A DNA stretch of 52,744 nucleotides from a virus (lineage: Duplodnaviria; Caudoviricetes), in the IMG/VR virus record IMGVR_UViG_3300037113_000050, positions 1 through 52,744 of that record; one strand, given 5' to 3'. Positions 1 through 52,744 of the stretch are shown here, one piece after another (the first letter of the stretch is position 1; each line of letters starts with the position of its first letter). Position numbers and translations under genes: made by a program. The notes below the pieces were generated by a model that worked only from the letters and a program-made list of their open reading frames with translations, searched no databases and was not told the origin of the DNA.

Positions 1-33
1 CCAACGCCGATTGTCTCCAGCAACTTGTTAGGC
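1..33 (-). repeat. Partial attC-like site (truncated by window start)
   Basis: ...tgtctccagcaacttGTTAGGC, same arm/box pattern as the other sites. Confidence 0.75.
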
Positions 34-314
34 GGCTTTACGAGGCTCGCCAATCCGCTGCCGCTGCCAAAAAAGTGATGCAGGAAGCCGCTGAAAAACT
101 TGGACGCTGCGAAGGCTGCCACGGCGGCGATGACGAAGCAAGCGGGACTCGCTGCTACCAATCTCGCGAATTGGCGAAAGAAAAGTGGTGCGACATCTGC
201 AAAACCAAACTGCCGCTCTGGGAGGACTATCGGCACAAATCAAACATGGCTGGGGCTTCACTTCGGATGGTCTTAAAACACGCGCAATCTCTGCCGTCTA
301 ACGTAGAAAGCTGA
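3..314 (+). CDS. Cassette ORF, Cys-containing hypothetical protein (5' end probably off-window)
   Basis: Frame is open from position 3 through the attC arm; ends PSNVES inside the next attC. Confidence 0.65.
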   Translation, partial: NADCLQQLVRRLYEARQSAAAAKKVMQEAAEKLGRCEGCHGGDDEASGTRCYQSRELAKEKWCDICKTKLPLWEDYRHKSNMAGASLRMVLKHAQSLPSNVES

Positions 315-423
315 GCCACGGGCATCGTGAGCCAGCATAACCAAAGAAAGAAAATACAATGACTGAATCAAACATCCAAAACGACAAGGCGCAATGCCCG
401 TTGGCTCCGGCGACTTGTTCGGC
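296..423 (-). repeat. attC-like site 1
   Basis: GTCTAAC...gctgagccacgggcat / atgcccgttggctccggc...GTTCGGC; arms pair with extrahelical bases. Confidence 0.88.
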
Positions 424-435
424 GAATCGAATTTT

Positions 436-717
436 ATGAAAACAGTCACAATACAAATCGGTAACTCGGACGATAAACTAACTCAAACCGAGTGGGCAGC
501 TTATGTGCTGATGATGCGGACAAACATCCTGCAACACTGCACCGCCGTCCAATTCTTCGGTGCTCCTGCAAACTGGGAGCGATGGCAAAACGTGGCGTGG
601 GTAGTCGTCTGCAAAGACGCCAAACTAGCCGCACTCAAAGCCGCAGTCACGGATGTGCGCTCAACTTTCAACCAAGACTCTGCCGCGTGGACAGAGGGTG
701 AGACTCAATTCGCCTAA
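436..717 (+). CDS. Cassette ORF, hypothetical protein
   Basis: ATG overlaps the leader stop (ATGA); TAA lies in the R box GCCTAAC. Confidence 0.75.
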   Translation: MKTVTIQIGNSDDKLTQTEWAAYVLMMRTNILQHCTAVQFFGAPANWERWQNVAWVVVCKDAKLAALKAAVTDVRSTFNQDSAAWTEGETQFA

Positions 718-993
718 CGAAAAAAGCTGAGCCACGGCCACTGTGACTCGGCGCAACCGAAGAAAAACTATGGCACAAGCAACATATCAAAAGCAGCGGG
801 TGATAGACGCCGCAACCAAAACGGCGACAAGCTATCGCGAGCAAATCATCGAACATTACCAGCGCGAAAAAGAGAGCAAAGAGAAACGAATCGTGGCCGC
901 GATGCAACCGCGCTGGTGGTGCGGCGCTTCGTGGTGCAACTGCGATGAGAAGCGGAAGGAACAGCGCTCATCGGCTCCGGCGATTTGTTCGGC
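712..993 (-). repeat. Chimeric attC-like site 2 (mismatched arms, ~220 bp coding insert)
   Basis: Left half 712-745 and right half ~963-993 pair only in the gagcc/ggctc core. Confidence 0.6.
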
Positions 994-1168
994 AGCACGG
1001 GCGCGAATAGACGATTCTGTGCGGCAAGTCTGGATGGCATACCGAGACGCATCCGACGTGAGTGTGGACATGCTGACTGAACAAGACATGGAACTGTGGG
1101 GCATCGTGACTCGTCACGTGGCCATACAGGACAGGCTAAACGCCATGCTGCCGAACGACCGGAGCTAA
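770..1168 (+). CDS. Fused cassette ORF, hypothetical
   Basis: Reads through the attC right arm (SAPAICSA); ends PNDRS in the next attC. Confidence 0.6.
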   Translation: MAQATYQKQRVIDAATKTATSYREQIIEHYQREKESKEKRIVAAMQPRWWCGASWCNCDEKRKEQRSSAPAICSAARARIDDSVRQVWMAYRDASDVSVDMLTEQDMELWGIVTRHVAIQDRLNAMLPNDRS

Positions 1169-1261
1169 GGCATCCCGGACTAATGACTTATGAATGACCA
1201 AGAATCTTTACGGCAAACTGAAGGCGTCCAACCGGGATTGCCTTCAGCGACCTTGTTGGGC
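1150..1261 (-). repeat. attC-like site 3 (near-identical to 3268-3379)
   Basis: GCCGAAC...gctaaggcatcccgg / ccgggattgccttcagc...GTTGGGC. Confidence 0.85.
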
Positions 1262-1287
1262 ATAGCGATTAACGACATACAAATAAA

Positions 1288-1506
1288 ATGATAACTGCAA
1301 CCGAATGGCTAACTAGCCCCAACATCGCTCGGCGAGCAACCGAACAAGATTGCGTCGAATGGATAAAACAAATCCAAGCCGATGCGCTCCGTCACGCCGC
1401 CGACATAGCCGAGTCTTACGACAACGAATCTCATCATGGTAATGACACCATGACCAAACAAAACATCGCGTCAGAAATACGCGCCGCCGCCCTGACATCT
1501 TCGTGA
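1288..1506 (+). CDS. Cassette ORF, hypothetical
   Basis: ATGA-coupled to leader 1190-1291. Confidence 0.7.
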   Translation: MITATEWLTSPNIARRATEQDCVEWIKQIQADALRHAADIAESYDNESHHGNDTMTKQNIASEIRAAALTSS

Positions 1507-1613
1507 TAATCTCCGCGCCAGAAAACGCGACCGATGCGGAACTGCAATCACTGGCAGAAATCGAGGCAATGCAGAAAACCTACCTGTGGTCAAAAAAACA
1601 AGTGCGGCCCAAC
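1490..1613 (+). pseudogene. 3' remnant of the cassette gene found intact at 3308-3598
   Basis: 124 bp match to 3418-3541 with about 9 mismatches counted by eye; out of frame with the upstream ORF. Confidence 0.8.
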
Positions 1614-1728
1614 ATAAAAGCTGAGCCGCCGCCTGTGAGCGGTGGTGAGGCGCAAAGGAAACATCCAAATGAGTAACGACATCCAAACGGACAGCAATAA
1701 GGCGGTTGCCTCCGGCGATTGGTTAGAG
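1607..1728 (-). repeat. attC-like site 4
   Basis: GCCCAAC...gctgagccgccgcct / aggcggttgcctccggc...GTTAGAG. Confidence 0.8.
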
Positions 1729-1974
1729 CCAGCCGTCAAATCCATGAAGAACAGATTAAGTGATACAATCTTTTGTAGTGACATGGCTAAAATACCGAAT
1801 GCGCCGGACTGCTGTGCGTCCTGTCACGAGGACTGGAATGAAGGATATGACAACCCTGAATGGCGGGAACCGGATAAAACCATTCCGCACAAATACTGCC
1901 TATGCTGTGCGATGCGCTTATTTGCAGAAACGCAGGCTGGCTCTAACATAAAAGCTGACGCAAGCCGCACCTGA
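1669..1974 (+). CDS. Cassette ORF, Cys-rich (possible Zn-binding) protein starting inside attC
   Basis: CCASCH and YCLCC motifs; start codon in the attC loop. Confidence 0.7.
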   Translation: MSNDIQTDSNKAVASGDWLEPAVKSMKNRLSDTIFCSDMAKIPNAPDCCASCHEDWNEGYDNPEWREPDKTIPHKYCLCCAMRLFAETQAGSNIKADASRT

Positions 1975-2049
1975 CGCATGAAACAACCACAAAACCGAAG
2001 CGAACAACTCGCAGCGCCAACCGTCATTGGCTCCGGCGACTTGATAGGC
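1941..2049 (-). repeat. attC-like site 5 (degenerate, GAT in place of GTT)
   Basis: CTCTAAC...cattggctccggcgacttGATAGGC; arms pair poorly. Confidence 0.7.
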
Positions 2050-2084
2050 CACGGCTGATAATCTGGACACACTAAACGACAAAT

Positions 2085-2294
2085 ATGAAAACAAACAAAC
2101 AAACGAAATCGGTCAAACCAATCCCGAAACCAAACTTTGTCAATAAATGCGAAGGCTGGTCTTTCGACTATGGCTTCGTCAGCGACATCGCCGAAGAATG
2201 CCGAAAGCTCGACGAGGACTTTGCGCCAAGCATGGAAGGCGTGGACGATGTGCTGAAAGTGCTTAAAAAACGCGGTCATATCGTAGTGGCCTAA
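2085..2294 (+). CDS. Cassette ORF, hypothetical
   Basis: Stop TAA lies in the R box. Confidence 0.7.
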   Translation: MKTNKQTKSVKPIPKPNFVNKCEGWSFDYGFVSDIAEECRKLDEDFAPSMEGVDDVLKVLKKRGHIVVA

Positions 2295-2388
2295 CATCCG
2301 AAGCTGAGCCATGACGCCACAAGAGACATCCAACCGCGAAGCGGAACTGACCGCGCCACCGCGCATTGGCTCCAGCGCCTTGTTCGGC
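2289..2388 (-). repeat. attC-like site 6
   Basis: GCCTAAC...gctgagccatg / cattggctccagc...GTTCGGC. Confidence 0.88.
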
Positions 2389-2395
2389 GGATAAT

Positions 2396-2608
2396 ATGAC
2401 AACTCAAAATACATGGCCAAACGGAGTCCGTCACGCGATGCACCAAAGCGACCACGAATCGTGGAACGCTCGAAACTATCCCGGCACAAGGCAACTCTGC
2501 TCAAAATGCGGCGAACCGACCGAACGATGCGAGGAAGATGCCATCTGGAACGATGACGGCGAACCTCTTTGTTCATCGTGCGCATATCCGCCTAACGACC
2601 GCGCATGA
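2396..2608 (+). CDS. Cassette ORF, CxxC...CxxC zinc-finger-like protein
   Basis: CSKC and CSSC motifs. Confidence 0.7.
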   Translation: MTTQNTWPNGVRHAMHQSDHESWNARNYPGTRQLCSKCGEPTERCEEDAIWNDDGEPLCSSCAYPPNDRA

Positions 2609-2688
2609 GCCACGGCGCGAATAACGACGTGAACCGCGAAGCGGAACTGACAGCGCCCACGCGCATTGGCTCCGGCGACTTGTTAGGC
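2590..2688 (-). repeat. attC-like site 7
   Basis: GCCTAAC...gagcca / tggctc...GTTAGGC; loop shares aaccgcgaagcggaactgac with site 6. Confidence 0.88.
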
Positions 2689-2715
2689 AGCAAAACGTGA
2701 ACTGACATAAAATCT

Positions 2716-3045
2716 ATGAAAGCAAAAGTCTCAAGTCTGTATCGGAACGGCAGAAACCTTCCGACAAACAAAGTATCCGGCACTGCCGAAGGCGACCTAA
2801 ACCTAGCCGTGAGCAAGCATCCTGTGACTGGACGTTGCACGCATGAAGCCTGCGTGCTGAATGATGACGGTCACTCACTTCTACCAGACCTGTATGATGT
2901 GACGTGCGTATCAATCTCCGCCGCCGGATTCCGGCTGCGCGGAATAGAAATAAAATCTGGTCGTGAGGTCTCACAAGAATGGTGGTGTATGCCAATGCTG
3001 CCTAACGTGGAGGTCAGCCACCGCCGGGCTGACGTAACCAAATGA
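2716..3045 (+). CDS. Cassette ORF, hypothetical phage-type protein
   Basis: Clean ORF between attC sites, stop inside the next attC. Confidence 0.75.
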   Translation: MKAKVSSLYRNGRNLPTNKVSGTAEGDLNLAVSKHPVTGRCTHEACVLNDDGHSLLPDLYDVTCVSISAAGFRLRGIEIKSGREVSQEWWCMPMLPNVEVSHRRADVTK

Positions 3046-3089
3046 AACTGACGCGGCCAACGGCGGTTGGCTGCACCGATTTGTTAGGC
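3000..3089 (-). repeat. attC-like site 8
   Basis: GCCTAAC...ggtcagccaccgccg / cggcggttggctgcacc...GTTAGGC. Confidence 0.88.
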
Positions 3090-3094
3090 GATAT

Positions 3095-3286
3095 ATGACA
3101 TACGAATCATGGGAAGATGAAATAGAACGTAGCGGCTGGTCTTTTGGACTCAGCACGCAAAAACAAATGCTGGCTGACTGGCGAACCGACCGCGCCGAGT
3201 GGCGTGCCGCTCTAAAAGAATCACGGCAAGAAATCGCCCGCCTGAAAGAAAGCTCGAAACCAATATCGCCTAACGCCGGGAGCTAA
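3095..3286 (+). CDS. Cassette ORF, hypothetical
   Basis: ATGA-coupled to leader 3042-3098. Confidence 0.7.
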   Translation: MTYESWEDEIERSGWSFGLSTQKQMLADWRTDRAEWRAALKESRQEIARLKESSKPISPNAGS

Positions 3287-3379
3287 GGCATCCCGGACTA
3301 ATGACTTATGAATGACCAAGAATCTTTACGGAAAACTGAAGGCGTCCAACCGGGATTGCCTTCAGCGACCTTGTTGGGC
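3268..3379 (-). repeat. attC-like site 9
   Basis: Near-identical copy of site 3. Confidence 0.85.
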
Positions 3380-3598
3380 CGCACGGTCGAATGGGAAATC
3401 GTCCTGAGCGGCGGACACCCTGACATCTTTGTGATAATCTCCGCGCCAGAAAACGCGACCGATGCGGAACTGCAATCACTAGCAGAAATCGAGGCAATGG
3501 CAAAAACCTACATCTGGTCGAAAAAACGAGTGCGGCCCAACGACGCGCTATGCCATCCCGCATCTGCGGTGCGGCATTCCACGGGCGCTACCGATTAA
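3308..3598 (+). CDS. Cassette ORF starting inside attC, hypothetical
   Basis: N-terminal 24 aa encoded by the attC; the paralogous fragment differs largely by synonymous or conservative changes. Confidence 0.75.
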   Translation: MNDQESLRKTEGVQPGLPSATLLGRTVEWEIVLSGGHPDIFVIISAPENATDAELQSLAEIEAMAKTYIWSKKRVRPNDALCHPASAVRHSTGATD

Positions 3599-3641
3599 AC
3601 GGACGCGGCCAATAGGGATTGGCATCAGCAACTTGTTAGAT
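3535..3641 (-). repeat. attC-like site 10
   Basis: GCCCAAC...gctatgccatccc / gggattggcatcagc...GTTAGAT. Confidence 0.85.
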
Positions 3642-3670
3642 GCCGAATCAACGACAACCAAATAAAAAAT

Positions 3671-3871
3671 ATGGGACAAGCCAAAAGACGCGGAACATAC
3701 GAGCAACGCCGCCAAGCGGCAATCGCACGAACAATGCCGACATCATCGCCTGAAACGATGAACGCGGCATATAAACAGCCACGCCGCCCCATGCGACGCG
3801 GGAACATGATAATGGCTGCCGCGATGCTGAGAGCAATGGCGTGGTCGGTGCCGCCCCGCCGAGGCATCTAA
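3671..3871 (+). CDS. Cassette ORF, small basic protein (MGQAKRRG N-terminus)
   Basis: Stop in the R box ATCTAAC. Confidence 0.65.
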   Translation: MGQAKRRGTYEQRRQAAIARTMPTSSPETMNAAYKQPRRPMRRGNMIMAAAMLRAMAWSVPPRRGI

Positions 3872-3958
3872 CGCTCAAGCTGAGCCAAGCCGCCAATGAA
3901 AACTCAAGAAAAACAGATGGACGCACGCGGCGGCTTTGGCTCCGGCGACTTGTTAGGC
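3866..3958 (-). repeat. attC-like site 11
   Basis: ATCTAAC...gctgagccaagccgcc / ggcggctttggctccggc...GTTAGGC. Confidence 0.88.
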
Positions 3959-3981
3959 ATAGCGATTAACGACATACGAAT

Positions 3982-4173
3982 ATGACATTCAAAAGATTCA
4001 GCAAACTTTGGGATACCTTTGTGACCAATCGGCCAAAGGCATCAAATCAAACTCCGCTTGCGGAACATAAGATGAACGAAGCGACATCAACCGCGCTCAT
4101 AGAATACGCGAACGGCGACAAATCAAAAATCAACGCAGTCCGCAAAAAGCTAAACCGCCGCCGCGATGCCTAA
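3982..4173 (+). CDS. Last cassette ORF, hypothetical
   Basis: ATGA-coupled to leader 3896-3985; stop in the lone R box GCCTAAC 4168-4174. Confidence 0.7.
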   Translation: MTFKRFSKLWDTFVTNRPKASNQTPLAEHKMNEATSTALIEYANGDKSKINAVRKKLNRRRDA

Positions 4174-4190
4174 CAACAGAATATGAGTCT

Positions 4191-4454
4191 ATGGCATCAT
4201 TCTTTAAACATCGTAACCAACGGCAGGACAAGCGGAAACGACAATTAGAAAAGTTGAAGCGCTGGCGAGAAGCAAAGGCGCGAAAGCATCAAGAAGCCAT
4301 TTCCGCCGGTTGGTTGCCTGAGCCACGTTTTATCCGGTCGTATCTCTACGAATACGGTATCCGCAATGTCGTCACCGGAGAAACCCATTGGCGAACACTG
4401 ACCAGCGCAAGGCAGGCGTCAAAGGCGTTGGGTCTGATAATGAAATTCATTTAA
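4191..4454 (+). CDS. Hypothetical basic protein
   Basis: ORF converging on the late operon. Confidence 0.6.
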   Translation: MASFFKHRNQRQDKRKRQLEKLKRWREAKARKHQEAISAGWLPEPRFIRSYLYEYGIRNVVTGETHWRTLTSARQASKALGLIMKFI

Positions 4455-5065
4455 TGCGGGATTGACGCTGGAGCCAGCACACCATTTTGCACCTGCCATC
4501 CAGCCTGATACTGTTTACACAGTTCTTGCATCGGCAGCAAATCCGCAGGCGTGTGCGCGTTCCATATCGGGCCACCGGCAATTTTCACAGTCGCCCATGC
4601 GGCGTTGCGCTGGAACCAGTTCGCGCCTAGGTCTTGCAGGTCTTGCAACAGTTGCCAGTCAGTTTCCGCTTTAGACTTGAGCTGGCAGCAATACCCCTTG
4701 TCGTGCCGTATCCATGCGGCGGAATATTGGCCTATCTTCGGTAGGAACGCATCCAACCAATCGCCACCATCGCTATCCGTCATACCGCTGCGGTAGTCCG
4801 TCGTCCAGACCGGCAGATTCATCATGTCGTCAAGTGTTCCAGCACTAGACGGGGGGATGATTTCAAACGTGCCGTCTGGATTCAGAGCGGCGAACGGCAA
4901 CGTGATGATCCAGTCGTCCGGCGCTGTTTGCAGCGTGTCTGGATACGCCATTGTCGCCGACGTATAGACGAATTTCTGGCACGGATTCCCGGCAACCAGC
5001 CGCTGTCCCTTTATGGCAACAGTGGCTTTCGCCATTCGTTTATCGGCTGATTGCCGGAAGTTCAT
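4451..5065 (-). CDS. DUF1353-like protein (true start may be 4951)
   Basis: TDSDGG...YSAAWIRHDKGY...ETDWQLLQDL pattern typical of phage DUF1353. Confidence 0.6.
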   Translation of the reverse strand: MNFRQSADKRMAKATVAIKGQRLVAGNPCQKFVYTSATMAYPDTLQTAPDDWIITLPFAALNPDGTFEIIPPSSAGTLDDMMNLPVWTTDYRSGMTDSDGGDWLDAFLPKIGQYSAAWIRHDKGYCCQLKSKAETDWQLLQDLQDLGANWFQRNAAWATVKIAGGPIWNAHTPADLLPMQELCKQYQAGWQVQNGVLAPASIPH

Positions 5066-5068
5066 TGG

Positions 5069-5707
5069 TCAAAATCCTTTCGACCATCCAACCCACAGGT
5101 GGTAAATATCCCGCCCGACGGTGGCCGTGCCCTGCCACATTTCATACATCAGGCCGACATTCACCGCCCCACCCAACGCCTGGCATACCCCAAAATCCAC
5201 GCCAGCTCCCTCACGGGTCACTGCGGAGCCGCCAGAGCCAAGCGATGCGTTCATTGGGGTGCCTACGCCCGCAATCACCAGCGGGGTCATGGTGACGCCG
5301 GGCAGGCCATACGACGCCAGCGGGTGGGTTGGCAACTGGATCTTGATGTCCGCCGAAATCATTTGCCAGTTCCGGTTCCAATAATCCACGCCGACGCCCG
5401 CACCGACGTAACGGGTCATGTCGTAAAATGCCATGAGTCCGCCGCCGAATTGCTCCTTGGTCTTGCCGCTGGCCGGCGAGTAGCTCCCGTAAGCGAATGC
5501 ACCGACGTTGGTCACATTCTCAACGTCCTTCCACACGTTCACAATCGGCTCGTAAAACGGATTGCCGTTGGTGGAAAGTGCGTTGGTCACAACGATGTCC
5601 TGCCCGTGCGCCCGGCATGAATTGCCGATGCTCCACAGAAGCAGACAGGCGACGATAAAGATGGCCAGTCCGCAGGACACGTCCGCTTTTTTGAGGGGGT
5701 GTTTCAT
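5069..5707 (-). CDS. Exported, outer-membrane beta-barrel-like protein
   Basis: Hydrophobic N-terminal segment, Gly/aromatic alternating strands, C-terminal WSKGF. Confidence 0.5.
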   Translation of the reverse strand: MKHPLKKADVSCGLAIFIVACLLLWSIGNSCRAHGQDIVVTNALSTNGNPFYEPIVNVWKDVENVTNVGAFAYGSYSPASGKTKEQFGGGLMAFYDMTRYVGAGVGVDYWNRNWQMISADIKIQLPTHPLASYGLPGVTMTPLVIAGVGTPMNASLGSGGSAVTREGAGVDFGVCQALGGAVNVGLMYEMWQGTATVGRDIYHLWVGWSKGF

Positions 5708-5711
5708 AAAT

Positions 5712-5810
5712 TCAGATTTTCCGTAAATCATCCAGCCCGACAATTACCATGATGGCGACAAGTCCGGCAAGGCAGAATCCGCAGCCGAATAATGCGACGA
5801 GCGTTTTCAT
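5712..5810 (-). CDS. Small single-TM protein
   Basis: 32 aa hydrophobic ORF, ATGA-coupled to the peptidase stop. Confidence 0.4.
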   Translation of the reverse strand: MKTLVALFGCGFCLAGLVAIMVIVGLDDLRKI

Positions 5811-6574
5811 TGCGCGACGGTCTTGATCTGCCAAAAGTCGTCTGCAAGCGAGGCGTTGGTCAAATAACTGTATGGGATGGTGAAATATCCCGCCATGCCC
5901 CAAGTGGTATTCCATGAATTGCGCACGATAAACACCTGCTTGGCCTCAATGTAGCCCACCCCAACGACCGCGTGGCCGCCTACCACGCGCTCGCCCGGCG
6001 CTGGCATCGGTGCAATGCCGGTCTTCGCCACGGCGGCTGACTCAAAGCTCTCATAGACCGTGAAGCCGAACACAAACGGCAGCCCTGTGGCAAGGCACCC
6101 CTTGAGCTGATCCAGCGTCGGCACGATGCGTTGGTAAAGTATCGCCTTGTATTTCAGGCCGTCCAAATAGCAGGCCGGCGTCGGTCGCATTTTGAACTTT
6201 GTGACATAGTAGGGCCACTCCGGTTCCGGGCACGCGCCTTGCTTGACGACGGTCTTGATGCCGTCGCGGATCTGTGCGCCGGAGTCTGATTTGGTGGTTC
6301 CCTCAAGCGCCCGCTCGTTGTAGTAAATCATCAGGCGCGACGGGGTAAAATCGTTAATCCTCTGCTTGATGCGGTCAAATTCAAGCGCCCCGGCGATGGC
6401 GTTGGCGGTGCAACTGCCGAGCTGGCCCTGGTCGTAAACCGGCGGGCATTGCGGGCGCAGGTCAACCAGCGGCGGCAGCGGGCCGACCGGGGCCGGTGCG
6501 GCGTAGAGACGGTCGCGCTGGTCAGGCAAATCGGCAACCCAGCCCATGCTATGATGTTGAGGAATGATGTTCAT
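5807..6574 (-). CDS. Papain-family (C1A) cysteine peptidase
   Basis: DQGQLGSCTANA, GGHAVVGVGY and VRNSW catalytic Cys/His/Asn motifs. Confidence 0.92.
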   Translation of the reverse strand: MNIIPQHHSMGWVADLPDQRDRLYAAPAPVGPLPPLVDLRPQCPPVYDQGQLGSCTANAIAGALEFDRIKQRINDFTPSRLMIYYNERALEGTTKSDSGAQIRDGIKTVVKQGACPEPEWPYYVTKFKMRPTPACYLDGLKYKAILYQRIVPTLDQLKGCLATGLPFVFGFTVYESFESAAVAKTGIAPMPAPGERVVGGHAVVGVGYIEAKQVFIVRNSWNTTWGMAGYFTIPYSYLTNASLADDFWQIKTVAQ

Positions 6575-6578
6575 GGTA

Positions 6579-6779
6579 TTATTTCTCCTGCGGTTTCGCC
6601 GTGGCGTTACTCGCTGCGGTGGCAATGTAAATCAGCAGAGCCAGCTTGGTCGCATCGAATTGGGATTTGTATTGCGGAAACCAGATTCCACCCAGTTGAC
6701 AAACCAGAGCCGCCAGCGCGGGCCAGCGGATGTGATTATTCTGAACCAACGTCGTCAGGTTATTGATGAGATTTTTCAT
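6579..6779 (-). CDS. Holin-like small membrane protein
   Basis: 66 aa, two hydrophobic segments, at the end of the late operon. Confidence 0.5.
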   Translation of the reverse strand: MKNLINNLTTLVQNNHIRWPALAALVCQLGGIWFPQYKSQFDATKLALLIYIATAASNATAKPQEK

Positions 6780-6782
6780 AGT

Positions 6783-7112
6783 TCAATGTTTTCCCAGCCA
6801 CCAGTTTACCAACGCTTCCCCGACAACCGTCAGGCAACCGCCCAAGACCGTGCAGATGATAACCATCATGGCCTGCCCGCCCTTGCGCTGTGCGTCCGCC
6901 ATTTCCATCACAGTCAACCGCCGGTTATATTCGACCATCACACTTTCCAACCGGGTGCAAGCTGCCGGGTCAGGACACGCTTTCTGGTTTTTTACGATGG
7001 CCATATCCTCACAAAGTTGATTCAGCTTGCCAAACAGTTTCCCCATGTCCTCACGGCGCTCACGCCGCTCGTTGTCAAGTGCCAGTCGCAAATCGTTATT
7101 CTCTTGGCTCAT
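6783..7112 (-). CDS. Coiled-coil plus C-terminal TM protein (holin-like)
   Basis: Architecture common in phage lysis modules. Confidence 0.5.
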   Translation of the reverse strand: MSQENNDLRLALDNERRERREDMGKLFGKLNQLCEDMAIVKNQKACPDPAACTRLESVMVEYNRRLTVMEMADAQRKGGQAMMVIICTVLGGCLTVVGEALVNWWLGKH

Positions 7113-7265
7113 AAAGGTTTTAAATCAGCATCGCCTTTGCGCTCTGCGCGTGGTTTCCAGTCGGTGGTCATAGGTTACCGGAGTATTTCTTTCACGCTAA
7201 TCAGCCAGATTCCGTTCGCGACCTTGAACTTAGCGAGGGCATCTGCCGCATAGGTGATTGGGGTG

Positions 7266-9275
7266 TTACCAGTTCGTGCCGTCATAATTTCCAGTCATCC
7301 AGGCATGAATCCCGGTAATGTTAATCGGTGTGGCAGTGTTTGGATTTCCCAAGCTTGAAAGGTCATAACTGATGTATTTTACGCAGTTTGTTCCTTGCAT
7401 ATCCGGGAACGTATTAGTTACCATCACATAAATGTAGTTCGTGGGTTGCAATGTAAATATAGGAAAGTATTGTGAAAAATTTACATGCCCGATAACCGGC
7501 CCGTTTATTTCCACAGCACTGCGATTTGTCCAAGTTAGAGAATTTGTTCCGGTATATTCAAATTGCAGTCTAAATATTAAGTTTGTCACCCATTGAGGAA
7601 TTGGAATGAAATAGACCTCAGATGCCGATCCAGTCCACATTGTCACTGCTGGTCTGGTAAAAAATGGAGATGGGGTACTACCCAGGTTTGGGTTTAATCC
7701 GCCAACCCAACCAAGTTCAGACAGTGGAATTTCTTTTTCGATTTTTAAGATTCCTTTTGAGTAGGAAGCTGAAGAAATACCAAACGTCCCCCCAAACACA
7801 TTGTTCGCGTTGGTCAGGGTCAGAGCCAGAGGAGAATTGGTGGCAACCAAACCATTAGTGGTGGCGCTGACGTTGGTCAGGCCGGAGCCGTTGCCGGTGA
7901 AGGTGCCGCTCAAGTTCACGCCGCTCGCGTTATTGGTCACCATCCCCGCCGTGGCGGAGTTGGCAATGTTGGTGGCATCTGACTTGAGCGCGTAGGTTGT
8001 CGGCACGCTGCCGATGTCAGAAGTGTATTTGATGCCGAGCGCCGAACCATCATCAGTGATGGTCGTTCCAGACACCGTAGCCGAATGGACGCTAAGAATT
8101 GCCAGCGGATTTATCTGCTCAAAGATCGTTCCAACATGCAACACTGAATAGGTATCCGTCTCGTACTTGTCGTATTGCGAATGAATAGCAGTAGTAGTTC
8201 CTTTTAGATTTCCAGCAGATACCATTTGATAATAACCTGCGGTACAGTCATAAAAATCAGTGTGGAAAAAAATGTTTTCAGCCGTCGCACTAGGAAGCAC
8301 AAAGCAGCCACCAGTCCAGAACGGGGATGCCGTTGTCCATCCAGTATTCCTGTTTCCACATGCGCCAAAAAGATTGTTGTGCCATTCGGCATGATCGTCA
8401 TTGCAATAGATGCCACCCAGTCCTGTAAACCGGTTGTTGTCATAAAATCCCTTTTCACCATTCGGAGTGCTGACTTGTATGACCAGGTTATTAACAATGC
8501 TGGAAAGATTTGGATAGGTACATGAATCACCAATCCCTAAACCGGTCGAAAACACACTGTTGTTGGTGACATAATTCCAGTATCCAAATTTGTTGTGTAT
8601 CCACTCGTTATGGCACACCCCATTAACCTCTTTGATAAGGTAGTCTGGATAATCGCTTATGCTCGAAATAACCATATCTTTCAGTGTCAGATAGATTGTC
8701 GGATTGCCAGCCGAGCCATTGTCAACTGTCAGGCCCGGCAGGGTTGTAAAAACCAAGGCGCTGTTATTGTATGCTGTCCCGATGAATTTATAAGAGTTGA
8801 TGGAGGTTGGGCCATTGGTTAATAGTATGCCTGGGCAATAGTTTTGACCACATACCAAGATTGTTCCACCTCCACAGATAGTTACATTACCTGGGTAGAA
8901 CGGAAGATGATTCACCGCCTGTTGCACGTAATTGTTGCCGAGCTGCGGTGAGAATACTTTGGTGCCAAGGAATTGCGCCGGGATGTTGGTGTAAGGAACT
9001 ACCAAAACACCATCAAGTGGAAGGATTTGCGCGAGTTGATTTGAGGTTATCATCCCAGCCGTGGCGGAGGCGAGTTGCTGCGTGGTGGCCAGACCGTTCG
9101 CGGCGGCGTTGAGGTTGGTAAGGTTGCCACCGTTGCCACTCGCCAGATTTGTCAATGACTGTGGCGTTGGCAGGTTCGCCGCAAGGTTGGTCGTCCACGG
9201 GTTCATTTGAACCGGAGAAACCCCGGCGAACACGTGGACACAGAAAAGCAGCAGCAGAGTCGTGAGTTTTTTCAT
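7266..9275 (-). CDS. Tail-spike/adhesin-like beta-rich protein with apparent signal peptide
   Basis: N/T/G-rich, beta-helix-like centre, GNGSGLTN-like repeats; MKKLTTLLLLFCVHVFA N-terminus. Confidence 0.55.
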   Translation of the reverse strand: MKKLTTLLLLFCVHVFAGVSPVQMNPWTTNLAANLPTPQSLTNLASGNGGNLTNLNAAANGLATTQQLASATAGMITSNQLAQILPLDGVLVVPYTNIPAQFLGTKVFSPQLGNNYVQQAVNHLPFYPGNVTICGGGTILVCGQNYCPGILLTNGPTSINSYKFIGTAYNNSALVFTTLPGLTVDNGSAGNPTIYLTLKDMVISSISDYPDYLIKEVNGVCHNEWIHNKFGYWNYVTNNSVFSTGLGIGDSCTYPNLSSIVNNLVIQVSTPNGEKGFYDNNRFTGLGGIYCNDDHAEWHNNLFGACGNRNTGWTTASPFWTGGCFVLPSATAENIFFHTDFYDCTAGYYQMVSAGNLKGTTTAIHSQYDKYETDTYSVLHVGTIFEQINPLAILSVHSATVSGTTITDDGSALGIKYTSDIGSVPTTYALKSDATNIANSATAGMVTNNASGVNLSGTFTGNGSGLTNVSATTNGLVATNSPLALTLTNANNVFGGTFGISSASYSKGILKIEKEIPLSELGWVGGLNPNLGSTPSPFFTRPAVTMWTGSASEVYFIPIPQWVTNLIFRLQFEYTGTNSLTWTNRSAVEINGPVIGHVNFSQYFPIFTLQPTNYIYVMVTNTFPDMQGTNCVKYISYDLSSLGNPNTATPINITGIHAWMTGNYDGTNW

Positions 9276-9294
9276 AAAATCGGAAAAGTTGAAT

Positions 9295-9627
9295 TTAAAC
9301 CAGCATTATCCAGACACCATTTGAAACTGCCCAAAGCGTGCTATCCGAGTCGTTGATGTAAAGTGAAGGTGGAGCAACTGCCAGGCTATTTGATACCGGC
9401 GTGCCAGTGCCGTGCTGCACGCTGCCACCACTGCCACCGCCGGAGCCAGACGCCAGCAGGTAGATAATCACACCCAGCTTGTCCTGAATGCACTGGAAGC
9501 AGCTTGCGGCGGTTTGAAGTTGTTGGGCAGTCATAGAGCCTGTGTTGAGTAGGTAGATGATTGCCGCCAGCTTGTCCTGTATTGTGGAAAAGCTGACGGC
9601 ACCATTTTGAGTTTGTTGCGCGGTCAT
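9295..9627 (-). CDS. Putative virion structural protein
   Basis: Internal repeat IQDKLxxIIYLL; follows the capsid cluster. Confidence 0.55.
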   Translation of the reverse strand: MTAQQTQNGAVSFSTIQDKLAAIIYLLNTGSMTAQQLQTAASCFQCIQDKLGVIIYLLASGSGGGSGGSVQHGTGTPVSNSLAVAPPSLYINDSDSTLWAVSNGVWIMLV

Positions 9628-10712
9628 TGCGGATAAGCCGCGTGTCTGCCTAGCTTGACGAGCAACAGCAGAAACGCCTGGGCCAGTTGACGGTCATTCA
9701 TCTGGTTTAAACCGGCAGTCCGAACCGCAATCACATTGACATCAGTCGGCAGGGAAGCTCCGTTGGCATTCGCATTTTCGTAGGCGGAGTTCAATGTGGC
9801 TTGGCCGGCGTAAGTTCCAACCGTGCCGACGCCAAGCTGTTCATCGGAGTAATTGTTGAAGATCACCGCGTCGGTGTTAAGTGTGTTTCGCAGCACATTG
9901 CCGTCCGCTGCGAGGTAATTTGTTCCGCCGATGGCCTTGAGTTCCGCCGCCATAAAATAGACGAGGAAGGCCATCTTTTGGTGCCCACTCAAGCATTGCG
10001 CAGCGCAAAACGTGGTGGTGCTGGTGCCAACACCAACCAAACTTGGCGCAACTCCAACCAAGGGCGGTGGAGTGACAGTCACCAAGACTGGCATGGTGAC
10101 GGTATTCGTATCGAGTGTGACGGCACCATTGCTGGCCAGCAAGCGGCCAGTGACCGTTGCGCTGGTCGTCGCGGTGATTGAGGTCAGCGCCAGAACGGTG
10201 CCCAACAGATTCGAGGATGCTCCCAGCGTGGCGGAGGTGCCGACCTGCCAGAACACATTCGCGGCCTGCGCGCCGTTGATGAGAACAACATTGCTCGCCG
10301 CGGCGGTGATGAGCGTAGATGCCATCTGGAAGATGAACACCGCGTTAGCGTCCCCCTGGCCGTCCAGCGTCAGCGTTCCGGTGATACCGAACGTGCCGTT
10401 GGCAGATGTATAGACCCCCGGCGTCTTGGTCGTACTTCCAAGCTCGGTTGGAACGGTGGATGCACCCGTCGCGGCTGCCGCAAACAGGTAAGCCGCCGTC
10501 AAATCCAGTTTGGCCTGCTGCGTTGTAGCGTCTCCGGCGTGGTTGACGCCGTAAAGGACGGCGTTGCCTATGCCAGTGATGGTCGTGGTCGGGAACGTCC
10601 CGATGCTGCCGGTGATCGCGGTTGAATTGGCTGCTCCGGCAAAGGTAATGCCGCTGCCGCCAAGCAGGGCAAACAGACCGGACGATAAAAGTGGTACCGT
10701 GGTTTCGTACAT
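9624..10712 (-). CDS. DUF3494 ice-binding-like domain fused to an unknown C-terminal domain
   Basis: TPGVY, GTLTLDGQGDANAVFIFQ, LINGAQAANVFWQVGTSATLG and GRLLA motifs. Confidence 0.9.
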   Translation of the reverse strand: MYETTVPLLSSGLFALLGGSGITFAGAANSTAITGSIGTFPTTTITGIGNAVLYGVNHAGDATTQQAKLDLTAAYLFAAAATGASTVPTELGSTTKTPGVYTSANGTFGITGTLTLDGQGDANAVFIFQMASTLITAAASNVVLINGAQAANVFWQVGTSATLGASSNLLGTVLALTSITATTSATVTGRLLASNGAVTLDTNTVTMPVLVTVTPPPLVGVAPSLVGVGTSTTTFCAAQCLSGHQKMAFLVYFMAAELKAIGGTNYLAADGNVLRNTLNTDAVIFNNYSDEQLGVGTVGTYAGQATLNSAYENANANGASLPTDVNVIAVRTAGLNQMNDRQLAQAFLLLLVKLGRHAAYPQ

Positions 10713-10715
10713 AAA

Positions 10716-11009
10716 TTACATTCCTTTCGGTTGGGGTTTGAATTCGTCAGCCATGCCATCGGTGCCGCCCGCAGATTCAGGCTCACTGGCCGGCATTGGC
10801 GCGAGATTGGCAATGCCATTCTGCTGGTCAACGCTGACGACCTTGAATTGAACCGTGTCGCCTTCCTTGGCTGCTCCAATCGCAGATGCTGGTACTTCGA
10901 CGGTTTGCGACTGATCGTCTTGTGGTGGGGCTGCTGGGGCCGCTGGCTGGGCGTCTTCGGCCATGACGGGCGGCTGGCCTTCCGCTTGGTTTTGAGGTGG
11001 AGTTGGCAT
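10716..11009 (-). CDS. Acidic/Pro-rich hypothetical protein
   Basis: ORF directly downstream of the capsid gene. Confidence 0.6.
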   Translation of the reverse strand: MPTPPQNQAEGQPPVMAEDAQPAAPAAPPQDDQSQTVEVPASAIGAAKEGDTVQFKVVSVDQQNGIANLAPMPASEPESAGGTDGMADEFKPQPKGM

Positions 11010-11028
11010 AATAATTTTTGTTTCGGGT

Positions 11029-11064
11029 CAAAATGTGGCTGGCGTATGAACACCGCCAGCCACA
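11029..11064 (-). terminator. Intrinsic terminator-like hairpin after the capsid gene
   Basis: 11 bp stem tgtggctggcg/cgccagccaca followed by TTTT on the minus strand. Confidence 0.6.
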
Positions 11065-11084
11065 CCCGAACCCAATGACCCAAC

Positions 11085-12410
11085 TTACACCTGGCAAACC
11101 GGCGGATTATCGCTCGTGGAATACTGCGCGTATTGAGGTTCCGCGCCGCAAACCGGCACATCCACATTGCACGCCTTGCCTGCGCCGTCAATCAGGTGGA
11201 AGATCGGGATGGTCAGCGGCTTCTGCTCGTATCGGAAACCAAGCTCTATGTAGCAGGCCCAGAAGAACTTCCATTGGAGCAGGTTGTCAATGTCGCACAT
11301 GGTCCCGTCCTGTTGCTGGTACTTCAACACGCGGTCATTGAAATACTCCCAAGTGCCCCACATGGCCGAATTGACGGTGGGGATCATCTCGTGAACCTTC
11401 TTGGGCTTCGGAGTCAACAGTGTGGCAGACTTCGGGTGGATGATTTCAGACACAGCAAACCGAGCGTTCAAATACGCCGGATTCACAATCGGCTTAATGC
11501 CGGTCGAGGCGGCGACGTTGTAATACGGCAGCACCCGAGTAAACGTGCCACTACCGGGGGCTGTCTCCTGATAGCGCTTCTGGTGGTCGTCGAATGTGGG
11601 GGCGAACGAGCCAAACGGGTCGGCATTGACGCCAGCGCCAATCTGGTACAGCGGCGACACGTCCTTAACGCCGACGAGGTGCAACTGCGCCTTCACTTCG
11701 GGATTCAGGCCGACCAGCCGTTGATACGTACGCTGCCCGGTGACGAGCGAGCGCATACCCTTCGCCAGACCGCTTTCCATGTCGTACCCCTTCATCGTAA
11801 GCGATTGCTGGTAATAATTCAGGTAGGACAGAGACAGGTCAGAGGTTGGCGCGTTGCCAGCCCCCAGTGTGATCGTCGAGGCGTTGTCGTCAATCGTGAC
11901 ACCCGGCGCAATTGGCGTTTCCGTGAAGGCCGAACCGCAGATATACAGCGTGTCATTGCGGCTCAGGAACCGGGTGCGGAGATAATCCGCAGTGAAACCC
12001 ATCGGAATCCGGCGAATGTTCCGGTACATCTCCCGGATTTGGCCAGCGAGATTCGGAATCTGGCGCAGTTGGTTCAGATCCCACAGTTGCGACACGATCA
12101 TCTTGAAATCCATGCCGTAGCTGTCGCGCGTGGTGCCGCCGCTGATGAACTGACGGGGAGGAAGCGAATTGTCGCAGTCCGAACCGTTCGTGGTGCCGCG
12201 ACTGCCCCAGGGCGCAGTGTAATCGGGCTGTCCGACGTGAACCTTGTCAAACCATCGGATGGCCGCACCATCCTCCCATGTTTCGGTTTGGTGCCGCCCA
12301 ATGTAGGGCAGGCCAGGCATGTCGGAAATGAAATCCTTGAGGAATTCCTTGTCAAAAACCGGCGTTTGCCGGGCAAGAGTCGTTGAAAGCAAATTACAGG
12401 AAATTGCCAT
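11085..12410 (-). CDS. Major capsid protein (putative)
   Basis: 441 aa, own promoter and terminator, located in the head module after portal/scaffold; assigned by context. Confidence 0.7.
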   Translation of the reverse strand: MAISCNLLSTTLARQTPVFDKEFLKDFISDMPGLPYIGRHQTETWEDGAAIRWFDKVHVGQPDYTAPWGSRGTTNGSDCDNSLPPRQFISGGTTRDSYGMDFKMIVSQLWDLNQLRQIPNLAGQIREMYRNIRRIPMGFTADYLRTRFLSRNDTLYICGSAFTETPIAPGVTIDDNASTITLGAGNAPTSDLSLSYLNYYQQSLTMKGYDMESGLAKGMRSLVTGQRTYQRLVGLNPEVKAQLHLVGVKDVSPLYQIGAGVNADPFGSFAPTFDDHQKRYQETAPGSGTFTRVLPYYNVAASTGIKPIVNPAYLNARFAVSEIIHPKSATLLTPKPKKVHEMIPTVNSAMWGTWEYFNDRVLKYQQQDGTMCDIDNLLQWKFFWACYIELGFRYEQKPLTIPIFHLIDGAGKACNVDVPVCGAEPQYAQYSTSDNPPVCQV

Positions 12411-12589
12411 AAAATTGAATCACGGTTTTGTCGCAAAGCGACGGGTTAAAGTTTTGGAACAACCGACGAAGGGGACGGAAGCCTTCAACTGTAACCGTGA
12501 TTCAGGCCGCTCGCAGAGCGCGAGACACCTTGTAGCCGTCGGGTGCGGCGATTTTAAAACCCGACCGGCGTGTGAGCGCCGTTGAAGAA

Positions 12590-12618
12590 GAATTACACCA
12601 AATCAAATCACCTGTCAA
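12590..12618 (-). promoter_or_regulatory. Sigma70-like promoter upstream of the capsid gene
   Basis: TTGACA-17bp-TAATTC on the minus strand. Confidence 0.5.
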
Positions 12619-12630
12619 ATTTTATTTCGG

Positions 12631-13914
12631 TCAGACGGTAAAAACCGCGTTGTCTCGTTGGACAATACTGTTTTGAACCCAAGGGCAGACTTCCATTTCA
12701 AGTTTGTGGCCCAGCCCCATGGCGATCCACGCAGGGGAACTTTGATTTCCTATAAAAAGTTCACTTCCCGCGATTATTTCAGCCAGTTTCAAGAGATTCT
12801 CTGTTGGGTGGTATTCAACGTGCCCGAACTTGGATTCAAAGTCTCTGTGTTCAGATGGTAATCCGACAAACAGGGCTTTTTTGCCGTGCGTCCCAAGTCT
12901 GCCTTTCCAGTCGAAATTCGGGTTCTGATACCGATGGCTTCGGGCAATTACAACACGTCCACTTGATTCCGAAGATGGAGCGACCTTGATCCATGGAGAA
13001 AAATCAAGACTGGCACACCCCAGATGGCGGGCCTGCCAGCACGCAAGATTTTCTCCATCCCGGTAATCAATCCTGAACTGGGAAAAATCAAAGGTGGGAT
13101 TTCCTCTGTCCGCTGCCCAATCCACCGATGAAATATATTCCTGACTTTCCAGCAGCGGCCTGATGGCTTCAAATCTACCGCCAGCGAGTGATTCCCTTGG
13201 CTGCCTGGCACAAGGCCCGGTCACTGGCGGCCCGACAATAAACTTCCCGCCGCCAAGTTGCCTAGCTACCGGCATTGCGGCGATAATGTCCCCAAGGTCG
13301 CCAGTGTGAAAAAAGGAAGCCTGAAAGCCGGGAATCAGGGACTGGTGCTTGTCGGAGTGAAAAATCACCGCTTCAGGACGCAAAATGTCATTGTCACGCG
13401 GGAAAACCGGACGGTGTTTGACGAGCCCATTTTCGTAAAAACCGTAGCGATGCTGAATGAGCGGTGTCCGGTGAATCAATCCGGACAGATGATGGAGCAT
13501 CCACTTGTCCCATGCGTCATGCTTAAAATCAACTGGAATCAGGAACTTGGTGTCAGTCGGGTAAACTCCGATACCGCCTACAATGTCGTCAGGCGGGGTG
13601 CTGTCGCTGGACAACATGAATGGCTTTCCGCACCGGGCATATTCATCGCTCAAAATCTGCGCCCAACCCGGTCGTGTTGGGATTGAGTCAGGCTCCATCC
13701 AAATGAACGGCTGGCCATCCATTGAAATAGCTGCGGTTCTAAGCGAAAATGATGCGCGATATTCAGCTTCAGTGCCTTTAAACAATGGGGTATGCCCCTC
13801 ATCATTGACGTGTACCACCCGCACCACGGTCCCGTCCAGTTTTAGACAATGCGCCACAAGTCGTCTCACCTGTTCCTGTATCCGGGGCACGCAAGTTATT
13901 ACAGGCTGAATCAT
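12631..13914 (-). CDS. Two-domain glycosyltransferase-like protein (C-terminal GT9/heptosyltransferase-like)
   Basis: HTGDLGDIIAAMP and LAEIIAGSELFIGNQSSP motifs; N-terminal WMEPDS domain. Confidence 0.7.
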   Translation of the reverse strand: MIQPVITCVPRIQEQVRRLVAHCLKLDGTVVRVVHVNDEGHTPLFKGTEAEYRASFSLRTAAISMDGQPFIWMEPDSIPTRPGWAQILSDEYARCGKPFMLSSDSTPPDDIVGGIGVYPTDTKFLIPVDFKHDAWDKWMLHHLSGLIHRTPLIQHRYGFYENGLVKHRPVFPRDNDILRPEAVIFHSDKHQSLIPGFQASFFHTGDLGDIIAAMPVARQLGGGKFIVGPPVTGPCARQPRESLAGGRFEAIRPLLESQEYISSVDWAADRGNPTFDFSQFRIDYRDGENLACWQARHLGCASLDFSPWIKVAPSSESSGRVVIARSHRYQNPNFDWKGRLGTHGKKALFVGLPSEHRDFESKFGHVEYHPTENLLKLAEIIAGSELFIGNQSSPAWIAMGLGHKLEMEVCPWVQNSIVQRDNAVFTV

Positions 13915-14483
13915 ATTGGTTTTTGGATTACAAACTCGATCCCGCATTCCACACCGTCGCATTCGTTCCACGTCTGGTCTATTGTGTCAGCAGCATTGAA
14001 ATCAAAGTTCTTCAAAATCAGCCGGCAAATCAGGACGTTGTAGAGTGACAGAAATTCTGGAACAAAAATCAACGGCGCATGGCCGAAAATCTTTCGGTGA
14101 AGTGAAAAACCGACCTTATGATCTGGATTGAACACGCTGGGGAACTGGCGTTTTTCGTAAGCATCAAAGTCTGGCACCATAATGACGGCGTGGCCACCGG
14201 GCCGCAGTAGCATAATCCATCTACGCAGAGCATCCGCCGGGTTGGTCATGTGTTCCAAGACGTGGGAGGCGTGAAGGTAATCGAAGGATGATGGCGGCAG
14301 AAGTTCATCCAGCCGGTTGGCGTCACCATCTTTCGCATCCCAGCCCATGCAATCCTCAAATGGCAGTTTGTCGTCACCGCAGCCAATGTCAATCCCCTTC
14401 CCGGTGAAAATCTTTTTCCAAGGGAATGCCCCCTCAAAATCTTCCACCCATCGGCGGCGAATTGCTTTGGATGTTTCCTTCAT
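13911..14483 (-). CDS. Class I SAM-dependent methyltransferase
   Basis: IDIGCG, FDYLHASHVLEH and LLRPGG motifs. Confidence 0.88.
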   Translation of the reverse strand: MKETSKAIRRRWVEDFEGAFPWKKIFTGKGIDIGCGDDKLPFEDCMGWDAKDGDANRLDELLPPSSFDYLHASHVLEHMTNPADALRRWIMLLRPGGHAVIMVPDFDAYEKRQFPSVFNPDHKVGFSLHRKIFGHAPLIFVPEFLSLYNVLICRLILKNFDFNAADTIDQTWNECDGVECGIEFVIQKPI

Positions 14484-15226
14484 AAAACCTTGTTGGATGG
14501 TTTATTTCTCGCAAGCAGGTCAGGAGCGCCTTCTTCTAGTTCGGTTTTACTAACCGCCACCCACCCTTGGTATGAACAATTATACTGCTTTGATAGTATG
14601 TCTCTGATTCCGCCGGCGATCCGAAGCCAGTGCGGCAGTTTGGATGCTGGGGCGCAGTCATTGAACCTGCCTTGGTTCTGGCGTGCCCATTCGCTTAGGT
14701 TGCTGAAAGTGTGCGTGTAACCGTTCGGGTCGCGGATAGTCCAATGTTTTGCAGCGATGTGGTTGGGCATTCCTCTCGCGATGCCTGCCTTCCTGCGTAT
14801 TTCGTCGTACTTGCCAGATTCCTTCCATTCCTTAATTTTAGCCGTGAGGCGCACAGAATTTTCGGCACACAGCTTTGGCATATCTCGGAATTTATGGAGT
14901 TCGGCAGGATTTCCGCCGCAGTTTTCAAAATGGTTTTTGTAATACTTGAATCCAGACCTTTCAACGTGTTTTCCGCACCCGCACGCGCACAGTGGCCTTG
15001 CCGCGATTGTTTTCTCTTTTCGCTTGTTAAATCCTTCAGTAAAGCAACCACGCGCCCATGCTTTTTTTATGCCTGCCGTTTTCTTGGCCACCCATTCAGG
15101 AGATTGCTTTGTTCCGATGGAGTTATGAGCATGAATGTATCTTCTCGGACGCCCCCGATCATCTGGCGTCACTGCTTGTCCACAGCCACACGCGCAGAGT
15201 GTAGGAGATGTACTTTGGTAGATCAT
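14480..15226 (-). CDS. Homing-endonuclease-associated-type DNA-binding protein with CACGCG repeats
   Basis: Two CACGCG motifs and a NUMOD-like basic region; no clear HNH or GIY-YIG core. Confidence 0.5.
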   Translation of the reverse strand: MIYQSTSPTLCACGCGQAVTPDDRGRPRRYIHAHNSIGTKQSPEWVAKKTAGIKKAWARGCFTEGFNKRKEKTIAARPLCACGCGKHVERSGFKYYKNHFENCGGNPAELHKFRDMPKLCAENSVRLTAKIKEWKESGKYDEIRRKAGIARGMPNHIAAKHWTIRDPNGYTHTFSNLSEWARQNQGRFNDCAPASKLPHWLRIAGGIRDILSKQYNCSYQGWVAVSKTELEEGAPDLLARNKPSNKVL

Positions 15227-15229
15227 AGA

Positions 15230-15985
15230 TCAGTTTTCTACGTTTATTATTGCCGTCGAGACAGCGAACATGAGTTTATCCTTCTGCGCGTCCCAGTCTT
15301 TGTAACGCAGATAAAATCTAAACTTTGGGTGCAACGCACTCCCACGCCAGCCGTCCGCCGCCAGCACGAACGTCGGCACCGGGGACGCCTTGGAAAGATG
15401 GATGTGCGCCGTTTCCACCGTCACCAGCGCGGCAGCTCGGTCGAACAGGCCCAGCAGGTCGTAAAAGCGATCCACCCTGATTTCTGAAAGCCGGAAGATT
15501 TGATGGTTTGGGAACTCGGCCTTGAGCATCGCCGACAATTCCTCCTTTTGCGGGAACGGCGAGCTTTGGCTGTGATCCGCAAACAGAATGTAGGGCATTG
15601 GTGACAGACTCACCGGCTCGCGTGTGATTTCCCGGCGATCAAAAACAAGCGGCCACTCCTCAAAATGTTCCACGCACCCGGCCCGCTGCCACTGGTCAAG
15701 CTGGAAACTTGGCGTGCGATGCTGGATCGGCATGTTATTCGCATGTGTTTGGAGAACGATAACGTCACTGAAACGCTTTTTGGCAAACAGGATTGCCCCG
15801 GCCAAGTCCCCAATATCGCCTTTCCAAATACACTGTTCCACATACGAAACACCCTCAAGAATGGAGGCGTATTCGCGCCCAATGACGAGGGTTGGCTTCT
15901 CGCCGGTAGTTTGGTATTCGTGGAGAAGGATGGGGAGAATACTCAAGCAATCCCCTAGCTTTCCCAACTGAATAAAGCACTTCAT
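15230..15985 (-). CDS. GT9-like glycosyltransferase
   Basis: QLGKLGDCLSILP and AALVTVETAHIHLS motifs. Confidence 0.7.
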   Translation of the reverse strand: MKCFIQLGKLGDCLSILPILLHEYQTTGEKPTLVIGREYASILEGVSYVEQCIWKGDIGDLAGAILFAKKRFSDVIVLQTHANNMPIQHRTPSFQLDQWQRAGCVEHFEEWPLVFDRREITREPVSLSPMPYILFADHSQSSPFPQKEELSAMLKAEFPNHQIFRLSEIRVDRFYDLLGLFDRAAALVTVETAHIHLSKASPVPTFVLAADGWRGSALHPKFRFYLRYKDWDAQKDKLMFAVSTAIINVEN

Positions 15986-16431
15986 TTTGCGCCTTTAAGC
16001 TCAACCTCGCACAAATACTTAATCTGATCACCTACTACACTTACAACCTTCCATTTCCCAAATAGACTTATCCTTGAATCTGCGATGACATATTTTAACC
16101 CATGCTCAATCAGTTTTGTACCTATAAAAACTTCCGCTGTCCGGCGCAGTGTATGATATAGGTTTTCAGCTTGGATAGATATTGAATGATCGCCAAATAT
16201 TGGCAATGTCGCCGATATTAAAAACTCTACATGAATATCCAACAATTTCTCATTCTCGGATTCTTTTGATAAAATAGGAATTGTCCTAAAGGCGTATATG
16301 GCCGGGCGTTGTTGTGGGGTAATGCCTTGGTCCCAAGAGCCATAATGGAACTCTAAATCACTAGCAAATGCGCGTGGAATAACCTCACATTGCCTTGCAA
16401 TCGTCTGAATTATTGTGTCCTGCGTTATCAT
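15982..16431 (-). CDS. Hypothetical protein (AT-richer than neighbours)
   Basis: ORF overlaps both neighbours by ATGA. Confidence 0.55.
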   Translation of the reverse strand: MITQDTIIQTIARQCEVIPRAFASDLEFHYGSWDQGITPQQRPAIYAFRTIPILSKESENEKLLDIHVEFLISATLPIFGDHSISIQAENLYHTLRRTAEVFIGTKLIEHGLKYVIADSRISLFGKWKVVSVVGDQIKYLCEVELKGAK

Positions 16432-16679
16432 TCCAGTATGGCTAGGATGTCCCCAGCGTCAATCATGGTGGATTTCTCGTCTTCGGAAAGCTGCTGATGG
16501 TGCTTTGAGAAGAACACCCGGTCTCCTACTTTTAACCCGGTGTCCTTCGAAGCCTTCTTGGATATGGCTGTGATGGTTCCTCTGTCCGGCATCTGGCGGG
16601 ACATTCTGGCACGCCATATCAAACCGACCTGATCCTCGATGTCAGGCCGGATGAATACTCGGTTGCCAAGTGGTGTCAT
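16428..16679 (-). CDS. groES: GroES-like co-chaperonin
   Basis: PLGNRVFI, GTITAIS, LKVGDRVFF and DILAILE motifs. Confidence 0.8.
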   Translation of the reverse strand: MTPLGNRVFIRPDIEDQVGLIWRARMSRQMPDRGTITAISKKASKDTGLKVGDRVFFSKHHQQLSEDEKSTMIDAGDILAILE

Positions 16680-17908
16680 ACCTGTTGTTGGAGTTTTTCA
16701 ATCTCCGCACTCATCGCGTCCGTGCCACCCACTTCCTCGCCGCCGGCCTGCATCCCGCCGCCCGACTCACCGCCCGCGCCAGGGTCGCTCCCTTGCAACT
16801 TCAAAACAGTCGCCTCAAGCTCGGCAATCTTTGCCGTGTTCTGCTTGATTAAAATCTGGTTGGCCGGCCACGCCGACGCCCACCGCCGAATTAACGCCGA
16901 CGACTGCGCGCGCTGCTCCGGTGATTTCTGGTTGAACCCGGTGGAATTCGAGTCCACAAATTGAACGCCTTGTTGCAGGGCTTGATTGAACTCGTCATTG
17001 CCTTCAATCGGAGCGAAATACTGCGGGAATTTCTCCACTAGCAGCTTGTCGTATTCGCCAAACACTCTCTGGCCGGTTTGCAGCTCGCTTTGGAACCGCT
17101 GTTGCTGTTGCTGCCGTTCGCTCTGGAAACCGTTGCGCTTGGCCTCAATTTCATCGTTGGCCACGTCCTCAATACCTTTCAACTCACGCGCCAGTGACAA
17201 AACGACATCCGCATCCTCACCGAACAACGCCTTAGCCTGCCGCCGCTGTTCTACCTGTGAATCGCCAAAAGACCTGATTTTACCGAAGTCAGCCAGTGTC
17301 GCCGGGCGTTGAACATCATTCTCTGTGACCTGAATCCCATTCAATTCGGTCTGGACGGTCTGAAAAATCTTGTCCGCCTTGGCCTGATACTTAGCCTTGA
17401 ACTCCGGCGCTTCCCGGTAGTCACGCGAGTAAAGCTCGGCTTCAAGCTGTTGCTGGCGGGTCTCCAACTGCGTGTATTTGGCTTCCTGCTCCGGCGTGAG
17501 GAACTTCTTGGCCTCAAGCTGCTTCATGGATTGCTCCGTCGTGAACAACTTGCCCTTCAATTCGCGCTCGGTTGACTCAAATCGGGACTTCAACGCCTCG
17601 TGCGCCTCCTTGAACTGCTTGGGGGCGGTTTTCCAGTCCAGAACAGGGGTAGCAGGCTTGGCTGGTACCGGGGATGGCTTGGCCACAGGCACGAATTTTG
17701 TGGCAGGGGGCGGTGTTGACGCTGGTTTTGCTTCCGGCGGCGCTGGCGGGACAGCGGGAGCCGTCTCGGCGACTGGCGCTGACGTTGGTTCGGCGGGGGC
17801 GGCTGCTGGGGCTGCGGAAGTCGCCGCGTTCATTTCAGCAACCATCTGGTCAGCCATGTCGCCGTTGCCAGTGGAAGCATTGGGGGGTAGTGTAGTATCG
17901 TTTGCCAT
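16676..17908 (-). CDS. Putative scaffolding protein
   Basis: Pro/Ala-rich N-terminus, long coiled coil, between portal and capsid. Confidence 0.5.
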   Translation of the reverse strand: MANDTTLPPNASTGNGDMADQMVAEMNAATSAAPAAAPAEPTSAPVAETAPAVPPAPPEAKPASTPPPATKFVPVAKPSPVPAKPATPVLDWKTAPKQFKEAHEALKSRFESTERELKGKLFTTEQSMKQLEAKKFLTPEQEAKYTQLETRQQQLEAELYSRDYREAPEFKAKYQAKADKIFQTVQTELNGIQVTENDVQRPATLADFGKIRSFGDSQVEQRRQAKALFGEDADVVLSLARELKGIEDVANDEIEAKRNGFQSERQQQQQRFQSELQTGQRVFGEYDKLLVEKFPQYFAPIEGNDEFNQALQQGVQFVDSNSTGFNQKSPEQRAQSSALIRRWASAWPANQILIKQNTAKIAELEATVLKLQGSDPGAGGESGGGMQAGGEEVGGTDAMSAEIEKLQQQV

Positions 17909-17911
17909 AAA

Positions 17912-18190
17912 TTATTTAGTCTCAACTCCGGGCGTGCCGTCGCCATCAAGAAACGTCAGCGACTTCACCGGCAGCCGCGTCAACTTCACTTCATCCGCCG
18001 CAAGCCCATTCAGAATTTCGATGAAACGGTTCGCGCCGTTGATCTCCTGATCGGTCGCGCCACGGTTCGCCAAGTCGGCCAGCGCGTAAATCACCGCCGT
18101 TTTGAACCAAGGCTTTTGAGACTCCTCAAGCAGAGTGTCCGCGTGAGGAGAATGGAACTTCTTGAAGTCGGATTTTGGGTCTAAGGACAT
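17912..18190 (-). CDS. Hypothetical protein
   Basis: ORF in the late operon. Confidence 0.6.
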   Translation of the reverse strand: MSLDPKSDFKKFHSPHADTLLEESQKPWFKTAVIYALADLANRGATDQEINGANRFIEILNGLAADEVKLTRLPVKSLTFLDGDGTPGVETK

Positions 18191-18339
18191 TTCTTTTTTG
18201 GTTTTTTGATTTTCAACACCTTGGCGAGCGCCTCAACGATGATGTCATTCGCAATGAGCGTTCGAGACACTTTGAATTTCAGTGTTTCGTTATACTCATC
18301 AATCATCTTTACGGCGGTATCGCTCAACTCAACTTGCAT
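18181..18339 (-). CDS. Small ribbon-helix-helix-like protein (52 aa, below ORF-track cutoff)
   Basis: MQVELSDTAVKMIDEY...SRTLIANDIIVEAL strand-helix-helix pattern. Confidence 0.4.
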   Translation of the reverse strand: MQVELSDTAVKMIDEYNETLKFKVSRTLIANDIIVEALAKVLKIKKPKKKCP

Positions 18340-18381
18340 GGACTCAACTTAACCACGTCCAGTTGAATCAGTCAAACATTA

Positions 18382-20703
18382 TTATTCTCCCCCAGTCTCC
18401 ACTTGGCTTGCCGACCGGATGGCTTCAAGCGCCCGCTCGAAAGTTTCATTCATCATATCCTGCTTGTGGGCAATGTCCTCGCGCTTGATGTCCGCCATCA
18501 GCTCCATGTCCTTGCGGGCCTCATCCAGTTTAAATTGCAGCATATCCTGATTGGCTTTCGCCTGCGCCTTCTGCTGTGTAATCGCCGCCTTGATCTTGGC
18601 CCCCATGATGGTGGACTGCGCTTTCGCCGCCGCCTGCGGGTCGCCCTGCTGTTTATTCTGCGCGGCCTGTTTCGCCTGATTTTGCCGTTGTGCGAACGCC
18701 TTGATGAGATTCACGATCTTGCCAAGTGCATCCCCCAACTGCTTCACCAACTGCTTTTGCTGGTCGTCAGCCGCAAGAATCATCACGTGTTGGTTGATGT
18801 TCTGAACCACTGTCACCAATCCGATTAAATCGTTTGGCGTGCCCATGTTGTCCGAACCGCTGATGCGCTGAACCACTGTTCCAAGCATCTTGAGCAGCGC
18901 CATGACGTAACCCTGCTGGTCAATGCCTTGGCGGATGCTCACTTGGTTGCCGGTCATCAAAGTTCCAAACACATTCTCAGCCATGTAGGTGCCATCGGTG
19001 GCCGTAACCGGCGTGGCCGGAACGAGCAACGCAGCTTTGGCCGGGTCGTCTAGCATGGATTGTGTTGCCAGCCGCAGAATCGTCTGTTGCGCCTTCGGGT
19101 CGAACATATTTTTGACCTGCAAAAGCCAAAGCGCCTGTTGCTGCGCCAAAGATTTATCACCGCCGCCCAGCACGCGCTCCGGCGTCACCTTCCACGCGTC
19201 CGGGTCGGTCATGTATTCCTTCGGCACACCCTCTTTGATGCACCGGGCCTGAAATGCCTTGATGTCCGGGTCGGTGGGCGACTCCTGACAGAAGCGGCGT
19301 TTCAACTCGTCGTAGTAGAAGCCCTCCTGCAGATACATCGTTTGCAGCATGGCGGAAACCAGCACGTTCGCCTGGTTCACCTTAATCATGGCCTCTTTCG
19401 CCGTCATCTGCTTCTCGCCGCCGGTGTCCTGTGACGCGACGTAGGATGAAGATGAAGACTGCATGATTTGACTCATCTGCCCCATCGCGTCACCAATTAG
19501 GTTGGCGTCAATCTGTTGCCGCTGATCTCGTGGAATGATTTCCATCCCGTCCTGAATGAATCCGTATTGGGAAAGAATCTGCTGCTTGGCGCGGTCTCGG
19601 TCGGCGGGGTCTTTGATGCGAAAATACATCTTCATGTGCTCGAATACCGCCTGCACGAATTCGCACCGCAGCCGGTTCAACGTCTCGACTGGCGAGTAGA
19701 GGTCAATCCCCAGCCCGCGAACAGTGTGATACTTGAGCGGAGCGACGTAGTTGCTGTCACCGTATTGCACATTGATGATCTGGCTGATGTCATCCGCAAA
19801 TGGCTCGTCGGTGCCATCGAACAGGAACTTCTTTTCAATGTCCTTGATCTTTCCGCCGATGTTTTCACGCGGATAGACTACGCGATACCATTTGTTCGGC
19901 GTGTCCATTTCCTGATAGAAGAACTGCACGAGCCGAACCTTGGGAATGGCATCGGAATAATAGTAACCTGAATTCTCAAAGAAAATCTGCTTCATGGCCT
20001 CCGGTTGGTCGCGCCAGGTTGACGGTGTGGACTCGTTGTAAAGGTCTTTGTGACCATCAAGAATCTGGTCCACCATGTCCTGATTCCACCCCTTCTTCGC
20101 CTTGTCACCCTTCGCCATTTCAATCAACTCGCCGATGGTCAGATACAGATTCACCGCGAAGTAGCGCAGATTCGAGAAGTCACACTTCGTCTCGGTCGGT
20201 ATCAGTAAATCTTCCATGCCAACAAAACGTGGACGCCAGATATACGGGTTGGCCCACATCATTGCGCCGACACCGTGCATACATACCGAGGCGTTGCGGT
20301 CTTTGACGAGGAAGAAGTTCTTGCGCCCACTGATACCCTCCTGCAAAGGAATGTGAATGTTTTTTGTGAAGGTGGCCGACCAAGCATCACGCTTGTCAAC
20401 CGGCCCTTCGCGCAGCGAGCATTGAAACAGCGTGCCGGGATGCAACAGGGCATTATTCAACTGCGAATTGGCATCGCGCATGATGCGTTTGCCTTCACCC
20501 CAATTTACATTCACCTGAATGTTGTATTTTTCCTCCTCGTCGCTGGTGTAAGGTCGCTTCCCGTTGAAGAGGTCATTGATCTTGGCCCGGTCACTGGCTC
20601 GATCATCCTCGACATCTTGTAAACTCTTGACGACGTTGATAACTTCCTTGGGACTACCAAATTCCTTTTTCTTGTCCGGTTTTTTGTCTTTGGTTTCAGC
20701 CAT
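18382..20703 (-). CDS. Portal protein (putative)
   Basis: 773 aa with a Gln/Ala-rich helical C-terminus and TAKEA motif typical of podovirus portals. Confidence 0.7.
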   Translation of the reverse strand: MAETKDKKPDKKKEFGSPKEVINVVKSLQDVEDDRASDRAKINDLFNGKRPYTSDEEEKYNIQVNVNWGEGKRIMRDANSQLNNALLHPGTLFQCSLREGPVDKRDAWSATFTKNIHIPLQEGISGRKNFFLVKDRNASVCMHGVGAMMWANPYIWRPRFVGMEDLLIPTETKCDFSNLRYFAVNLYLTIGELIEMAKGDKAKKGWNQDMVDQILDGHKDLYNESTPSTWRDQPEAMKQIFFENSGYYYSDAIPKVRLVQFFYQEMDTPNKWYRVVYPRENIGGKIKDIEKKFLFDGTDEPFADDISQIINVQYGDSNYVAPLKYHTVRGLGIDLYSPVETLNRLRCEFVQAVFEHMKMYFRIKDPADRDRAKQQILSQYGFIQDGMEIIPRDQRQQIDANLIGDAMGQMSQIMQSSSSSYVASQDTGGEKQMTAKEAMIKVNQANVLVSAMLQTMYLQEGFYYDELKRRFCQESPTDPDIKAFQARCIKEGVPKEYMTDPDAWKVTPERVLGGGDKSLAQQQALWLLQVKNMFDPKAQQTILRLATQSMLDDPAKAALLVPATPVTATDGTYMAENVFGTLMTGNQVSIRQGIDQQGYVMALLKMLGTVVQRISGSDNMGTPNDLIGLVTVVQNINQHVMILAADDQQKQLVKQLGDALGKIVNLIKAFAQRQNQAKQAAQNKQQGDPQAAAKAQSTIMGAKIKAAITQQKAQAKANQDMLQFKLDEARKDMELMADIKREDIAHKQDMMNETFERALEAIRSASQVETGGE

Positions 20704-20706
20704 AAA

Positions 20707-21387
20707 TTATTTCTTTCGGGTTTCAGATTGCTCCATCTTCTCGCGCAGGCTAGTCATTAGCACGGCGCTTTTGTCGCGGTGTAAAACCACAGCTTCCGGG
20801 TTTATTGTCGTGCTTTCTTCCCAAATTGCAACTTCCTGAACCAGCCGCGTCTTGGTCGAGGCGGGAATAATGACTTGCCCGGCGTTCATGTTGAACATGC
20901 TGTTGTCATTCAGGTACGGCTCAAGGTCGTTGATCGCGTCGTGCGGATAAACAGCCACACGCGCAAGGAAAAGCTCGCTGGCCTTCATCCATGAGCCGGA
21001 ATAACGCTTCGGCTGCGAGTAGTGGGCATCGGTGATGGCCTTGAGCCAGCCAGCTTTGAGCGGCACAGTGTCCGGTTCAAGCCACAGCCATGGCAGCGTG
21101 AACCGTCTGGCCACCGTTTCGGCGGCAACCCGGAACAGTGTGTTGACATGGACGTTTTTGTTCTGGCTGACGACTGCCGGCGCGGACACGACATCCACGG
21201 TTTCAAACGCAACCTGCGCCGCCAGTTCAACCTTCGCCCGCATCTCCGCGTGAACGTCGCCAGCGACGACGAGCAGCGCGTGGCCTTTCTGGACACGCTT
21301 ATTGAGGAGAAAAATCCAGTCACACAAATGTTCAGCGAGAATCGCATCATTTACAGAGAACGGAATGACAACGAGTATTTTGTTCAT
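20707..21387 (-). CDS. Glycosyltransferase-like protein, paralogous to the N-domain of 12631-13914
   Basis: PWLWLEPDTVP...GW and AVVLHRDK versus PFIWMEPDSIP...GW and AVIFHSDK. Confidence 0.55.
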   Translation of the reverse strand: MNKILVVIPFSVNDAILAEHLCDWIFLLNKRVQKGHALLVVAGDVHAEMRAKVELAAQVAFETVDVVSAPAVVSQNKNVHVNTLFRVAAETVARRFTLPWLWLEPDTVPLKAGWLKAITDAHYSQPKRYSGSWMKASELFLARVAVYPHDAINDLEPYLNDNSMFNMNAGQVIIPASTKTRLVQEVAIWEESTTINPEAVVLHRDKSAVLMTSLREKMEQSETRKK

Positions 21388-21755
21388 GGTTTAAATTCTT
21401 TCCGCAGCCAGCACGACTGGTCGAACTTTACCAGCCCATCGGCGTCAAGTCCGAGTCTGTCCAATTTCAGCCAGCACTTCAATTTTATTACGCAGCCGCA
21501 CCCTGAACAGGTGTGTAGCGACTTCTCGCCATTCAGCCGAAGATTGATCTTGTTCTTGATCTCAACCTGCTTACGGATGACAGCGGCAACCGTTTCCGGC
21601 AATGCGTATTCACGCACGTTCATCGGGCATTTCAAGCAGACGTTCGCACGCGCCTGCGCTTGTTCCTTGGGCACCGTATCGGCACCGTCGCCAAGCCATT
21701 CAGTGAGGATAACGACCCCATTGGCATACTGCTTTGCTTTTTCCAAGAGCCTCAT
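21384..21755 (-). CDS. Cys-rich hypothetical protein
   Basis: CLKCP and CSGCGC motifs; ATGA overlap with the upstream gene. Confidence 0.6.
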   Translation of the reverse strand: MRLLEKAKQYANGVVILTEWLGDGADTVPKEQAQARANVCLKCPMNVREYALPETVAAVIRKQVEIKNKINLRLNGEKSLHTCSGCGCVIKLKCWLKLDRLGLDADGLVKFDQSCWLRKEFKP

Positions 21756-22162
21756 CGGGGAAACGCCTTTCCGCATTTCGGGCATTTGTAGCCGGTGACC
21801 ATCCTGCCACCGCAGGAACCGCAATAGGTCGGCACCAGTCCAACATTGCACGCCGGGCATATCCGTGTAGATTGTGGCGCCGGAGCTGGCGCTGCGAGTG
21901 AAACAGGAACACCTATTTCCAAACAGTAGCCAGCCGGGTAGCGCGGGCAGTTGAATTCCACGATCTGATTGCTCACGAAAGCGTATTCAGTCCATTCCGG
22001 ATCCGGGTAAACACCGGGATTGGCCATCCGGAATTTGATGACTTGCCCCACGCGTTCCGACAGCCAAGTAGTCTCATCGTTCCATTGCGCGGCGGGCGTT
22101 CGGGGGTCGGTGTAGGTGATACCGTGTGGAGGCATTCCGATATTTGTGCGAATTATTTTCAT
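21752..22162 (-). CDS. Zinc-ribbon-containing hypothetical protein
   Basis: Three CxxC motifs at the C-terminus. Confidence 0.6.
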   Translation of the reverse strand: MKIIRTNIGMPPHGITYTDPRTPAAQWNDETTWLSERVGQVIKFRMANPGVYPDPEWTEYAFVSNQIVEFNCPRYPAGYCLEIGVPVSLAAPAPAPQSTRICPACNVGLVPTYCGSCGGRMVTGYKCPKCGKAFPR

Positions 22163-23430
22163 ACAGTTTCCATTTCCTTAACCGCCTCGTCCAGCGAGTC
22201 GGCTTCCGTGTCAAGGTCGTAGCCTTCAACCTGCTCAGCAATGTCCTTGCACTTCTTGACGGCTTCCTCTGGCGTGTTGCCAAAGGCCACAACGGAACCG
22301 ACTTGCGACATGTTCGCCAGTTGCGGCACCGCGTAGTCAACGCCGTTTATCCGGCAGTGATTGTAAATCTTCACGAACGGTCGGATTTCTTCCGGAAACC
22401 GCAACGGCATCCATTTGCCCAGCGAATGCCATTCCGATTTCAGGATGATCTGCGCGCCGCATTTGAACTCACACACAGGGTTGACCAGCTTCCCCTGCGC
22501 GCCGTTCCAAAGAATCTCCGCCAGATTGGTGAACAGGCCGGTTTCAACCTCGCCCGCCGGGGATGGGTGCCGCGCCGTGATGTCTATGAGAAACGCCTTG
22601 TCGCCCTTCTCCCGAATCTCGGTGGAGAAGAATTGCCGGTATTGATGTTCACCCAGCGGCCCGGCCAGCGCGTCATTCACAGAGCGGACATTTTCGGGCA
22701 GGTCGTCGTATTTACACACGCGGCCAAAGTAGGAACGGTCCTTCTTTTCAATCCCCACAACTGCCAAGTCCGGGAACCTCCCATCAATGCAATATCCATC
22801 GTAGCCAATTTCCTTCGCATCCGGTATCGCGTCCTCGCAAATAAAATCCAGAATGTCAGCCAGCGCGCCGTTCTTGTCCTCAATCTCACGAATCTGCCCC
22901 TCGGCCATCTCCGCATCCTTGGCAAACCACGTCTCGCCAATGCCACGGAACGCCGACAGCTTCACGAACTGGTCATTGCGGCCGGCCAGATATTCGCGTA
23001 GCGCCTTGGTGCCGGTCATGCGCTCCGTCGGGTTTTCGTCCAGACCAAGCTCTTTGAACCGCTGCCGGGTTTTCCACCGGGCAAGCTCAAGCTCGCTGCC
23101 ATTGCCGGTGCCCCATACGATTTTACCAAGTGACCGCAGATGCTCCTGAAGGTCGCCATGCCACACGTCGGGGAAAATGAACAGGTCGTAATCGTTGATG
23201 ATCGGCCAGAGATATTTCTCACGGGTGACGCCTTCCAAGCCTTCACCGATGATAAGCTCCCGTCCATCAGGAAAACCGGATTGCCAATCGTAGAAGTAGC
23301 CCACCTTCGCAAAGTCGCCGACAAGCCGTTCAGCTAACGAGCAGAAAAGCCCATTGTCCACCACGAGCACCTTTTTGGATTTCAAATCATTCATCATCGG
23401 AATCCTCCGGGAGTCCATGGTCATCGTCAT
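22159..23430 (-). CDS. ATP-grasp ligase-like protein (distantly PurD-like)
   Basis: ELELARWKT, FVKLS, EIGYDGY and LIDITARHPSP patterns resemble ATP-grasp motifs; start may be a few codons later. Confidence 0.6.
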   Translation of the reverse strand: MTMTMDSRRIPMMNDLKSKKVLVVDNGLFCSLAERLVGDFAKVGYFYDWQSGFPDGRELIIGEGLEGVTREKYLWPIINDYDLFIFPDVWHGDLQEHLRSLGKIVWGTGNGSELELARWKTRQRFKELGLDENPTERMTGTKALREYLAGRNDQFVKLSAFRGIGETWFAKDAEMAEGQIREIEDKNGALADILDFICEDAIPDAKEIGYDGYCIDGRFPDLAVVGIEKKDRSYFGRVCKYDDLPENVRSVNDALAGPLGEHQYRQFFSTEIREKGDKAFLIDITARHPSPAGEVETGLFTNLAEILWNGAQGKLVNPVCEFKCGAQIILKSEWHSLGKWMPLRFPEEIRPFVKIYNHCRINGVDYAVPQLANMSQVGSVVAFGNTPEEAVKKCKDIAEQVEGYDLDTEADSLDEAVKEMETV

Positions 23431-23448
23431 CAGTTGAACCTTCGGGCA

Positions 23449-23649
23449 TCATTTCTTAAAATTGGTTCGGTGGTTCATCGGCATGTTCCACATCTGGATC
23501 GCTGTTTCATCGTCAATCGCCCGGACACTCCGGCACGCGTTCCGGCTGCAACCGATTGTCACGGATTCTTTGCACTTGGCCACAACCGGAATGGCACCAC
23601 ACATCGGGCACCTTTGCAATTCCTTTCCGGCATGGAGGACGACTTTCAT
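23449..23649 (-). CDS. Lar (restriction alleviation)-like zinc protein
   Basis: ELQRCPMCG...C...C...AIQMWN pattern. Confidence 0.6.
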
Positions 23650-26600
23650 TCGCTCATCACGTTCTTTTTTGGGGTTGCTCCGCCTTTCCAGTCTTCGGTA
23701 AGGCGTCCGCCGGTTGCGGCCATTACCGTAATCGTGGTGAAGGCTTTTATCAACTGATGCTCCTGTTGTGAGTTGGGGTTTTGCGTGTAGTGAAGAACTT
23801 CCTTTAAACCTTCCTCAAATGGGATTGGCAGCATTGTTTCAGAAATAAACTCCGGCCAGGTGTAGGGCTTCACCCCTTGCGCGGCGAGACGCTTGGGCAT
23901 CGGCGGAGGCGTGCCGTATCCGGGGATTTTCGGCAGTGGTCGGTCTTGATAGTCTGCCTTCATCACAAGAGAAGTGATTGGACTCAGGAACGGGCTTTCC
24001 TGTGTTCGGAGAAATGAGCCGATGGTTTTATACATGGACTCGTCCGGGTAAATCAGATACTTGGACTTTCCGCCGTCGCTCATTCCGATTTGAACGATCC
24101 GCAGCGGGAGCCGCATCATGGTCAGGAACGGACTGCCCCATGCGAAGTTCATGCCGGCAACCCGGAACTTCATAAAGTCGGACGCCATCGGATCAATTCC
24201 CGCGCCACCCAAGGCCACTGGAACGCCGTTGAGCTTCTTTTTGTCGCCAAACAGATTGTTCAACTGCTGATTCGCCAGCAATAGCCCACCGGCAACGGCA
24301 AAGATTTTCGCCTTTTCCTTGAACTGATTCACCGTGAACCATTTTTCTTCCGGTGTCATGTTGGACATCTTGGAAAGATTGTTGATCGCACGGTACGGAT
24401 CGCCGCCCATCACTGACAAGCGGGACAGCAACAACTTTGGAGCAAACAACGCCACGTTCGCAGCCGGGTGGCTGCCAACTTTTACCACTCCGGTCATGTG
24501 GTTCACTGAATCGGAAATCGCCTTGGCCATTTCACTGGTTCGGTCTGTCTCTGCCAGCTTGTTCCATTCATTATCAAAAAGGTCTTGGCGAAGAATTTTC
24601 AGCACGGAATAACCACGCGTCCCCATGCCTTGCAGCACCTTGAACTTGCCAAGATTGGTTCTAAACCACTCGGCCATTTTAGGAAACCCTTCCGCCAGTT
24701 TGGGGTCGTTGAAATCCTCCATCTTGGCCATGTCATTCACCAACCCGGCGCGCTGGGCGACGTTGTAGTTTGGACGGCGGGCGAGTTCCACCTGTTTCAT
24801 CTCGTAATACTGCGGAGACGCCACAAGATGATACATCTCGCCAAAATTCTTCGCAAAAATAACCGGGTGAGTTGCGGCAGTGAGCGGCGCATGGGTGCCC
24901 AGCGCGACGGTGCCGTGCAATCCAACTTTCGTTGAAAACGTCACCTTGACCGAGGTGGGTAGGATTTTTGCAATCCACTTTTCCTTCGTGTTATTCACCC
25001 AGCGTTTCGCAGCCTGCTTTAAAATGCGCGCCTGCCGCTGTTTCTGCCACACGTCGTCGGCCACACGCCTCACGGTCTGGTTTTGCGCCATGCCGCGCAG
25101 AACGTCTTTGACCGGGATGCCCAAATCGGACGAAAGTTTGTAGGCAGTGTCCGTCAGGCCCAAGTTTTCCTTGTCAATGTATTCAGTCTTGGCTCGCCGC
25201 CACAGGACTTTTACTTGCTCCGGTGTCATCGGCTTTCCTTCAATGAAACCTGCGAACAGTTGGCGATTGGCTTCCAACGTGTCGGCGGGCGTCGGCGCGG
25301 CCTTCGGTTGCAGCTTCACCGCACGCTTGACCTTTTTTCGCGTCGTCTCATCCTTCCCGACAACCTTTTTGAACCCGTCCTGAAATATTTTCAGCGAGGC
25401 TTTCCAGATGGCGTCCAGATGCGGCTTGATATAGTCGCCAATTTCATCCGTCATCTCCTTTGCCCACTCCGCCGTCATCTCTGCGCTTTCAATACCTTTT
25501 TCAAAAATCTTGCTCGCGCCGTAGTCGGCGTAATCAATCATGTCCTCCGTTGAAAGTTTTCCACCCGATAGAATGGCACCAGGATCGTTGAACATCCGGC
25601 CTTCGGCGCGGCGGGCCTTGATGCGTTCAAGCGCGGATTTTGCCCGCGTGTCAAAAAATCCTTTCAGTTTATTCGCCACAAGGCGGACGTGCGGCTCAAT
25701 GACTTCCGGCTTCGGTGCGGTGGCCTCCTTTTCAATGTAGGCGTCCAGCCGGGCCTTGGTTTGGGCTAACTCTGCTTCCGCCTTTTGCACTCTTTCAGCA
25801 TGATTCTTGGCGATGGCAGCTTCTGCTGGCGATAAATCTTTCCCAGTGACTTCACGGACAGCGCGGGCAATCCCGGAGTAAGTGCTGGTTTCAATGTCCA
25901 CTTCACCTTGTTGGGTGCGTCCAGCCTTTGCCCATTCGGTCTGCATTGCCTTTGTTCGCGCCGCCCAGTCGGATTCGGTTTTATACGCCGACTTGAATTC
26001 AGGCGTATCCGTTCCAAACTTTTCCTCGGTGGCATTGGTGACTTTTGCCAGCGCTTCTTGATGCGCCCGGACAACGGCAACATCATCGCTTGAAAACCGA
26101 TTGGTTTTCTCAAAATTCCGCATTACGGATTCCGGGTCTGCGCCGCCCTGAATCAGTTGTCGTCCACGTTCAACCGATGCCTCTGGCGCTATGCCGGCAC
26201 CGGGCTGCGTCGGCTCGGTCATGTCTGCGGCCTCACGCTGTTTTCGGACACGCTCGGCCAAGCCGGTAATTTCACGGTTTGGCTGAATACCTTTTCCAAC
26301 TGGTTCAAGCGGATCACCGGGGGCCAACCCGCCCATGCTGTGAAATGTCGGCTGCTGCTTGGCGGTGATCTTGGCGGCTTCGGCGGTGGTTTGCTCGGCC
26401 TTTGCCTTCTCTGCGGCGACACGCTCGCCGTCAGACGCCTTTTCACCCGAGAGATTGAATGGCTCATCGCCCTGCAAAAGACTGCCCGTGCCTTTTTCGC
26501 CAGGGCGAAGTTTTGGAACTTCGGCGGGCTTGGCCACTTCCGGCGGCTTCACGCTTCCGGTGTCAAGTTTTCCAGCAAGTTCAGGATGATCTTTTAACGT

Positions 26601-29066
26601 AGCCAACCGCGCCTCAAGTTCGACGACTTTCTTGGTGATTCCTTCCGGGTCTTTTACGTCAATGTTGAACTGCTTGGCGATGGCCGGTTTCTTCGCCGCG
26701 CCCTTGATGGCTTGAACCTGTTCGCGGATGGTCTTACGCTCATCGGAGGCCAGTTTCGACTGCGCCTCCATTTCTTGAATGGCTGAATCATCGAAGCCAA
26801 AAAGGTCATTCTGGTTTCCTTCCGCCTTGCGATTGTCCACGCGCTGCTTTGCAAGTGTGACCAAATCAGCGGCAGTCTCGGCGGGTTTGCCGTCCAATGC
26901 TGCTCGGATGCCAACGGCCTGCAATCCCGGTTCTCCCGGTGCGGTGCGGGCTATGGCGTCGGCTTGGGCGTCAGTGATTTTTCCAGACTGGTGTAGCGCA
27001 AAAAGGTCTTCGCCTGCATCTCTTGCGATTGCGAATCCGGCTTTGCCCTTTGCTCGCGCCAGAAGTCCGCGCTCTTTGGCATCCGCTTCGGTAATGCCTG
27101 AGTCTTTGAAGTAGTTTGCATAGTCTGTTACCTCTCCTTGTTCATCGCGTATGTTTAGCTCCGCGTCAAGCCGTGCGGCAGCTCGCGCGTCGAAGCCATC
27201 AGCCTCGTTGTGAATCTGCGCCGGGATGGTTTTCTCGCCCGTGCGCTGCGCCAAGTCAAACCGATGGCGTCCAGAAATGATTTCCAGTCTGCCGTCCATT
27301 CGCCGCCATACTTGGATCGGGGCCAGCCCGCGCCGGTCAAACTTCCCGCCGATTGGCTTCACAACTCCCTTTTCGTTGGCGTTAGACTTGAACTGTGGGA
27401 CATCGGCTGAAAGCGAAAGGTTTTCCAGCGGAATCTCAACCGTTTCCTTATCGGAAACCATGGCTGTTGGCTTCCCAGTTTCACTTGTTGCAGATTTTTC
27501 CAAAGATTGCTCCGGTGCCGGTTTGACGCCGGACACCGGAGCTGTTTTTGCTGCCTCAACTGCGGGTTGAGAAATCTTTTTAATGTCTTCCAAATCAGCC
27601 TTGAACACTTCCGCAGCGTCGGGGGATGTCAGTTTGACTTCCGAAAGCATTTGTTCAGGCGTTGCGTCTTGACGCCGCATTTCTTCCAAGATGATTCTGG
27701 CTTTCTGGTATTCCAGGCTGTCTTTCCCGAATTGAACAGCCTTTCCAGCCATGTTCTTTAAATCGCGCATCAAATCAGCGGGGTGCGTGCCGTGGGTGTT
27801 GCGCCGATAACGCTCTAGCCGTGCTGCATCGTAACGATCCTGAATTGCTCCGATGGCTTGCCGCTGATCTGGCGTCAAATCTTCGGAGCCAGTTTCGTCC
27901 ATTTTCTTTTCAGCATCGTTGACCTTATTTTTGGCGTCACTAAATTCAGAATCAAATTCTTCATCCGTCATCATCCGCAATTCTGGATTCTGGCGCGACG
28001 GACGGTTTAATCCCAAAGGAATTTCAGGTTGAGAAGGGGTTGGTGTGGCGACAGCGATAGGAGCGGCATTTCCCACGTCCTGCGTGGCCGTAGGGCTTGC
28101 CGTGGTATCTCTGGGCGTCAACACGGCTTCCGGTGGCTTTGGAGCCTGTGCGGGCGTCGTGGGGGCTTCTGGCGGGGGTAAAACTGGCTCGGTTTTGCCG
28201 GCGGGGTCGAAATCGGCCACTGTGAATCCGATTTTGGGTCGGGGCGCGGCCTGTTGAACCTCCGCATTGAGTAATTCTCTGGAAATCACCTTCGCAATGG
28301 GTTTTGTTGACTTTGGGGACAGCGCCGTCTCTCCCCGCTCGCCAGATCCACCCAACACGCCCATCAGCAGCGCATTTGCGGCGGTGTCCTCAATGGCTTG
28401 GTCACGTTCCTCACCCGGTGCCATGCTGGCGATTTGTGCCACTGCCGGTGCAGACATGATGCCGGCCACGCCCGTCGCGCCACCAACCCGGTTAATCAAC
28501 GCCATCGCCGCCTGTGAGGTGATTCCTGACTTGGCTGCCACTTTCGCCGCCACATTTCCCAAAATCTTTCCGGCACCTGGCGCAATAATCGCCGCCACCG
28601 CCTGAACCGGGTCAAAACCTTCCTTGTTTAAGCCAAACGTCGCGGCACCGGCTGGCCCAGCAACCATCGTCGCCGCAAGTTGTGGAGCGGAACCAATCAG
28701 TCCGGGGGCAATCCCGGAAGCGGCACGCTCGACCATTGGCAGTGTTTTTCGTGCTTCATCGTAAGGAGAAGTGTTGTCTTCGCCAGATGCTTCAATGTCA
28801 CGTTGCGTTTCTGGTGAAAGTTGGTCAAGGCCCAACGATGCGAATTCCTGTTTGGCCAGTCCCGGCTCGCCAACTGCGGTCAGAGCTGCCGCTTTGGCCG
28901 CTCTGGAAAGCAAATCGCCGCTTTCAATAAACGGCCTGCCGACGGCTTTGGAAACCTTTTTGAATGTGGATTCTTGCGGCGTGTCAGAAAAATCAGACTC
29001 ATTGAAAGTTAGCGGTTCGGATGGCTCTGTCTCCTCAAAGTCGTCGGTTGTAAAATTGAGGGGCAT
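23646..29066 (-). CDS. Giant internal virion/ejection protein with a ParB-like domain
   Basis: 1806 aa; PIQVWRR...[13 protein letters not shown]...TIPA ParB/Srx motif; position after tail genes. Confidence 0.65.
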
Positions 29067-29068
29067 TT

Positions 29069-30013
29069 TTATTGCGCGCCAGACATTTTTTGAACGGCCA
29101 TTAGGACTTGCTGCTTCGTCCAGTCAGGATGATCGGCGGAAATCTTCTGAGCCATCGCCACTTTGTCTTTTGGAGACATCGCAGTGGCGGGCTGCGCTGC
29201 TGGCGCGGTCGGCCGGAATGAAACCGGCGGCTGCGCGCCGATGGCCGGCGAGTTGGTCGTTTTGTTAATCAGTTGTTGGGCAGCCTGTTTAATTTGGGGT
29301 GGCACGGTCAAACTGAATTTCTTCGCCTTGTCCATGGTTCCGAAAATAACCTTTTCCGGATCTTCCGCTGCCGCTTCCTTCGCATCAGCAATCTGCTTTT
29401 CCTTGGATGCTGCATCATTCTCACGCAATCCCATGTTGTAGATCGCTCGCCAGTTGGTTTTGTAACCGGGCTTGACTAGCAAGGTGGGGTGAGCTTCAAC
29501 CACAGACTGTTTGTTCTCTCTGTTGGCAATCGCGGAATAGGCGTCAGATTGCTCTTTCTGCATGGCTGGGTTGGCTAAGAATTGGCGAGCCAAACCCTCT
29601 TCCGAATCAGAAGAAGAATCCGGCAACTTCGACGCCGCCTGCCACTTCGCCAATGTCGGCTTGAGATAAATATTTTCCGAGTCATTCGCCTTGTAGCCGG
29701 ACTGCGCGCCCACCACGAACGCCTGTTGCGCCTGATCCATCTCCGCCGCCGCCTGACGCTTCATTGTTTCCGGCACATCCTTGAGAATGTCCCATTTGTC
29801 CTTCACGGGATTCAGATACAACTGCGCCGCGTCCGCTTCCGAGTAGCCAGAATTTACGGCGGCGCGATACCGTTGCTGCGCCGTATCCCAATCGGCATTG
29901 AACTGCTTGTCCGGGTCGGGCGTCGTGGTGCCGGTCGCTTGGATTGGCGTCGTGTCCTGAAACGAAAACGTCGAGGGATCGTCCGCGCCGTTCAAAATGA
30001 GGTTGTCGGACAT
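29069..30013 (-). CDS. Putative internal virion protein
   Basis: Ala/Gln-rich, internal repeat YLxP...KW. Confidence 0.55.
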
Positions 30014-30016
30014 AAA

Positions 30017-30640
30017 TCAATACGCATTCGGATTTTTGGAGGTGGTTTGTCCGGAAGCGTTGTTGTAAATCGAACCCCCGTTGTAAATGGTTCCGTCACC
30101 AAGTTTTGTTTGCCCAATTACAAGTCCACCATTTCCAACTTTTCCAGTGCTGCCACTGGTGCTTTTGTTCTGGCCAATGTTGTTCAAAACATTCTGCATG
30201 GCATACCACGTCGCGCTGCCCGGAGTCACCGTGTTATTCTGTGAGAACTGTTGCGCGGCCTGCTGCAATGCGGTTTGAGCCGTCTGGTTGGCAATATCCG
30301 CAACCTGTTGATTTGTCTGCAAGGTGTTTTGTTGAGATTGTCCGGTATTCTGATACACCTGTTGTGCAGCGACCTGACTGGCGGCGTCTTTCTGCGCCTG
30401 TGTCTGTAAGACATTTTGCTGCGTCTGGCCGGTGGTATTAAAAGCCTGTTGCGCCTGCGCTTGAGCGTTGGCGTCATTCTCAGCCTGAGTCTGCAAGGCA
30501 AGATTTGAATTATACTCCTGTCCGCTTTGAGCCAGTGAACGGTTTTGCAGGTCGAGATTGGAGGCATACTCCGATGAAAGCTGACCCTGCTTGGTTCCAA
30601 GGAGGTTTTGCAAATAGCTGAGGATACTGGAAAAGTCCAT
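30017..30640 (-). CDS. Gln-rich putative ejection/pilot protein
   Basis: Low-complexity Q/N/T repeats. Confidence 0.55.
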   Translation of the reverse strand: MDFSSILSYLQNLLGTKQGQLSSEYASNLDLQNRSLAQSGQEYNSNLALQTQAENDANAQAQAQQAFNTTGQTQQNVLQTQAQKDAASQVAAQQVYQNTGQSQQNTLQTNQQVADIANQTAQTALQQAAQQFSQNNTVTPGSATWYAMQNVLNNIGQNKSTSGSTGKVGNGGLVIGQTKLGDGTIYNGGSIYNNASGQTTSKNPNAY

Positions 30641-30644
30641 AATT

Positions 30645-31337
30645 TTAGGAAGTTGTGATGTTGCCCGTGGTGTTACCGACAATGTTATTTCCAAGACCCA
30701 TCGCGTTCAACATTTCTTGGAACTGGTTCAACTGGTTGGTGGAATTAAACTGGTTTTGATTTTGGTTCAGGTTATTGTTAAACTGTGTGTTCTGTTGGTC
30801 TTGCGATTGGGTGAACTGGTTTTGATTTTGGTTCAAGTTTTGGTTGAACTGTGTGTTCTGCTGACCTTGAGACTGATTGAACTGGTTGTTGGCCTGATTC
30901 AGTGAATTCTGATATTCCGTAAGCTGCTGGCTCTGCGCTTGCGTATTTTCAGCGTTTTGCTGCGCCAATGAATTTGCCGCCTGTGTATTCTGATTTTGAA
31001 CGCTTTGATTATTCGTTGCAGCCGTTGTATAAGTTCCAAGCAGCGAGTTTAAATCACTCAATCCAGTCTGCTGGTTCGCATTCGCCTGCGTGTTGTAAAG
31101 GTCGCTACCACGAGCATCAATGAAGGAATTTACATCGTTTCCAGCCGTTTGGCCATTGGCGGCACCATAGTAGGCGTTCGTTGTCCGGGCTTGTGACGCC
31201 GAAGGCAACCCGTTAAGCAAGTTTCCAATGACCCCAGTGGCGCTGGTGGTGAGATTGCCCACGCCGGGCAGGACGGATTCAAGCCAATTTTGTGAGTCCG
31301 ATGTTACTGGTTGTCCAGTTGCAGTTGTCGTTGCCAT
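30645..31337 (-). CDS. Gln/Asn-rich putative ejection/pilot protein
   Basis: NQNQNQF-type 11-residue periodic repeats. Confidence 0.55.
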   Translation of the reverse strand: MATTTATGQPVTSDSQNWLESVLPGVGNLTTSATGVIGNLLNGLPSASQARTTNAYYGAANGQTAGNDVNSFIDARGSDLYNTQANANQQTGLSDLNSLLGTYTTAATNNQSVQNQNTQAANSLAQQNAENTQAQSQQLTEYQNSLNQANNQFNQSQGQQNTQFNQNLNQNQNQFTQSQDQQNTQFNNNLNQNQNQFNSTNQLNQFQEMLNAMGLGNNIVGNTTGNITTS

Positions 31338-31342
31338 AAAAT

Positions 31343-32329
31343 TTAATACGGATTTCTAATTCTACTACCTAAAACACTGTTCACCCGAATCGGCATTTGA
31401 TCGTCGCCATTCTTGTCACGCAAATCAAAATTCAACTCCCTGATCGCCTTGCTAATTTTAAGCTCCGCCGTCTGCTCATCGTTCGCTTCTTCCGCCTTGA
31501 TCGCCTGTATCATAAACTTTATGGCGTCAAGGTTGTCAATCATTAAAAAGTCCCGGTCATTCACCACTGGAATGAATTCCAGTTTTATCAGGGCTTCCAT
31601 CGTTGTCCAACAAATCCCATTCGCGTCTGCTTGGTCTCGGTTATACGGCTTGTTGTGGATGATGCTGCGGCGGATGCGGGGATTGGTTTCGCCCGGTTCA
31701 AACGCGGCCAGGTCGCGCAGTGTATTCGCTGTCGGGTCAAACTCGTAAAGATAGGCCATGCCGATTGTCGCCTGACGGACTACCGAATCAATCCGCGTCA
31801 CCAGCGTTGTGCTTGCGCCGTAAGGATTAGCCGCCGTCAGAGAAAGCCCAGCCGCGCCTGTGGAGTCCTGCAACGGTTGCGCGCCGTATTGTGATCCGTA
31901 AAGGGTGATCGTCTTACCAACGTCGGCAGGGTTGACGACGTAGTATCGAATCAGTTTTCCCGCCGTGCCACTCACTTCATTCGCGCATGGTCCCATGTTG
32001 GCATCCTCAATCACCGTGTCACAATGAAATCCGCTGTGACGCAGATGCGGCCCAACGAAGGAATAGTTGTTGTTGAAAAGCTGGCCCGGTCTGCCCTTGC
32101 CAAATCGGATTCCATTCACACTGCCAACCCAGCGCGGCCACGCGATGATGTTGCCAGACACGCAGAATGATACCACCCATTCCGTGTCATACCAGTTGCC
32201 GCGCCGCATCAGCCGCCGCTGCGCCTCGTTCACATACTGCGCAAGTTGAGCGGAGGAACCGCACACCCCGGAAATGGATTTGATCCCAAGGTCATTCCGG
32301 GCGTCTGAAAGTTGAAAGCGAAAAGGCAT
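31343..32329 (-). CDS. Putative tail adaptor (tubular protein A-like)
   Basis: YVNEAQRRL N-terminal helix pattern, size and context. Confidence 0.5.
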   Translation of the reverse strand: MPFRFQLSDARNDLGIKSISGVCGSSAQLAQYVNEAQRRLMRRGNWYDTEWVVSFCVSGNIIAWPRWVGSVNGIRFGKGRPGQLFNNNYSFVGPHLRHSGFHCDTVIEDANMGPCANEVSGTAGKLIRYYVVNPADVGKTITLYGSQYGAQPLQDSTGAAGLSLTAANPYGASTTLVTRIDSVVRQATIGMAYLYEFDPTANTLRDLAAFEPGETNPRIRRSIIHNKPYNRDQADANGICWTTMEALIKLEFIPVVNDRDFLMIDNLDAIKFMIQAIKAEEANDEQTAELKISKAIRELNFDLRDKNGDDQMPIRVNSVLGSRIRNPY

Positions 32330-32334
32330 AAAAT

Positions 32335-35300
32335 TTAGATGATTGCAAATACGATGGTAGCTTGTGTTTCTGAATTCCAGTTTTCTTCGCTAGCTACGGT
32401 AATTGTCTGAGTACTGTAAGCCGGGACAACAATGTCAACATAAGAACTTGTATTGTCTGACAATGCAGGATATACTATCAAACCGCTAGGCTGGGCGTTT
32501 AACAGATAAAATCCATTCACACTTACGGTTGTATAAGCACCACTATGATTTGGGTCTGGTGGAAGATCACCAAAATAACACAATGGGTTGCTGTATCCGG
32601 TATTGGGGTTTGAAATTGGCAGAACCCAGCTTGCCCGGATTGTGACCGGCGCATTGGTTGGATTGCAGAACTGGGCGACGGCACTGCTTTGATGATTACT
32701 TGGATAGTCTTGACCCTGCCAAACAAACAAGTGCGCATTGTCCGAACCTAAACTGATGTTATTTTTAGCTGGATTGTCTGATGGCGTGATTACCCATGCA
32801 AGGTCGGTTAAAAGTGTGGGCGCTCCGCCGCATCCAAAACAAATCAGATTCCCAGAACCGAGATTGGTATTGGCGAACTCTTGCAACGCGGACAACGCAG
32901 AGTTGTTGGCCGCAGATTGGCTTACCCCGGTAAAGACCGAAGCCGCACCCACCAGTTGCGAACCGTTGATGGTTATCCATGACGGCAGCGGGACAAGCGA
33001 GACAAGTCCTTTCCCGGTTACGCAGTTTGCATCGTAATACACCGTGTCATTGACATAGGTAAGCGCCTGTTGCTGCGTGGTGGGCTGCAAAGGCGGCAGC
33101 GCGGTGACATCGAACACCGGCAAATCGTCGTCCACCGTGCAGTTCAGATTTTGGGACGGAGCCAGTTCACACTCCACCGGAGCAAAGGCCGGTGACGGGA
33201 CGGTGATGGCGGACACCATCATGCTCATCCACTTGCACGATCCGGTTATTTCAATCCTGAACTGGAAAAAGCAGCCGTTCCTAAGTGGCCGGTTGTTTCC
33301 CAATTCGTAATCTTCCACTGATGGTTCACCAAGCCCGACGCGCATCCGGTATCCGGGTTGGATGTTCTGATTCAAGTCACTGCCTTGCAGTTGAACTTCT
33401 TTCCAAAGTGTCCAGCATGGGTAAAAGTCTGGCCGGTAAAAAACCTTGATGTCAACGACCCCCTGAATTTCCTGAACGTAGAACTCGCCGTCGCGCAGTT
33501 GCACCAATTCCGTTGCCGGCTTCACGTCTTTATTGAAAAGCACGGCGGTTTCAAAAACGGATGGAATTGGGTTTCCGTCATCGGAATAGGCATCCGTGCT
33601 TTCGGCCAGCAGTTCAAGAATTTCTATTTTCTGAGTGGTTGAATTCCAAGAAAAAATGAAAGCCCGGTCAGTTCCGTTCACCCGTCCATTCAGCAGTTTG
33701 AGTGTGTTCGGACCAACCCACGCCCCTTCCCATGCAGGATTTGCGTCCTGCGTGAAAGTGCTGGCAATGTCAAAATCAAGAGTCGCCAGTCCAGTGTGAA
33801 TCACACCCCCCGGAGAGGCGTAAGGCCGTGCGGTGAAGATGAATCGGTTATCGAAGAAGATTGCCGAGCCATACGAAAGCAGCGATTGGTCGTCGTCTTT
33901 AAGAATCCGCTTGATCTCGTTTGAAATAGGTTTGTTCCCCCAACCGGCAATCTCCCGCCGTGAAATGACGAGCGTGGAAATGCCATCATAGGTTCGGAAG
34001 AATGTGTCGGTGTTCACCGCAATCGTGGAGTCCTGGCCGAGTGGCCCTCGACCGCGAGATGTCTGGGTTGAAATCGGGTAGGACAACGCGTTCCAAGTTG
34101 TCCGGTCAGGCGGAGCGTTGTTGCTGAAAATTGATCTCTGGGTTGCAACCTGCAACGGGCCGACACCGAGCGACGTGTCCATGACAGCCGGGAAAAACAT
34201 CGCAGTGATGGTATCTCCGGCACCGGGCAGTTTGAATGAACCGCCGTTTTGAAGAAACGTGTTTTCAGTCATCCGCAAAACTGCATCCCGGAAATTATAG
34301 GCGGATGTGCCTGAACCGCCCCCAACAATGTCGCCAGCGGTGTAACTTAGTCCATCGTTGTTGCAAAGCCAGTTTCGACCATTGCCGTAAGCGCCCATTT
34401 TACCGGAAGGCAGTTCCGGCACGGACATGATGACGTATCCTGATGGAATATCCTCTCCAACCAGCCCACCAGTTCCACCCACGTCTGTAATGTTTGTCAC
34501 AACCAGTTGGTTGACTGGCGGAGGCGGACTGGCGGAAGTGATCGTGTAGCGCGCCGTGCCGATATAAACCGTCATGCCCTGCTGGCCGGTGAAAGGTGAA
34601 CTTAACAGCACGTTCACCAAACTGTTGACCGCAGGCACAACAAACGCAGTCTTTACAAATCCCACCGTGGATGTATTTATGGTTACAGAAAGTCCAATGT
34701 CTCCGTTTATTTCAAGAACAATATTGCTGCCGTTTGAAATCGAGTCGGGGGCCGTGGAGATTTGAAGGTATGACCATAAGTTGGTGTTGTTGGTTCCATT
34801 GGAATGAACCGGAGTCTGAACCACAGTCATGGGGCTATTCGTTGGATAGCCAGCCTGAACTTGTTCCGCAATCGCCATGTAATCCATTGCAAAATATGTG
34901 GAGTTTGGATAATAGTAACCCAAGGTGCTGGTATAAATAGGACGGCCATTGAGATCGAATCCAGTGAGCAGATTAAGGTATCCGGGGGCTACCTTGATGT
35001 TGCTGGGAACGGCGTAGGCGATTGTAGGAACTCCGCCGGGAATATTGTATTCAGTGACGCCAGTTATGTCATTTTTCAACTTCGCAGAAATATTCAGGCT
35101 GTCAATGATTGCAACCACCGTCCACTGTGATTGCTGGTTGATCGAATTTAAAACCCCATTCTGATAGTAGTTCTGAGTTGCCTTCACATTCAACACGTCG
35201 CCGACCTTGCCTTGAAACTGGGTTTTAAGCGGGATGGTGGTAATGGTTCCTGCGGATATTTTTCGAGAAATCGTAGTTGTGTAGTTCTCTTGAATAAAAA

Positions 35301-36372
35301 ATGAAACCCCATCGTAACAGGATGAAAAGTTCAAGGTTCCGCTGCCACCCCAATAGGTACCCCCCATCAACGTGTTTCCTAAACCTAAATTATCAGTACT
35401 GGTTCTGGTTGAATCTATCTGCGGTGTGAAATAGGTCTCCCCATAATCATGCAGGTTTCCCGCACAAAACTGGGGTGCAGGAACCTCAGTGATTGCCTGT
35501 GCGAAATATTGTGAGAAGGAACCTAGATTGTTGTTAAATCCCAAGCCGTAAAACCCAGCGTAAGTGTTTCGCGTCTGATTCCCACCGGCTAGTTCTGACT
35601 GCTGGTCTGGAGTCACCTGCGCTGAAAGACTATTTGTGAACGTCGCCTCAACCACCACGGCAGAGTCAACCGGAACGGTTGTTCCCGGCACGTCGCTGAT
35701 ATTGGTCAGCGCGGCGTTGTAGTTTCCACTCACCAACTGGTTTGAAGAACTGATGTTGTAATACTCTCCATTTATGATCGCGGATACATCCAGCGGCCCG
35801 GTATAACTGCCGGAAATGGCAAGAGTCGCTGAATCACCAATCGCAATCCCAGCGTGCAGCGCCGTCGTTGTGGCAATCGGCTGGGATAGACCAGTGGATC
35901 GTCGTGATTGGGTGCCATCAAAGAATATCGGCAGCGCCGTCGTACCATCCCGGATGATAAGCCACTTCTCGGACTGCCACATCCACACCTGATTCACGCT
36001 CGAATTATTGAAGTCACCCGGCACGCTGACTTCTACGCATAACCATGTGCTGTCCACTTGCTCAATGAACTGAAATAACCGACCACTGATCTGCGCCACA
36101 AGTGATTCAGTTCCGAAGTCCGGCAGATAATACGCACCTCCTTGAAATTTTCCACCCTCAACAAAGGCTTGCAGCACGGCATCACTTCCGTAGGTGATGG
36201 ATTTTTTTGTGATTGGTGGCCGATGCTTTGCAAAGCCACCGCGAAAGGAGCAGTTCCGGGCAAAGGCAACTTGATTTTTGGGAATCCGGTAAGGCGACCA
36301 GCCAGACTGCATCCCCCCGTCGAGAACGGAAATTAAATCCGTCAGCGCGCCGGGGGTGAAATTCTTTTCCAT
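32335..36372 (-). CDS. Putative tail tubular B/stabilisation protein with large insertions
   Basis: LDGGM...IPKNQVAFARNCSFRGG start, beta-propeller-like body, FFQFRIEITG end of core. Confidence 0.6.
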   Translation of the reverse strand: MEKNFTPGALTDLISVLDGGMQSGWSPYRIPKNQVAFARNCSFRGGFAKHRPPITKKSITYGSDAVLQAFVEGGKFQGGAYYLPDFGTESLVAQISGRLFQFIEQVDSTWLCVEVSVPGDFNNSSVNQVWMWQSEKWLIIRDGTTALPIFFDGTQSRRSTGLSQPIATTTALHAGIAIGDSATLAISGSYTGPLDVSAIINGEYYNISSSNQLVSGNYNAALTNISDVPGTTVPVDSAVVVEATFTNSLSAQVTPDQQSELAGGNQTRNTYAGFYGLGFNNNLGSFSQYFAQAITEVPAPQFCAGNLHDYGETYFTPQIDSTRTSTDNLGLGNTLMGGTYWGGSGTLNFSSCYDGVSFFIQENYTTTISRKISAGTITTIPLKTQFQGKVGDVLNVKATQNYYQNGVLNSINQQSQWTVVAIIDSLNISAKLKNDITGVTEYNIPGGVPTIAYAVPSNIKVAPGYLNLLTGFDLNGRPIYTSTLGYYYPNSTYFAMDYMAIAEQVQAGYPTNSPMTVVQTPVHSNGTNNTNLWSYLQISTAPDSISNGSNIVLEINGDIGLSVTINTSTVGFVKTAFVVPAVNSLVNVLLSSPFTGQQGMTVYIGTARYTITSASPPPPVNQLVVTNITDVGGTGGLVGEDIPSGYVIMSVPELPSGKMGAYGNGRNWLCNNDGLSYTAGDIVGGGSGTSAYNFRDAVLRMTENTFLQNGGSFKLPGAGDTITAMFFPAVMDTSLGVGPLQVATQRSIFSNNAPPDRTTWNALSYPISTQTSRGRGPLGQDSTIAVNTDTFFRTYDGISTLVISRREIAGWGNKPISNEIKRILKDDDQSLLSYGSAIFFDNRFIFTARPYASPGGVIHTGLATLDFDIASTFTQDANPAWEGAWVGPNTLKLLNGRVNGTDRAFIFSWNSTTQKIEILELLAESTDAYSDDGNPIPSVFETAVLFNKDVKPATELVQLRDGEFYVQEIQGVVDIKVFYRPDFYPCWTLWKEVQLQGSDLNQNIQPGYRMRVGLGEPSVEDYELGNNRPLRNGCFFQFRIEITGSCKWMSMMVSAITVPSPAFAPVECELAPSQNLNCTVDDDLPVFDVTALPPLQPTTQQQALTYVNDTVYYDANCVTGKGLVSLVPLPSWITINGSQLVGAASVFTGVSQSAANNSALSALQEFANTNLGSGNLICFGCGGAPTLLTDLAWVITPSDNPAKNNISLGSDNAHLFVWQGQDYPSNHQSSAVAQFCNPTNAPVTIRASWVLPISNPNTGYSNPLCYFGDLPPDPNHSGAYTTVSVNGFYLLNAQPSGLIVYPALSDNTSSYVDIVVPAYSTQTITVASEENWNSETQATIVFAII

Positions 36373-36373
36373 C

Positions 36374-37252
36374 TCATGTAAGGCTCAACGGGATGATGGC
36401 GAGACTGGCGGAATCGACCGTAATGCTTCCCGCAGCAGTCACCGCAGTGGTTAAAATTTGCAATGCAAGGATGTCGTTGAGCGCAAGACTTGAAACGAAA
36501 AACGGAAGCACGATGTCAATCGTGGGCACGGTTGCAGTCGTCAGAATACCAGACGCCCGATACGTCACCGCCAGAGTCCCAACCGTGTTGTTCGTTCGTT
36601 GAACCTGAACCGTGATGACTTTGGAATTGGCATAGGTTACTCCAGTGAAGTTCAAGGAACATCTTGCCATGACAAGATACAGCCCGGCAGCGGGAGCCGT
36701 CAGCGTCATTCCAGTGATGGTCGTCGCCACTGAAAGGTAAGCGCCAGTTCCCGCCAGCGACAAGCCGATGGCTTCCAGATTTACGACGGTTCCATTTTGA
36801 CCTAGACCAAGCGCTGCTAGCGCACCTGACTTTGTGGAAACTCCGGTACCACCTTGAGAAATCCCAATCGGAAACGTAAGCGGTGGTTGAGTTCCAGCCG
36901 GTGAAACCTGTGCCCCGGAAACGATGGTATTTCCGGTCTGATTGTTCCCCGTGTAGTTAAGGTAAGTCAGGATCGCCTGCGTGTTTCCAGTTTTGGACTT
37001 GACGGAGAAGTATCCAGCATAGGCAATGTAAACATTCTGGCCGACGATCATCCACTGGTTGTTGTCGAATGTGAGATTGACGGTGTCAGCAGCCTGCGCG
37101 GGAACGGTGAAGTTTGCCGTAGTGAGAATCGAAAATGAGTTTGCTCCGTTGGTTCCAGATGATCCCGCCGACCCCGCCGCGCCGGGCAGTCCCGGAATTG
37201 CAACAATTTCCGGCGACGGACAACCGCAGTTTCTTGAAAGGGTGTTTGCCAT
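36374..37252 (-). CDS. Putative tail fibre/structural protein
   Basis: Short Gly-X-Y stretch and ISQGGTG...ALAALGL motif. Confidence 0.55.
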   Translation of the reverse strand: MANTLSRNCGCPSPEIVAIPGLPGAAGSAGSSGTNGANSFSILTTANFTVPAQAADTVNLTFDNNQWMIVGQNVYIAYAGYFSVKSKTGNTQAILTYLNYTGNNQTGNTIVSGAQVSPAGTQPPLTFPIGISQGGTGVSTKSGALAALGLGQNGTVVNLEAIGLSLAGTGAYLSVATTITGMTLTAPAAGLYLVMARCSLNFTGVTYANSKVITVQVQRTNNTVGTLAVTYRASGILTTATVPTIDIVLPFFVSSLALNDILALQILTTAVTAAGSITVDSASLAIIPLSLT

Positions 37253-37305
37253 ACCCGTTATATTTCTACTGGATTTGGCTCAATGTCAACTCTATATTGC
37301 CCTTT

Positions 37306-39090
37306 ATGGCAGCTACTTTTTCAAAATACGGCTACGAATGGCCCGCCGGAACCGACCCCCTGGCCATCGAATTTCAGATGATCCGATTGCCGGATGGAAA
37401 AATCAAGACACCCCACTACCTCGCCGCGCACAAACTGCTCTGGCCGGAGGATGAACAGCACCGCTGGTTCGTGTTGGGACTGAAAACCATCGTCGAGAAC
37501 AAGGTTACTGTCCTGCTTGGCTGCGCCTCTTCAGGGAAAACCTACATCATGGCAATCCACGCCCTGATTGATTTCTTCTGCTTCCCAGAAACGTCACTCG
37601 CCCTCGTGTCGTCAACCGACATTCGTTCCCTTGAATTGAAGGTGTGGGGTCGGTTTAAAACCCTGTTCAACCGGGCGCGCCGGAATTATCCATGGCTGCC
37701 CGGCTACGCGCTGGATTCAAAAATGACCATCACGCCCGATGACATTGACGGGGATAACCAAGTCGCACGAGAGCTAAATCGCGGCGTGGTGTGTGTTCCC
37801 TGTGTCAGCGGTGGCCGCTTCATCGGCATGGGCAAGTTTCAAGGGGCCAAGCCTCCGCACTCACCCGGCAAGGCAGACGGCCTGCTCAAGCACTACGGCG
37901 ACGAGGCGGCGGTCATGCAATCCAGTTTCCTTGACGCCTACACCAATTGGACGGTGTCGCCGGGATTCAAGGGGGTCATGTGCGGAAACCCGACGGATAT
38001 TTCGGATCCGCTCTGTGTCGCGGCGGAGCCGGTCGGCGGCTGGGATGAGTTCATTGACACCGGCAAGACACAGGAATGGATTTCGCAATGGTACAAGGCG
38101 CATGTGGTCGCATTTGATGGCCGGGATACCCCGAACAATGATGATCCAAAAAAGATCTATCCCTACCTCGTGTCCGCTGACTGGGTGGAGTCCATGAAAC
38201 AGACACACGGCGAAGACTCGTGGCAGTTTTTCCAGCAGGCCATCGGCAAGCCATCGCGTGGCATGGTCAGCAACCGAGTCATCACCATCGGCCTGTGCGA
38301 GCGCAACCTGGCATTTGAAGACCCAATCTGGCGTGATTCCACCTTTACCGACATCTACGCCCTTGACCCGGCATACGCCGGCGGTGACCGTTGCGTCGGT
38401 GGTAAAATCCGCATCGGCACCTCGATTGACGGCAAGCAGATCGTTGAAGTCGGAATCCCCGAAACCCTCCCCATCCGGCTAAATGTCGGTCTGGAACCGG
38501 AAGAGCAAATCGCACGACTGGTCTTTGACCGGATGAAAGCCGATGGCATTCCTGCCGAGAATGGCTTCTACGATTCGTTTGGACGCGGCACCCTTGGCTT
38601 CGCCTTTGCCAAACTCTTCGGCGCGTCCTGCCCGGTGCCGGTGGACTCCGGCGCGCGCCCCACATCCCGGCCAGTCCGGTTTGATCTGTTCGTGGATGAT
38701 GGCCATGGCGGGAAACGTCTCAAGCGCTGCGATGAACACTACTCCAAGTTCGTTACTGAAATGTGGTTTTCCACCCGCGAAGCCATCGAGTCAGGCCAAA
38801 TCCGCAGCCTGCCTCGCACCGTCGCCAATGAAGGCCAGTTGCGAATGTTTGAAATCGTTTCCGGCAACCGCGTTGAGGTTGAAACCAAGGACGACATGAA
38901 GCAGCGCATCCGCAAGTCCCCCGACCTTTACGACTGGTTCGCCATCGCCATCGAAGGCGCACGCCAGCGCGGTTTCAAAATCCAACGCATCGGTGCCGCC
39001 ATCGAAGCCAAGCGCAAACCCGACTGGCTCGACGGCCACTTCAAAGAACTTGCCGAACTGGGCAAATCCAGACAGTTGCAGAACGGTTAG
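37306..39090 (+). CDS. terL: Terminase large subunit
   Basis: Walker A GCASSGKT, Walker B-like YGDEAA, CGNP, nuclease LDPAYAGGD and KSPDLYD. Confidence 0.88.
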   Translation: MAATFSKYGYEWPAGTDPLAIEFQMIRLPDGKIKTPHYLAAHKLLWPEDEQHRWFVLGLKTIVENKVTVLLGCASSGKTYIMAIHALIDFFCFPETSLALVSSTDIRSLELKVWGRFKTLFNRARRNYPWLPGYALDSKMTITPDDIDGDNQVARELNRGVVCVPCVSGGRFIGMGKFQGAKPPHSPGKADGLLKHYGDEAAVMQSSFLDAYTNWTVSPGFKGVMCGNPTDISDPLCVAAEPVGGWDEFIDTGKTQEWISQWYKAHVVAFDGRDTPNNDDPKKIYPYLVSADWVESMKQTHGEDSWQFFQQAIGKPSRGMVSNRVITIGLCERNLAFEDPIWRDSTFTDIYALDPAYAGGDRCVGGKIRIGTSIDGKQIVEVGIPETLPIRLNVGLEPEEQIARLVFDRMKADGIPAENGFYDSFGRGTLGFAFAKLFGASCPVPVDSGARPTSRPVRFDLFVDDGHGGKRLKRCDEHYSKFVTEMWFSTREAIESGQIRSLPRTVANEGQLRMFEIVSGNRVEVETKDDMKQRIRKSPDLYDWFAIAIEGARQRGFKIQRIGAAIEAKRKPDWLDGHFKELAELGKSRQLQNG

Positions 39091-39305
39091 GAATTGAGTT
39101 TTTCACAATCAGATCGAACCCGATTTGTTGAATCCTCAATGAAATCCAGAACCTCACACTGACAACCGTCTGGTTCATTACCGATTTGTCCATAGTGAAT
39201 TCCACCGGAATCTGCAAAGATGCAGAATTTAAAATCACCAATTCCAAGCAAAAACATCTGCTCGTAACCAGCCGGAATTTTAAAATTTGGTGTGATGGTG
39301 GTCAT
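39087..39305 (-). CDS. Hypothetical protein
   Basis: ATGA-coupled to the upstream gene. Confidence 0.45.
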   Translation of the reverse strand: MTTITPNFKIPAGYEQMFLLGIGDFKFCIFADSGGIHYGQIGNEPDGCQCEVLDFIEDSTNRVRSDCEKLNS

Positions 39306-39871
39306 CGCAAACCCTCCGGCAGTGAGGCGGTCACAATCTCGGAGAGTTTTTTTTCGCTGGCCCCATTTTCCAATGCCTTCACATATCGAATCTCGCCCGG
39401 AGTTGCACCCTTGCGTTTCTGATTTTTTTTCTTCACCCCATCCTGACCACCCATCTTCTTTTCCCGATAACGCCTCGACCGCTCCGCACTGGTATGGTCT
39501 TTTTCCCGGTAATGGGCGTAATTCAAAGCGATGAATCCACCAGTTATCCGAACCAACCGTCGGCCATCCCATGCCGGAGTCCTGCTTAAAAGTTCTGGAT
39601 TCCCCAGCCGTTCCAATGCCGAAAGTCCAGTCTCCTCATCCATCAATGCCCGCCTCACAATCCCAACCCCGGCAGCAGCAACAAAGCCATACCACCCAGC
39701 AGGCACAACAAACCCTGTTTCCTCCAGAGTTCTTACCTTAATCTGCGCCATCGGTTCCTTCAATTCATATGGTATCGCCATCAGCAAAGCCGCAAAGAAG
39801 ATTCTCGTCGCATCCACATCCGCCCACAATGTTGAGTCCAATGTCCCACAATCCAGTTTTACAAATGCCAT
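39302..39871 (-). CDS. Replication-initiator-like N-terminal domain protein
   Basis: FVKLD..LDSTLW and NYAHYREK...AERSRRYREK motifs typical of phage initiators. Confidence 0.55.
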   Translation of the reverse strand: MAFVKLDCGTLDSTLWADVDATRIFFAALLMAIPYELKEPMAQIKVRTLEETGFVVPAGWYGFVAAAGVGIVRRALMDEETGLSALERLGNPELLSRTPAWDGRRLVRITGGFIALNYAHYREKDHTSAERSRRYREKKMGGQDGVKKKNQKRKGATPGEIRYVKALENGASEKKLSEIVTASLPEGLR

Positions 39872-40241
39872 ATTCCAAAGGGTAATTCTTTATATTGCAC
39901 CGTGTCAAGCGTAGCGTCACGCGTGATATGCCGTAGCGTCACACAAGCAGAAGCAGAAGCAGAAGGGGGTATGGGGGAATGAACATCTCCCAAAATAGCA
40001 GTTCGTGTGGAAAGGGGGAGTCCCGTTATCCGTGGCCGTCGCCGGATTTGGGGTTCCGGGGGCAGGGTGTGGGGACGGTCGGCCCGCAAAAAGGATGCTT
40101 ACCCTCGAATAAAATCGCAGCGCGCGGCAGAATCATCTGTGTGCAGGTAAGGCAATTAAGGATACACAGTATCAATTATCTTTAATCCACTTCATCACGA
40201 AACCATTGGTATCATTGATTATCTTTAAAGCGACACAATGT

Positions 40242-40643
40242 TTAAGGATTATTTTGGCTTGAAACACTACCTGTTGGGGTGTTGATCGGCATTGCAATCG
40301 GCGCTTCTGCACGCTTGGATCGCCCAGGATGAGAGACACCTGCGGTTGGAGATACCAACTTCCAAAGGTCAGAGATGCAGCTGGCAATCTTGCGGCGCTC
40401 GCTTGAATCTCGCTCTTTTTCCATATCTTCCAGCAGTCTATCAATCTGTTTTTTCGTTCTGTTCACGCGCTTATCTTCTGCATCGGGTATCATTGCGAGA
40501 GCGATTGCGCGAGCTTCTACGTCCCTCTGTCTTTCTTCCGCCTTTTCGGCTGCTATTCGGGCATTTCTTGATTCAGTTGCGCGGCGCTGGTATTCTCTGG
40601 CGGTCTCTGGCGTGAAAGCTGGCGCGAGGTTTGCGAGATTCAT
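40242..40643 (-). CDS. Hypothetical helical protein, possible terminase small subunit
   Basis: FTPETAREY N-terminal motif, size and proximity to terL; inference only. Confidence 0.4.
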   Translation of the reverse strand: MNLANLAPAFTPETAREYQRRATESRNARIAAEKAEERQRDVEARAIALAMIPDAEDKRVNRTKKQIDRLLEDMEKERDSSERRKIASCISDLWKLVSPTAGVSHPGRSKRAEAPIAMPINTPTGSVSSQNNP

Positions 40644-40850
40644 AATCGGACTGTGCTCCGGGTAGTTTTCGATGTCAACTCCGATGTTTTTCTGTCCCAT
40701 TTCTGGAAAGTGTCCCAAGACACATAAAGTCCTTTATTTGCAAGGGATTTGTGAGATTCTTCTGTTTTGACTGTCCTATTTTCTTCTGTTAAATCTGGCG
40801 TGGAATTGAGGATTAGGCGTAATCATTGGCTTTTTTGAGTTTTTCAAAGT

Positions 40851-40866
40851 TGGCACGATTCAGGCT
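40851..40866 (+). promoter_or_regulatory. Sigma54-like -24/-12 element
   Basis: TGGCACG-N4-AGGCT with correct GG/GC spacing, upstream of the small-gene cluster. Confidence 0.35.
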
Positions 40867-40917
40867 ATATGATACCTGTCCACCGGAATTATCCGGGGAC
40901 AAAACAAAATAAAAATT

Positions 40918-41109
40918 ATGAAAGCCAAAATCACACTTCAAGAGGCGGTGAACTGGGAATATATCCATGCGCACCACAAACTCGGAGATGGCAAGGTGAA
41001 GCCCGGCCCGTGGTGCAAGCGCATCATTGAGCACGCCCGCAAAAATGGATACACCGGGCAAATCACCGAGCGCGGCGCCTGCCGAATCATCAACCGGAAT
41101 CTCTACTGA
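40918..41109 (+). CDS. Hypothetical early protein
   Basis: A-rich leader, first gene of the cluster. Confidence 0.6.
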   Translation: MKAKITLQEAVNWEYIHAHHKLGDGKVKPGPWCKRIIEHARKNGYTGQITERGACRIINRNLY

Positions 41110-41291
41110 TGAAAAATCCAGCAGCAGTAGCGCTCGGGCGCCTAGGGGGAAAAGTAACTTCTAAGGCAAAGACTCGTGCGGTCCGCGCCAACGCAAAACT
41201 TGGCGGCTGGCCGAAAGGGAAGCGGATACCTACCCAAGCGCGCGGAAAAAATCGCCCACAAACACTGCGCAGCTTTCGACGGGTATGGTAG
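41109..41291 (+). CDS. Small basic protein with KNPAAVALGRLGG motif
   Basis: Motif common in small phage proteins. Confidence 0.6.
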   Translation: MKNPAAVALGRLGGKVTSKAKTRAVRANAKLGGWPKGKRIPTQARGKNRPQTLRSFRRVW

Positions 41292-41403
41292 TTGATCGCG
41301 CGTGGCTTATCGGTCACAGATGTTGCCGGTTTTGAAAAAATATGCGGAAAACATGGCGGTCCAACCTTTTTGAAAAACGGTTTAAAATTCAACTGAAAAT
41401 ATT

Positions 41404-41586
41404 ATGAAAACGCGCACATTGAAAATTGAGGAGTCCGGCGATTATGCCGCTAAGAAAATCACGCCGACCGTGAGGCTTAAAGGGAAATGGCTACAAGCAG
41501 CAGGGTTTCCGCCGGGCAAACACCTTGAATTGACGGTGATCGCGCCGGGCGTGATCGAACTACGCGTGATTGGGGGTGTGGCGTGA
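41404..41586 (+). CDS. symE: SymE-family (AbrB-fold) protein
   Basis: PTVRLKGKWLQAAGFPPG signature. Confidence 0.78.
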   Translation: MKTRTLKIEESGDYAAKKITPTVRLKGKWLQAAGFPPGKHLELTVIAPGVIELRVIGGVA

Positions 41587-41909
41587 AACACATTGCACCA
41601 CAATTTGAACTGCCCGGCGGCGCGGAAGCCTTTAATCTGTCCGGTGAAGTCTTGCGCGCAGCGGACCCAATCGCGCAGGCAAAAACATGGGACGACGTGG
41701 AAAACGCGCGTGACCTATTCACCGGGCCGCAGTCTGAAATTAGCAAGGCGTTCCCACCCAATTTCCGCTGCTATCGCGCGCAGCCGCTTTTTCTTGGTGA
41801 TAATCCCGGCTGGCTGGTAAAGCCGAAGTGCGGGTTTGACAAACGAACATGGACTTTCCACACGCAGTCGGACGCGCAGGACTGGATCAACTATTTAGAG
41901 AGAATTTAA
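41583..41909 (+). CDS. Hypothetical protein
   Basis: GTGA overlap with the upstream gene. Confidence 0.55.
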   Translation: MKHIAPQFELPGGAEAFNLSGEVLRAADPIAQAKTWDDVENARDLFTGPQSEISKAFPPNFRCYRAQPLFLGDNPGWLVKPKCGFDKRTWTFHTQSDAQDWINYLERI

Positions 41910-41923
41910 ACGCGCAAACGCGC

Positions 41924-42162
41924 ACAACCAAAAACACGAAAGAATAAAATTATGAAAACATACAAAGTCATCACAGCACGTGGGTCGGAAATTATCGAAG
42001 CTGAATCGCCGGAACTGGCCGCAAAAAGCCGTAAGGATTGGGATAAAGAGGTCATCCGAATAAAGACGGTGGAAAAAGATGAGACCTCCGATGACGATGA
42101 ATAAGGCTGCAGGTAATCTGGTTTACCCCCCCCCCAACTCAACAACCAAAAACACGAAAGAA
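41924..42162 (+). repeat. 21 bp direct repeat acaaccaaaaacacgaaagaa (41924-41944, 42142-42162)
   Basis: Identical copies, each 7 nt before an ATG. Confidence 0.85.
41952..42104 (+). CDS. 50 aa hypothetical protein
   Basis: MKTYKVITARGSE..., preceded by the repeated leader. Confidence 0.55.
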   Translation: MKTYKVITARGSEIIEAESPELAAKSRKDWDKEVIRIKTVEKDETSDDDE

Positions 42163-42169
42163 CAAAAAT

Positions 42170-42451
42170 ATGAGCACTGAATTAACCATGGAATCCGCGG
42201 CTAAAATCATGGACCTCAAAATCCGCCCCGGCGAGCCGGATGACCTGACCATCGCGCAGCTTATCCGCCAGCGGGCTGACCTGCTTGCCGCGCTGGTGGA
42301 TTGCCGGGACTGTTTAATAGCCACCCGCGATTCTGGACGATCTGACGCGCTGACTGATTGGCAAAAGCGGGCGATCGGAGCGGGTTACGAAGCTATGCAA
42401 TCCTCCGGATACCCCAATGCTCAAGACACTTCCACGAAAGGGGGGATTTAA
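42170..42451 (+). CDS. Hypothetical protein
   Basis: Preceded by the repeated leader. Confidence 0.6.
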   Translation: MSTELTMESAAKIMDLKIRPGEPDDLTIAQLIRQRADLLAALVDCRDCLIATRDSGRSDALTDWQKRAIGAGYEAMQSSGYPNAQDTSTKGGI

Positions 42452-42454
42452 TTT

Positions 42455-42904
42455 ATGAACTCAATGACTGAAATCTTCGGCGAACCGATTTGCGGATATT
42501 CACGCGCGCAGGCAATCGAGGACGGCGAACTTGTGGACGTGAGCCAGTTGGTCACGCCCTGCCCGTTCAAATACCCGGTTGCAATGTCGCGAGCGGCGTA
42601 TCACGCGACAATTACCGCCGGAGGTGGGTGGGTAAACGATGCTGAAAAGCCATTCGAAGAGGGCAGCTCCGGCGCGACATTCACATTGCCCGGCGGGCAG
42701 GACGTGGCAGGCCGCGCTTGGGACGTGTTCCAAATGATGCTTGCGGCCATACGCGCGGGTAGGACGACCGACAAAATATGGTTTTCCGTACTTGTTGACG
42801 TTAAGGGCAACGGACGGAAAGAAAAAGTTGATCTTTACAGCGTTTGCGGTCCGGGCGACGATGCTGCGCCAGTTCTGACCATCATGCTGCGCGGAGAAGA
42901 CTGA
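42455..42904 (+). CDS. DUF6573-like protein
   Basis: YSRAQAIEDGELVDV and GPGDDAAPVLTIML motifs. Confidence 0.65.
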   Translation: MNSMTEIFGEPICGYSRAQAIEDGELVDVSQLVTPCPFKYPVAMSRAAYHATITAGGGWVNDAEKPFEEGSSGATFTLPGGQDVAGRAWDVFQMMLAAIRAGRTTDKIWFSVLVDVKGNGRKEKVDLYSVCGPGDDAAPVLTIMLRGED

Positions 42905-42989
42905 TAAAATCGGCGCGGGAGTGACTAACGCGCCGACAAAACCACATGAAAAAAACAGCTACAAACGCACAGAAACCGAAAGAATTAAA

Positions 42990-43247
42990 ATGAAAATCAC
43001 CAATGAAAACGCGCTGCGGATTGCGGCTGCAATGGCCCAGCTCGATCTACGCATCGGCTCGCACTTCTGCGCGCTGACAAACCCAACCGACAAGGATTTT
43101 TCGGACATGCGGAAACTGGCCATTAATTTCGATCTGCCGGAGCTGGCCGCGCAATTCCAGCCGCAACTGGCCGAGGTCAAACCGCTGGAGGTTGGGATGG
43201 CCGACCCGGAAACACCGTTTGTCGTGGAAATTGGAGGCTCAAAATGA
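42990..43247 (+). CDS. Hypothetical protein
   Basis: Leader resembles the 21 bp repeat. Confidence 0.55.
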   Translation: MKITNENALRIAAAMAQLDLRIGSHFCALTNPTDKDFSDMRKLAINFDLPELAAQFQPQLAEVKPLEVGMADPETPFVVEIGGSK

Positions 43248-43480
43248 AACGAATCCACTGTGAAGAATTTCAGAACGACGTGGGCGAAACCATTGAAGGG
43301 AAAGTCTTTATTGCAGAATCCCTTGGAACCGATACCGACGAGGCTTTTGTCCGTGGGCGCGACTACGCCATTAAGCGCCGGCCGGCATCGGCCATTAAAA
43401 CCGCCTGCAAGAACAAACCAGCAGCCATCGCCGCCGCCATGTTGGACGGTTGGAAATGGCAGAAAAGGAGGATGAAATGA
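43244..43480 (+). CDS. Hypothetical protein
   Basis: ATGA overlaps on both sides. Confidence 0.55.
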   Translation: MKRIHCEEFQNDVGETIEGKVFIAESLGTDTDEAFVRGRDYAIKRRPASAIKTACKNKPAAIAAAMLDGWKWQKRRMK

Positions 43481-43821
43481 ACTTACTTGAATCCTACGGC
43501 CTAACCCCCGCGCGTGGTTCCATCGGTAAAATTGGGTTTTTTACCAGCACACACAGCGATGTCAGAATCTCCGCACAGCTCACCGACGGCCATATTTTTC
43601 TGGTTCGGCTCGACGCGGTGACCCCTGGCCATGGCGCCGGCGGTGCGGCACTGGAGCGGTTGAAACGATTTGCACATGATTCTGACCGGATCATCCGTTT
43701 AATCGCGGCGGCGGACACGCTGGATTTGCAGCCCCACCTGAACAAATTCTACGCGACTCGGGGGTTTATCCAGCAAGACGACGACCAGACACCAGAATTT
43801 GTTTGGACGCCGACGATTTAA
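43477..43821 (+). CDS. GNAT-like acetyltransferase
   Basis: PGHGAGGAAL and LNKFYATRGF motifs. Confidence 0.65.
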   Translation: MNLLESYGLTPARGSIGKIGFFTSTHSDVRISAQLTDGHIFLVRLDAVTPGHGAGGAALERLKRFAHDSDRIIRLIAAADTLDLQPHLNKFYATRGFIQQDDDQTPEFVWTPTI

Positions 43822-43831
43822 ACACCCCGCC

Positions 43832-43863
43832 ACGCGTCCTGGGATGGACTAGGACGCGTTTTT
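43832..43863 (+). terminator. Intrinsic terminator
   Basis: acgcgtcct/aggacgcgt stem followed by a T run. Confidence 0.65.
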
Positions 43864-43929
43864 AGCGTCCGGGTGGCACATTGTAGCTTTCAACGCTCTG
43901 CGCTCCATCGTTTTTGGAAAATAGGTCGT

Positions 43930-44862
43930 TCATTTTACGTTCGAGGCGGCGCTGTCGGCGTCTTGCCTCAAGTCTGCGTTAGGGGTCCTTGCCATCATCC
44001 CAATCAGAGCGGCGGCGACTTGCGGCACGATGGCGTTGCCGAGTCCTTTAAGTCTGTCCACCCGGTTGGGTAGCCCATTAACCACTCGACAAATTGCGGG
44101 TTCAGGCTCCCACCGATTTCCGCATTGAGCGGTTTCGTGTTCCTCACCATTTGCGACGGGGCGCCGTTGTTCTTCGCGTCCTGCGCCGTTGGCGTCGGCC
44201 ACATTTTCACGGCGAGAGTCAGCGGCGGCGTTGAGACTTTCCCCGCGTCCCGGCGCCGCGTCCACGATTCTTCCGTTTCGTCCGTCGTCTTGCCCGCTCG
44301 CGGCGTGGGCCACAATCCATACTCGGTTTCTTCGGTGTCTGGCATCTGTGGCGCAAGCTGGAATAGCAACCGGCCACGCGGAGTAGCCGAGACTTTCCAA
44401 GTCAGCAAGCACACGGTCGAGTTCCATTGTGATGATTCCAGGCACATTTTCACCAAGCACCCAGCGGGGTTTGGCCTCATCAATAACGCGGAGCATTTCA
44501 GGCCAGAGCGCACGGTCATCTTCCGCGCCTCTGCGCTTCCCGGCGAGACTGAATGGCTGGCAAGGAAATCCGCCTGTGAGTAGCCAAGTTCCATTGAAGG
44601 GTTTTCCGTCAAATTTGCAGATATCATCATAGATTGGAATGTCCGCGAAGTTTTTCCGCAGGACTTTTTGAGCGTAGGCGTCTTTCTCCACGAAGGCCAC
44701 GGTTTGCACTTCATTCATTCGCGCAGCCAGGGCGAAGCCGCCGATGCCACTGAAAAGGTCTAGGTGGGTTCGACGGACACCTAACAAGCGCACGGAGCCA
44801 ACGCCTATTGGCGTCGTCAGTCCGCTATCGCGGGCGGGAGTCGTTGGTGCGGCGTGGCTCAT
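43930..44862 (-). CDS. C5-cytosine DNA methyltransferase, alpha polypeptide (motifs I-VIII and X)
   Basis: LDLFSGIGG, GGFPCQPFS, ENV, HRRNRVWIV and LGNAIVPQ; start ATG lies in an attC arm. Confidence 0.9.
   Translation of the reverse strand: MSHAAPTTPARDSGLTTPIGVGSVRLLGVRRTHLDLFSGIGGFALAARMNEVQTVAFVEKDAYAQKVLRKNFADIPIYDDICKFDGKPFNGTWLLTGGFPCQPFSLAGKRRGAEDDRALWPEMLRVIDEAKPRWVLGENVPGIITMELDRVLADLESLGYSAWPVAIPACATDARHRRNRVWIVAHAASGQDDGRNGRIVDAAPGRGESLNAAADSRRENVADANGAGREEQRRPVANGEEHETAQCGNRWEPEPAICRVVNGLPNRVDRLKGLGNAIVPQVAAALIGMMARTPNADLRQDADSAASNVK
43950..43984 (+). repeat. Half attC-like site at the 3' end of the MTase
   Basis: cttgcctcaagtctgcGTTAGGG; partner arm not found. Confidence 0.55.
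44004..44714 (-). CDS. Overlapping-frame MTase beta polypeptide (TRD/motif IX-like); start uncertain
   Basis: WPTP repeats and LNPQFVEWLMGYPTGWT, entirely inside the alpha gene. Confidence 0.75.
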   Translation of the reverse strand: MKCKPWPSWRKTPTLKKSCGKTSRTFQSMMISANLTENPSMELGYSQADFLASHSVSPGSAEARKMTVRSGLKCSALLMRPNPAGCLVKMCLESSQWNSTVCLLTWKVSATPRGRLLFQLAPQMPDTEETEYGLWPTPRAGKTTDETEESWTRRRDAGKVSTPPLTLAVKMWPTPTAQDAKNNGAPSQMVRNTKPLNAEIGGSLNPQFVEWLMGYPTGWTDLKDSATPSCRKSPPL

Positions 44863-44877
44863 GCGCGGTCGTTCGGC
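44779..44877 (+). repeat. Complete attC-like site in the replication operon
   Basis: ACCTAAC...ggagccaacgcc / ggcgtggctc...GTTCGGC; shares aacgaccgcgcatgagccacg (minus strand) with site 7. Confidence 0.88.
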
Positions 44878-44959
44878 AGCTCTTGCCGGTATCGGCAGAC
44901 ACAGTGAGAGTTGCACGCTATGAAACTCATCGCTGATTCTTCATCCTTGACGCGATAAA

Positions 44960-45652
44960 TCATCGCATTGCCTCTGATAACATTTCTGCCGATGTCATTT
45001 TGGACATTGGCTTGTGTTGTTCTGGTTGGTTATTCCGTTGCTGCTGTTGCTTAGGTGCTCCATCCGCTCTCCACCATGCCTGACAGCGTCGTGCATATGC
45101 CTGCCAATTCGTCTTGCCTTTCCAGTTGTCTGCTTCTGCTGCCAGGAATTTGTCCTTTGCGTAGAATTCTGCCATCAAGCTACACTGCGGACTTTGGCAA
45201 TATTTCCACCATTCTTCCCATGTTGGATGCTCCGCGAATTGCGGTGGAGCGCTCTCTCTCTCTTCTGGAGATGGAGATGGAGATGGAGTGTTGCCATTTG
45301 GTTGCAAGCATGGCTGGTTGCCGTTTGGTTGCAAGGGTGGTTGAAGGGTGGTTGAACCACGCTTGGCAGCGGAATGCAATCCGCCGATGCGCGATTTATC
45401 GCGCCAGACCGCTTGTTTATTGCGTTCCTCTTCCATCCTGCCATTTTTCCCATCGGTGAATTTTGAAAGAACACTTTCCGAAACCGTTACACCCGCAATG
45501 CGTTTGAGCGCGCAGGAATCCGACGGGATGAAACCGTTTCCCCATGCAAAACAAAGCAGTCTAATGTATGCCCCCACTTCGACGGCGGTCATGCCTACCG
45601 TTCCGCCAATGAAGTCGTCTGGATAGAATTGGAAAGCGGGTGATGATTTCAT
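44960..45652 (-). CDS. DUF1376/YdaU-type replication initiator
   Basis: PAFQFYPDDF...EVGAYIRLLC motif; PSPSPSP linker. Confidence 0.8.
   Translation of the reverse strand: MKSSPAFQFYPDDFIGGTVGMTAVEVGAYIRLLCFAWGNGFIPSDSCALKRIAGVTVSESVLSKFTDGKNGRMEEERNKQAVWRDKSRIGGLHSAAKRGSTTLQPPLQPNGNQPCLQPNGNTPSPSPSPEERESAPPQFAEHPTWEEWWKYCQSPQCSLMAEFYAKDKFLAAEADNWKGKTNWQAYARRCQAWWRADGAPKQQQQRNNQPEQHKPMSKMTSAEMLSEAMR
45290..45358. repeat. Iteron-like repeats within the initiator gene (candidate origin)
   Basis: gttgccRtttggttgcaag x2 and aagggtggttgaa x2, as in lambdoid initiator genes. Confidence 0.45.
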
Positions 45653-46980
45653 GGTGTGGTGTAGCTTTCTGGAATGTCTGGCGTCACAATGCGCCGATTT
45701 TCAAACACTGAAAATTGACCCTCAAAACTCATTTCGCAGTTGCCTACGTCGCCGTCGCGCTGTTTGGCGACAATAAGGACGGCGTCACGTCCGCCGTTAG
45801 TGTCGCGGTCGCGGTGTAGCAGACCGATACAGTCCGCATCCCGCTCAATCTGCCCAGAGTCCGCCAGGTCGCTGATCCTCGGCAACCGGGGTGTTTTCTC
45901 CTTCACGCTTTCCCGGTTCAACTGGGCCAGCGTTAGGAGCGCGCAGCCGGTTTCTTTCGCGATAGCCATGAGCGCGCCGGATACTTGCCCAACGGCGTAG
46001 GTTTTCTTCTCAAAATTTCCAACCTCTTTGATTTTTTGCAGGTAGTCAATCACCACAAGCTTGACACCTTCCGATTTCACCATCCGCCGGATCGTGCCGC
46101 AGATGCGTGCGCTGTCCGTGCCACTGATCGAGTCCATAAAGAATATCGGAGACGAATTGAGGAGCGCGTTAAAATGGGTGAATTTTGACATGTCTTGTTC
46201 CGAAAATCTTCCCGCCCGCAGGTCGCCCAACGGAAACCGGCAGTGATTGGCCAGCATCCGCCGGCAGAGCGCGTGAATGGACATTTCAAGGGTGATTACC
46301 AGCGTTGGGATTTTGTCCGTGAGACAGACACGGTGAATAATAGTCGTGGCCAGCGCGGTCTTTCCTTGTGACGGTCTCGCCCCGATGATGGTCTGTTCGC
46401 CGGCCTGCAAACCGTCCGTCAGGTTGTCGAATTGGTCAAGCCCAGTCACAAGGCCAGATTTCCGCCCCTTCAAAGCGAAACGCTCCTCAAGGTGGTTAAT
46501 CAGCATGTGCGACGCATTTCCACCACCGACAACCAAGTCATTTGACCTGATTTCACGGATGTTTTGCAGCTTGGTTTCAACCGACGAAATAATCTCTTCC
46601 GCTGATTCCTGATTTTCGTAAACGCTGGCCGCAGCTTCTGAACACGCCGCCATTGTTTTGCGGAGCATGTAAGCCTCGCTCACCCTGTCCGCGTAGGACT
46701 GAAAATTTGAAACCAGAACAGCCACCGAGTCGCATTCGTCCAGATACACCATGTCATGGACTTTGTCGTTTACGGTTATCAAATCAATCGGCTCGCCAGC
46801 CTGCCGCATGGCAATCAAAGCTAGATAAGTCTGCCGATTATTTAGATCGTAAAAAACATCTCCGCCGGCCTTAAATCTTGAAATGCACTCATCTGCAAGA
46901 TTGGGATTTTGCAGGATGCAACCAATGATTGCCCGCTCAAATTCAGGCTCGTTTGGGGGTAGTTTGTCAGGTTCGCTCAT
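45649..46980 (-). CDS. dnaB: Replicative DNA helicase
   Basis: GARPSQGKT, LEMS, VIDYLQ, AQLNR and DLADSGQIERDAD motifs. Confidence 0.95.
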   Translation of the reverse strand: MSEPDKLPPNEPEFERAIIGCILQNPNLADECISRFKAGGDVFYDLNNRQTYLALIAMRQAGEPIDLITVNDKVHDMVYLDECDSVAVLVSNFQSYADRVSEAYMLRKTMAACSEAAASVYENQESAEEIISSVETKLQNIREIRSNDLVVGGGNASHMLINHLEERFALKGRKSGLVTGLDQFDNLTDGLQAGEQTIIGARPSQGKTALATTIIHRVCLTDKIPTLVITLEMSIHALCRRMLANHCRFPLGDLRAGRFSEQDMSKFTHFNALLNSSPIFFMDSISGTDSARICGTIRRMVKSEGVKLVVIDYLQKIKEVGNFEKKTYAVGQVSGALMAIAKETGCALLTLAQLNRESVKEKTPRLPRISDLADSGQIERDADCIGLLHRDRDTNGGRDAVLIVAKQRDGDVGNCEMSFEGQFSVFENRRIVTPDIPESYTTP

Positions 46981-47210
46981 ATTTCAATGAGTTCCAAGGC
47001 TCCGGCACATTTTGACGCCCTGAATTTTTCCGCCCCAGCGTGGGCATCCGCATGGGATTCAAAAAGGCACAAAATCATCCAATCCAGCTTAGTGTTGGTG
47101 GAAAAAGCGCGTTGGGTTGAACGAAGCGAATCACCAAGTGTTTGAATGTGAAACGCCTTTTGTCTTGAACTCCATTCCAAAACATAAATCGATCTCAGGT
47201 TAATGCTCAT
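46977..47210 (-). CDS. Hypothetical protein
   Basis: ATGA overlap with dnaB. Confidence 0.6.
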   Translation of the reverse strand: MSINLRSIYVLEWSSRQKAFHIQTLGDSLRSTQRAFSTNTKLDWMILCLFESHADAHAGAEKFRASKCAGALELIEI

Positions 47211-47496
47211 AATTCAAAAGCTAAAATCCGCAGCCAGCTTCCCGCGAGACAACAGAGCGGCCACTTGGCACTTTGGAGGTCGGGTTACTGGCTGCGGATT
47301 GTAAATTTCGATGTTTCATTTTCTCTGTTATCGGTGTGTCTCACGCACCGGCTGGCAATCTGTCAGCAACTCAAATTTCTTATAAAACTCAATCCCTGTC
47401 AACGGAAATCCCGGATAGTTCAACCGATCGTCTTACCGACGCCGGGAACATGATCGAGACCATATTCCTGACGCCACGAAAATGGTTTCCTCACAC

Positions 47497-47886
47497 TTAC
47501 CAGGCCTCTGAAATTGTTTGATCTGTGAGCGTCGTTATTTCCACCACAACACATTCGCGCCCGGTTTGTCTGGCACGCTTTACGTGATCGTGAACCTGAA
47601 TCCTTCCACCGCTGGCCAGCCAGATTGCAGCTCGTGGTTCATTGTGAATCTTCGCAATGCGCGACGGCCCATTGCCGCCCCCGGTGACCTGCACGGCCAT
47701 GATTCCACGCGACGGGGAACAGGCCACAAGGTCGGCAAACCCGTAAAGGTCGCGGGTTATGAAGCAGTGCGGAATACGCTGCTCGACAACCCCAACAGTC
47801 CAACCTTCCGCTTCCAACTTCTTCCGGCTGGCAAGGTTTGCCGCGAAAGGTTTTGCACGTCTTTTTTTCAATTTAGGTTCATTCAT
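47497..47886 (-). CDS. PD-(D/E)XK Holliday-junction-resolvase-like nuclease
   Basis: LEAEGW...DLYGFADLVA...AVQVT pattern. Confidence 0.65.
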   Translation of the reverse strand: MNEPKLKKRRAKPFAANLASRKKLEAEGWTVGVVEQRIPHCFITRDLYGFADLVACSPSRGIMAVQVTGGGNGPSRIAKIHNEPRAAIWLASGGRIQVHDHVKRARQTGRECVVVEITTLTDQTISEAW

Positions 47887-47913
47887 AAAAAGTTGCCGGC
47901 GGAATGCCGGAAA

Positions 47914-48102
47914 TTAATCCTGTTCCACGTCGCGCTCATGGTCGGCGGCGTCGGCCTTGCGATCCTCGATGTCTTCGGTCGTCACTGGGACTTCACCTTC
48001 ACCTTTGCAGTCAGGACACACTTGCATTTCTTCATCGCCAAAATGATGGTTAATTTCGGCGGTATTGCAGCCCGGCGGCAAGTCCCAGCCAAAAGGATTC
48101 AT
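47914..48102 (-). CDS. Small CxxCxGxG protein
   Basis: CPDCKGEG motif. Confidence 0.5.
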   Translation of the reverse strand: MNPFGWDLPPGCNTAEINHHFGDEEMQVCPDCKGEGEVPVTTEDIEDRKADAADHERDVEQD

Positions 48103-49100
48103 AAAGTTGCCCCTAGGTCGTCGCCAATAGGTTTAGGTGCATGCGTTTCAGGATTTTTAAATTCTGTCATGCCAGCACACTTCCGATAATTCCAACAGTC
48201 TTCCGGCCCGATGATTTGAGTATTTCCAAAAGGGATTCCAACCGGCGGAAACGACGGCCATTCTCCGGTTGAAAGGCATTGGCAATAACGCTTCAAAGCC
48301 ATCCTATATTTCGTCCGGCCCCAGTCCAGAAATTCAGACGACATGGCCGGTGGCGGGGTGACGACGTGAAATGGAAATACATTCTCTTGGACGATGTGGA
48401 CAAAATCAACCCGCTCTTCTGCCGTCGCGGCGCAGTAAATATCGCGGTAAAGTGACGCCTGAATGTCGTATGATTGGTCTTCAATCACACGCGCCCACGT
48501 CGCCGGGTTTCCATTGCGCGCAGTTTTGAAGTCAGCCAACCACTTGCCGAAAATCGGATGATCCGACGGTGGCACAAGGTCAAGCAGGATTCGAAGCGGA
48601 ACCTCAATCCCAGTCGCCTCATCTTTCCAAGCCGCGACGCAGAACACCTGCTTTTGTGACGCAGCAAAGAGTGCTGCGATCAGGTCACTGCCACGAATCG
48701 CGGCAACCGCTTTATCCGCGTCAGCCTTTGTGTCAGACTTAATTATAGTCTTGTCTCCCTGCTCTTTTTTCCATTCCTTGCAGAAAGTGGCAGCGCCTGT
48801 CCATGGCTTCGCTTCGCCAGTCTTCTTGTCGGGATAAGTTTCCGGCGACACGGAAAACATTGCTTCAAACTTTTCCGGCGAAGTCAGCAGACAGTCAATC
48901 ATGCTGCCCCATTTCGTTGAATCGGTTTCCGACAGCTCCTCACGATAGCCAGCCAACCAGCGCGCCGGGTTGCTGGCGAAGTTTACGATCTCGCCACGCG
49001 ACATGATAAATGCCGGATTGCCACGGAACATCCCTGGCTCTTGTCTGGAATAATCCTTGTAAGATACGTTGTCACCGATTATTTTCGCTTTCGTAATCAT
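48099..49100 (-). CDS. RecE/exonuclease VIII-like PD-(D/E)XK nuclease
   Basis: LDLVP...ADFKT and YDIQASLY motifs. Confidence 0.8.
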   Translation of the reverse strand: MITKAKIIGDNVSYKDYSRQEPGMFRGNPAFIMSRGEIVNFASNPARWLAGYREELSETDSTKWGSMIDCLLTSPEKFEAMFSVSPETYPDKKTGEAKPWTGAATFCKEWKKEQGDKTIIKSDTKADADKAVAAIRGSDLIAALFAASQKQVFCVAAWKDEATGIEVPLRILLDLVPPSDHPIFGKWLADFKTARNGNPATWARVIEDQSYDIQASLYRDIYCAATAEERVDFVHIVQENVFPFHVVTPPPAMSSEFLDWGRTKYRMALKRYCQCLSTGEWPSFPPVGIPFGNTQIIGPEDCWNYRKCAGMTEFKNPETHAPKPIGDDLGATL

Positions 49101-50044
49101 TTTTGCCCTTTCAGTTTCTTTTCAACAAGGTTGGTTATGCTGGTCAGTTCGGCAGCGGTCAGACTTTCAAGGTGCTTGTCTGGCTCCATCAAGACTTCAT
49201 CCCATAGCCATTGCTCAAGCGCGGATTTATCGCCGCTGTGAATATGTTTAGTGGAGTCCCAAAGAATCTTTTTGAGATGGCTGATTTCATCCCCAGTTGT
49301 TGCCTTTTTTGCAACAGGTGGTTTTCCGGCGGCGTTACACCATTCGGCCAGAGCCATTCCGTGTCCAACCATGATCGGTGTCGTCTTGTCTTTCGGAAAG
49401 CAATCCCGCAGTGAAGGGTGACTGCATTTTGTGAGGATGATGGAATGATTTTGCAGAATCTCAAAGTGACAGGTGGCTTCAAAGATGAAGTCCTCGGCTT
49501 GAATCGGCGACGTGGCCTCGTCCTTTATCAGGACGGTTTTACCCTGCTCGTTCTTCGTCTGCCGTGTTTTGTATTTCGCCCGCAGGCAAACAATGATCGG
49601 GATTTTCGTCCGCAGCAACCGTTGGACAAATTTCGCGTGTTCAAATTTCGGCGCCTTCCAGCAATGCAATCCAGTCTTGCCGGTGCGCTGTTCAATCTCA
49701 CCTGCCATATCCAGGACTCCGCCAATACCTTCCCATTCGTGCGAGCCTGAATCAATAATTCCGACTGCTGCGCCGCTGGATTCAATGGCATCCACGGCCT
49801 CGACGTATCGAGCCGGGGCGAATGGTGCGGCCAGATCAAACGTCTCAAAACCGCCCGGCAGCACGTCCGCGTAAAGGCTGGCGCGGCCCGACTCCGAATC
49901 AGCGACAACTATCTTGCCGGACGCCCCGGCCATGCCACGGGCCAGCAGGAGCGCGGAATAGGTCTTTCCGCATCCGCTTTCGGAATACGCGACGATCAGC
50001 GGGTTAATGCCGACACGGGTCGCGGTTTTTATTTCAAAGTTCAT
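49097..50044 (-). CDS. AAA-type ATPase, Sak4-like recombination protein
   Basis: SESGCGKTYSAL and IIDSGSHEWEGIGG motifs; next to the exonuclease. Confidence 0.78.
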   Translation of the reverse strand: MNFEIKTATRVGINPLIVAYSESGCGKTYSALLLARGMAGASGKIVVADSESGRASLYADVLPGGFETFDLAAPFAPARYVEAVDAIESSGAAVGIIDSGSHEWEGIGGVLDMAGEIEQRTGKTGLHCWKAPKFEHAKFVQRLLRTKIPIIVCLRAKYKTRQTKNEQGKTVLIKDEATSPIQAEDFIFEATCHFEILQNHSIILTKCSHPSLRDCFPKDKTTPIMVGHGMALAEWCNAAGKPPVAKKATTGDEISHLKKILWDSTKHIHSGDKSALEQWLWDEVLMEPDKHLESLTAAELTSITNLVEKKLKGQK

Positions 50045-50251
50045 AATTAAATCAGTTCTCCGGTTTTTCTTTCCGCAATTCCCAGCGCATCTCTTAGCGC
50101 TGCTTTCATATTAATGCAAAATTAGATCGTTAATTTTGACGCCTTGCTTACGGTTATCTGATGTCAACTCACATTCATCCACGTTGCCGCTGATGCCGGA
50201 ATGTATTCCAACGATTTTGTTGGTAATTTTATTGAGTGCTTTTTTCATGAT

Positions 50252-50461
50252 TTATTTTATTAGTTTATAATTCCAAATCTGTCCGCCGTTTTCCGACTTG
50301 CCAATGCGCTTGGATTCAATCTTGACCCCGTTCGCCCGCAGTTCTGAAATATCCGAACTTGGTCGGGTGGTACAACAATGATCCATAATGTCCATCGTGG
50401 TTGCTCCTGCGTAGCATCCGGTAAGAAATTGTAGCACCATCTTAAGGCGATGGCTTTTCAT
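50252..50461 (-). CDS. Winged-HTH small protein
   Basis: TTMDI...SSDISELRANGVKI pattern. Confidence 0.6.
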   Translation of the reverse strand: MKSHRLKMVLQFLTGCYAGATTMDIMDHCCTTRPSSDISELRANGVKIESKRIGKSENGGQIWNYKLIK

Positions 50462-50502
50462 TGTGCCGTGATGGAAAGTTGATCTCATGTGGTTATAATG
50501 GT

Positions 50503-50697
50503 TTAGTAGAGGTCTTGTTTTCTTTGCGTTCCGGGTTTCGGTTGAAATTCGAGCAGGATTTGCTTGGTCACGATGTCAAGCTGCACGTCCACGACTGGCG
50601 ACCAGAAGTCGTCAATCTCGACGCCCGGCACAAAGGCATTCACCTCATAAAGAGGCGGCAGTTTTTGCAGCCGTTCAATTAGTTCCTCGGTGGTCAT
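50503..50697 (-). CDS. Hypothetical protein
   Basis: MTTEELIERLQKLP phage-type N-terminus. Confidence 0.55.
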   Translation of the reverse strand: MTTEELIERLQKLPPLYEVNAFVPGVEIDDFWSPVVDVQLDIVTKQILLEFQPKPGTQRKQDLY

Positions 50698-51077
50698 AAT
50701 TTTGAATCCTCCCCGCCAGCGGCCCGTGACGGCACCGCATAGCCCGACATGGGTGCGGCCTCATTAGTCTGGCACTCATTGGTGTATTTAGCGTCACCAC
50801 GAGGCCCGTCCGGTTGTACGTCTGGCAAGGAGGAAATTCTAGGCTTGCAGCCGACTGAAATGTTAGGCATCGCGGCGGCGCGAAGTTTTAGTCCGAGCGG
50901 GATTGAGTTTTCAAACGGACAATCCTCGATCCAGATTGCTGCGGTTTTCATTAGCTCTTTGGCTTCGTTTAGCTCGCGTTCAATTTTTGCGTAAGCATCT
51001 ATGATTTCAATCCCGCTGATTAAATCAGCATCATATCGGTTGCGAAGTTCGTCTGTTCTTGGTGTTTCAGTTTTCAT
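50694..51077 (-). CDS. Hypothetical protein containing a cassette-terminus sequence
   Basis: ETPRTD N-terminus; 20 bp identical to the end of the last array cassette. Confidence 0.6.
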   Translation of the reverse strand: MKTETPRTDELRNRYDADLISGIEIIDAYAKIERELNEAKELMKTAAIWIEDCPFENSIPLGLKLRAAAMPNISVGCKPRISSLPDVQPDGPRGDAKYTNECQTNEAAPMSGYAVPSRAAGGEDSKL

Positions 51078-51373
51078 TTCATCGCCTTTTCAATGCGCTC
51101 CATGATGTCGTTTAACGCGCTCCGCACGTCCGCCACGCCACCGCGAGCCTCTTCGGATAACATTTTGCCCGGCAGGGCTTGGAACGCTTTGGCGACTGTC
51201 CCAAAGTAACCCCAAAACTGGCCCTTAAATTGAACCTCCCAATTTAAAATGTCTGAGCGGATGATCCGCCAGTGGTTGTCAATGGTGATCGTTTGGGACT
51301 CGAAAGCGGCATTTTGAGCGTCACGCGTCTCTTTGATTTTCCGCATGGTTTCCGGTGTCATTATATTTGCCAT
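51074..51373 (-). CDS. Hypothetical protein
   Basis: ORF in the leftward operon. Confidence 0.6.
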   Translation of the reverse strand: MANIMTPETMRKIKETRDAQNAAFESQTITIDNHWRIIRSDILNWEVQFKGQFWGYFGTVAKAFQALPGKMLSEEARGGVADVRSALNDIMERIEKAMK

Positions 51374-51416
51374 AAAATTATTTGCCGGGCTTTCCTCGCC
51401 GCCCGGCTGGCGCTTC

Positions 51417-51602
51417 TTACGTTAGACGCTGGTCTATTCCTTTTGCATCGCACAGGTCGGCACCGCGCAGGTCGGCACCGAACAGGTCGGCACCGCACAG
51501 GGCGGCATCGTTTTTTAATGCTGTGCAAACCGCTTTTGAGATATTTTCAAAATCACCCTCAAAAAGCAGATTTCCAAAAATGGATTTGATTTGGATATTC
51601 AT
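51417..51602 (-). CDS. Short (probably truncated) pentapeptide-repeat protein
   Basis: AALCG-ADLFG-ADLRG-ADLCD repeats. Confidence 0.65.
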   Translation of the reverse strand: MNIQIKSIFGNLLFEGDFENISKAVCTALKNDAALCGADLFGADLRGADLCDAKGIDQRLT

Positions 51603-51607
51603 TGGAA

Positions 51608-51910
51608 TTATTTCCTGACTTTAACAGCTTTAACCAACTCGGTGACAACATATTCAAATGCCTGGTTATCCAACCTGTCAGCCGCGTCTTGGATGGCCCA
51701 TGCGTCGTCACCAATCCGGCGCGTTGCTGCAAATTCAAGGGCGGCACGCTGTAATTTGGATCGGGGCGTGTGATCAGCGATTTTCATGTCTGCCGCGCTC
51801 CGCAACTCCTCGATCTTGTCATCCGCTTTACCAGCGCAGCGAAGTAATGATAGCGCGTAAAGGCCGGACCAAACAATGATGACGATGATGATATAAACGT
51901 AGGTAGGCAT
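51608..51910 (-). CDS. Membrane-anchored hypothetical protein
   Basis: N-terminal TM segment. Confidence 0.55.
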   Translation of the reverse strand: MPTYVYIIIVIIVWSGLYALSLLRCAGKADDKIEELRSAADMKIADHTPRSKLQRAALEFAATRRIGDDAWAIQDAADRLDNQAFEYVVTELVKAVKVRK

Positions 51911-51914
51911 AGAA

Positions 51915-52121
51915 TTATTTTTTGATTTTAACTTGGGGCAAATAGCACACAAAAAACCCACCACGATCATCCTTACCTGTGCGGTAATGCGCTTTTGATG
52001 ACAAGATATACTCAAGTGCCGTAGTACGCTCGGATGCTGATCCAACCCAGAAACTTTTTTTGGCGTCAATGCGCGCCCGGATTTCAGCGGCGCACAGGTG
52101 GATTGATTTTTTGTCACTCAT
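51915..52121 (-). CDS. Hypothetical protein, first gene of the leftward operon
   Basis: ORF after the AT-rich control region. Confidence 0.55.
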   Translation of the reverse strand: MSDKKSIHLCAAEIRARIDAKKSFWVGSASERTTALEYILSSKAHYRTGKDDRGGFFVCYLPQVKIKK

Positions 52122-52145
52122 TTATTGTGATGACTTTAGAACTGT

Positions 52146-52161
52146 CTTGAAATATTTCAAG
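52146..52161. promoter_or_regulatory. Perfect 16 bp palindrome (operator candidate)
   Basis: CTTGAAAT-ATTTCAAG in the divergent control region. Confidence 0.5.
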
Positions 52162-52260
52162 CTATTTTTTCAACTATTTTCTGGCGTATCAACATTACCC
52201 TTTGTTTGCAATAGTTTTTGAGTGAATTTATTTTGAAAACAAATCACGCAAAATAAATCG

Positions 52261-52288
52261 TTGACTTTGCTGCGAACGGTAGTAGTAT
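52261..52288 (+). promoter_or_regulatory. Sigma70-like promoter for the Cro-like gene and cassette array
   Basis: TTGACT-16bp-TAGTAT, with the ATG 6 nt downstream (leaderless-type). Confidence 0.55.
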
Positions 52289-52294
52289 CAAGGA

Positions 52295-52471
52295 ATGAAG
52301 AAAAAAACCATCGCCGACGTGCTACAAAGGTGGCGTAAGAAAAATGGCTACTCCCAACAAAAGGCGGCGTCCCTTCTGGAATGTTCCATTGCCACGATTC
52401 AGTCCTGGGAACAGGAACGGAACGAGCCGCTGCCGCAAACCGCTGATTTTATCCGGGAGAAATGCAAATGA
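52295..52471 (+). CDS. XRE/Cro-like HTH regulator (58 aa, absent from the ORF track)
   Basis: MKKKTIADVLQRWRKKNGYSQQKAASLLECSIATIQSWEQERNEP. Confidence 0.85.
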   Translation: MKKKTIADVLQRWRKKNGYSQQKAASLLECSIATIQSWEQERNEPLPQTADFIREKCK

Positions 52472-52731
52472 AACCATGCCCGTTGGCTCCGGCGACTTGT
52501 TCGGCGATTCCTGCGAGTCATCTGGACTTCTGCCGTGAAGTCGGAAGGCTCGCAAAAGAGCATAGACTAAACCGAGTTACGATCACTTTCCAGCCGGGGT
52601 TCCGCGATGAGTGGAGGGACCAAATAAGCGCGACGTGGGAGAGTGGCCGACACGAAGAGGAAGTGGGTATAATCCACGTCGAAAGCACCGTGCGCGTTCA
52701 CACGAGTATTTCGCCGAACGTAGAAAGCTGA
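52468..52731 (+). CDS. First cassette ORF, hypothetical
   Basis: ATGA-coupled to the Cro-like gene; N-terminus encoded by the half attC; ends PNVES. Confidence 0.7.
   Translation: MKPCPLAPATCSAIPASHLDFCREVGRLAKEHRLNRVTITFQPGFRDEWRDQISATWESGRHEEEVGIIHVESTVRVHTSISPNVES
52476..52505 (-). repeat. Half attC-like site fused to the Cro-like gene end
   Basis: 52476-52507 identical to 394-425. Confidence 0.8.
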
Positions 52732-52744
52732 ACCGCCGCCGACC
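52713..52744 (-). repeat. Partial attC-like site (truncated by window end)
   Basis: GCCGAACgtagaaagctgaaccgccgcc. Confidence 0.75.

Follow-up and report, generated by a model that had tools for sequence, protein, structure and literature searches.

Start codons inside attC sites of a phage-borne, integrase-less cassette array

How do ribosomes reach genes that are separated from one another by attC hairpins? An integron cassette is usually a promoterless gene followed by its attC; expression is driven from an integron promoter, and the attC hairpins obstruct translation. The window analysed here (52,744 nt) is the near-full record of a phage, IMGVR_UViG_3300037113_000050 (estimated 94% complete), in which small genes stand in a row with integron attC sites between them.

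An attC array without integrase in a phage record

The stretch from 52.3 kb to 4.2 kb is an integrase-less attC array (CALIN). No tyrosine recombinase was found in the record (PF00589 search, E up to 1), and the array is thus an attC cluster without an integrase rather than a complete integron. That the region, as part of this CALIN, sits in the early operon of the phage belongs to the explanation that we favour below and is reasonably probable jointly with it. The host of the phage is probably a member of the Verrucomicrobiae.

attC sites have core boxes of the form RYYYAAC ... GTTRRRY, and IntI recombines them at AA|C of the bottom strand. In the window, the inverted 7-bp core boxes of this form (a definition quoted in PMC9892861) have their pairs conserved in 11/11 sites at four columns. 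The sites are 90 to 128 nt long and their predicted fold has 16 pairs, 6 of them with compensatory changes, together with the inner inverted repeat (L boxes), unpaired core spacer (~9 nt on each side), bulge (a T on the 3' arm) and variable loop of attC architecture. The right-arm motif occurs in dense arrays of Verrucomicrobiae genomes, where IntI scored above the TIGR02249 cut-off in 4/4 genomes tested (399-413 bits vs cut-off 265), and a covariance model built from the 11 window sites recovered 269 sites in 22 bacterial loci (top score 103 bits). The window repeats are the attC family of Verrucomicrobiae chromosomal integrons adjoining IntI genes; the phage sites are likely of the host's integron type and copied from there.

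All array features lie on the plus strand. A promoter-like site before the array (TTGACT, 16 nt, TAGTAT; 52261-52288) is a consensus match only. The first operon gene (52295-52471, 58 aa, read directly from the sequence) ends in a TGA that overlaps ATG 52468, and behind it lies half an attC, right arm only (52476-52505), for which the covariance model gave only 19.1 bits (52396-52512). Two further sites are cut by the record ends, one reduced to its left arm (52713-52734; model match 52707-52744, model positions 1-38) and one to its right arm (1-33; model match 1-40, model positions 83-122). The right end of the array is a last left box, GCCTAAC (4167-4173), with no attC behind it.

Searches of Pfam and PHROGs left 13/14 array proteins without any named family, the sole family match being that of gene 2716-3045 to phrog_5560 (E 4e-9, from residue 11). 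When 16 array proteins of the window were compared by tblastn with all collected loci, relatives were found only for 4191-4454, whose product has 49% identity in L005/L018, and for a short attC-encoded stretch; the viral record G020 is no DNA relative of the window. RNA-library contigs span parts of the array, one of them 2996-3146 with zero differences, but DNA carry-over is possible and the contigs are without strand; array stretches uncovered in RNA runs were not counted as evidence.

Start codons inside attC sites

The initial annotation had described ATGs inside attC sites from which peptides cross the right arm, and all of its ATGs, stops and ATGA overlaps were found where it had placed them. 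Several of these frames continue as longer ORFs: ATG 1669 in J4 (1607-1728) heads 101 aa (1669-1974), ATG 3308 in J9 (3268-3379) heads 96 aa (3308-3598), ATG 44862 opens a minus-strand frame to 43930, and the ORF from 52468, which reads the half attC, ends at 52731 and not at 52722. Others stop at the next start. The short ORF 359-439 of J1 (296-423) ends in ATGA at 436, and since a second ATG at 394 is in frame with gene 436-717, an alternative reading of this junction is a fusion. In J3 (1150-1261), a duplicate of J9 (96% identical to 3268-3379), leader 1190-1291 ends in ATGA at 1288; leader 3042-3098 of J8 (3000-3089) has ATGA at both ends (3042, 3095); and leader 3896-3985 of J11 (3866-3958) ends in ATGA at 3982.

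Three short ORFs were absent from the first list. These are 1978-2058 in J5 (1941-2049), ending 26 nt before ATG 2085; 2311-2394 in J6 (2289-2388), ending 1 nt before ATG 2396; and 2605-2700 in J7 (2590-2688, the 99-nt host consensus type), ending 15 nt before ATG 2716. As initially described, two leader starts also overlap a TGA: ATG 2605 (in the L box of J7) that of gene 2396-2608 before it, and ATG 3042 that of gene 2716-3045. J10 (3535-3641) is the sole site without an ATG-led frame across the right arm. The atypical junction J2 (712-993) has its left arm (712-733) and right arm (973-993) 240 nt apart and gave weak model matches only; ORF 770-1168 crosses its right arm, and population variants carry the J2 left arm followed by an ordinary loop.

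Of the full-length window attCs, 10/11 have an ATG-led frame across the right box, as do 80/99 viral attCs from 19 other loci, compared with 89/378 bacterial attCs of the same family (Fisher p about 1e-25 for viral vs bacterial attCs); the viral sites came from the covariance model, the bacterial ones from a pattern search, and the single-method comparison gives 27/37 vs 89/378. Per-contig medians differ likewise (0.79 viral vs 0.20 bacterial, p 3e-6), as do sites of the 99-nt type taken alone (6/10 vs 15/217). Two frames of the right arm, a and c, are open in bacteria as well (92% each), so a crossing frame needs an ATG only. As the head of that frame, ATG ranks 1st among the 61 sense triplets in the window, 4th in viral sites and 34th in bacteria. 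Viral attC interiors hold 1.46 ATGs per site vs 0.60 in bacteria (2.4-fold), whereas the same-composition triplets GAT, AGT and GTA are equally frequent in both. The attC-internal ATGs are thus beyond chance. Pairing is slightly looser around the ATG than elsewhere in the site (unpaired 0.56 vs 0.48).

In related phages the cassette gene itself mostly begins at the attC-internal ATG. In-frame gene starts lie in the attC at 63/98 viral sites vs 40/368 bacterial ones, and for only 10/367 on the bacteria's own coding strand; in L005, a complete phage with terminal repeats, 8/8 genes begin inside an attC. The crossing ATG is absent in 19/99 viral sites, and three Opitutaceae loci have crossing ATGs in 37/43 attCs, though their genes are on the other strand.

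A solitary cassette on the minus strand (43930-44877) consists of an attC (44877-44779) and then a C5 DNA methyltransferase gene, from ATG 44862 to the stop at 43930. Homology to M.HhaI begins at residue 26, encoded by the right box, and no start codon was found between the right box and motif I. Judged from this alignment, the start of the methyltransferase has to lie within its attC. Near 43976-43982 there is a left-box-like CCCTAAC.

Orientation and edges of the cassettes

In seven intI-array pairs the array lies 5' of intI, and the motif that is on the phage plus strand lies on the intI strand. The longest open frames run opposite the motif strand in 266/327 bacterial intervals (a coding strand given by open-frame length alone; Pfam matched none of 10 long bacterial array frames) and on the motif strand in 23/31 viral and 6/8 window intervals. 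Phage genes are therefore encoded by the bottom strand of the attC, opposite to what is seen in bacteria; the position of the bulged T, on the 3' arm, agrees, and the inverted layout proposed initially is borne out. As a result, a phage cassette reads attC then gene, and its mRNA has a hairpin before each gene.

The edges of the cassettes agree with this order. Both ends of the duplicate 1156-1612 / 3274-3541 are at left boxes, and two population joints, 3001 to 3868 (skipping 866) and 709 to 3266 (skipping 2556), fall within left boxes at a resolution of 6-10 nt, one of the two having short flanks of ~20 nt. With its edges in the left box, a cassette comprises the attC and the gene, so that each carries its own ATG, as had been suggested. 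Shared loops were also considered as a guide to the partner gene of an attC and rejected: 58/64 matches have the two boxes as their precise limits, since the attC family as a whole has conserved loops. The only long shared block (879 nt, L015 and L019) takes in an attC, a gene and a second attC and is equally uninformative about the partner gene.

Short leaders, their alternatives and known systems

With regard to the leaders, the proposal that attCs generally relay ribosomes to the next gene via ATGA did not hold outside the window: only 3/99 viral attCs elsewhere show it, and in-frame gene starts dominate there (64). Short leaders are a minority form among related phages, those ending at the next start occurring at 6/11 window sites vs 12/99 elsewhere; 359-439 adds a seventh should 436 be where the gene truly starts. 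The leaders start in the attC, span the stem and stop at or near the next start, and the six junctions comprise three ATGA overlaps and three gaps of 1, 15 and 26 nt. Two of the four ATGA cases in the window (1288 and 3982) are not independent because they have one leader module in common. This conserved, A-rich 5' leader module lies directly behind the right box (1262-1287; second copy 3959-3981) and has 9 copies in the window and 6 other loci, its start reading ATGA in 8/9. ATGA between an upstream gene stop and the attC-internal ATG is commoner (20/99 other viral attCs), and the two overlap or are at most 10 nt apart in 46/73 viral cases. Genuine adjacent genes of this phage usually overlap by four bases. 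Shine-Dalgarno-like motifs are rare in it (10/32 long genes, 0/10 array genes) and accompany only 3/13 attC-internal ATGs.

Our best explanation, in which we place reasonable but by no means full confidence, is that starts evolved in the attCs, that ribosomes read through the hairpin, and that short leaders hand ribosomes on by reinitiation. Start codons would have arisen towards the 5' side of the variable loop, as a rule ~36 nt past the left box. Ribosomes would initiate at the attC-internal ATG, often just after ending the upstream gene, whose stop lies in the same attC, and would then traverse the 3' arm, opening the hairpin. In most related phages this frame is the cassette gene itself, so that the attC arm encodes ~25 N-terminal residues. 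Six or seven window junctions have in its place a short ORF (18-33 codons) whose stop falls on or close to the start of a gene with a 5' leader of its own, and the short ORF would most likely pass ribosomes on by termination-reinitiation. The anatomy, the orientation, the ATG enrichment and the methyltransferase's need for a start within its attC are demonstrated here; translation of the short ORFs, and a resulting rise in downstream expression, we infer.

It is conceivable, but rather unlikely, that only the in-frame attC starts are real and that the short leaders of the window are relics making a pointless peptide or none, the old start codon having been left behind on replacement of the cassette body by a gene that brought its own 5' leader. 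J3 and J9 fit such an origin: they are one attC, its ATG in J9 heads the 96-aa ORF, and in J3 the frame of that ATG is truncated where the leader module and gene 1288-1506 have been inserted. The scarcity of short leaders in other phages points the same way, and the leader module, conserved and A-rich, could recruit ribosomes alone. The leaders, however, are open across the arm and the 5' leader, their stop overlaps the next start or lies at most 1 nt from it in 4/6, three have their ATG at the upstream stop or no more than 3 nt from it, and the four-base overlaps they form are those common between real neighbour genes of the phage.

We give distinctly less credence to a role of attC translation in ribosome cover of a long early transcript rather than in handing ribosomes on. 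By the general role of Rho, untranslated structured gaps of 100 nt would trigger Rho-dependent termination, or else RNase cleavage. The ORFs do tile the array nearly gaplessly (most gaps at most 26 nt), and the arm frame varies in viral sites (a 37, c 34, b 20), which suggests that the act of translation matters and the peptide does not; the stop-start overlaps are nevertheless explained less well than by coupling. A chance origin of the ATGs and overlaps, from an A-rich loop beside an arm open in two frames, is very improbable: frames a and c are indeed mostly open in bacterial sites, nearly a quarter of which have a crossing ATG, but the viral enrichment of ATG over unchanged same-composition triplets, the per-contig medians, the excess of in-frame long ORFs (63/98 vs 40/368) and the counts for the 99-nt type all speak against it. 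Equally hard to credit is that the short peptides are functional small proteins, since ten of ten window frames cross the arm in one frame (roughly G-S-G-D-L-L-G) but the three arm frames are all in use among other phages, the residues in common are dictated by the DNA motif, and the only family match among array proteins, phrog_5560, is on a downstream gene.

By analogy, coupling through attC-internal ORFs would not be new in principle, as there is a class 1 precedent. In class 1 integrons a short attC ORF relieves the hairpin block by termination-reinitiation (Jacquier et al. 2009, via PMC8876359); there too, a small ORF has its start within the attC, and its translation through the stem is proposed to give ribosomes access to the next cassette. 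The class 1 mRNA, however, carries the top strand of an attC belonging to the upstream cassette, whereas in the phage it carries the bottom strand of an attC that goes with the downstream gene, and the phage has an ATG at most sites, usually the gene's own start. ORF-11, ORF-17 and ORF-18 of attI1 are likewise leader peptides across a recombination site, whose stop may come from the next cassette and which couple translation to a gene without its own ribosome-binding region (PMC8876359). They lie in attI, have a canonical Shine-Dalgarno and serve the first cassette only, in contrast to the phage frames, one per attC and mostly without Shine-Dalgarno.

Among phages, Qi et al. 2023 (PMC9892861) described 17 attC clusters, each of at least 2 sites, that resemble ours in having attC without IntI in virulent phages and methyltransferase cassettes too. 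The phages here differ in having 11 or more sites, a defined host attC family and starts inside the sites; the available text of PMC9892861 contains no discussion of translation or bottom-strand coding. PeSL cassettes of T4-type phages (promoter/stem-loop motifs, homologous recombination; PMC2839356, PMC4122927) are similar in that repeated stem-loops flank small accessory genes in hyperplastic regions and are tied to gene shuffling. The array does not fit a promoter/terminator cassette of this type: positions 1-4700 hold 4 promoter-like sites vs 3.2 expected, a chance level, and no terminator-like site on the plus strand, and the repeats are integron attCs rather than promoter-terminator motifs.

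Tentatively, and with less than even confidence, we suggest that Verrucomicrobiae phages keep variable early genes as antisense integron cassettes that start inside the attC, with host IntI borrowed. These genes may include counter-defence functions, such as the methyltransferase, and a phage without integrase could use host IntI during infection to gain, lose and reorder cassettes. With the gene on the bottom strand and its start inside the attC, one hairpin would be both the recombination site of the DNA and the translation start region of the mRNA. Such a phage-borne cassette set of opposite polarity would have turned the hairpin obstacle into a place where translation starts. If true, the attC is under a double constraint, recombination structure and coding; pipelines that place starts after the attC mis-call these genes; and gene exchange through integrons is open to phages and not just to their hosts. 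The same array was found in many samples (peat and permafrost runs), differing at the cassette level, and in other samples a further attC follows the last left box, with joints from 4175 and 4176 into attC-like sequence.

An attC family shared with integrons of the probable host

The 11 full-length repeats in the window share a left arm (GCCTAAC, a spacer and AAGCTGAGCC) and a right arm (GGCTCCGGCGACTTGTTAGGC), which are separated by a variable loop. Their consensus fold comprises 16 pairs, with compensatory changes in six of them, unpaired spacers and a T bulge on the 3' arm. Scanning bacterial genomes with a degenerate right-arm pattern matched at least 120 stretches; the labels among the matches listed were mostly Verrucomicrobiae, Limisphaerales, Pedosphaera or Opitutaceae, and dense arrays were frequent. 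The integrase IntI exceeded its curated cut-off in all four genomes tested (399-413 bits vs. 265). A covariance model trained on the window's 11 copies found 269 sites across 22 bacterial loci, with scores reaching those of the training copies, and 109 sites across 20 viral loci. These results identify the window repeats as attC sites belonging to an integron family of the probable host. Dense arrays of this family also occur in bins labelled Bifidobacteriaceae (L026, L034, L072, L088, L103, L107 and others), a label that looks like a binning artefact.

Among the 16 viral records searched, three of which are complete with terminal repeats, none carried IntI over the 265-bit cut-off, and a search of the window for tyrosine recombinases gave no match at E up to 1. 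Viral record L152 (G012:C1:28474-29355; 49% complete) has an IntI-like gene scoring 263.6 bits (cut-off 265); either this gene is a phage-borne integrase or the record is a misclassified bacterial fragment. Integrase-less attC clusters in phages, including methyltransferase cassettes, have already been described (Qi et al. 2023, PMC9892861).

The initial annotation had proposed that the phage cassettes are laid out in inverted orientation. In regular integrons, as described in PMC13323075, cassette genes and attC top strands are directed away from intI. This geometry also holds for our seven intI-array pairs, in which the array lies 5' of intI and the plus-strand site reading of the phage falls on the intI strand. 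The longest open frame lay on the motif strand in 61 bacterial intervals and on the opposite strand in 266, compared with 23 and 8 in viral intervals and 6 and 2 in the window. Since the intI-array geometry and the open-frame strands agree, phage mRNA carries the attC bottom strand, and the inverted layout is borne out.

Cassette edges were evident from a duplicated block (1156-1612 and 3274-3541), both ends of which lie at left boxes, and from population variants in peat/permafrost contigs. One variant lacks 866 nt, joining 3001 to 3868 (in one DNA and one RNA run), and another lacks 2556 nt, joining 709 to 3266 (in two DNA runs, with short flanks), and both joints fall inside left boxes; no right-box to right-box joint was present among the 15 joints shown from public peat and permafrost contigs. 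Because duplicate edges and population joints fall in left boxes, the cassette unit is an attC plus a gene, and an attC-internal ATG therefore moves with the gene behind that attC. The box at the gene start, with 5-7 more bases, is complementary to the end box of the same gene (I2, I4, I5, I7, I9, I10, I15). Some population variants carry an extra attC beyond the last box at 4173. The arms at 712-993 are 240 nt apart without mutual pairing, and an ORF (770-1168) crosses the right one; in other samples an ordinary loop follows this left arm.

Start codons inside attC sites

All attC-internal ATG, stop and overlap positions in the initial annotation were correct on recheck. To these can be added the stop of the ORF from 52468 (at 52731), three further short ORFs (1978-2058, 2311-2394 and 2605-2700) and, in junction 296-423, a second ATG at 394 in frame with the gene.

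Comparisons with chance were based on the 11 full-length sites among the window's 17 model hits, on 99 viral sites (the 109 hits less four incomplete ones and six from L018, a copy of viral locus L005) and on 378 bacterial sites having both arms, from 471 right-arm matches. An ATG-led frame crossed the right box in 10/11 window, 80/99 viral and 89/378 bacterial sites; with a single detector for both sets, the counts were 27/37 viral and 89/378 bacterial. The median fraction was 0.79 per viral contig (12 contigs) and 0.20 per bacterial locus (40 loci), a per-contig difference with p 3e-6. ATG ranked 1st, 4th and 34th among the 61 sense triplets in window, viral and bacterial sites, with 1.55, 1.46 and 0.60 copies per attC interior, respectively, and the same-composition triplets GAT, AGT and GTA showed no viral-bacterial difference. 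Within the 99-nt site type, ATG-led crossing frames occurred in 6/10 viral sites (window included) and 15/217 bacterial sites; ATG is absent from the bacterial consensus of this type and was gained at three positions in phage copies. These comparisons need to be read against two counter-observations: right-arm frames a and c are each free of stops in 92% of the bacterial sites, and crossing ATGs occur in 37/43 sites of three Opitutaceae loci (L060, L067, L096) whose cassette genes are encoded on the opposite strand. The attC subfamily of these loci conserves an ATG-led bottom-strand open frame.

A gene start inside the attC was the most frequent class in other viral arrays. Across the 99 viral sites, 64 had in-frame starts, 12 had short leaders (ORFs starting in attC and crossing its right arm) with a gene nearby, four had leaders without a gene, and 19 had none. 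In a controlled comparison, long in-frame ORFs were found at 63/98 viral vs. 40/368 bacterial sites, and on the bacterial own coding strand at only 10/367. In L005, a complete phage, 8/8 genes begin in one attC and finish in the next, and stop adjoins start in the loop. More generally, the upstream stop overlapped the attC ATG as ATGA at 20/99 sites, overlapped otherwise at 13, and lay within 10 nt at another 13. The first crossing ATG was a median 36 nt past the left box and 55 nt ahead of the right arm, in a region slightly more unpaired than elsewhere in the site (0.56 vs. 0.48, p 8e-4), and the base after crossing ATGs was A in 89/123.

The window's methyltransferase ORF from ATG 44862 is the most clear-cut individual case. 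Its M.HhaI similarity begins at residue 26, a codon in the right box, and no start codon lies between the right box and the FxGxG motif; judging from the sequence, the ribosome would therefore have to initiate within the attC. This lone attC plus methyltransferase cassette (43930-44877, minus strand) is situated in the replication module, distant from the array, and resembles a cassette inserted outside it. Its upstream border is GCCGAA|C, and the other border is a CCCTAAC box near 43976-43982.

Short leaders and possible translational coupling

The relay principle is already known. attC stem-loops are reported to block ribosomes, a short ORF inside attC can lift this block via termination-reinitiation, and ORF-11, ORF-17 and ORF-18 of attI1 are translationally coupled to the first cassette (all described in PMC8876359). 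Our search of titles and abstracts of openly accessible papers returned no account of bottom-strand-coded phage cassettes with attC-internal starts. Against this background, the new elements are the cassette polarity, the systematic way in which start codons have evolved within attC sites, and the fact that this takes place in phage early operons.

The initial reading of attC sites as leaders that relay ribosomes through ATGA overlaps holds in part: the inverted layout and the cassette-borne ATGs stand, but such a relay would not be general, as a leader-to-gene ATGA occurs at only 3/99 viral sites, all among the leaders with a gene nearby. The 11 window sites include four in-frame starts and six short leaders, three of which end in ATGA, with gaps of 1, 15 and 26 nt in the others. 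The gene at 2716-3045, downstream of a leader, has a real start of its own, since its phrog_5560 match begins at residue 11. Four-base overlaps are also the usual join between real neighbouring genes in this phage.

Two of the window's ATGA cases carry the same conserved module directly behind the right box (1262-1287 and 3959-3981), consisting of ATAGCGATTAACGACATAC, an A-rich run and then ATG. It recurs in L015, L017, L021, L022, L103 and L107, with ATGA in 8/9 copies overall, and may be a portable ribosome-loading leader. Junctions J3 (1150-1261) and J9 (3268-3379) are one attC, whose ATG opens a 96-aa ORF in J9 and a shortened leader in J3, and leaders can thus originate through replacement of a cassette body by a gene that brings along its own 5' region. 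Shine-Dalgarno-like motifs were scarce (10/32 long genes, 0/10 array genes, 3/13 attC ATGs). In many long minus-strand genes without such a motif, AATTTT or TAATTT abuts the ATG (e.g., genes starting at 9275, 12410, 17908, 20703, 31337, 32329 and 51373), which may be the sequence context that this phage or its host uses for initiation.

The array within the phage record

The window is the entire IMG/VR record (52,744 bp, linear, an estimated 94% complete). It encodes a large terminase subunit (37135-39090; phrog_2, E 5e-11), an exonuclease VIII-like protein, a primosomal protein, a DnaB helicase and a C5 DNA methyltransferase. Downstream of a promoter-like site at 52261-52288, which lies opposite a divergent one, small plus-strand genes continue across the record end into 1-4454; in the array stretch itself no plus-strand terminator-like sites were found, and promoter-like sites were no commoner than chance. 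Both record ends fall within attC (right arm at 1-40, left arm at 52707-52744), probably the repeat at which the assembly broke, and the array may extend further than the record shows.

A minus-strand ORF at 1824-2585 (253 aa) spans two attCs and is probably spurious, because the minus strand is A-poor there (AT skew 0.28) and so has few stops. The minus-strand protein at 9624-10712 strongly matches an Ice_binding-like domain (E 2e-53), and the phage occurs in peat and permafrost runs.

Follow-up and report, generated by a model that had tools for sequence, protein, structure and literature searches.

We found that two short sequences on either side of small ORFs form a widespread, linked pair of flanks on the reversed cassettes of Verrucomicrobia integrons and phages. 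Flank searches recovered the 19-nt 5' flank at 46 sites from 41 sources, and the 44 ORFs enclosed in such shells (44-109 aa) fell into 29 blastp clusters with no link between clusters at E<=1e-3; the search and tabulation that a previous sequence-only reading had suggested thus returned 29 unrelated ORF clusters. The 3' flank was present in 29/29 bodies that carried the 5' flank vs 4/144 without it, and in host loci picked by the attC motif alone the 5' flank occurred in 0/322 further bodies (1/328 counted per set). Since the set was collected by exact match, the invariance of the 19-mer is partly built in, and the 3' flank and spacer statistics are unaffected. Shell cassettes also lay on bacterial chromosomes, in arrays whose neighbours were gcvP, RHS and transposase genes and where no phage genes were seen, and no "empty" shell was found among the shell sites. 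We propose, at about an even chance of being right, that the two flanks are the two-part adapter of a single subfamily of reversed cassettes belonging to Verrucomicrobiae (Limisphaerales-type) integrons and phages.

The window, that is, the whole 52,744-nt stretch of DNA analysed, is an entire phage record that is 94% complete. It holds one complete shell (3956-4175), one shell truncated by fusion (1259-1490) and one relic in a replication-module gene (50861-50880) (Table 1). The 22-mer GGCATAGCGATTAACGACATAC, which had been read as a 5' flank ahead of two unrelated ORFs, was present in exactly two copies, at 1259-1280 and 3956-3977, both on the plus strand (0.00 matches in shuffles), within a wider repeat of 34 nt (1252-1285 vs 3949-3982, 94% identity), and the products of 1288-1506 and 3982-4173 had no blastp similarity, with no pair even at E<=10. 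The 20-mer CGCCGCCGCGATGCCTAACA recurred inverted, as had been stated, with exactly two copies at 4156-4175 (+) and 50861-50880 (-) and 0.00 matches in shuffles, and the reported identity between the end of gene 1288 and 50872-50882 was confirmed by the 11-mer CGCGCCGCCGC, of which exactly two copies existed (1480-1490 on the plus strand, 50872-50882 on the minus strand; shuffle mean 0.09, at least two matches in 0/100 shuffles). The description of one shell around three genes held in full only for 3982-4173, as the 3' flank is cut in 1288-1506 and stands alone, in frame, in 50694-51077.

Table 1. Features of the shells, attC-type sites and related genes in the window
Feature	Position	Strand	Evidence
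attC-type site variant 'a', upstream of first shell cassette	1150..1261	+	nhmmer model 1-99; 96% identical to 3268-3379
Leader ORF from inside attC through 5' flank	1190..1291	+	sequence; stops at TGA overlapping ATG at 1288
5' shell flank, copy 1	1259..1280	+	last 3 nt of R box plus 19-mer; exact match
Shell-cassette ORF with its own 3' end lost	1288..1506	+	family cluster; nucleotide and protein alignments
Truncated 3' shell flank	1480..1490	+	ends with CGCGCCGCCGC; fusion joint after 1490
Second-ORF remnant fused behind gene 1288	1483..1613	+	homologue of 3411-3541, 91% identity
attC-type site variant 'a', copy 2	3268..3379	+	nhmmer; repeat comparison
Intact ORF starting inside attC 'a'	3308..3598	+	undisturbed version of what is split in 1190-1676
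attC-type site upstream of complete shell cassette	3868..3958	+	nhmmer model 3-99; DNA fold
Leader ORF through attC arm and 5' flank	3896..3985	+	sequence; TGA overlaps ATG at 3982
5' shell flank, copy 2	3956..3977	+	exact match
ORF in complete shell	3982..4173	+	ends ...RRRDA; stop TAA inside R box
3' shell flank and lone R box (array end)	4156..4175	+	exact match; no attC arm behind
Solitary attC-type site heading C5 DNA methyltransferase cassette	44780..44877	-	nhmmer
PDDEXK (DUF3799) and AAA_24 (Sak4-like) genes	48099..50044	-	Pfam E 1.2e-11, 4.2e-8
Long hairpin module, last ~50 residues of gene	50690..50838	-	alignment; DNA fold
3' shell flank relic	50861..50880	-	exact match; reads RAAAMPN
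Stretch matching shell cassette in locus L148	50861..50981	-	blastn 121 nt, 91.7%
First attC-type site of array	52425..52505	+	nhmmer model 19-99, E 1.6e-6; first 18 profile positions absent

About 13 integron attC sites in an array make up the early operon of the phage. An nhmmer profile built from 120 host attC sites (model positions 1-99) matched 14 sites in the window, and the inverse core sites RYYYAAC ... GTTRRRY were found at the ends of about 12 full sites within 1-4175 and of the minus-strand site 44780-44877. The sites were 90-128 nt long, within the range of about 57-141 nt of the imperfect palindromes that mark attC sites, and their DNA folds comprised an R-box stem, an internal loop, an L-box stem and a variable tip, with z-scores of only -0.6 to -3.4. 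The same motif was dense in arrays of Verrucomicrobiae MAGs, with Verrucomicrobia or Limisphaerales labels in 60/80 among the matches listed; intI scored above the TIGR02249 cut-off in 4/4 genomes tested, arrays abutted intI on the same contig in G003:C60 and G004:C10, and the host attC family was uniform, with a 99-nt consensus and 292 copies in one genome (G001). Core sites, palindrome fold and kinship with intI-adjacent arrays were all present, and the window sites are, as far as their sequences tell, attC sites of the host type, from the family that fills Verrucomicrobiae chromosomal integrons beside intI.

The phage promoter region and an HTH gene (52295-52471, HTH_3 domain), whose 3' end is overlapped by the first site of the array, drive the array. 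A promoter scan for the sigma-70-like type gave 4 sites vs 2.7 +/- 1.8 in shuffles, none of them in the shell flanks. A half site (CCCTAAC...) lies behind the methyltransferase gene, near 43985, and behind the array end at 4156-4175 nhmmer with the host profile matched no further site of the array. Across the whole record there was no PF00589 match at E<=1, that is, no tyrosine recombinase, so the phage is without an integrase; the array is a CALIN (at least two close attC sites with no integron integrase nearby) and not a complete integron, in which intI with attI and Pc would stand beside the array.

The phage cassette genes lie on the strand opposite to that of the host cassette genes. Counting an ORF as reversed when its strand corresponds to the attC bottom strand, we obtained 225 canonical, 16 reversed and 87 ambiguous ORFs in host arrays (n=328), 2, 20 and 9 respectively in the window and viral loci (n=31), and 1, 16 and 12 among shell cassettes (n=29). 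The canonical layout, with the ORF on the attC top strand and ending at or before R'', did not describe the window and viral loci. Within this attC family the flanks of sites are in general not conserved and most sites have no shell flanks, so the adapter would be dispensable for most reversed cassettes, about 10 in the window included.

The spacer between the 5' flank and the ORF equalled 1 mod 3 (4, 7 or 10 nt) in 34/40 sites (25/29 clusters, P=6e-9), and the 5' flank formed an open frame ending in a TGA that overlapped the ORF ATG, with an ATGA stop/start overlap at 32/40 sites (23/29 clusters). Both window leaders have this overlap and an in-frame ATG, which precedes the flank by 24 codons in 1190..1291 and by 21 codons in 3896..3985. 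An in-frame ATG upstream was present at only 12/40 sites; at the others, translation would have to begin at a non-ATG codon or come from ribosomes that reinitiate. On the other side, the read-through frame at the 3' flank was used by 0/38 sites (0/24 clusters, P=6e-5), as ORFs entered this flank exclusively in the two frames with an immediate stop. The 3' flank was read in two frames, at 28 and 10 of 46 sites, and lay behind the stop codon at 3 sites, which points to a constraint on DNA and not on protein. Further, base pairing between the inner six bases of one flank and those of the other (5/6) lengthens the attC basal stem, which with the flanks had 3+10 pairs (-27.7 kcal/mol, z -3.0, 1/200 shuffles as good). 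These marks of selection on expression and folding argue that the flanks are functional adapters, not passive scars.

For such an adapter, we predict that the unit excised by the integron integrase would run from one RYYYAA/C to the next and consist of attC, 5' flank, ORF and 3' flank, and once the unit is circular, this order would place both flanks next to the attC of the same cassette. The 5' flank would be a translated leader, as its phase suggests, which would melt the attC hairpin in early mRNA and pass ribosomes by termination-reinitiation to an ORF without a Shine-Dalgarno, and the 3' flank would secure termination and folding. The adapter would reach new ORFs by ordinary recombination that is homologous along flank and attC arm and illegitimate where the ORF is joined, and finished units would be moved by host IntI through a putative activity on these sites as folded bottom strands.

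When the two incomplete shells were characterized, gene 1288 proved to be a shell cassette that breaks off within its 3' flank and runs on into a second ORF, hence a decay product. Its family clusters with L154, L162 and L164, and members elsewhere end ...RAAAMPNEKS or ...RRDA, whereas gene 1288 matches the family up to the 11-mer and then runs on as the interior of a homologue of 3308-3598. The joint at 1490/1491, with microhomology of at most 1-2 nt as read from the aligned sequences, is the only non-homologous one in the window, and at 1259-1676 two cassette ORFs are joined and the intervening attC is lost, as in a fused cassette. The remnant differs from 3411-3541 at 6/41 codons (3 synonymous, 3 not) and may restart at GTG 1503, where stop and restart codons overlap as GTGA (1503-1506). 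The supposed core gene 50694-51077 is likewise a mosaic that holds a cassette relic, and a decay product too. The identity of 50861..50981 to the shell cassette in L148 stops at GCCTAACA, the R box; the hairpin module folds at -31.5 kcal/mol (z -3.5, 0/200 shuffles as good), and the tail that it encodes is also joined to unrelated N-termini in other proteins. Three joints in the window, those of the methyltransferase cassette, the array end and the relic in 50694-51077, lie at RYYYAA/C with non-attC DNA behind.

It is extremely improbable that the matches reflect chance or artefacts in the assembly of a repeat-rich metagenome contig. attC arrays are repeats and Logan contigs break there, and within the same samples the shell flank branches into other continuations (loose ends at 1266 and 3974), but shuffles expect 0.00, 0.00 and 0.09 matches for the three words, the same flank pair was present in 40 other contigs, and Logan contigs from two other, independent runs spanned 1232-1532, which covers the joint 1482/1483, as well as 3451-4400 and 3845-4400, stretches that include the array end and all of the 3982 cassette. 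The left joint 1261/1262 was left out of the bridged joints because only 30 or 27 letters lay on one side (threshold 31). Misassembly at the main joints is unlikely. We also give very little credence to the view that the ORFs in the shells all belong to a single fast-evolving family with conserved ends: they are similarly small and several have a ...TP(R/I)TD... motif near the N-terminus in common, yet the view is already contradicted, as blastp links are absent among the 29 clusters, the flanks are base-identical while the interiors are unalignable, and ORFs use the 3' flank in two frames and sometimes stop before it.

The flanks might instead serve purely as a recombination site, by extending attC or by supplying another core to which integrase binds, with increased mobility and no role in expression, which we consider rather unlikely. 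Such a site would fit the pairing of the inner six bases and the longer stem, the position of both flanks beside the same attC in the excised circle, the GATTAAC 5 nt past the R box (a 6-of-7 match to the inverse core) and the retention of the 3' flank even where it is non-coding; however, the pairing involves only 6/19 flank bases, most attC sites of the same family have no flanks, and neither the 3-nt phasing of the spacer nor the ATGA overlap nor the avoidance of one frame is predicted by it. Distinctly unlikely in our judgement is the model of the sequence-only reading, in which the phage acts as a cassette factory and its own exonuclease and annealing-protein pair swaps genes into existing attC shells through short homology. 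The phage does encode PDDEXK (DUF3799) and AAA_24/Sak4-like proteins, cassettes with unrelated ORFs share arms of uninterrupted identity across flank and attC arm (on the 5' side a median of 31 nt over 805 pairs, on the 3' side a median of 17 nt over 729 pairs), the chimeric cassette 1150-1613 consists of pieces joined inside a shell, and the cassette ORF 2716-3045 falls in phage family phrog_5560 (E 4e-9) and is weakly related to proteins of cultured Pseudomonas phages (30% identity, E 4e-4). Against it, flank homology can swap only ORFs that are already in shells and, with no homology on the ORF side, could not import the first copy of an ORF; the sole illegitimate joint of the window, with its 1-2 nt of microhomology at most, destroys a shell; the gcvP, RHS and transposase neighbourhoods place shell cassettes in bacterial chromosomes as well; and no comparative signal connects the joints with the two genes. 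With nothing tying these genes to the joints, the factory is not supported. What survives of the proposed swapping of genes into reusable shells is the shell around unrelated genes (29 clusters; 29/29 vs 4/144), and the supposed snapshot of cassette genesis gained no support.

None of the joints examined accounts for the first entry of an unrelated ORF between the flanks. On the origin of cassettes, a "native mechanism of cassette genesis" is named, without being specified, in the text of PMC8352920 cited here. Rather doubtfully, we presume that the flank pair might be the footprint of a templated making of reversed, phage-sense cassettes, in which arbitrary small ORFs would be captured between a fixed leader and a fixed tail, both attached to an attC, phages and Verrucomicrobial integrons would share a ready-to-express pool, and the relic and the 1490 fusion would be by-products. 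The shell class offers unrelated ORFs, base-identical sequence on both sides outside attC, and readable joints, and is material for a census (ORF origins, exact ends of homology) and for the bench (effect of the adapter on expression or mobility). Phages and the chromosomal integrons of their hosts have a pool of reversed cassettes in common, a route of gene traffic that would be missed in the usual top-strand view of integrons.

Sedentary chromosomal integrons such as the Vibrio superintegron have homogeneous attC families. The system described here resembles them in its uniform attC family, hundreds of copies per genome, intI at the array end and a stop often in the R box, and differs in the opposite orientation of the shell cassettes and in the 19 + 15 nt conserved outside attC. 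The PeSL mobile regulatory cassettes of T4-type phages are small early ORFs framed by a repeated stem-loop, which promotes their shuffling, and carry an early promoter. The cassettes in the window are likewise small early phage ORFs framed by a repeated stem-loop module, but the stem-loops are integron attC sites, and the sigma-70-like scan gave no excess of promoters and none in the shell flanks.

Previous studies reported that attC sites are taxon-specific (Ghaly et al. 2021, PMC8352920) and that phages contain 17 CALINs, each stated to have at least two sites (Qi, Rajabal, Ghaly, Tetu, Gillings 2023, PMC9892861). As in the phage CALINs of the cited text, an attC array of bacterial type lies between small genes with no integron integrase, and a DNA methyltransferase cassette is present; unlike them, our phage has about 13 sites of the exact family of its likely host's chromosomal integrons, genes on the reverse strand, and an invariant flank pair on a subset of cassettes, flanks of a kind that the cited text does not mention. 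Integrase-mediated insertion of cassettes outside integrons, at attG sites (Loot et al., 10.1101/2022.09.11.507474), recalls the three RYYYAA/C joints with non-attC DNA behind, but these are in a phage genome and only the relic has a cassette-like 3' side. Fused cassettes arise, in the account cited, by partial or total loss of attC (PMC8876359), which is consistent with the two joined ORFs and lost site at 1259-1676, except that the break here falls within the 3' shell flank and within the second ORF instead of at the attC edges. In the same account, ORF-11, ORF-17 and ORF-18 at attI1 and short ORFs in attC relay ribosomes to cassettes without an initiation region (PMC8876359); as in the ORF-11 type, a short frame here runs through the recombination site to a stop at, or adjacent to, the start codon, and unlike it, the leader, with a putative function, is on each cassette, in the attC bottom-strand sense, and keeps its phase in 25/29 clusters.

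A single shell, an invariant 5' flank and 3' flank around a small ORF, frames unrelated genes, as the sequence-only reading had claimed, and its cassettes are reversed integron gene cassettes. The 19-mer of the 5' flank, which lies directly after the R box, was found at 46 sites in 41 sources (29 ORF clusters): besides the window, one further viral contig had two copies together with the 20-mer of the 3' flank, and 39 metagenome contigs supplied 42 sites. GTT(A/G)GGC directly preceded the 19-mer at 44 of the 46 sites, and each 19-mer led via an A/T-rich spacer to the ATG of a short ORF (44-109 aa). Once the tails encoded by the flanks had been trimmed off, blastp at E<=1e-3 left 44 ORFs in 29 mutually unlinked clusters (a second count gave 45 sites and again 29 clusters). 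These sites were gathered, and thus ascertained, by exact match to the 19-mer, and the 3' flank played no part in their collection; among the metagenome loci so gathered, the 3' flank was present in 29/29 cassette bodies with the 5' flank and in 4/144 without it. The corresponding counts were 2/3 and 3/28 in the viral loci, and in the host loci, for which the attC motif was the sole criterion of collection, the 5' flank was absent from every body and the 3' flank was present in 2/322 (bodies already counted in other sets were omitted; per set, the 5' flank occurred in 1/328 host bodies).

Within the window, the 22-mer (the last 3 nt of the R box plus the 19-mer), the 20-mer and the 11-mer CGCGCCGCCGC are each present in exactly two copies, with means of 0.00, 0.00 and 0.09, respectively, in the dinucleotide-preserving shuffles that gave the chance expectation, and the proteins of the two shell ORFs were without similarity. 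With regard to misassembly, 17 runs each contained at least half of the words sampled from 1000-4400; almost all are metagenomes of peat or permafrost, and they may come from shared sampling campaigns. Contigs from two runs bridged the joint 1482/1483, providing independent assembly support, and contigs from two runs bridged the entire 3982 cassette with the array end; a bridge at 1261/1262 was not counted (just 30 or 27 letters on one side), and stretches without contig cover were left out of this evidence.

Coordinates of the shell copies, attC-type sites, genes and repeats in the virus record (strand where given)
Feature	Position	Strand	Remark
Split attC-type site, left part	712-748		profile positions 1-39
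Split attC-type site, right part	938-993		profile positions 42-99
ORF at split site	770-1168
attC upstream of gene 1288	1150-1261		96% identical to 3268-3379
Leader ORFs	1190-1291; 3896-3985
22-mer copies	1259-1280; 3956-3977
19-mer copies (5' flank)	1262-1280; 3959-3977
Gene 1288 (shell ORF)	1288-1506
11-mer copies (start)	1480; 50872	+; -
Second shell ORF	3982-4173
20-mer copies (3' flank)	4156-4175; 50861-50880	+; -
Array-closing joint	4174/4175
Peptidase-like gene	5807-6625		match at 5859-6544
ORF with 66-nt repeats	30645-31337	-	repeats at 30748-30945
C5 cytosine methyltransferase cassette	43985-44877	-
PDDEXK and Sak4-like gene pair	48099-50044	-
Tail module	50690-50838	-
15-nt tandem copies	51445-51504
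HTH gene	52295-52471
Promoter region with HTH gene	52155-52473		76% identical to L167:319-638

The operon repeats are the integron attC sites of the likely host. The window is a whole IMG/VR virus record (52,744 bases; completeness rating 94%). In it, a rightward operon is opened by the promoter region and HTH gene, leaves the record end, continues from base 1 and stops near 4454, facing leftward genes, of which the few with PHROG matches are tail- or peptidase-like. Imperfect palindromes of 90-128 nt, bounded on one side by RYYYAAC and on the other by GTTRRRY, separate the small ORFs of this operon. The conserved arm motif was found in dense arrays of metagenome-assembled genomes (up to 13 copies in 8 kb), and 60 of the 80 rows listed for this search were labelled Verrucomicrobiae, Verrucomicrobia subdivision 3 or Limisphaerales. 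All 4 of the 4 genomes tested had an integron integrase (399-413 bits against the TIGR02249 cut-off of 265); in two cases array and intI adjoin on a single contig, and one genome carried 292 motif copies. From the host, 279 sites were extracted, 225 of them 99 nt long, and a profile of 120 host sites returned 14 sites in the window, including one split and one solitary minus-strand site; the DNA folds of the window sites have the usual attC architecture. The host assignment is based on the attC family and on one gene, the peptidase-like gene (phrog_16701); over 700 nt this gene has 71% nucleotide identity to part of a Verrucomicrobiae metagenome-assembled genome (L064), a second link to this group. 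Phage CALINs are already in print (Qi et al. 2023, PMC9892861), and therefore, as far as the available text of that paper goes, this kind of array was already known.

ORFs of the host arrays lie on the strand opposite to that reading ...GGCTCCGGCGACTTGTTAGGC and head away from intI, which is the canonical layout, and the phage ORFs lie on the opposite strand from these relative to attC. By a strict call, host arrays had 225 canonical, 16 reversed and 87 ambiguous cassettes (total 328), and viral loci had 2, 20 and 9 (total 31); a looser count placed 42/49 on the reversed strand. The shell also occurs outside phages: several of the metagenome contigs represent bacterial chromosome, carrying glycine dehydrogenase, RHS, RCC1/DUF1559 and transposase genes, and on these the shell cassettes form a reversed minority among canonical neighbours.

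None of 10 cassette ORFs matched Pfam, and 2 of 10 matched PHROGs, both of unknown function. Searches against the fetched loci gave translated attC matches only and no cassette ORF homologue (tblastn, frames of both strands) and no common cassette bodies except attC, flank and the L148 stretch (blastn). No match to 1-8000 was found among GenBank phages by blastn, no tyrosine recombinase by a domain search of the whole record, and no Rfam family in the entire window. Several other features of the record were observed. About 190 nt part the halves of the split attC-type site, and an ORF begins inside this insert and reads across the right half. The C5 cytosine methyltransferase of the replication module forms a lone reversed cassette, with a full attC upstream and a half site (CCCTAAC…) behind the gene. 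A 15-nt unit (GCACCGCGCAGGTCG-like) is tandemly repeated in a non-coding part of the leftward early region, and the copies could be iterons or operator repeats; a minus-strand ORF contains a 66-nt repeat in three tandem copies, of which the other two are 83% and 61% identical to the first. The match of the promoter region and HTH gene to L167, a short metagenome contig with a shell cassette, indicates a related phage with a different array.

Both further flank copies in the window belong to altered cassettes. The sequence-only reading placed a 3' flank inside a core gene, 50694-51077; the copy is present, and 121 nt of this gene are common to the shell cassette of contig L148 (92% identity). 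The identity ends at GCCTAACA, beyond which L148 enters attC and the window does not. The other 54 codons are a separate module, the same tail standing behind unrelated N-termini in other proteins; therefore the supposed core gene is a mosaic holding a cassette relic. The tail, …SSxPDVQPDGPR…AAGGEDxKL, was also seen on proteins P0006, P0010 and P0012-P0014, and its module is an imperfect palindrome of about 125 nt forming a long hairpin (-31.5 kcal/mol, z -3.5), which resembles a further DNA module, mobile or structured, that ORFs read through. Joints at RYYYAA/C (slash marking the joint) with non-attC DNA behind also close the array, at the lone R-box site 4169-4175, and the methyltransferase cassette, and would be the trace expected of integrase-mediated insertion at secondary sites. 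Gene 1288 belongs to a shell family with L154, L162 and L164, relatives that end in the full 3' flank; it tracks L162 through ...ATACGCGCCGCCGC and then switches to the interior of the homologue of ORF 3308-3598, whose first 24 codons also form its leader. One joint lies at the R box; the other, as read from the alignment, is an illegitimate joint where no more than 1-2 bases are shared. In the downstream remnant 6/41 codons differ, 3 of them synonymous, and it could restart at a GTG overlapping the stop. The region is a cassette fusion or internal replacement, which may have arisen by deletion or by insertion. No attC-free relatives of gene 50694-51077 or of the 1288 family were found in viral contigs.

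A shell around unrelated genes does bear on how cassettes arise, as had been proposed. The window, with one intact unit and two decayed ones, does not show a snapshot of cassette genesis. The proposed agents, the PDDEXK and Sak4-like genes, exist, and no result implicates either. Flank-plus-arm identities between cassettes (medians 31 nt and 17 nt) could serve annealing recombinases to swap ORFs already in shells, and the pair cannot explain the first entry of an unrelated ORF into a shell. The flanks were also considered as a universal extension of the attC family, which was rejected because, beyond the R boxes, both consensus and information content were low in the viral, metagenome and host sets. 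Since attC flanks are generally not conserved, the shell is a subfamily of its own, to which 2 of the roughly 13 window cassettes belong; we found no published account of such flanks, a weak negative given incomplete literature coverage. Empty shells, with the 3' flank directly after the 5' flank, were absent among 51 sites (smallest distance 131 nt). In L158:85-350, a 7-nt direct repeat (GACATAC) brackets the shell ORF, and a six-codon mini-ORF behind it leads directly into the 3' flank; the arrangement may be the footprint of insertion into an empty shell, a single case from which we draw nothing. The same insert of about 180 nt parts the attC R box from the 19-mer in two metagenome contigs (L157:1338-1520; L183, minus, about 2533-2715 of the reverse complement), and thus the 5' flank can be uncoupled from attC.

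The constraint on the 3' flank acts at the level of DNA. Of 46 sites, 28 enter it in the frame ...AAMPN and 10 in ...RRDA-stop, 3 have it behind the ORF's own stop and the other 5 could not be scored; the third frame, which would continue through attC, was used by 0/38 sites and, with one site per cluster, by 0/24 (P=6e-5). When the unit is cut at RYYYAA/C, both flanks lie next to the attC of the cassette itself, the first six bases of the 5' flank pair with the last six of the 3' flank (5 of 6), and the fold with flanks acquires a base of 3+10 pairs (-27.7 kcal/mol, z -3.0, 1/200 shuffles as good). The 5' flank includes GATTAAC, which lies 5 nt after the R box and agrees with the inverse core RYYYAAC at 6 of 7 positions; it supplies an in-frame TAA for the frame reading through a 99-nt attC. 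A promoter in the 5' flank for the reversed ORFs was not backed by a sigma-70 scan (4 sites against 2.7 +/- 1.8, none in the flanks). The 5' flank is itself an open frame: among 40 non-redundant sites, the spacer to ATG is 4, 7 or 10 nt at 34, the frame closes with a TGA overlapping the ATG at 32, and ATGA stands at the ORF start in 37; with one site per ORF cluster, 25/29 are in phase (binomial P=6e-9) and 23/29 overlap. In the window, each of the two copies has a complete leader ORF that begins inside attC, and an in-frame ATG upstream was present at only 12/40 sites overall. According to the available text of PMC8876359, ORF-11 at attI1 and short ORFs inside attC sites act as a translational relay; the leader frame of the shell and its stop/start overlap match this arrangement, and we infer that the leader is translated in a relay-like manner.
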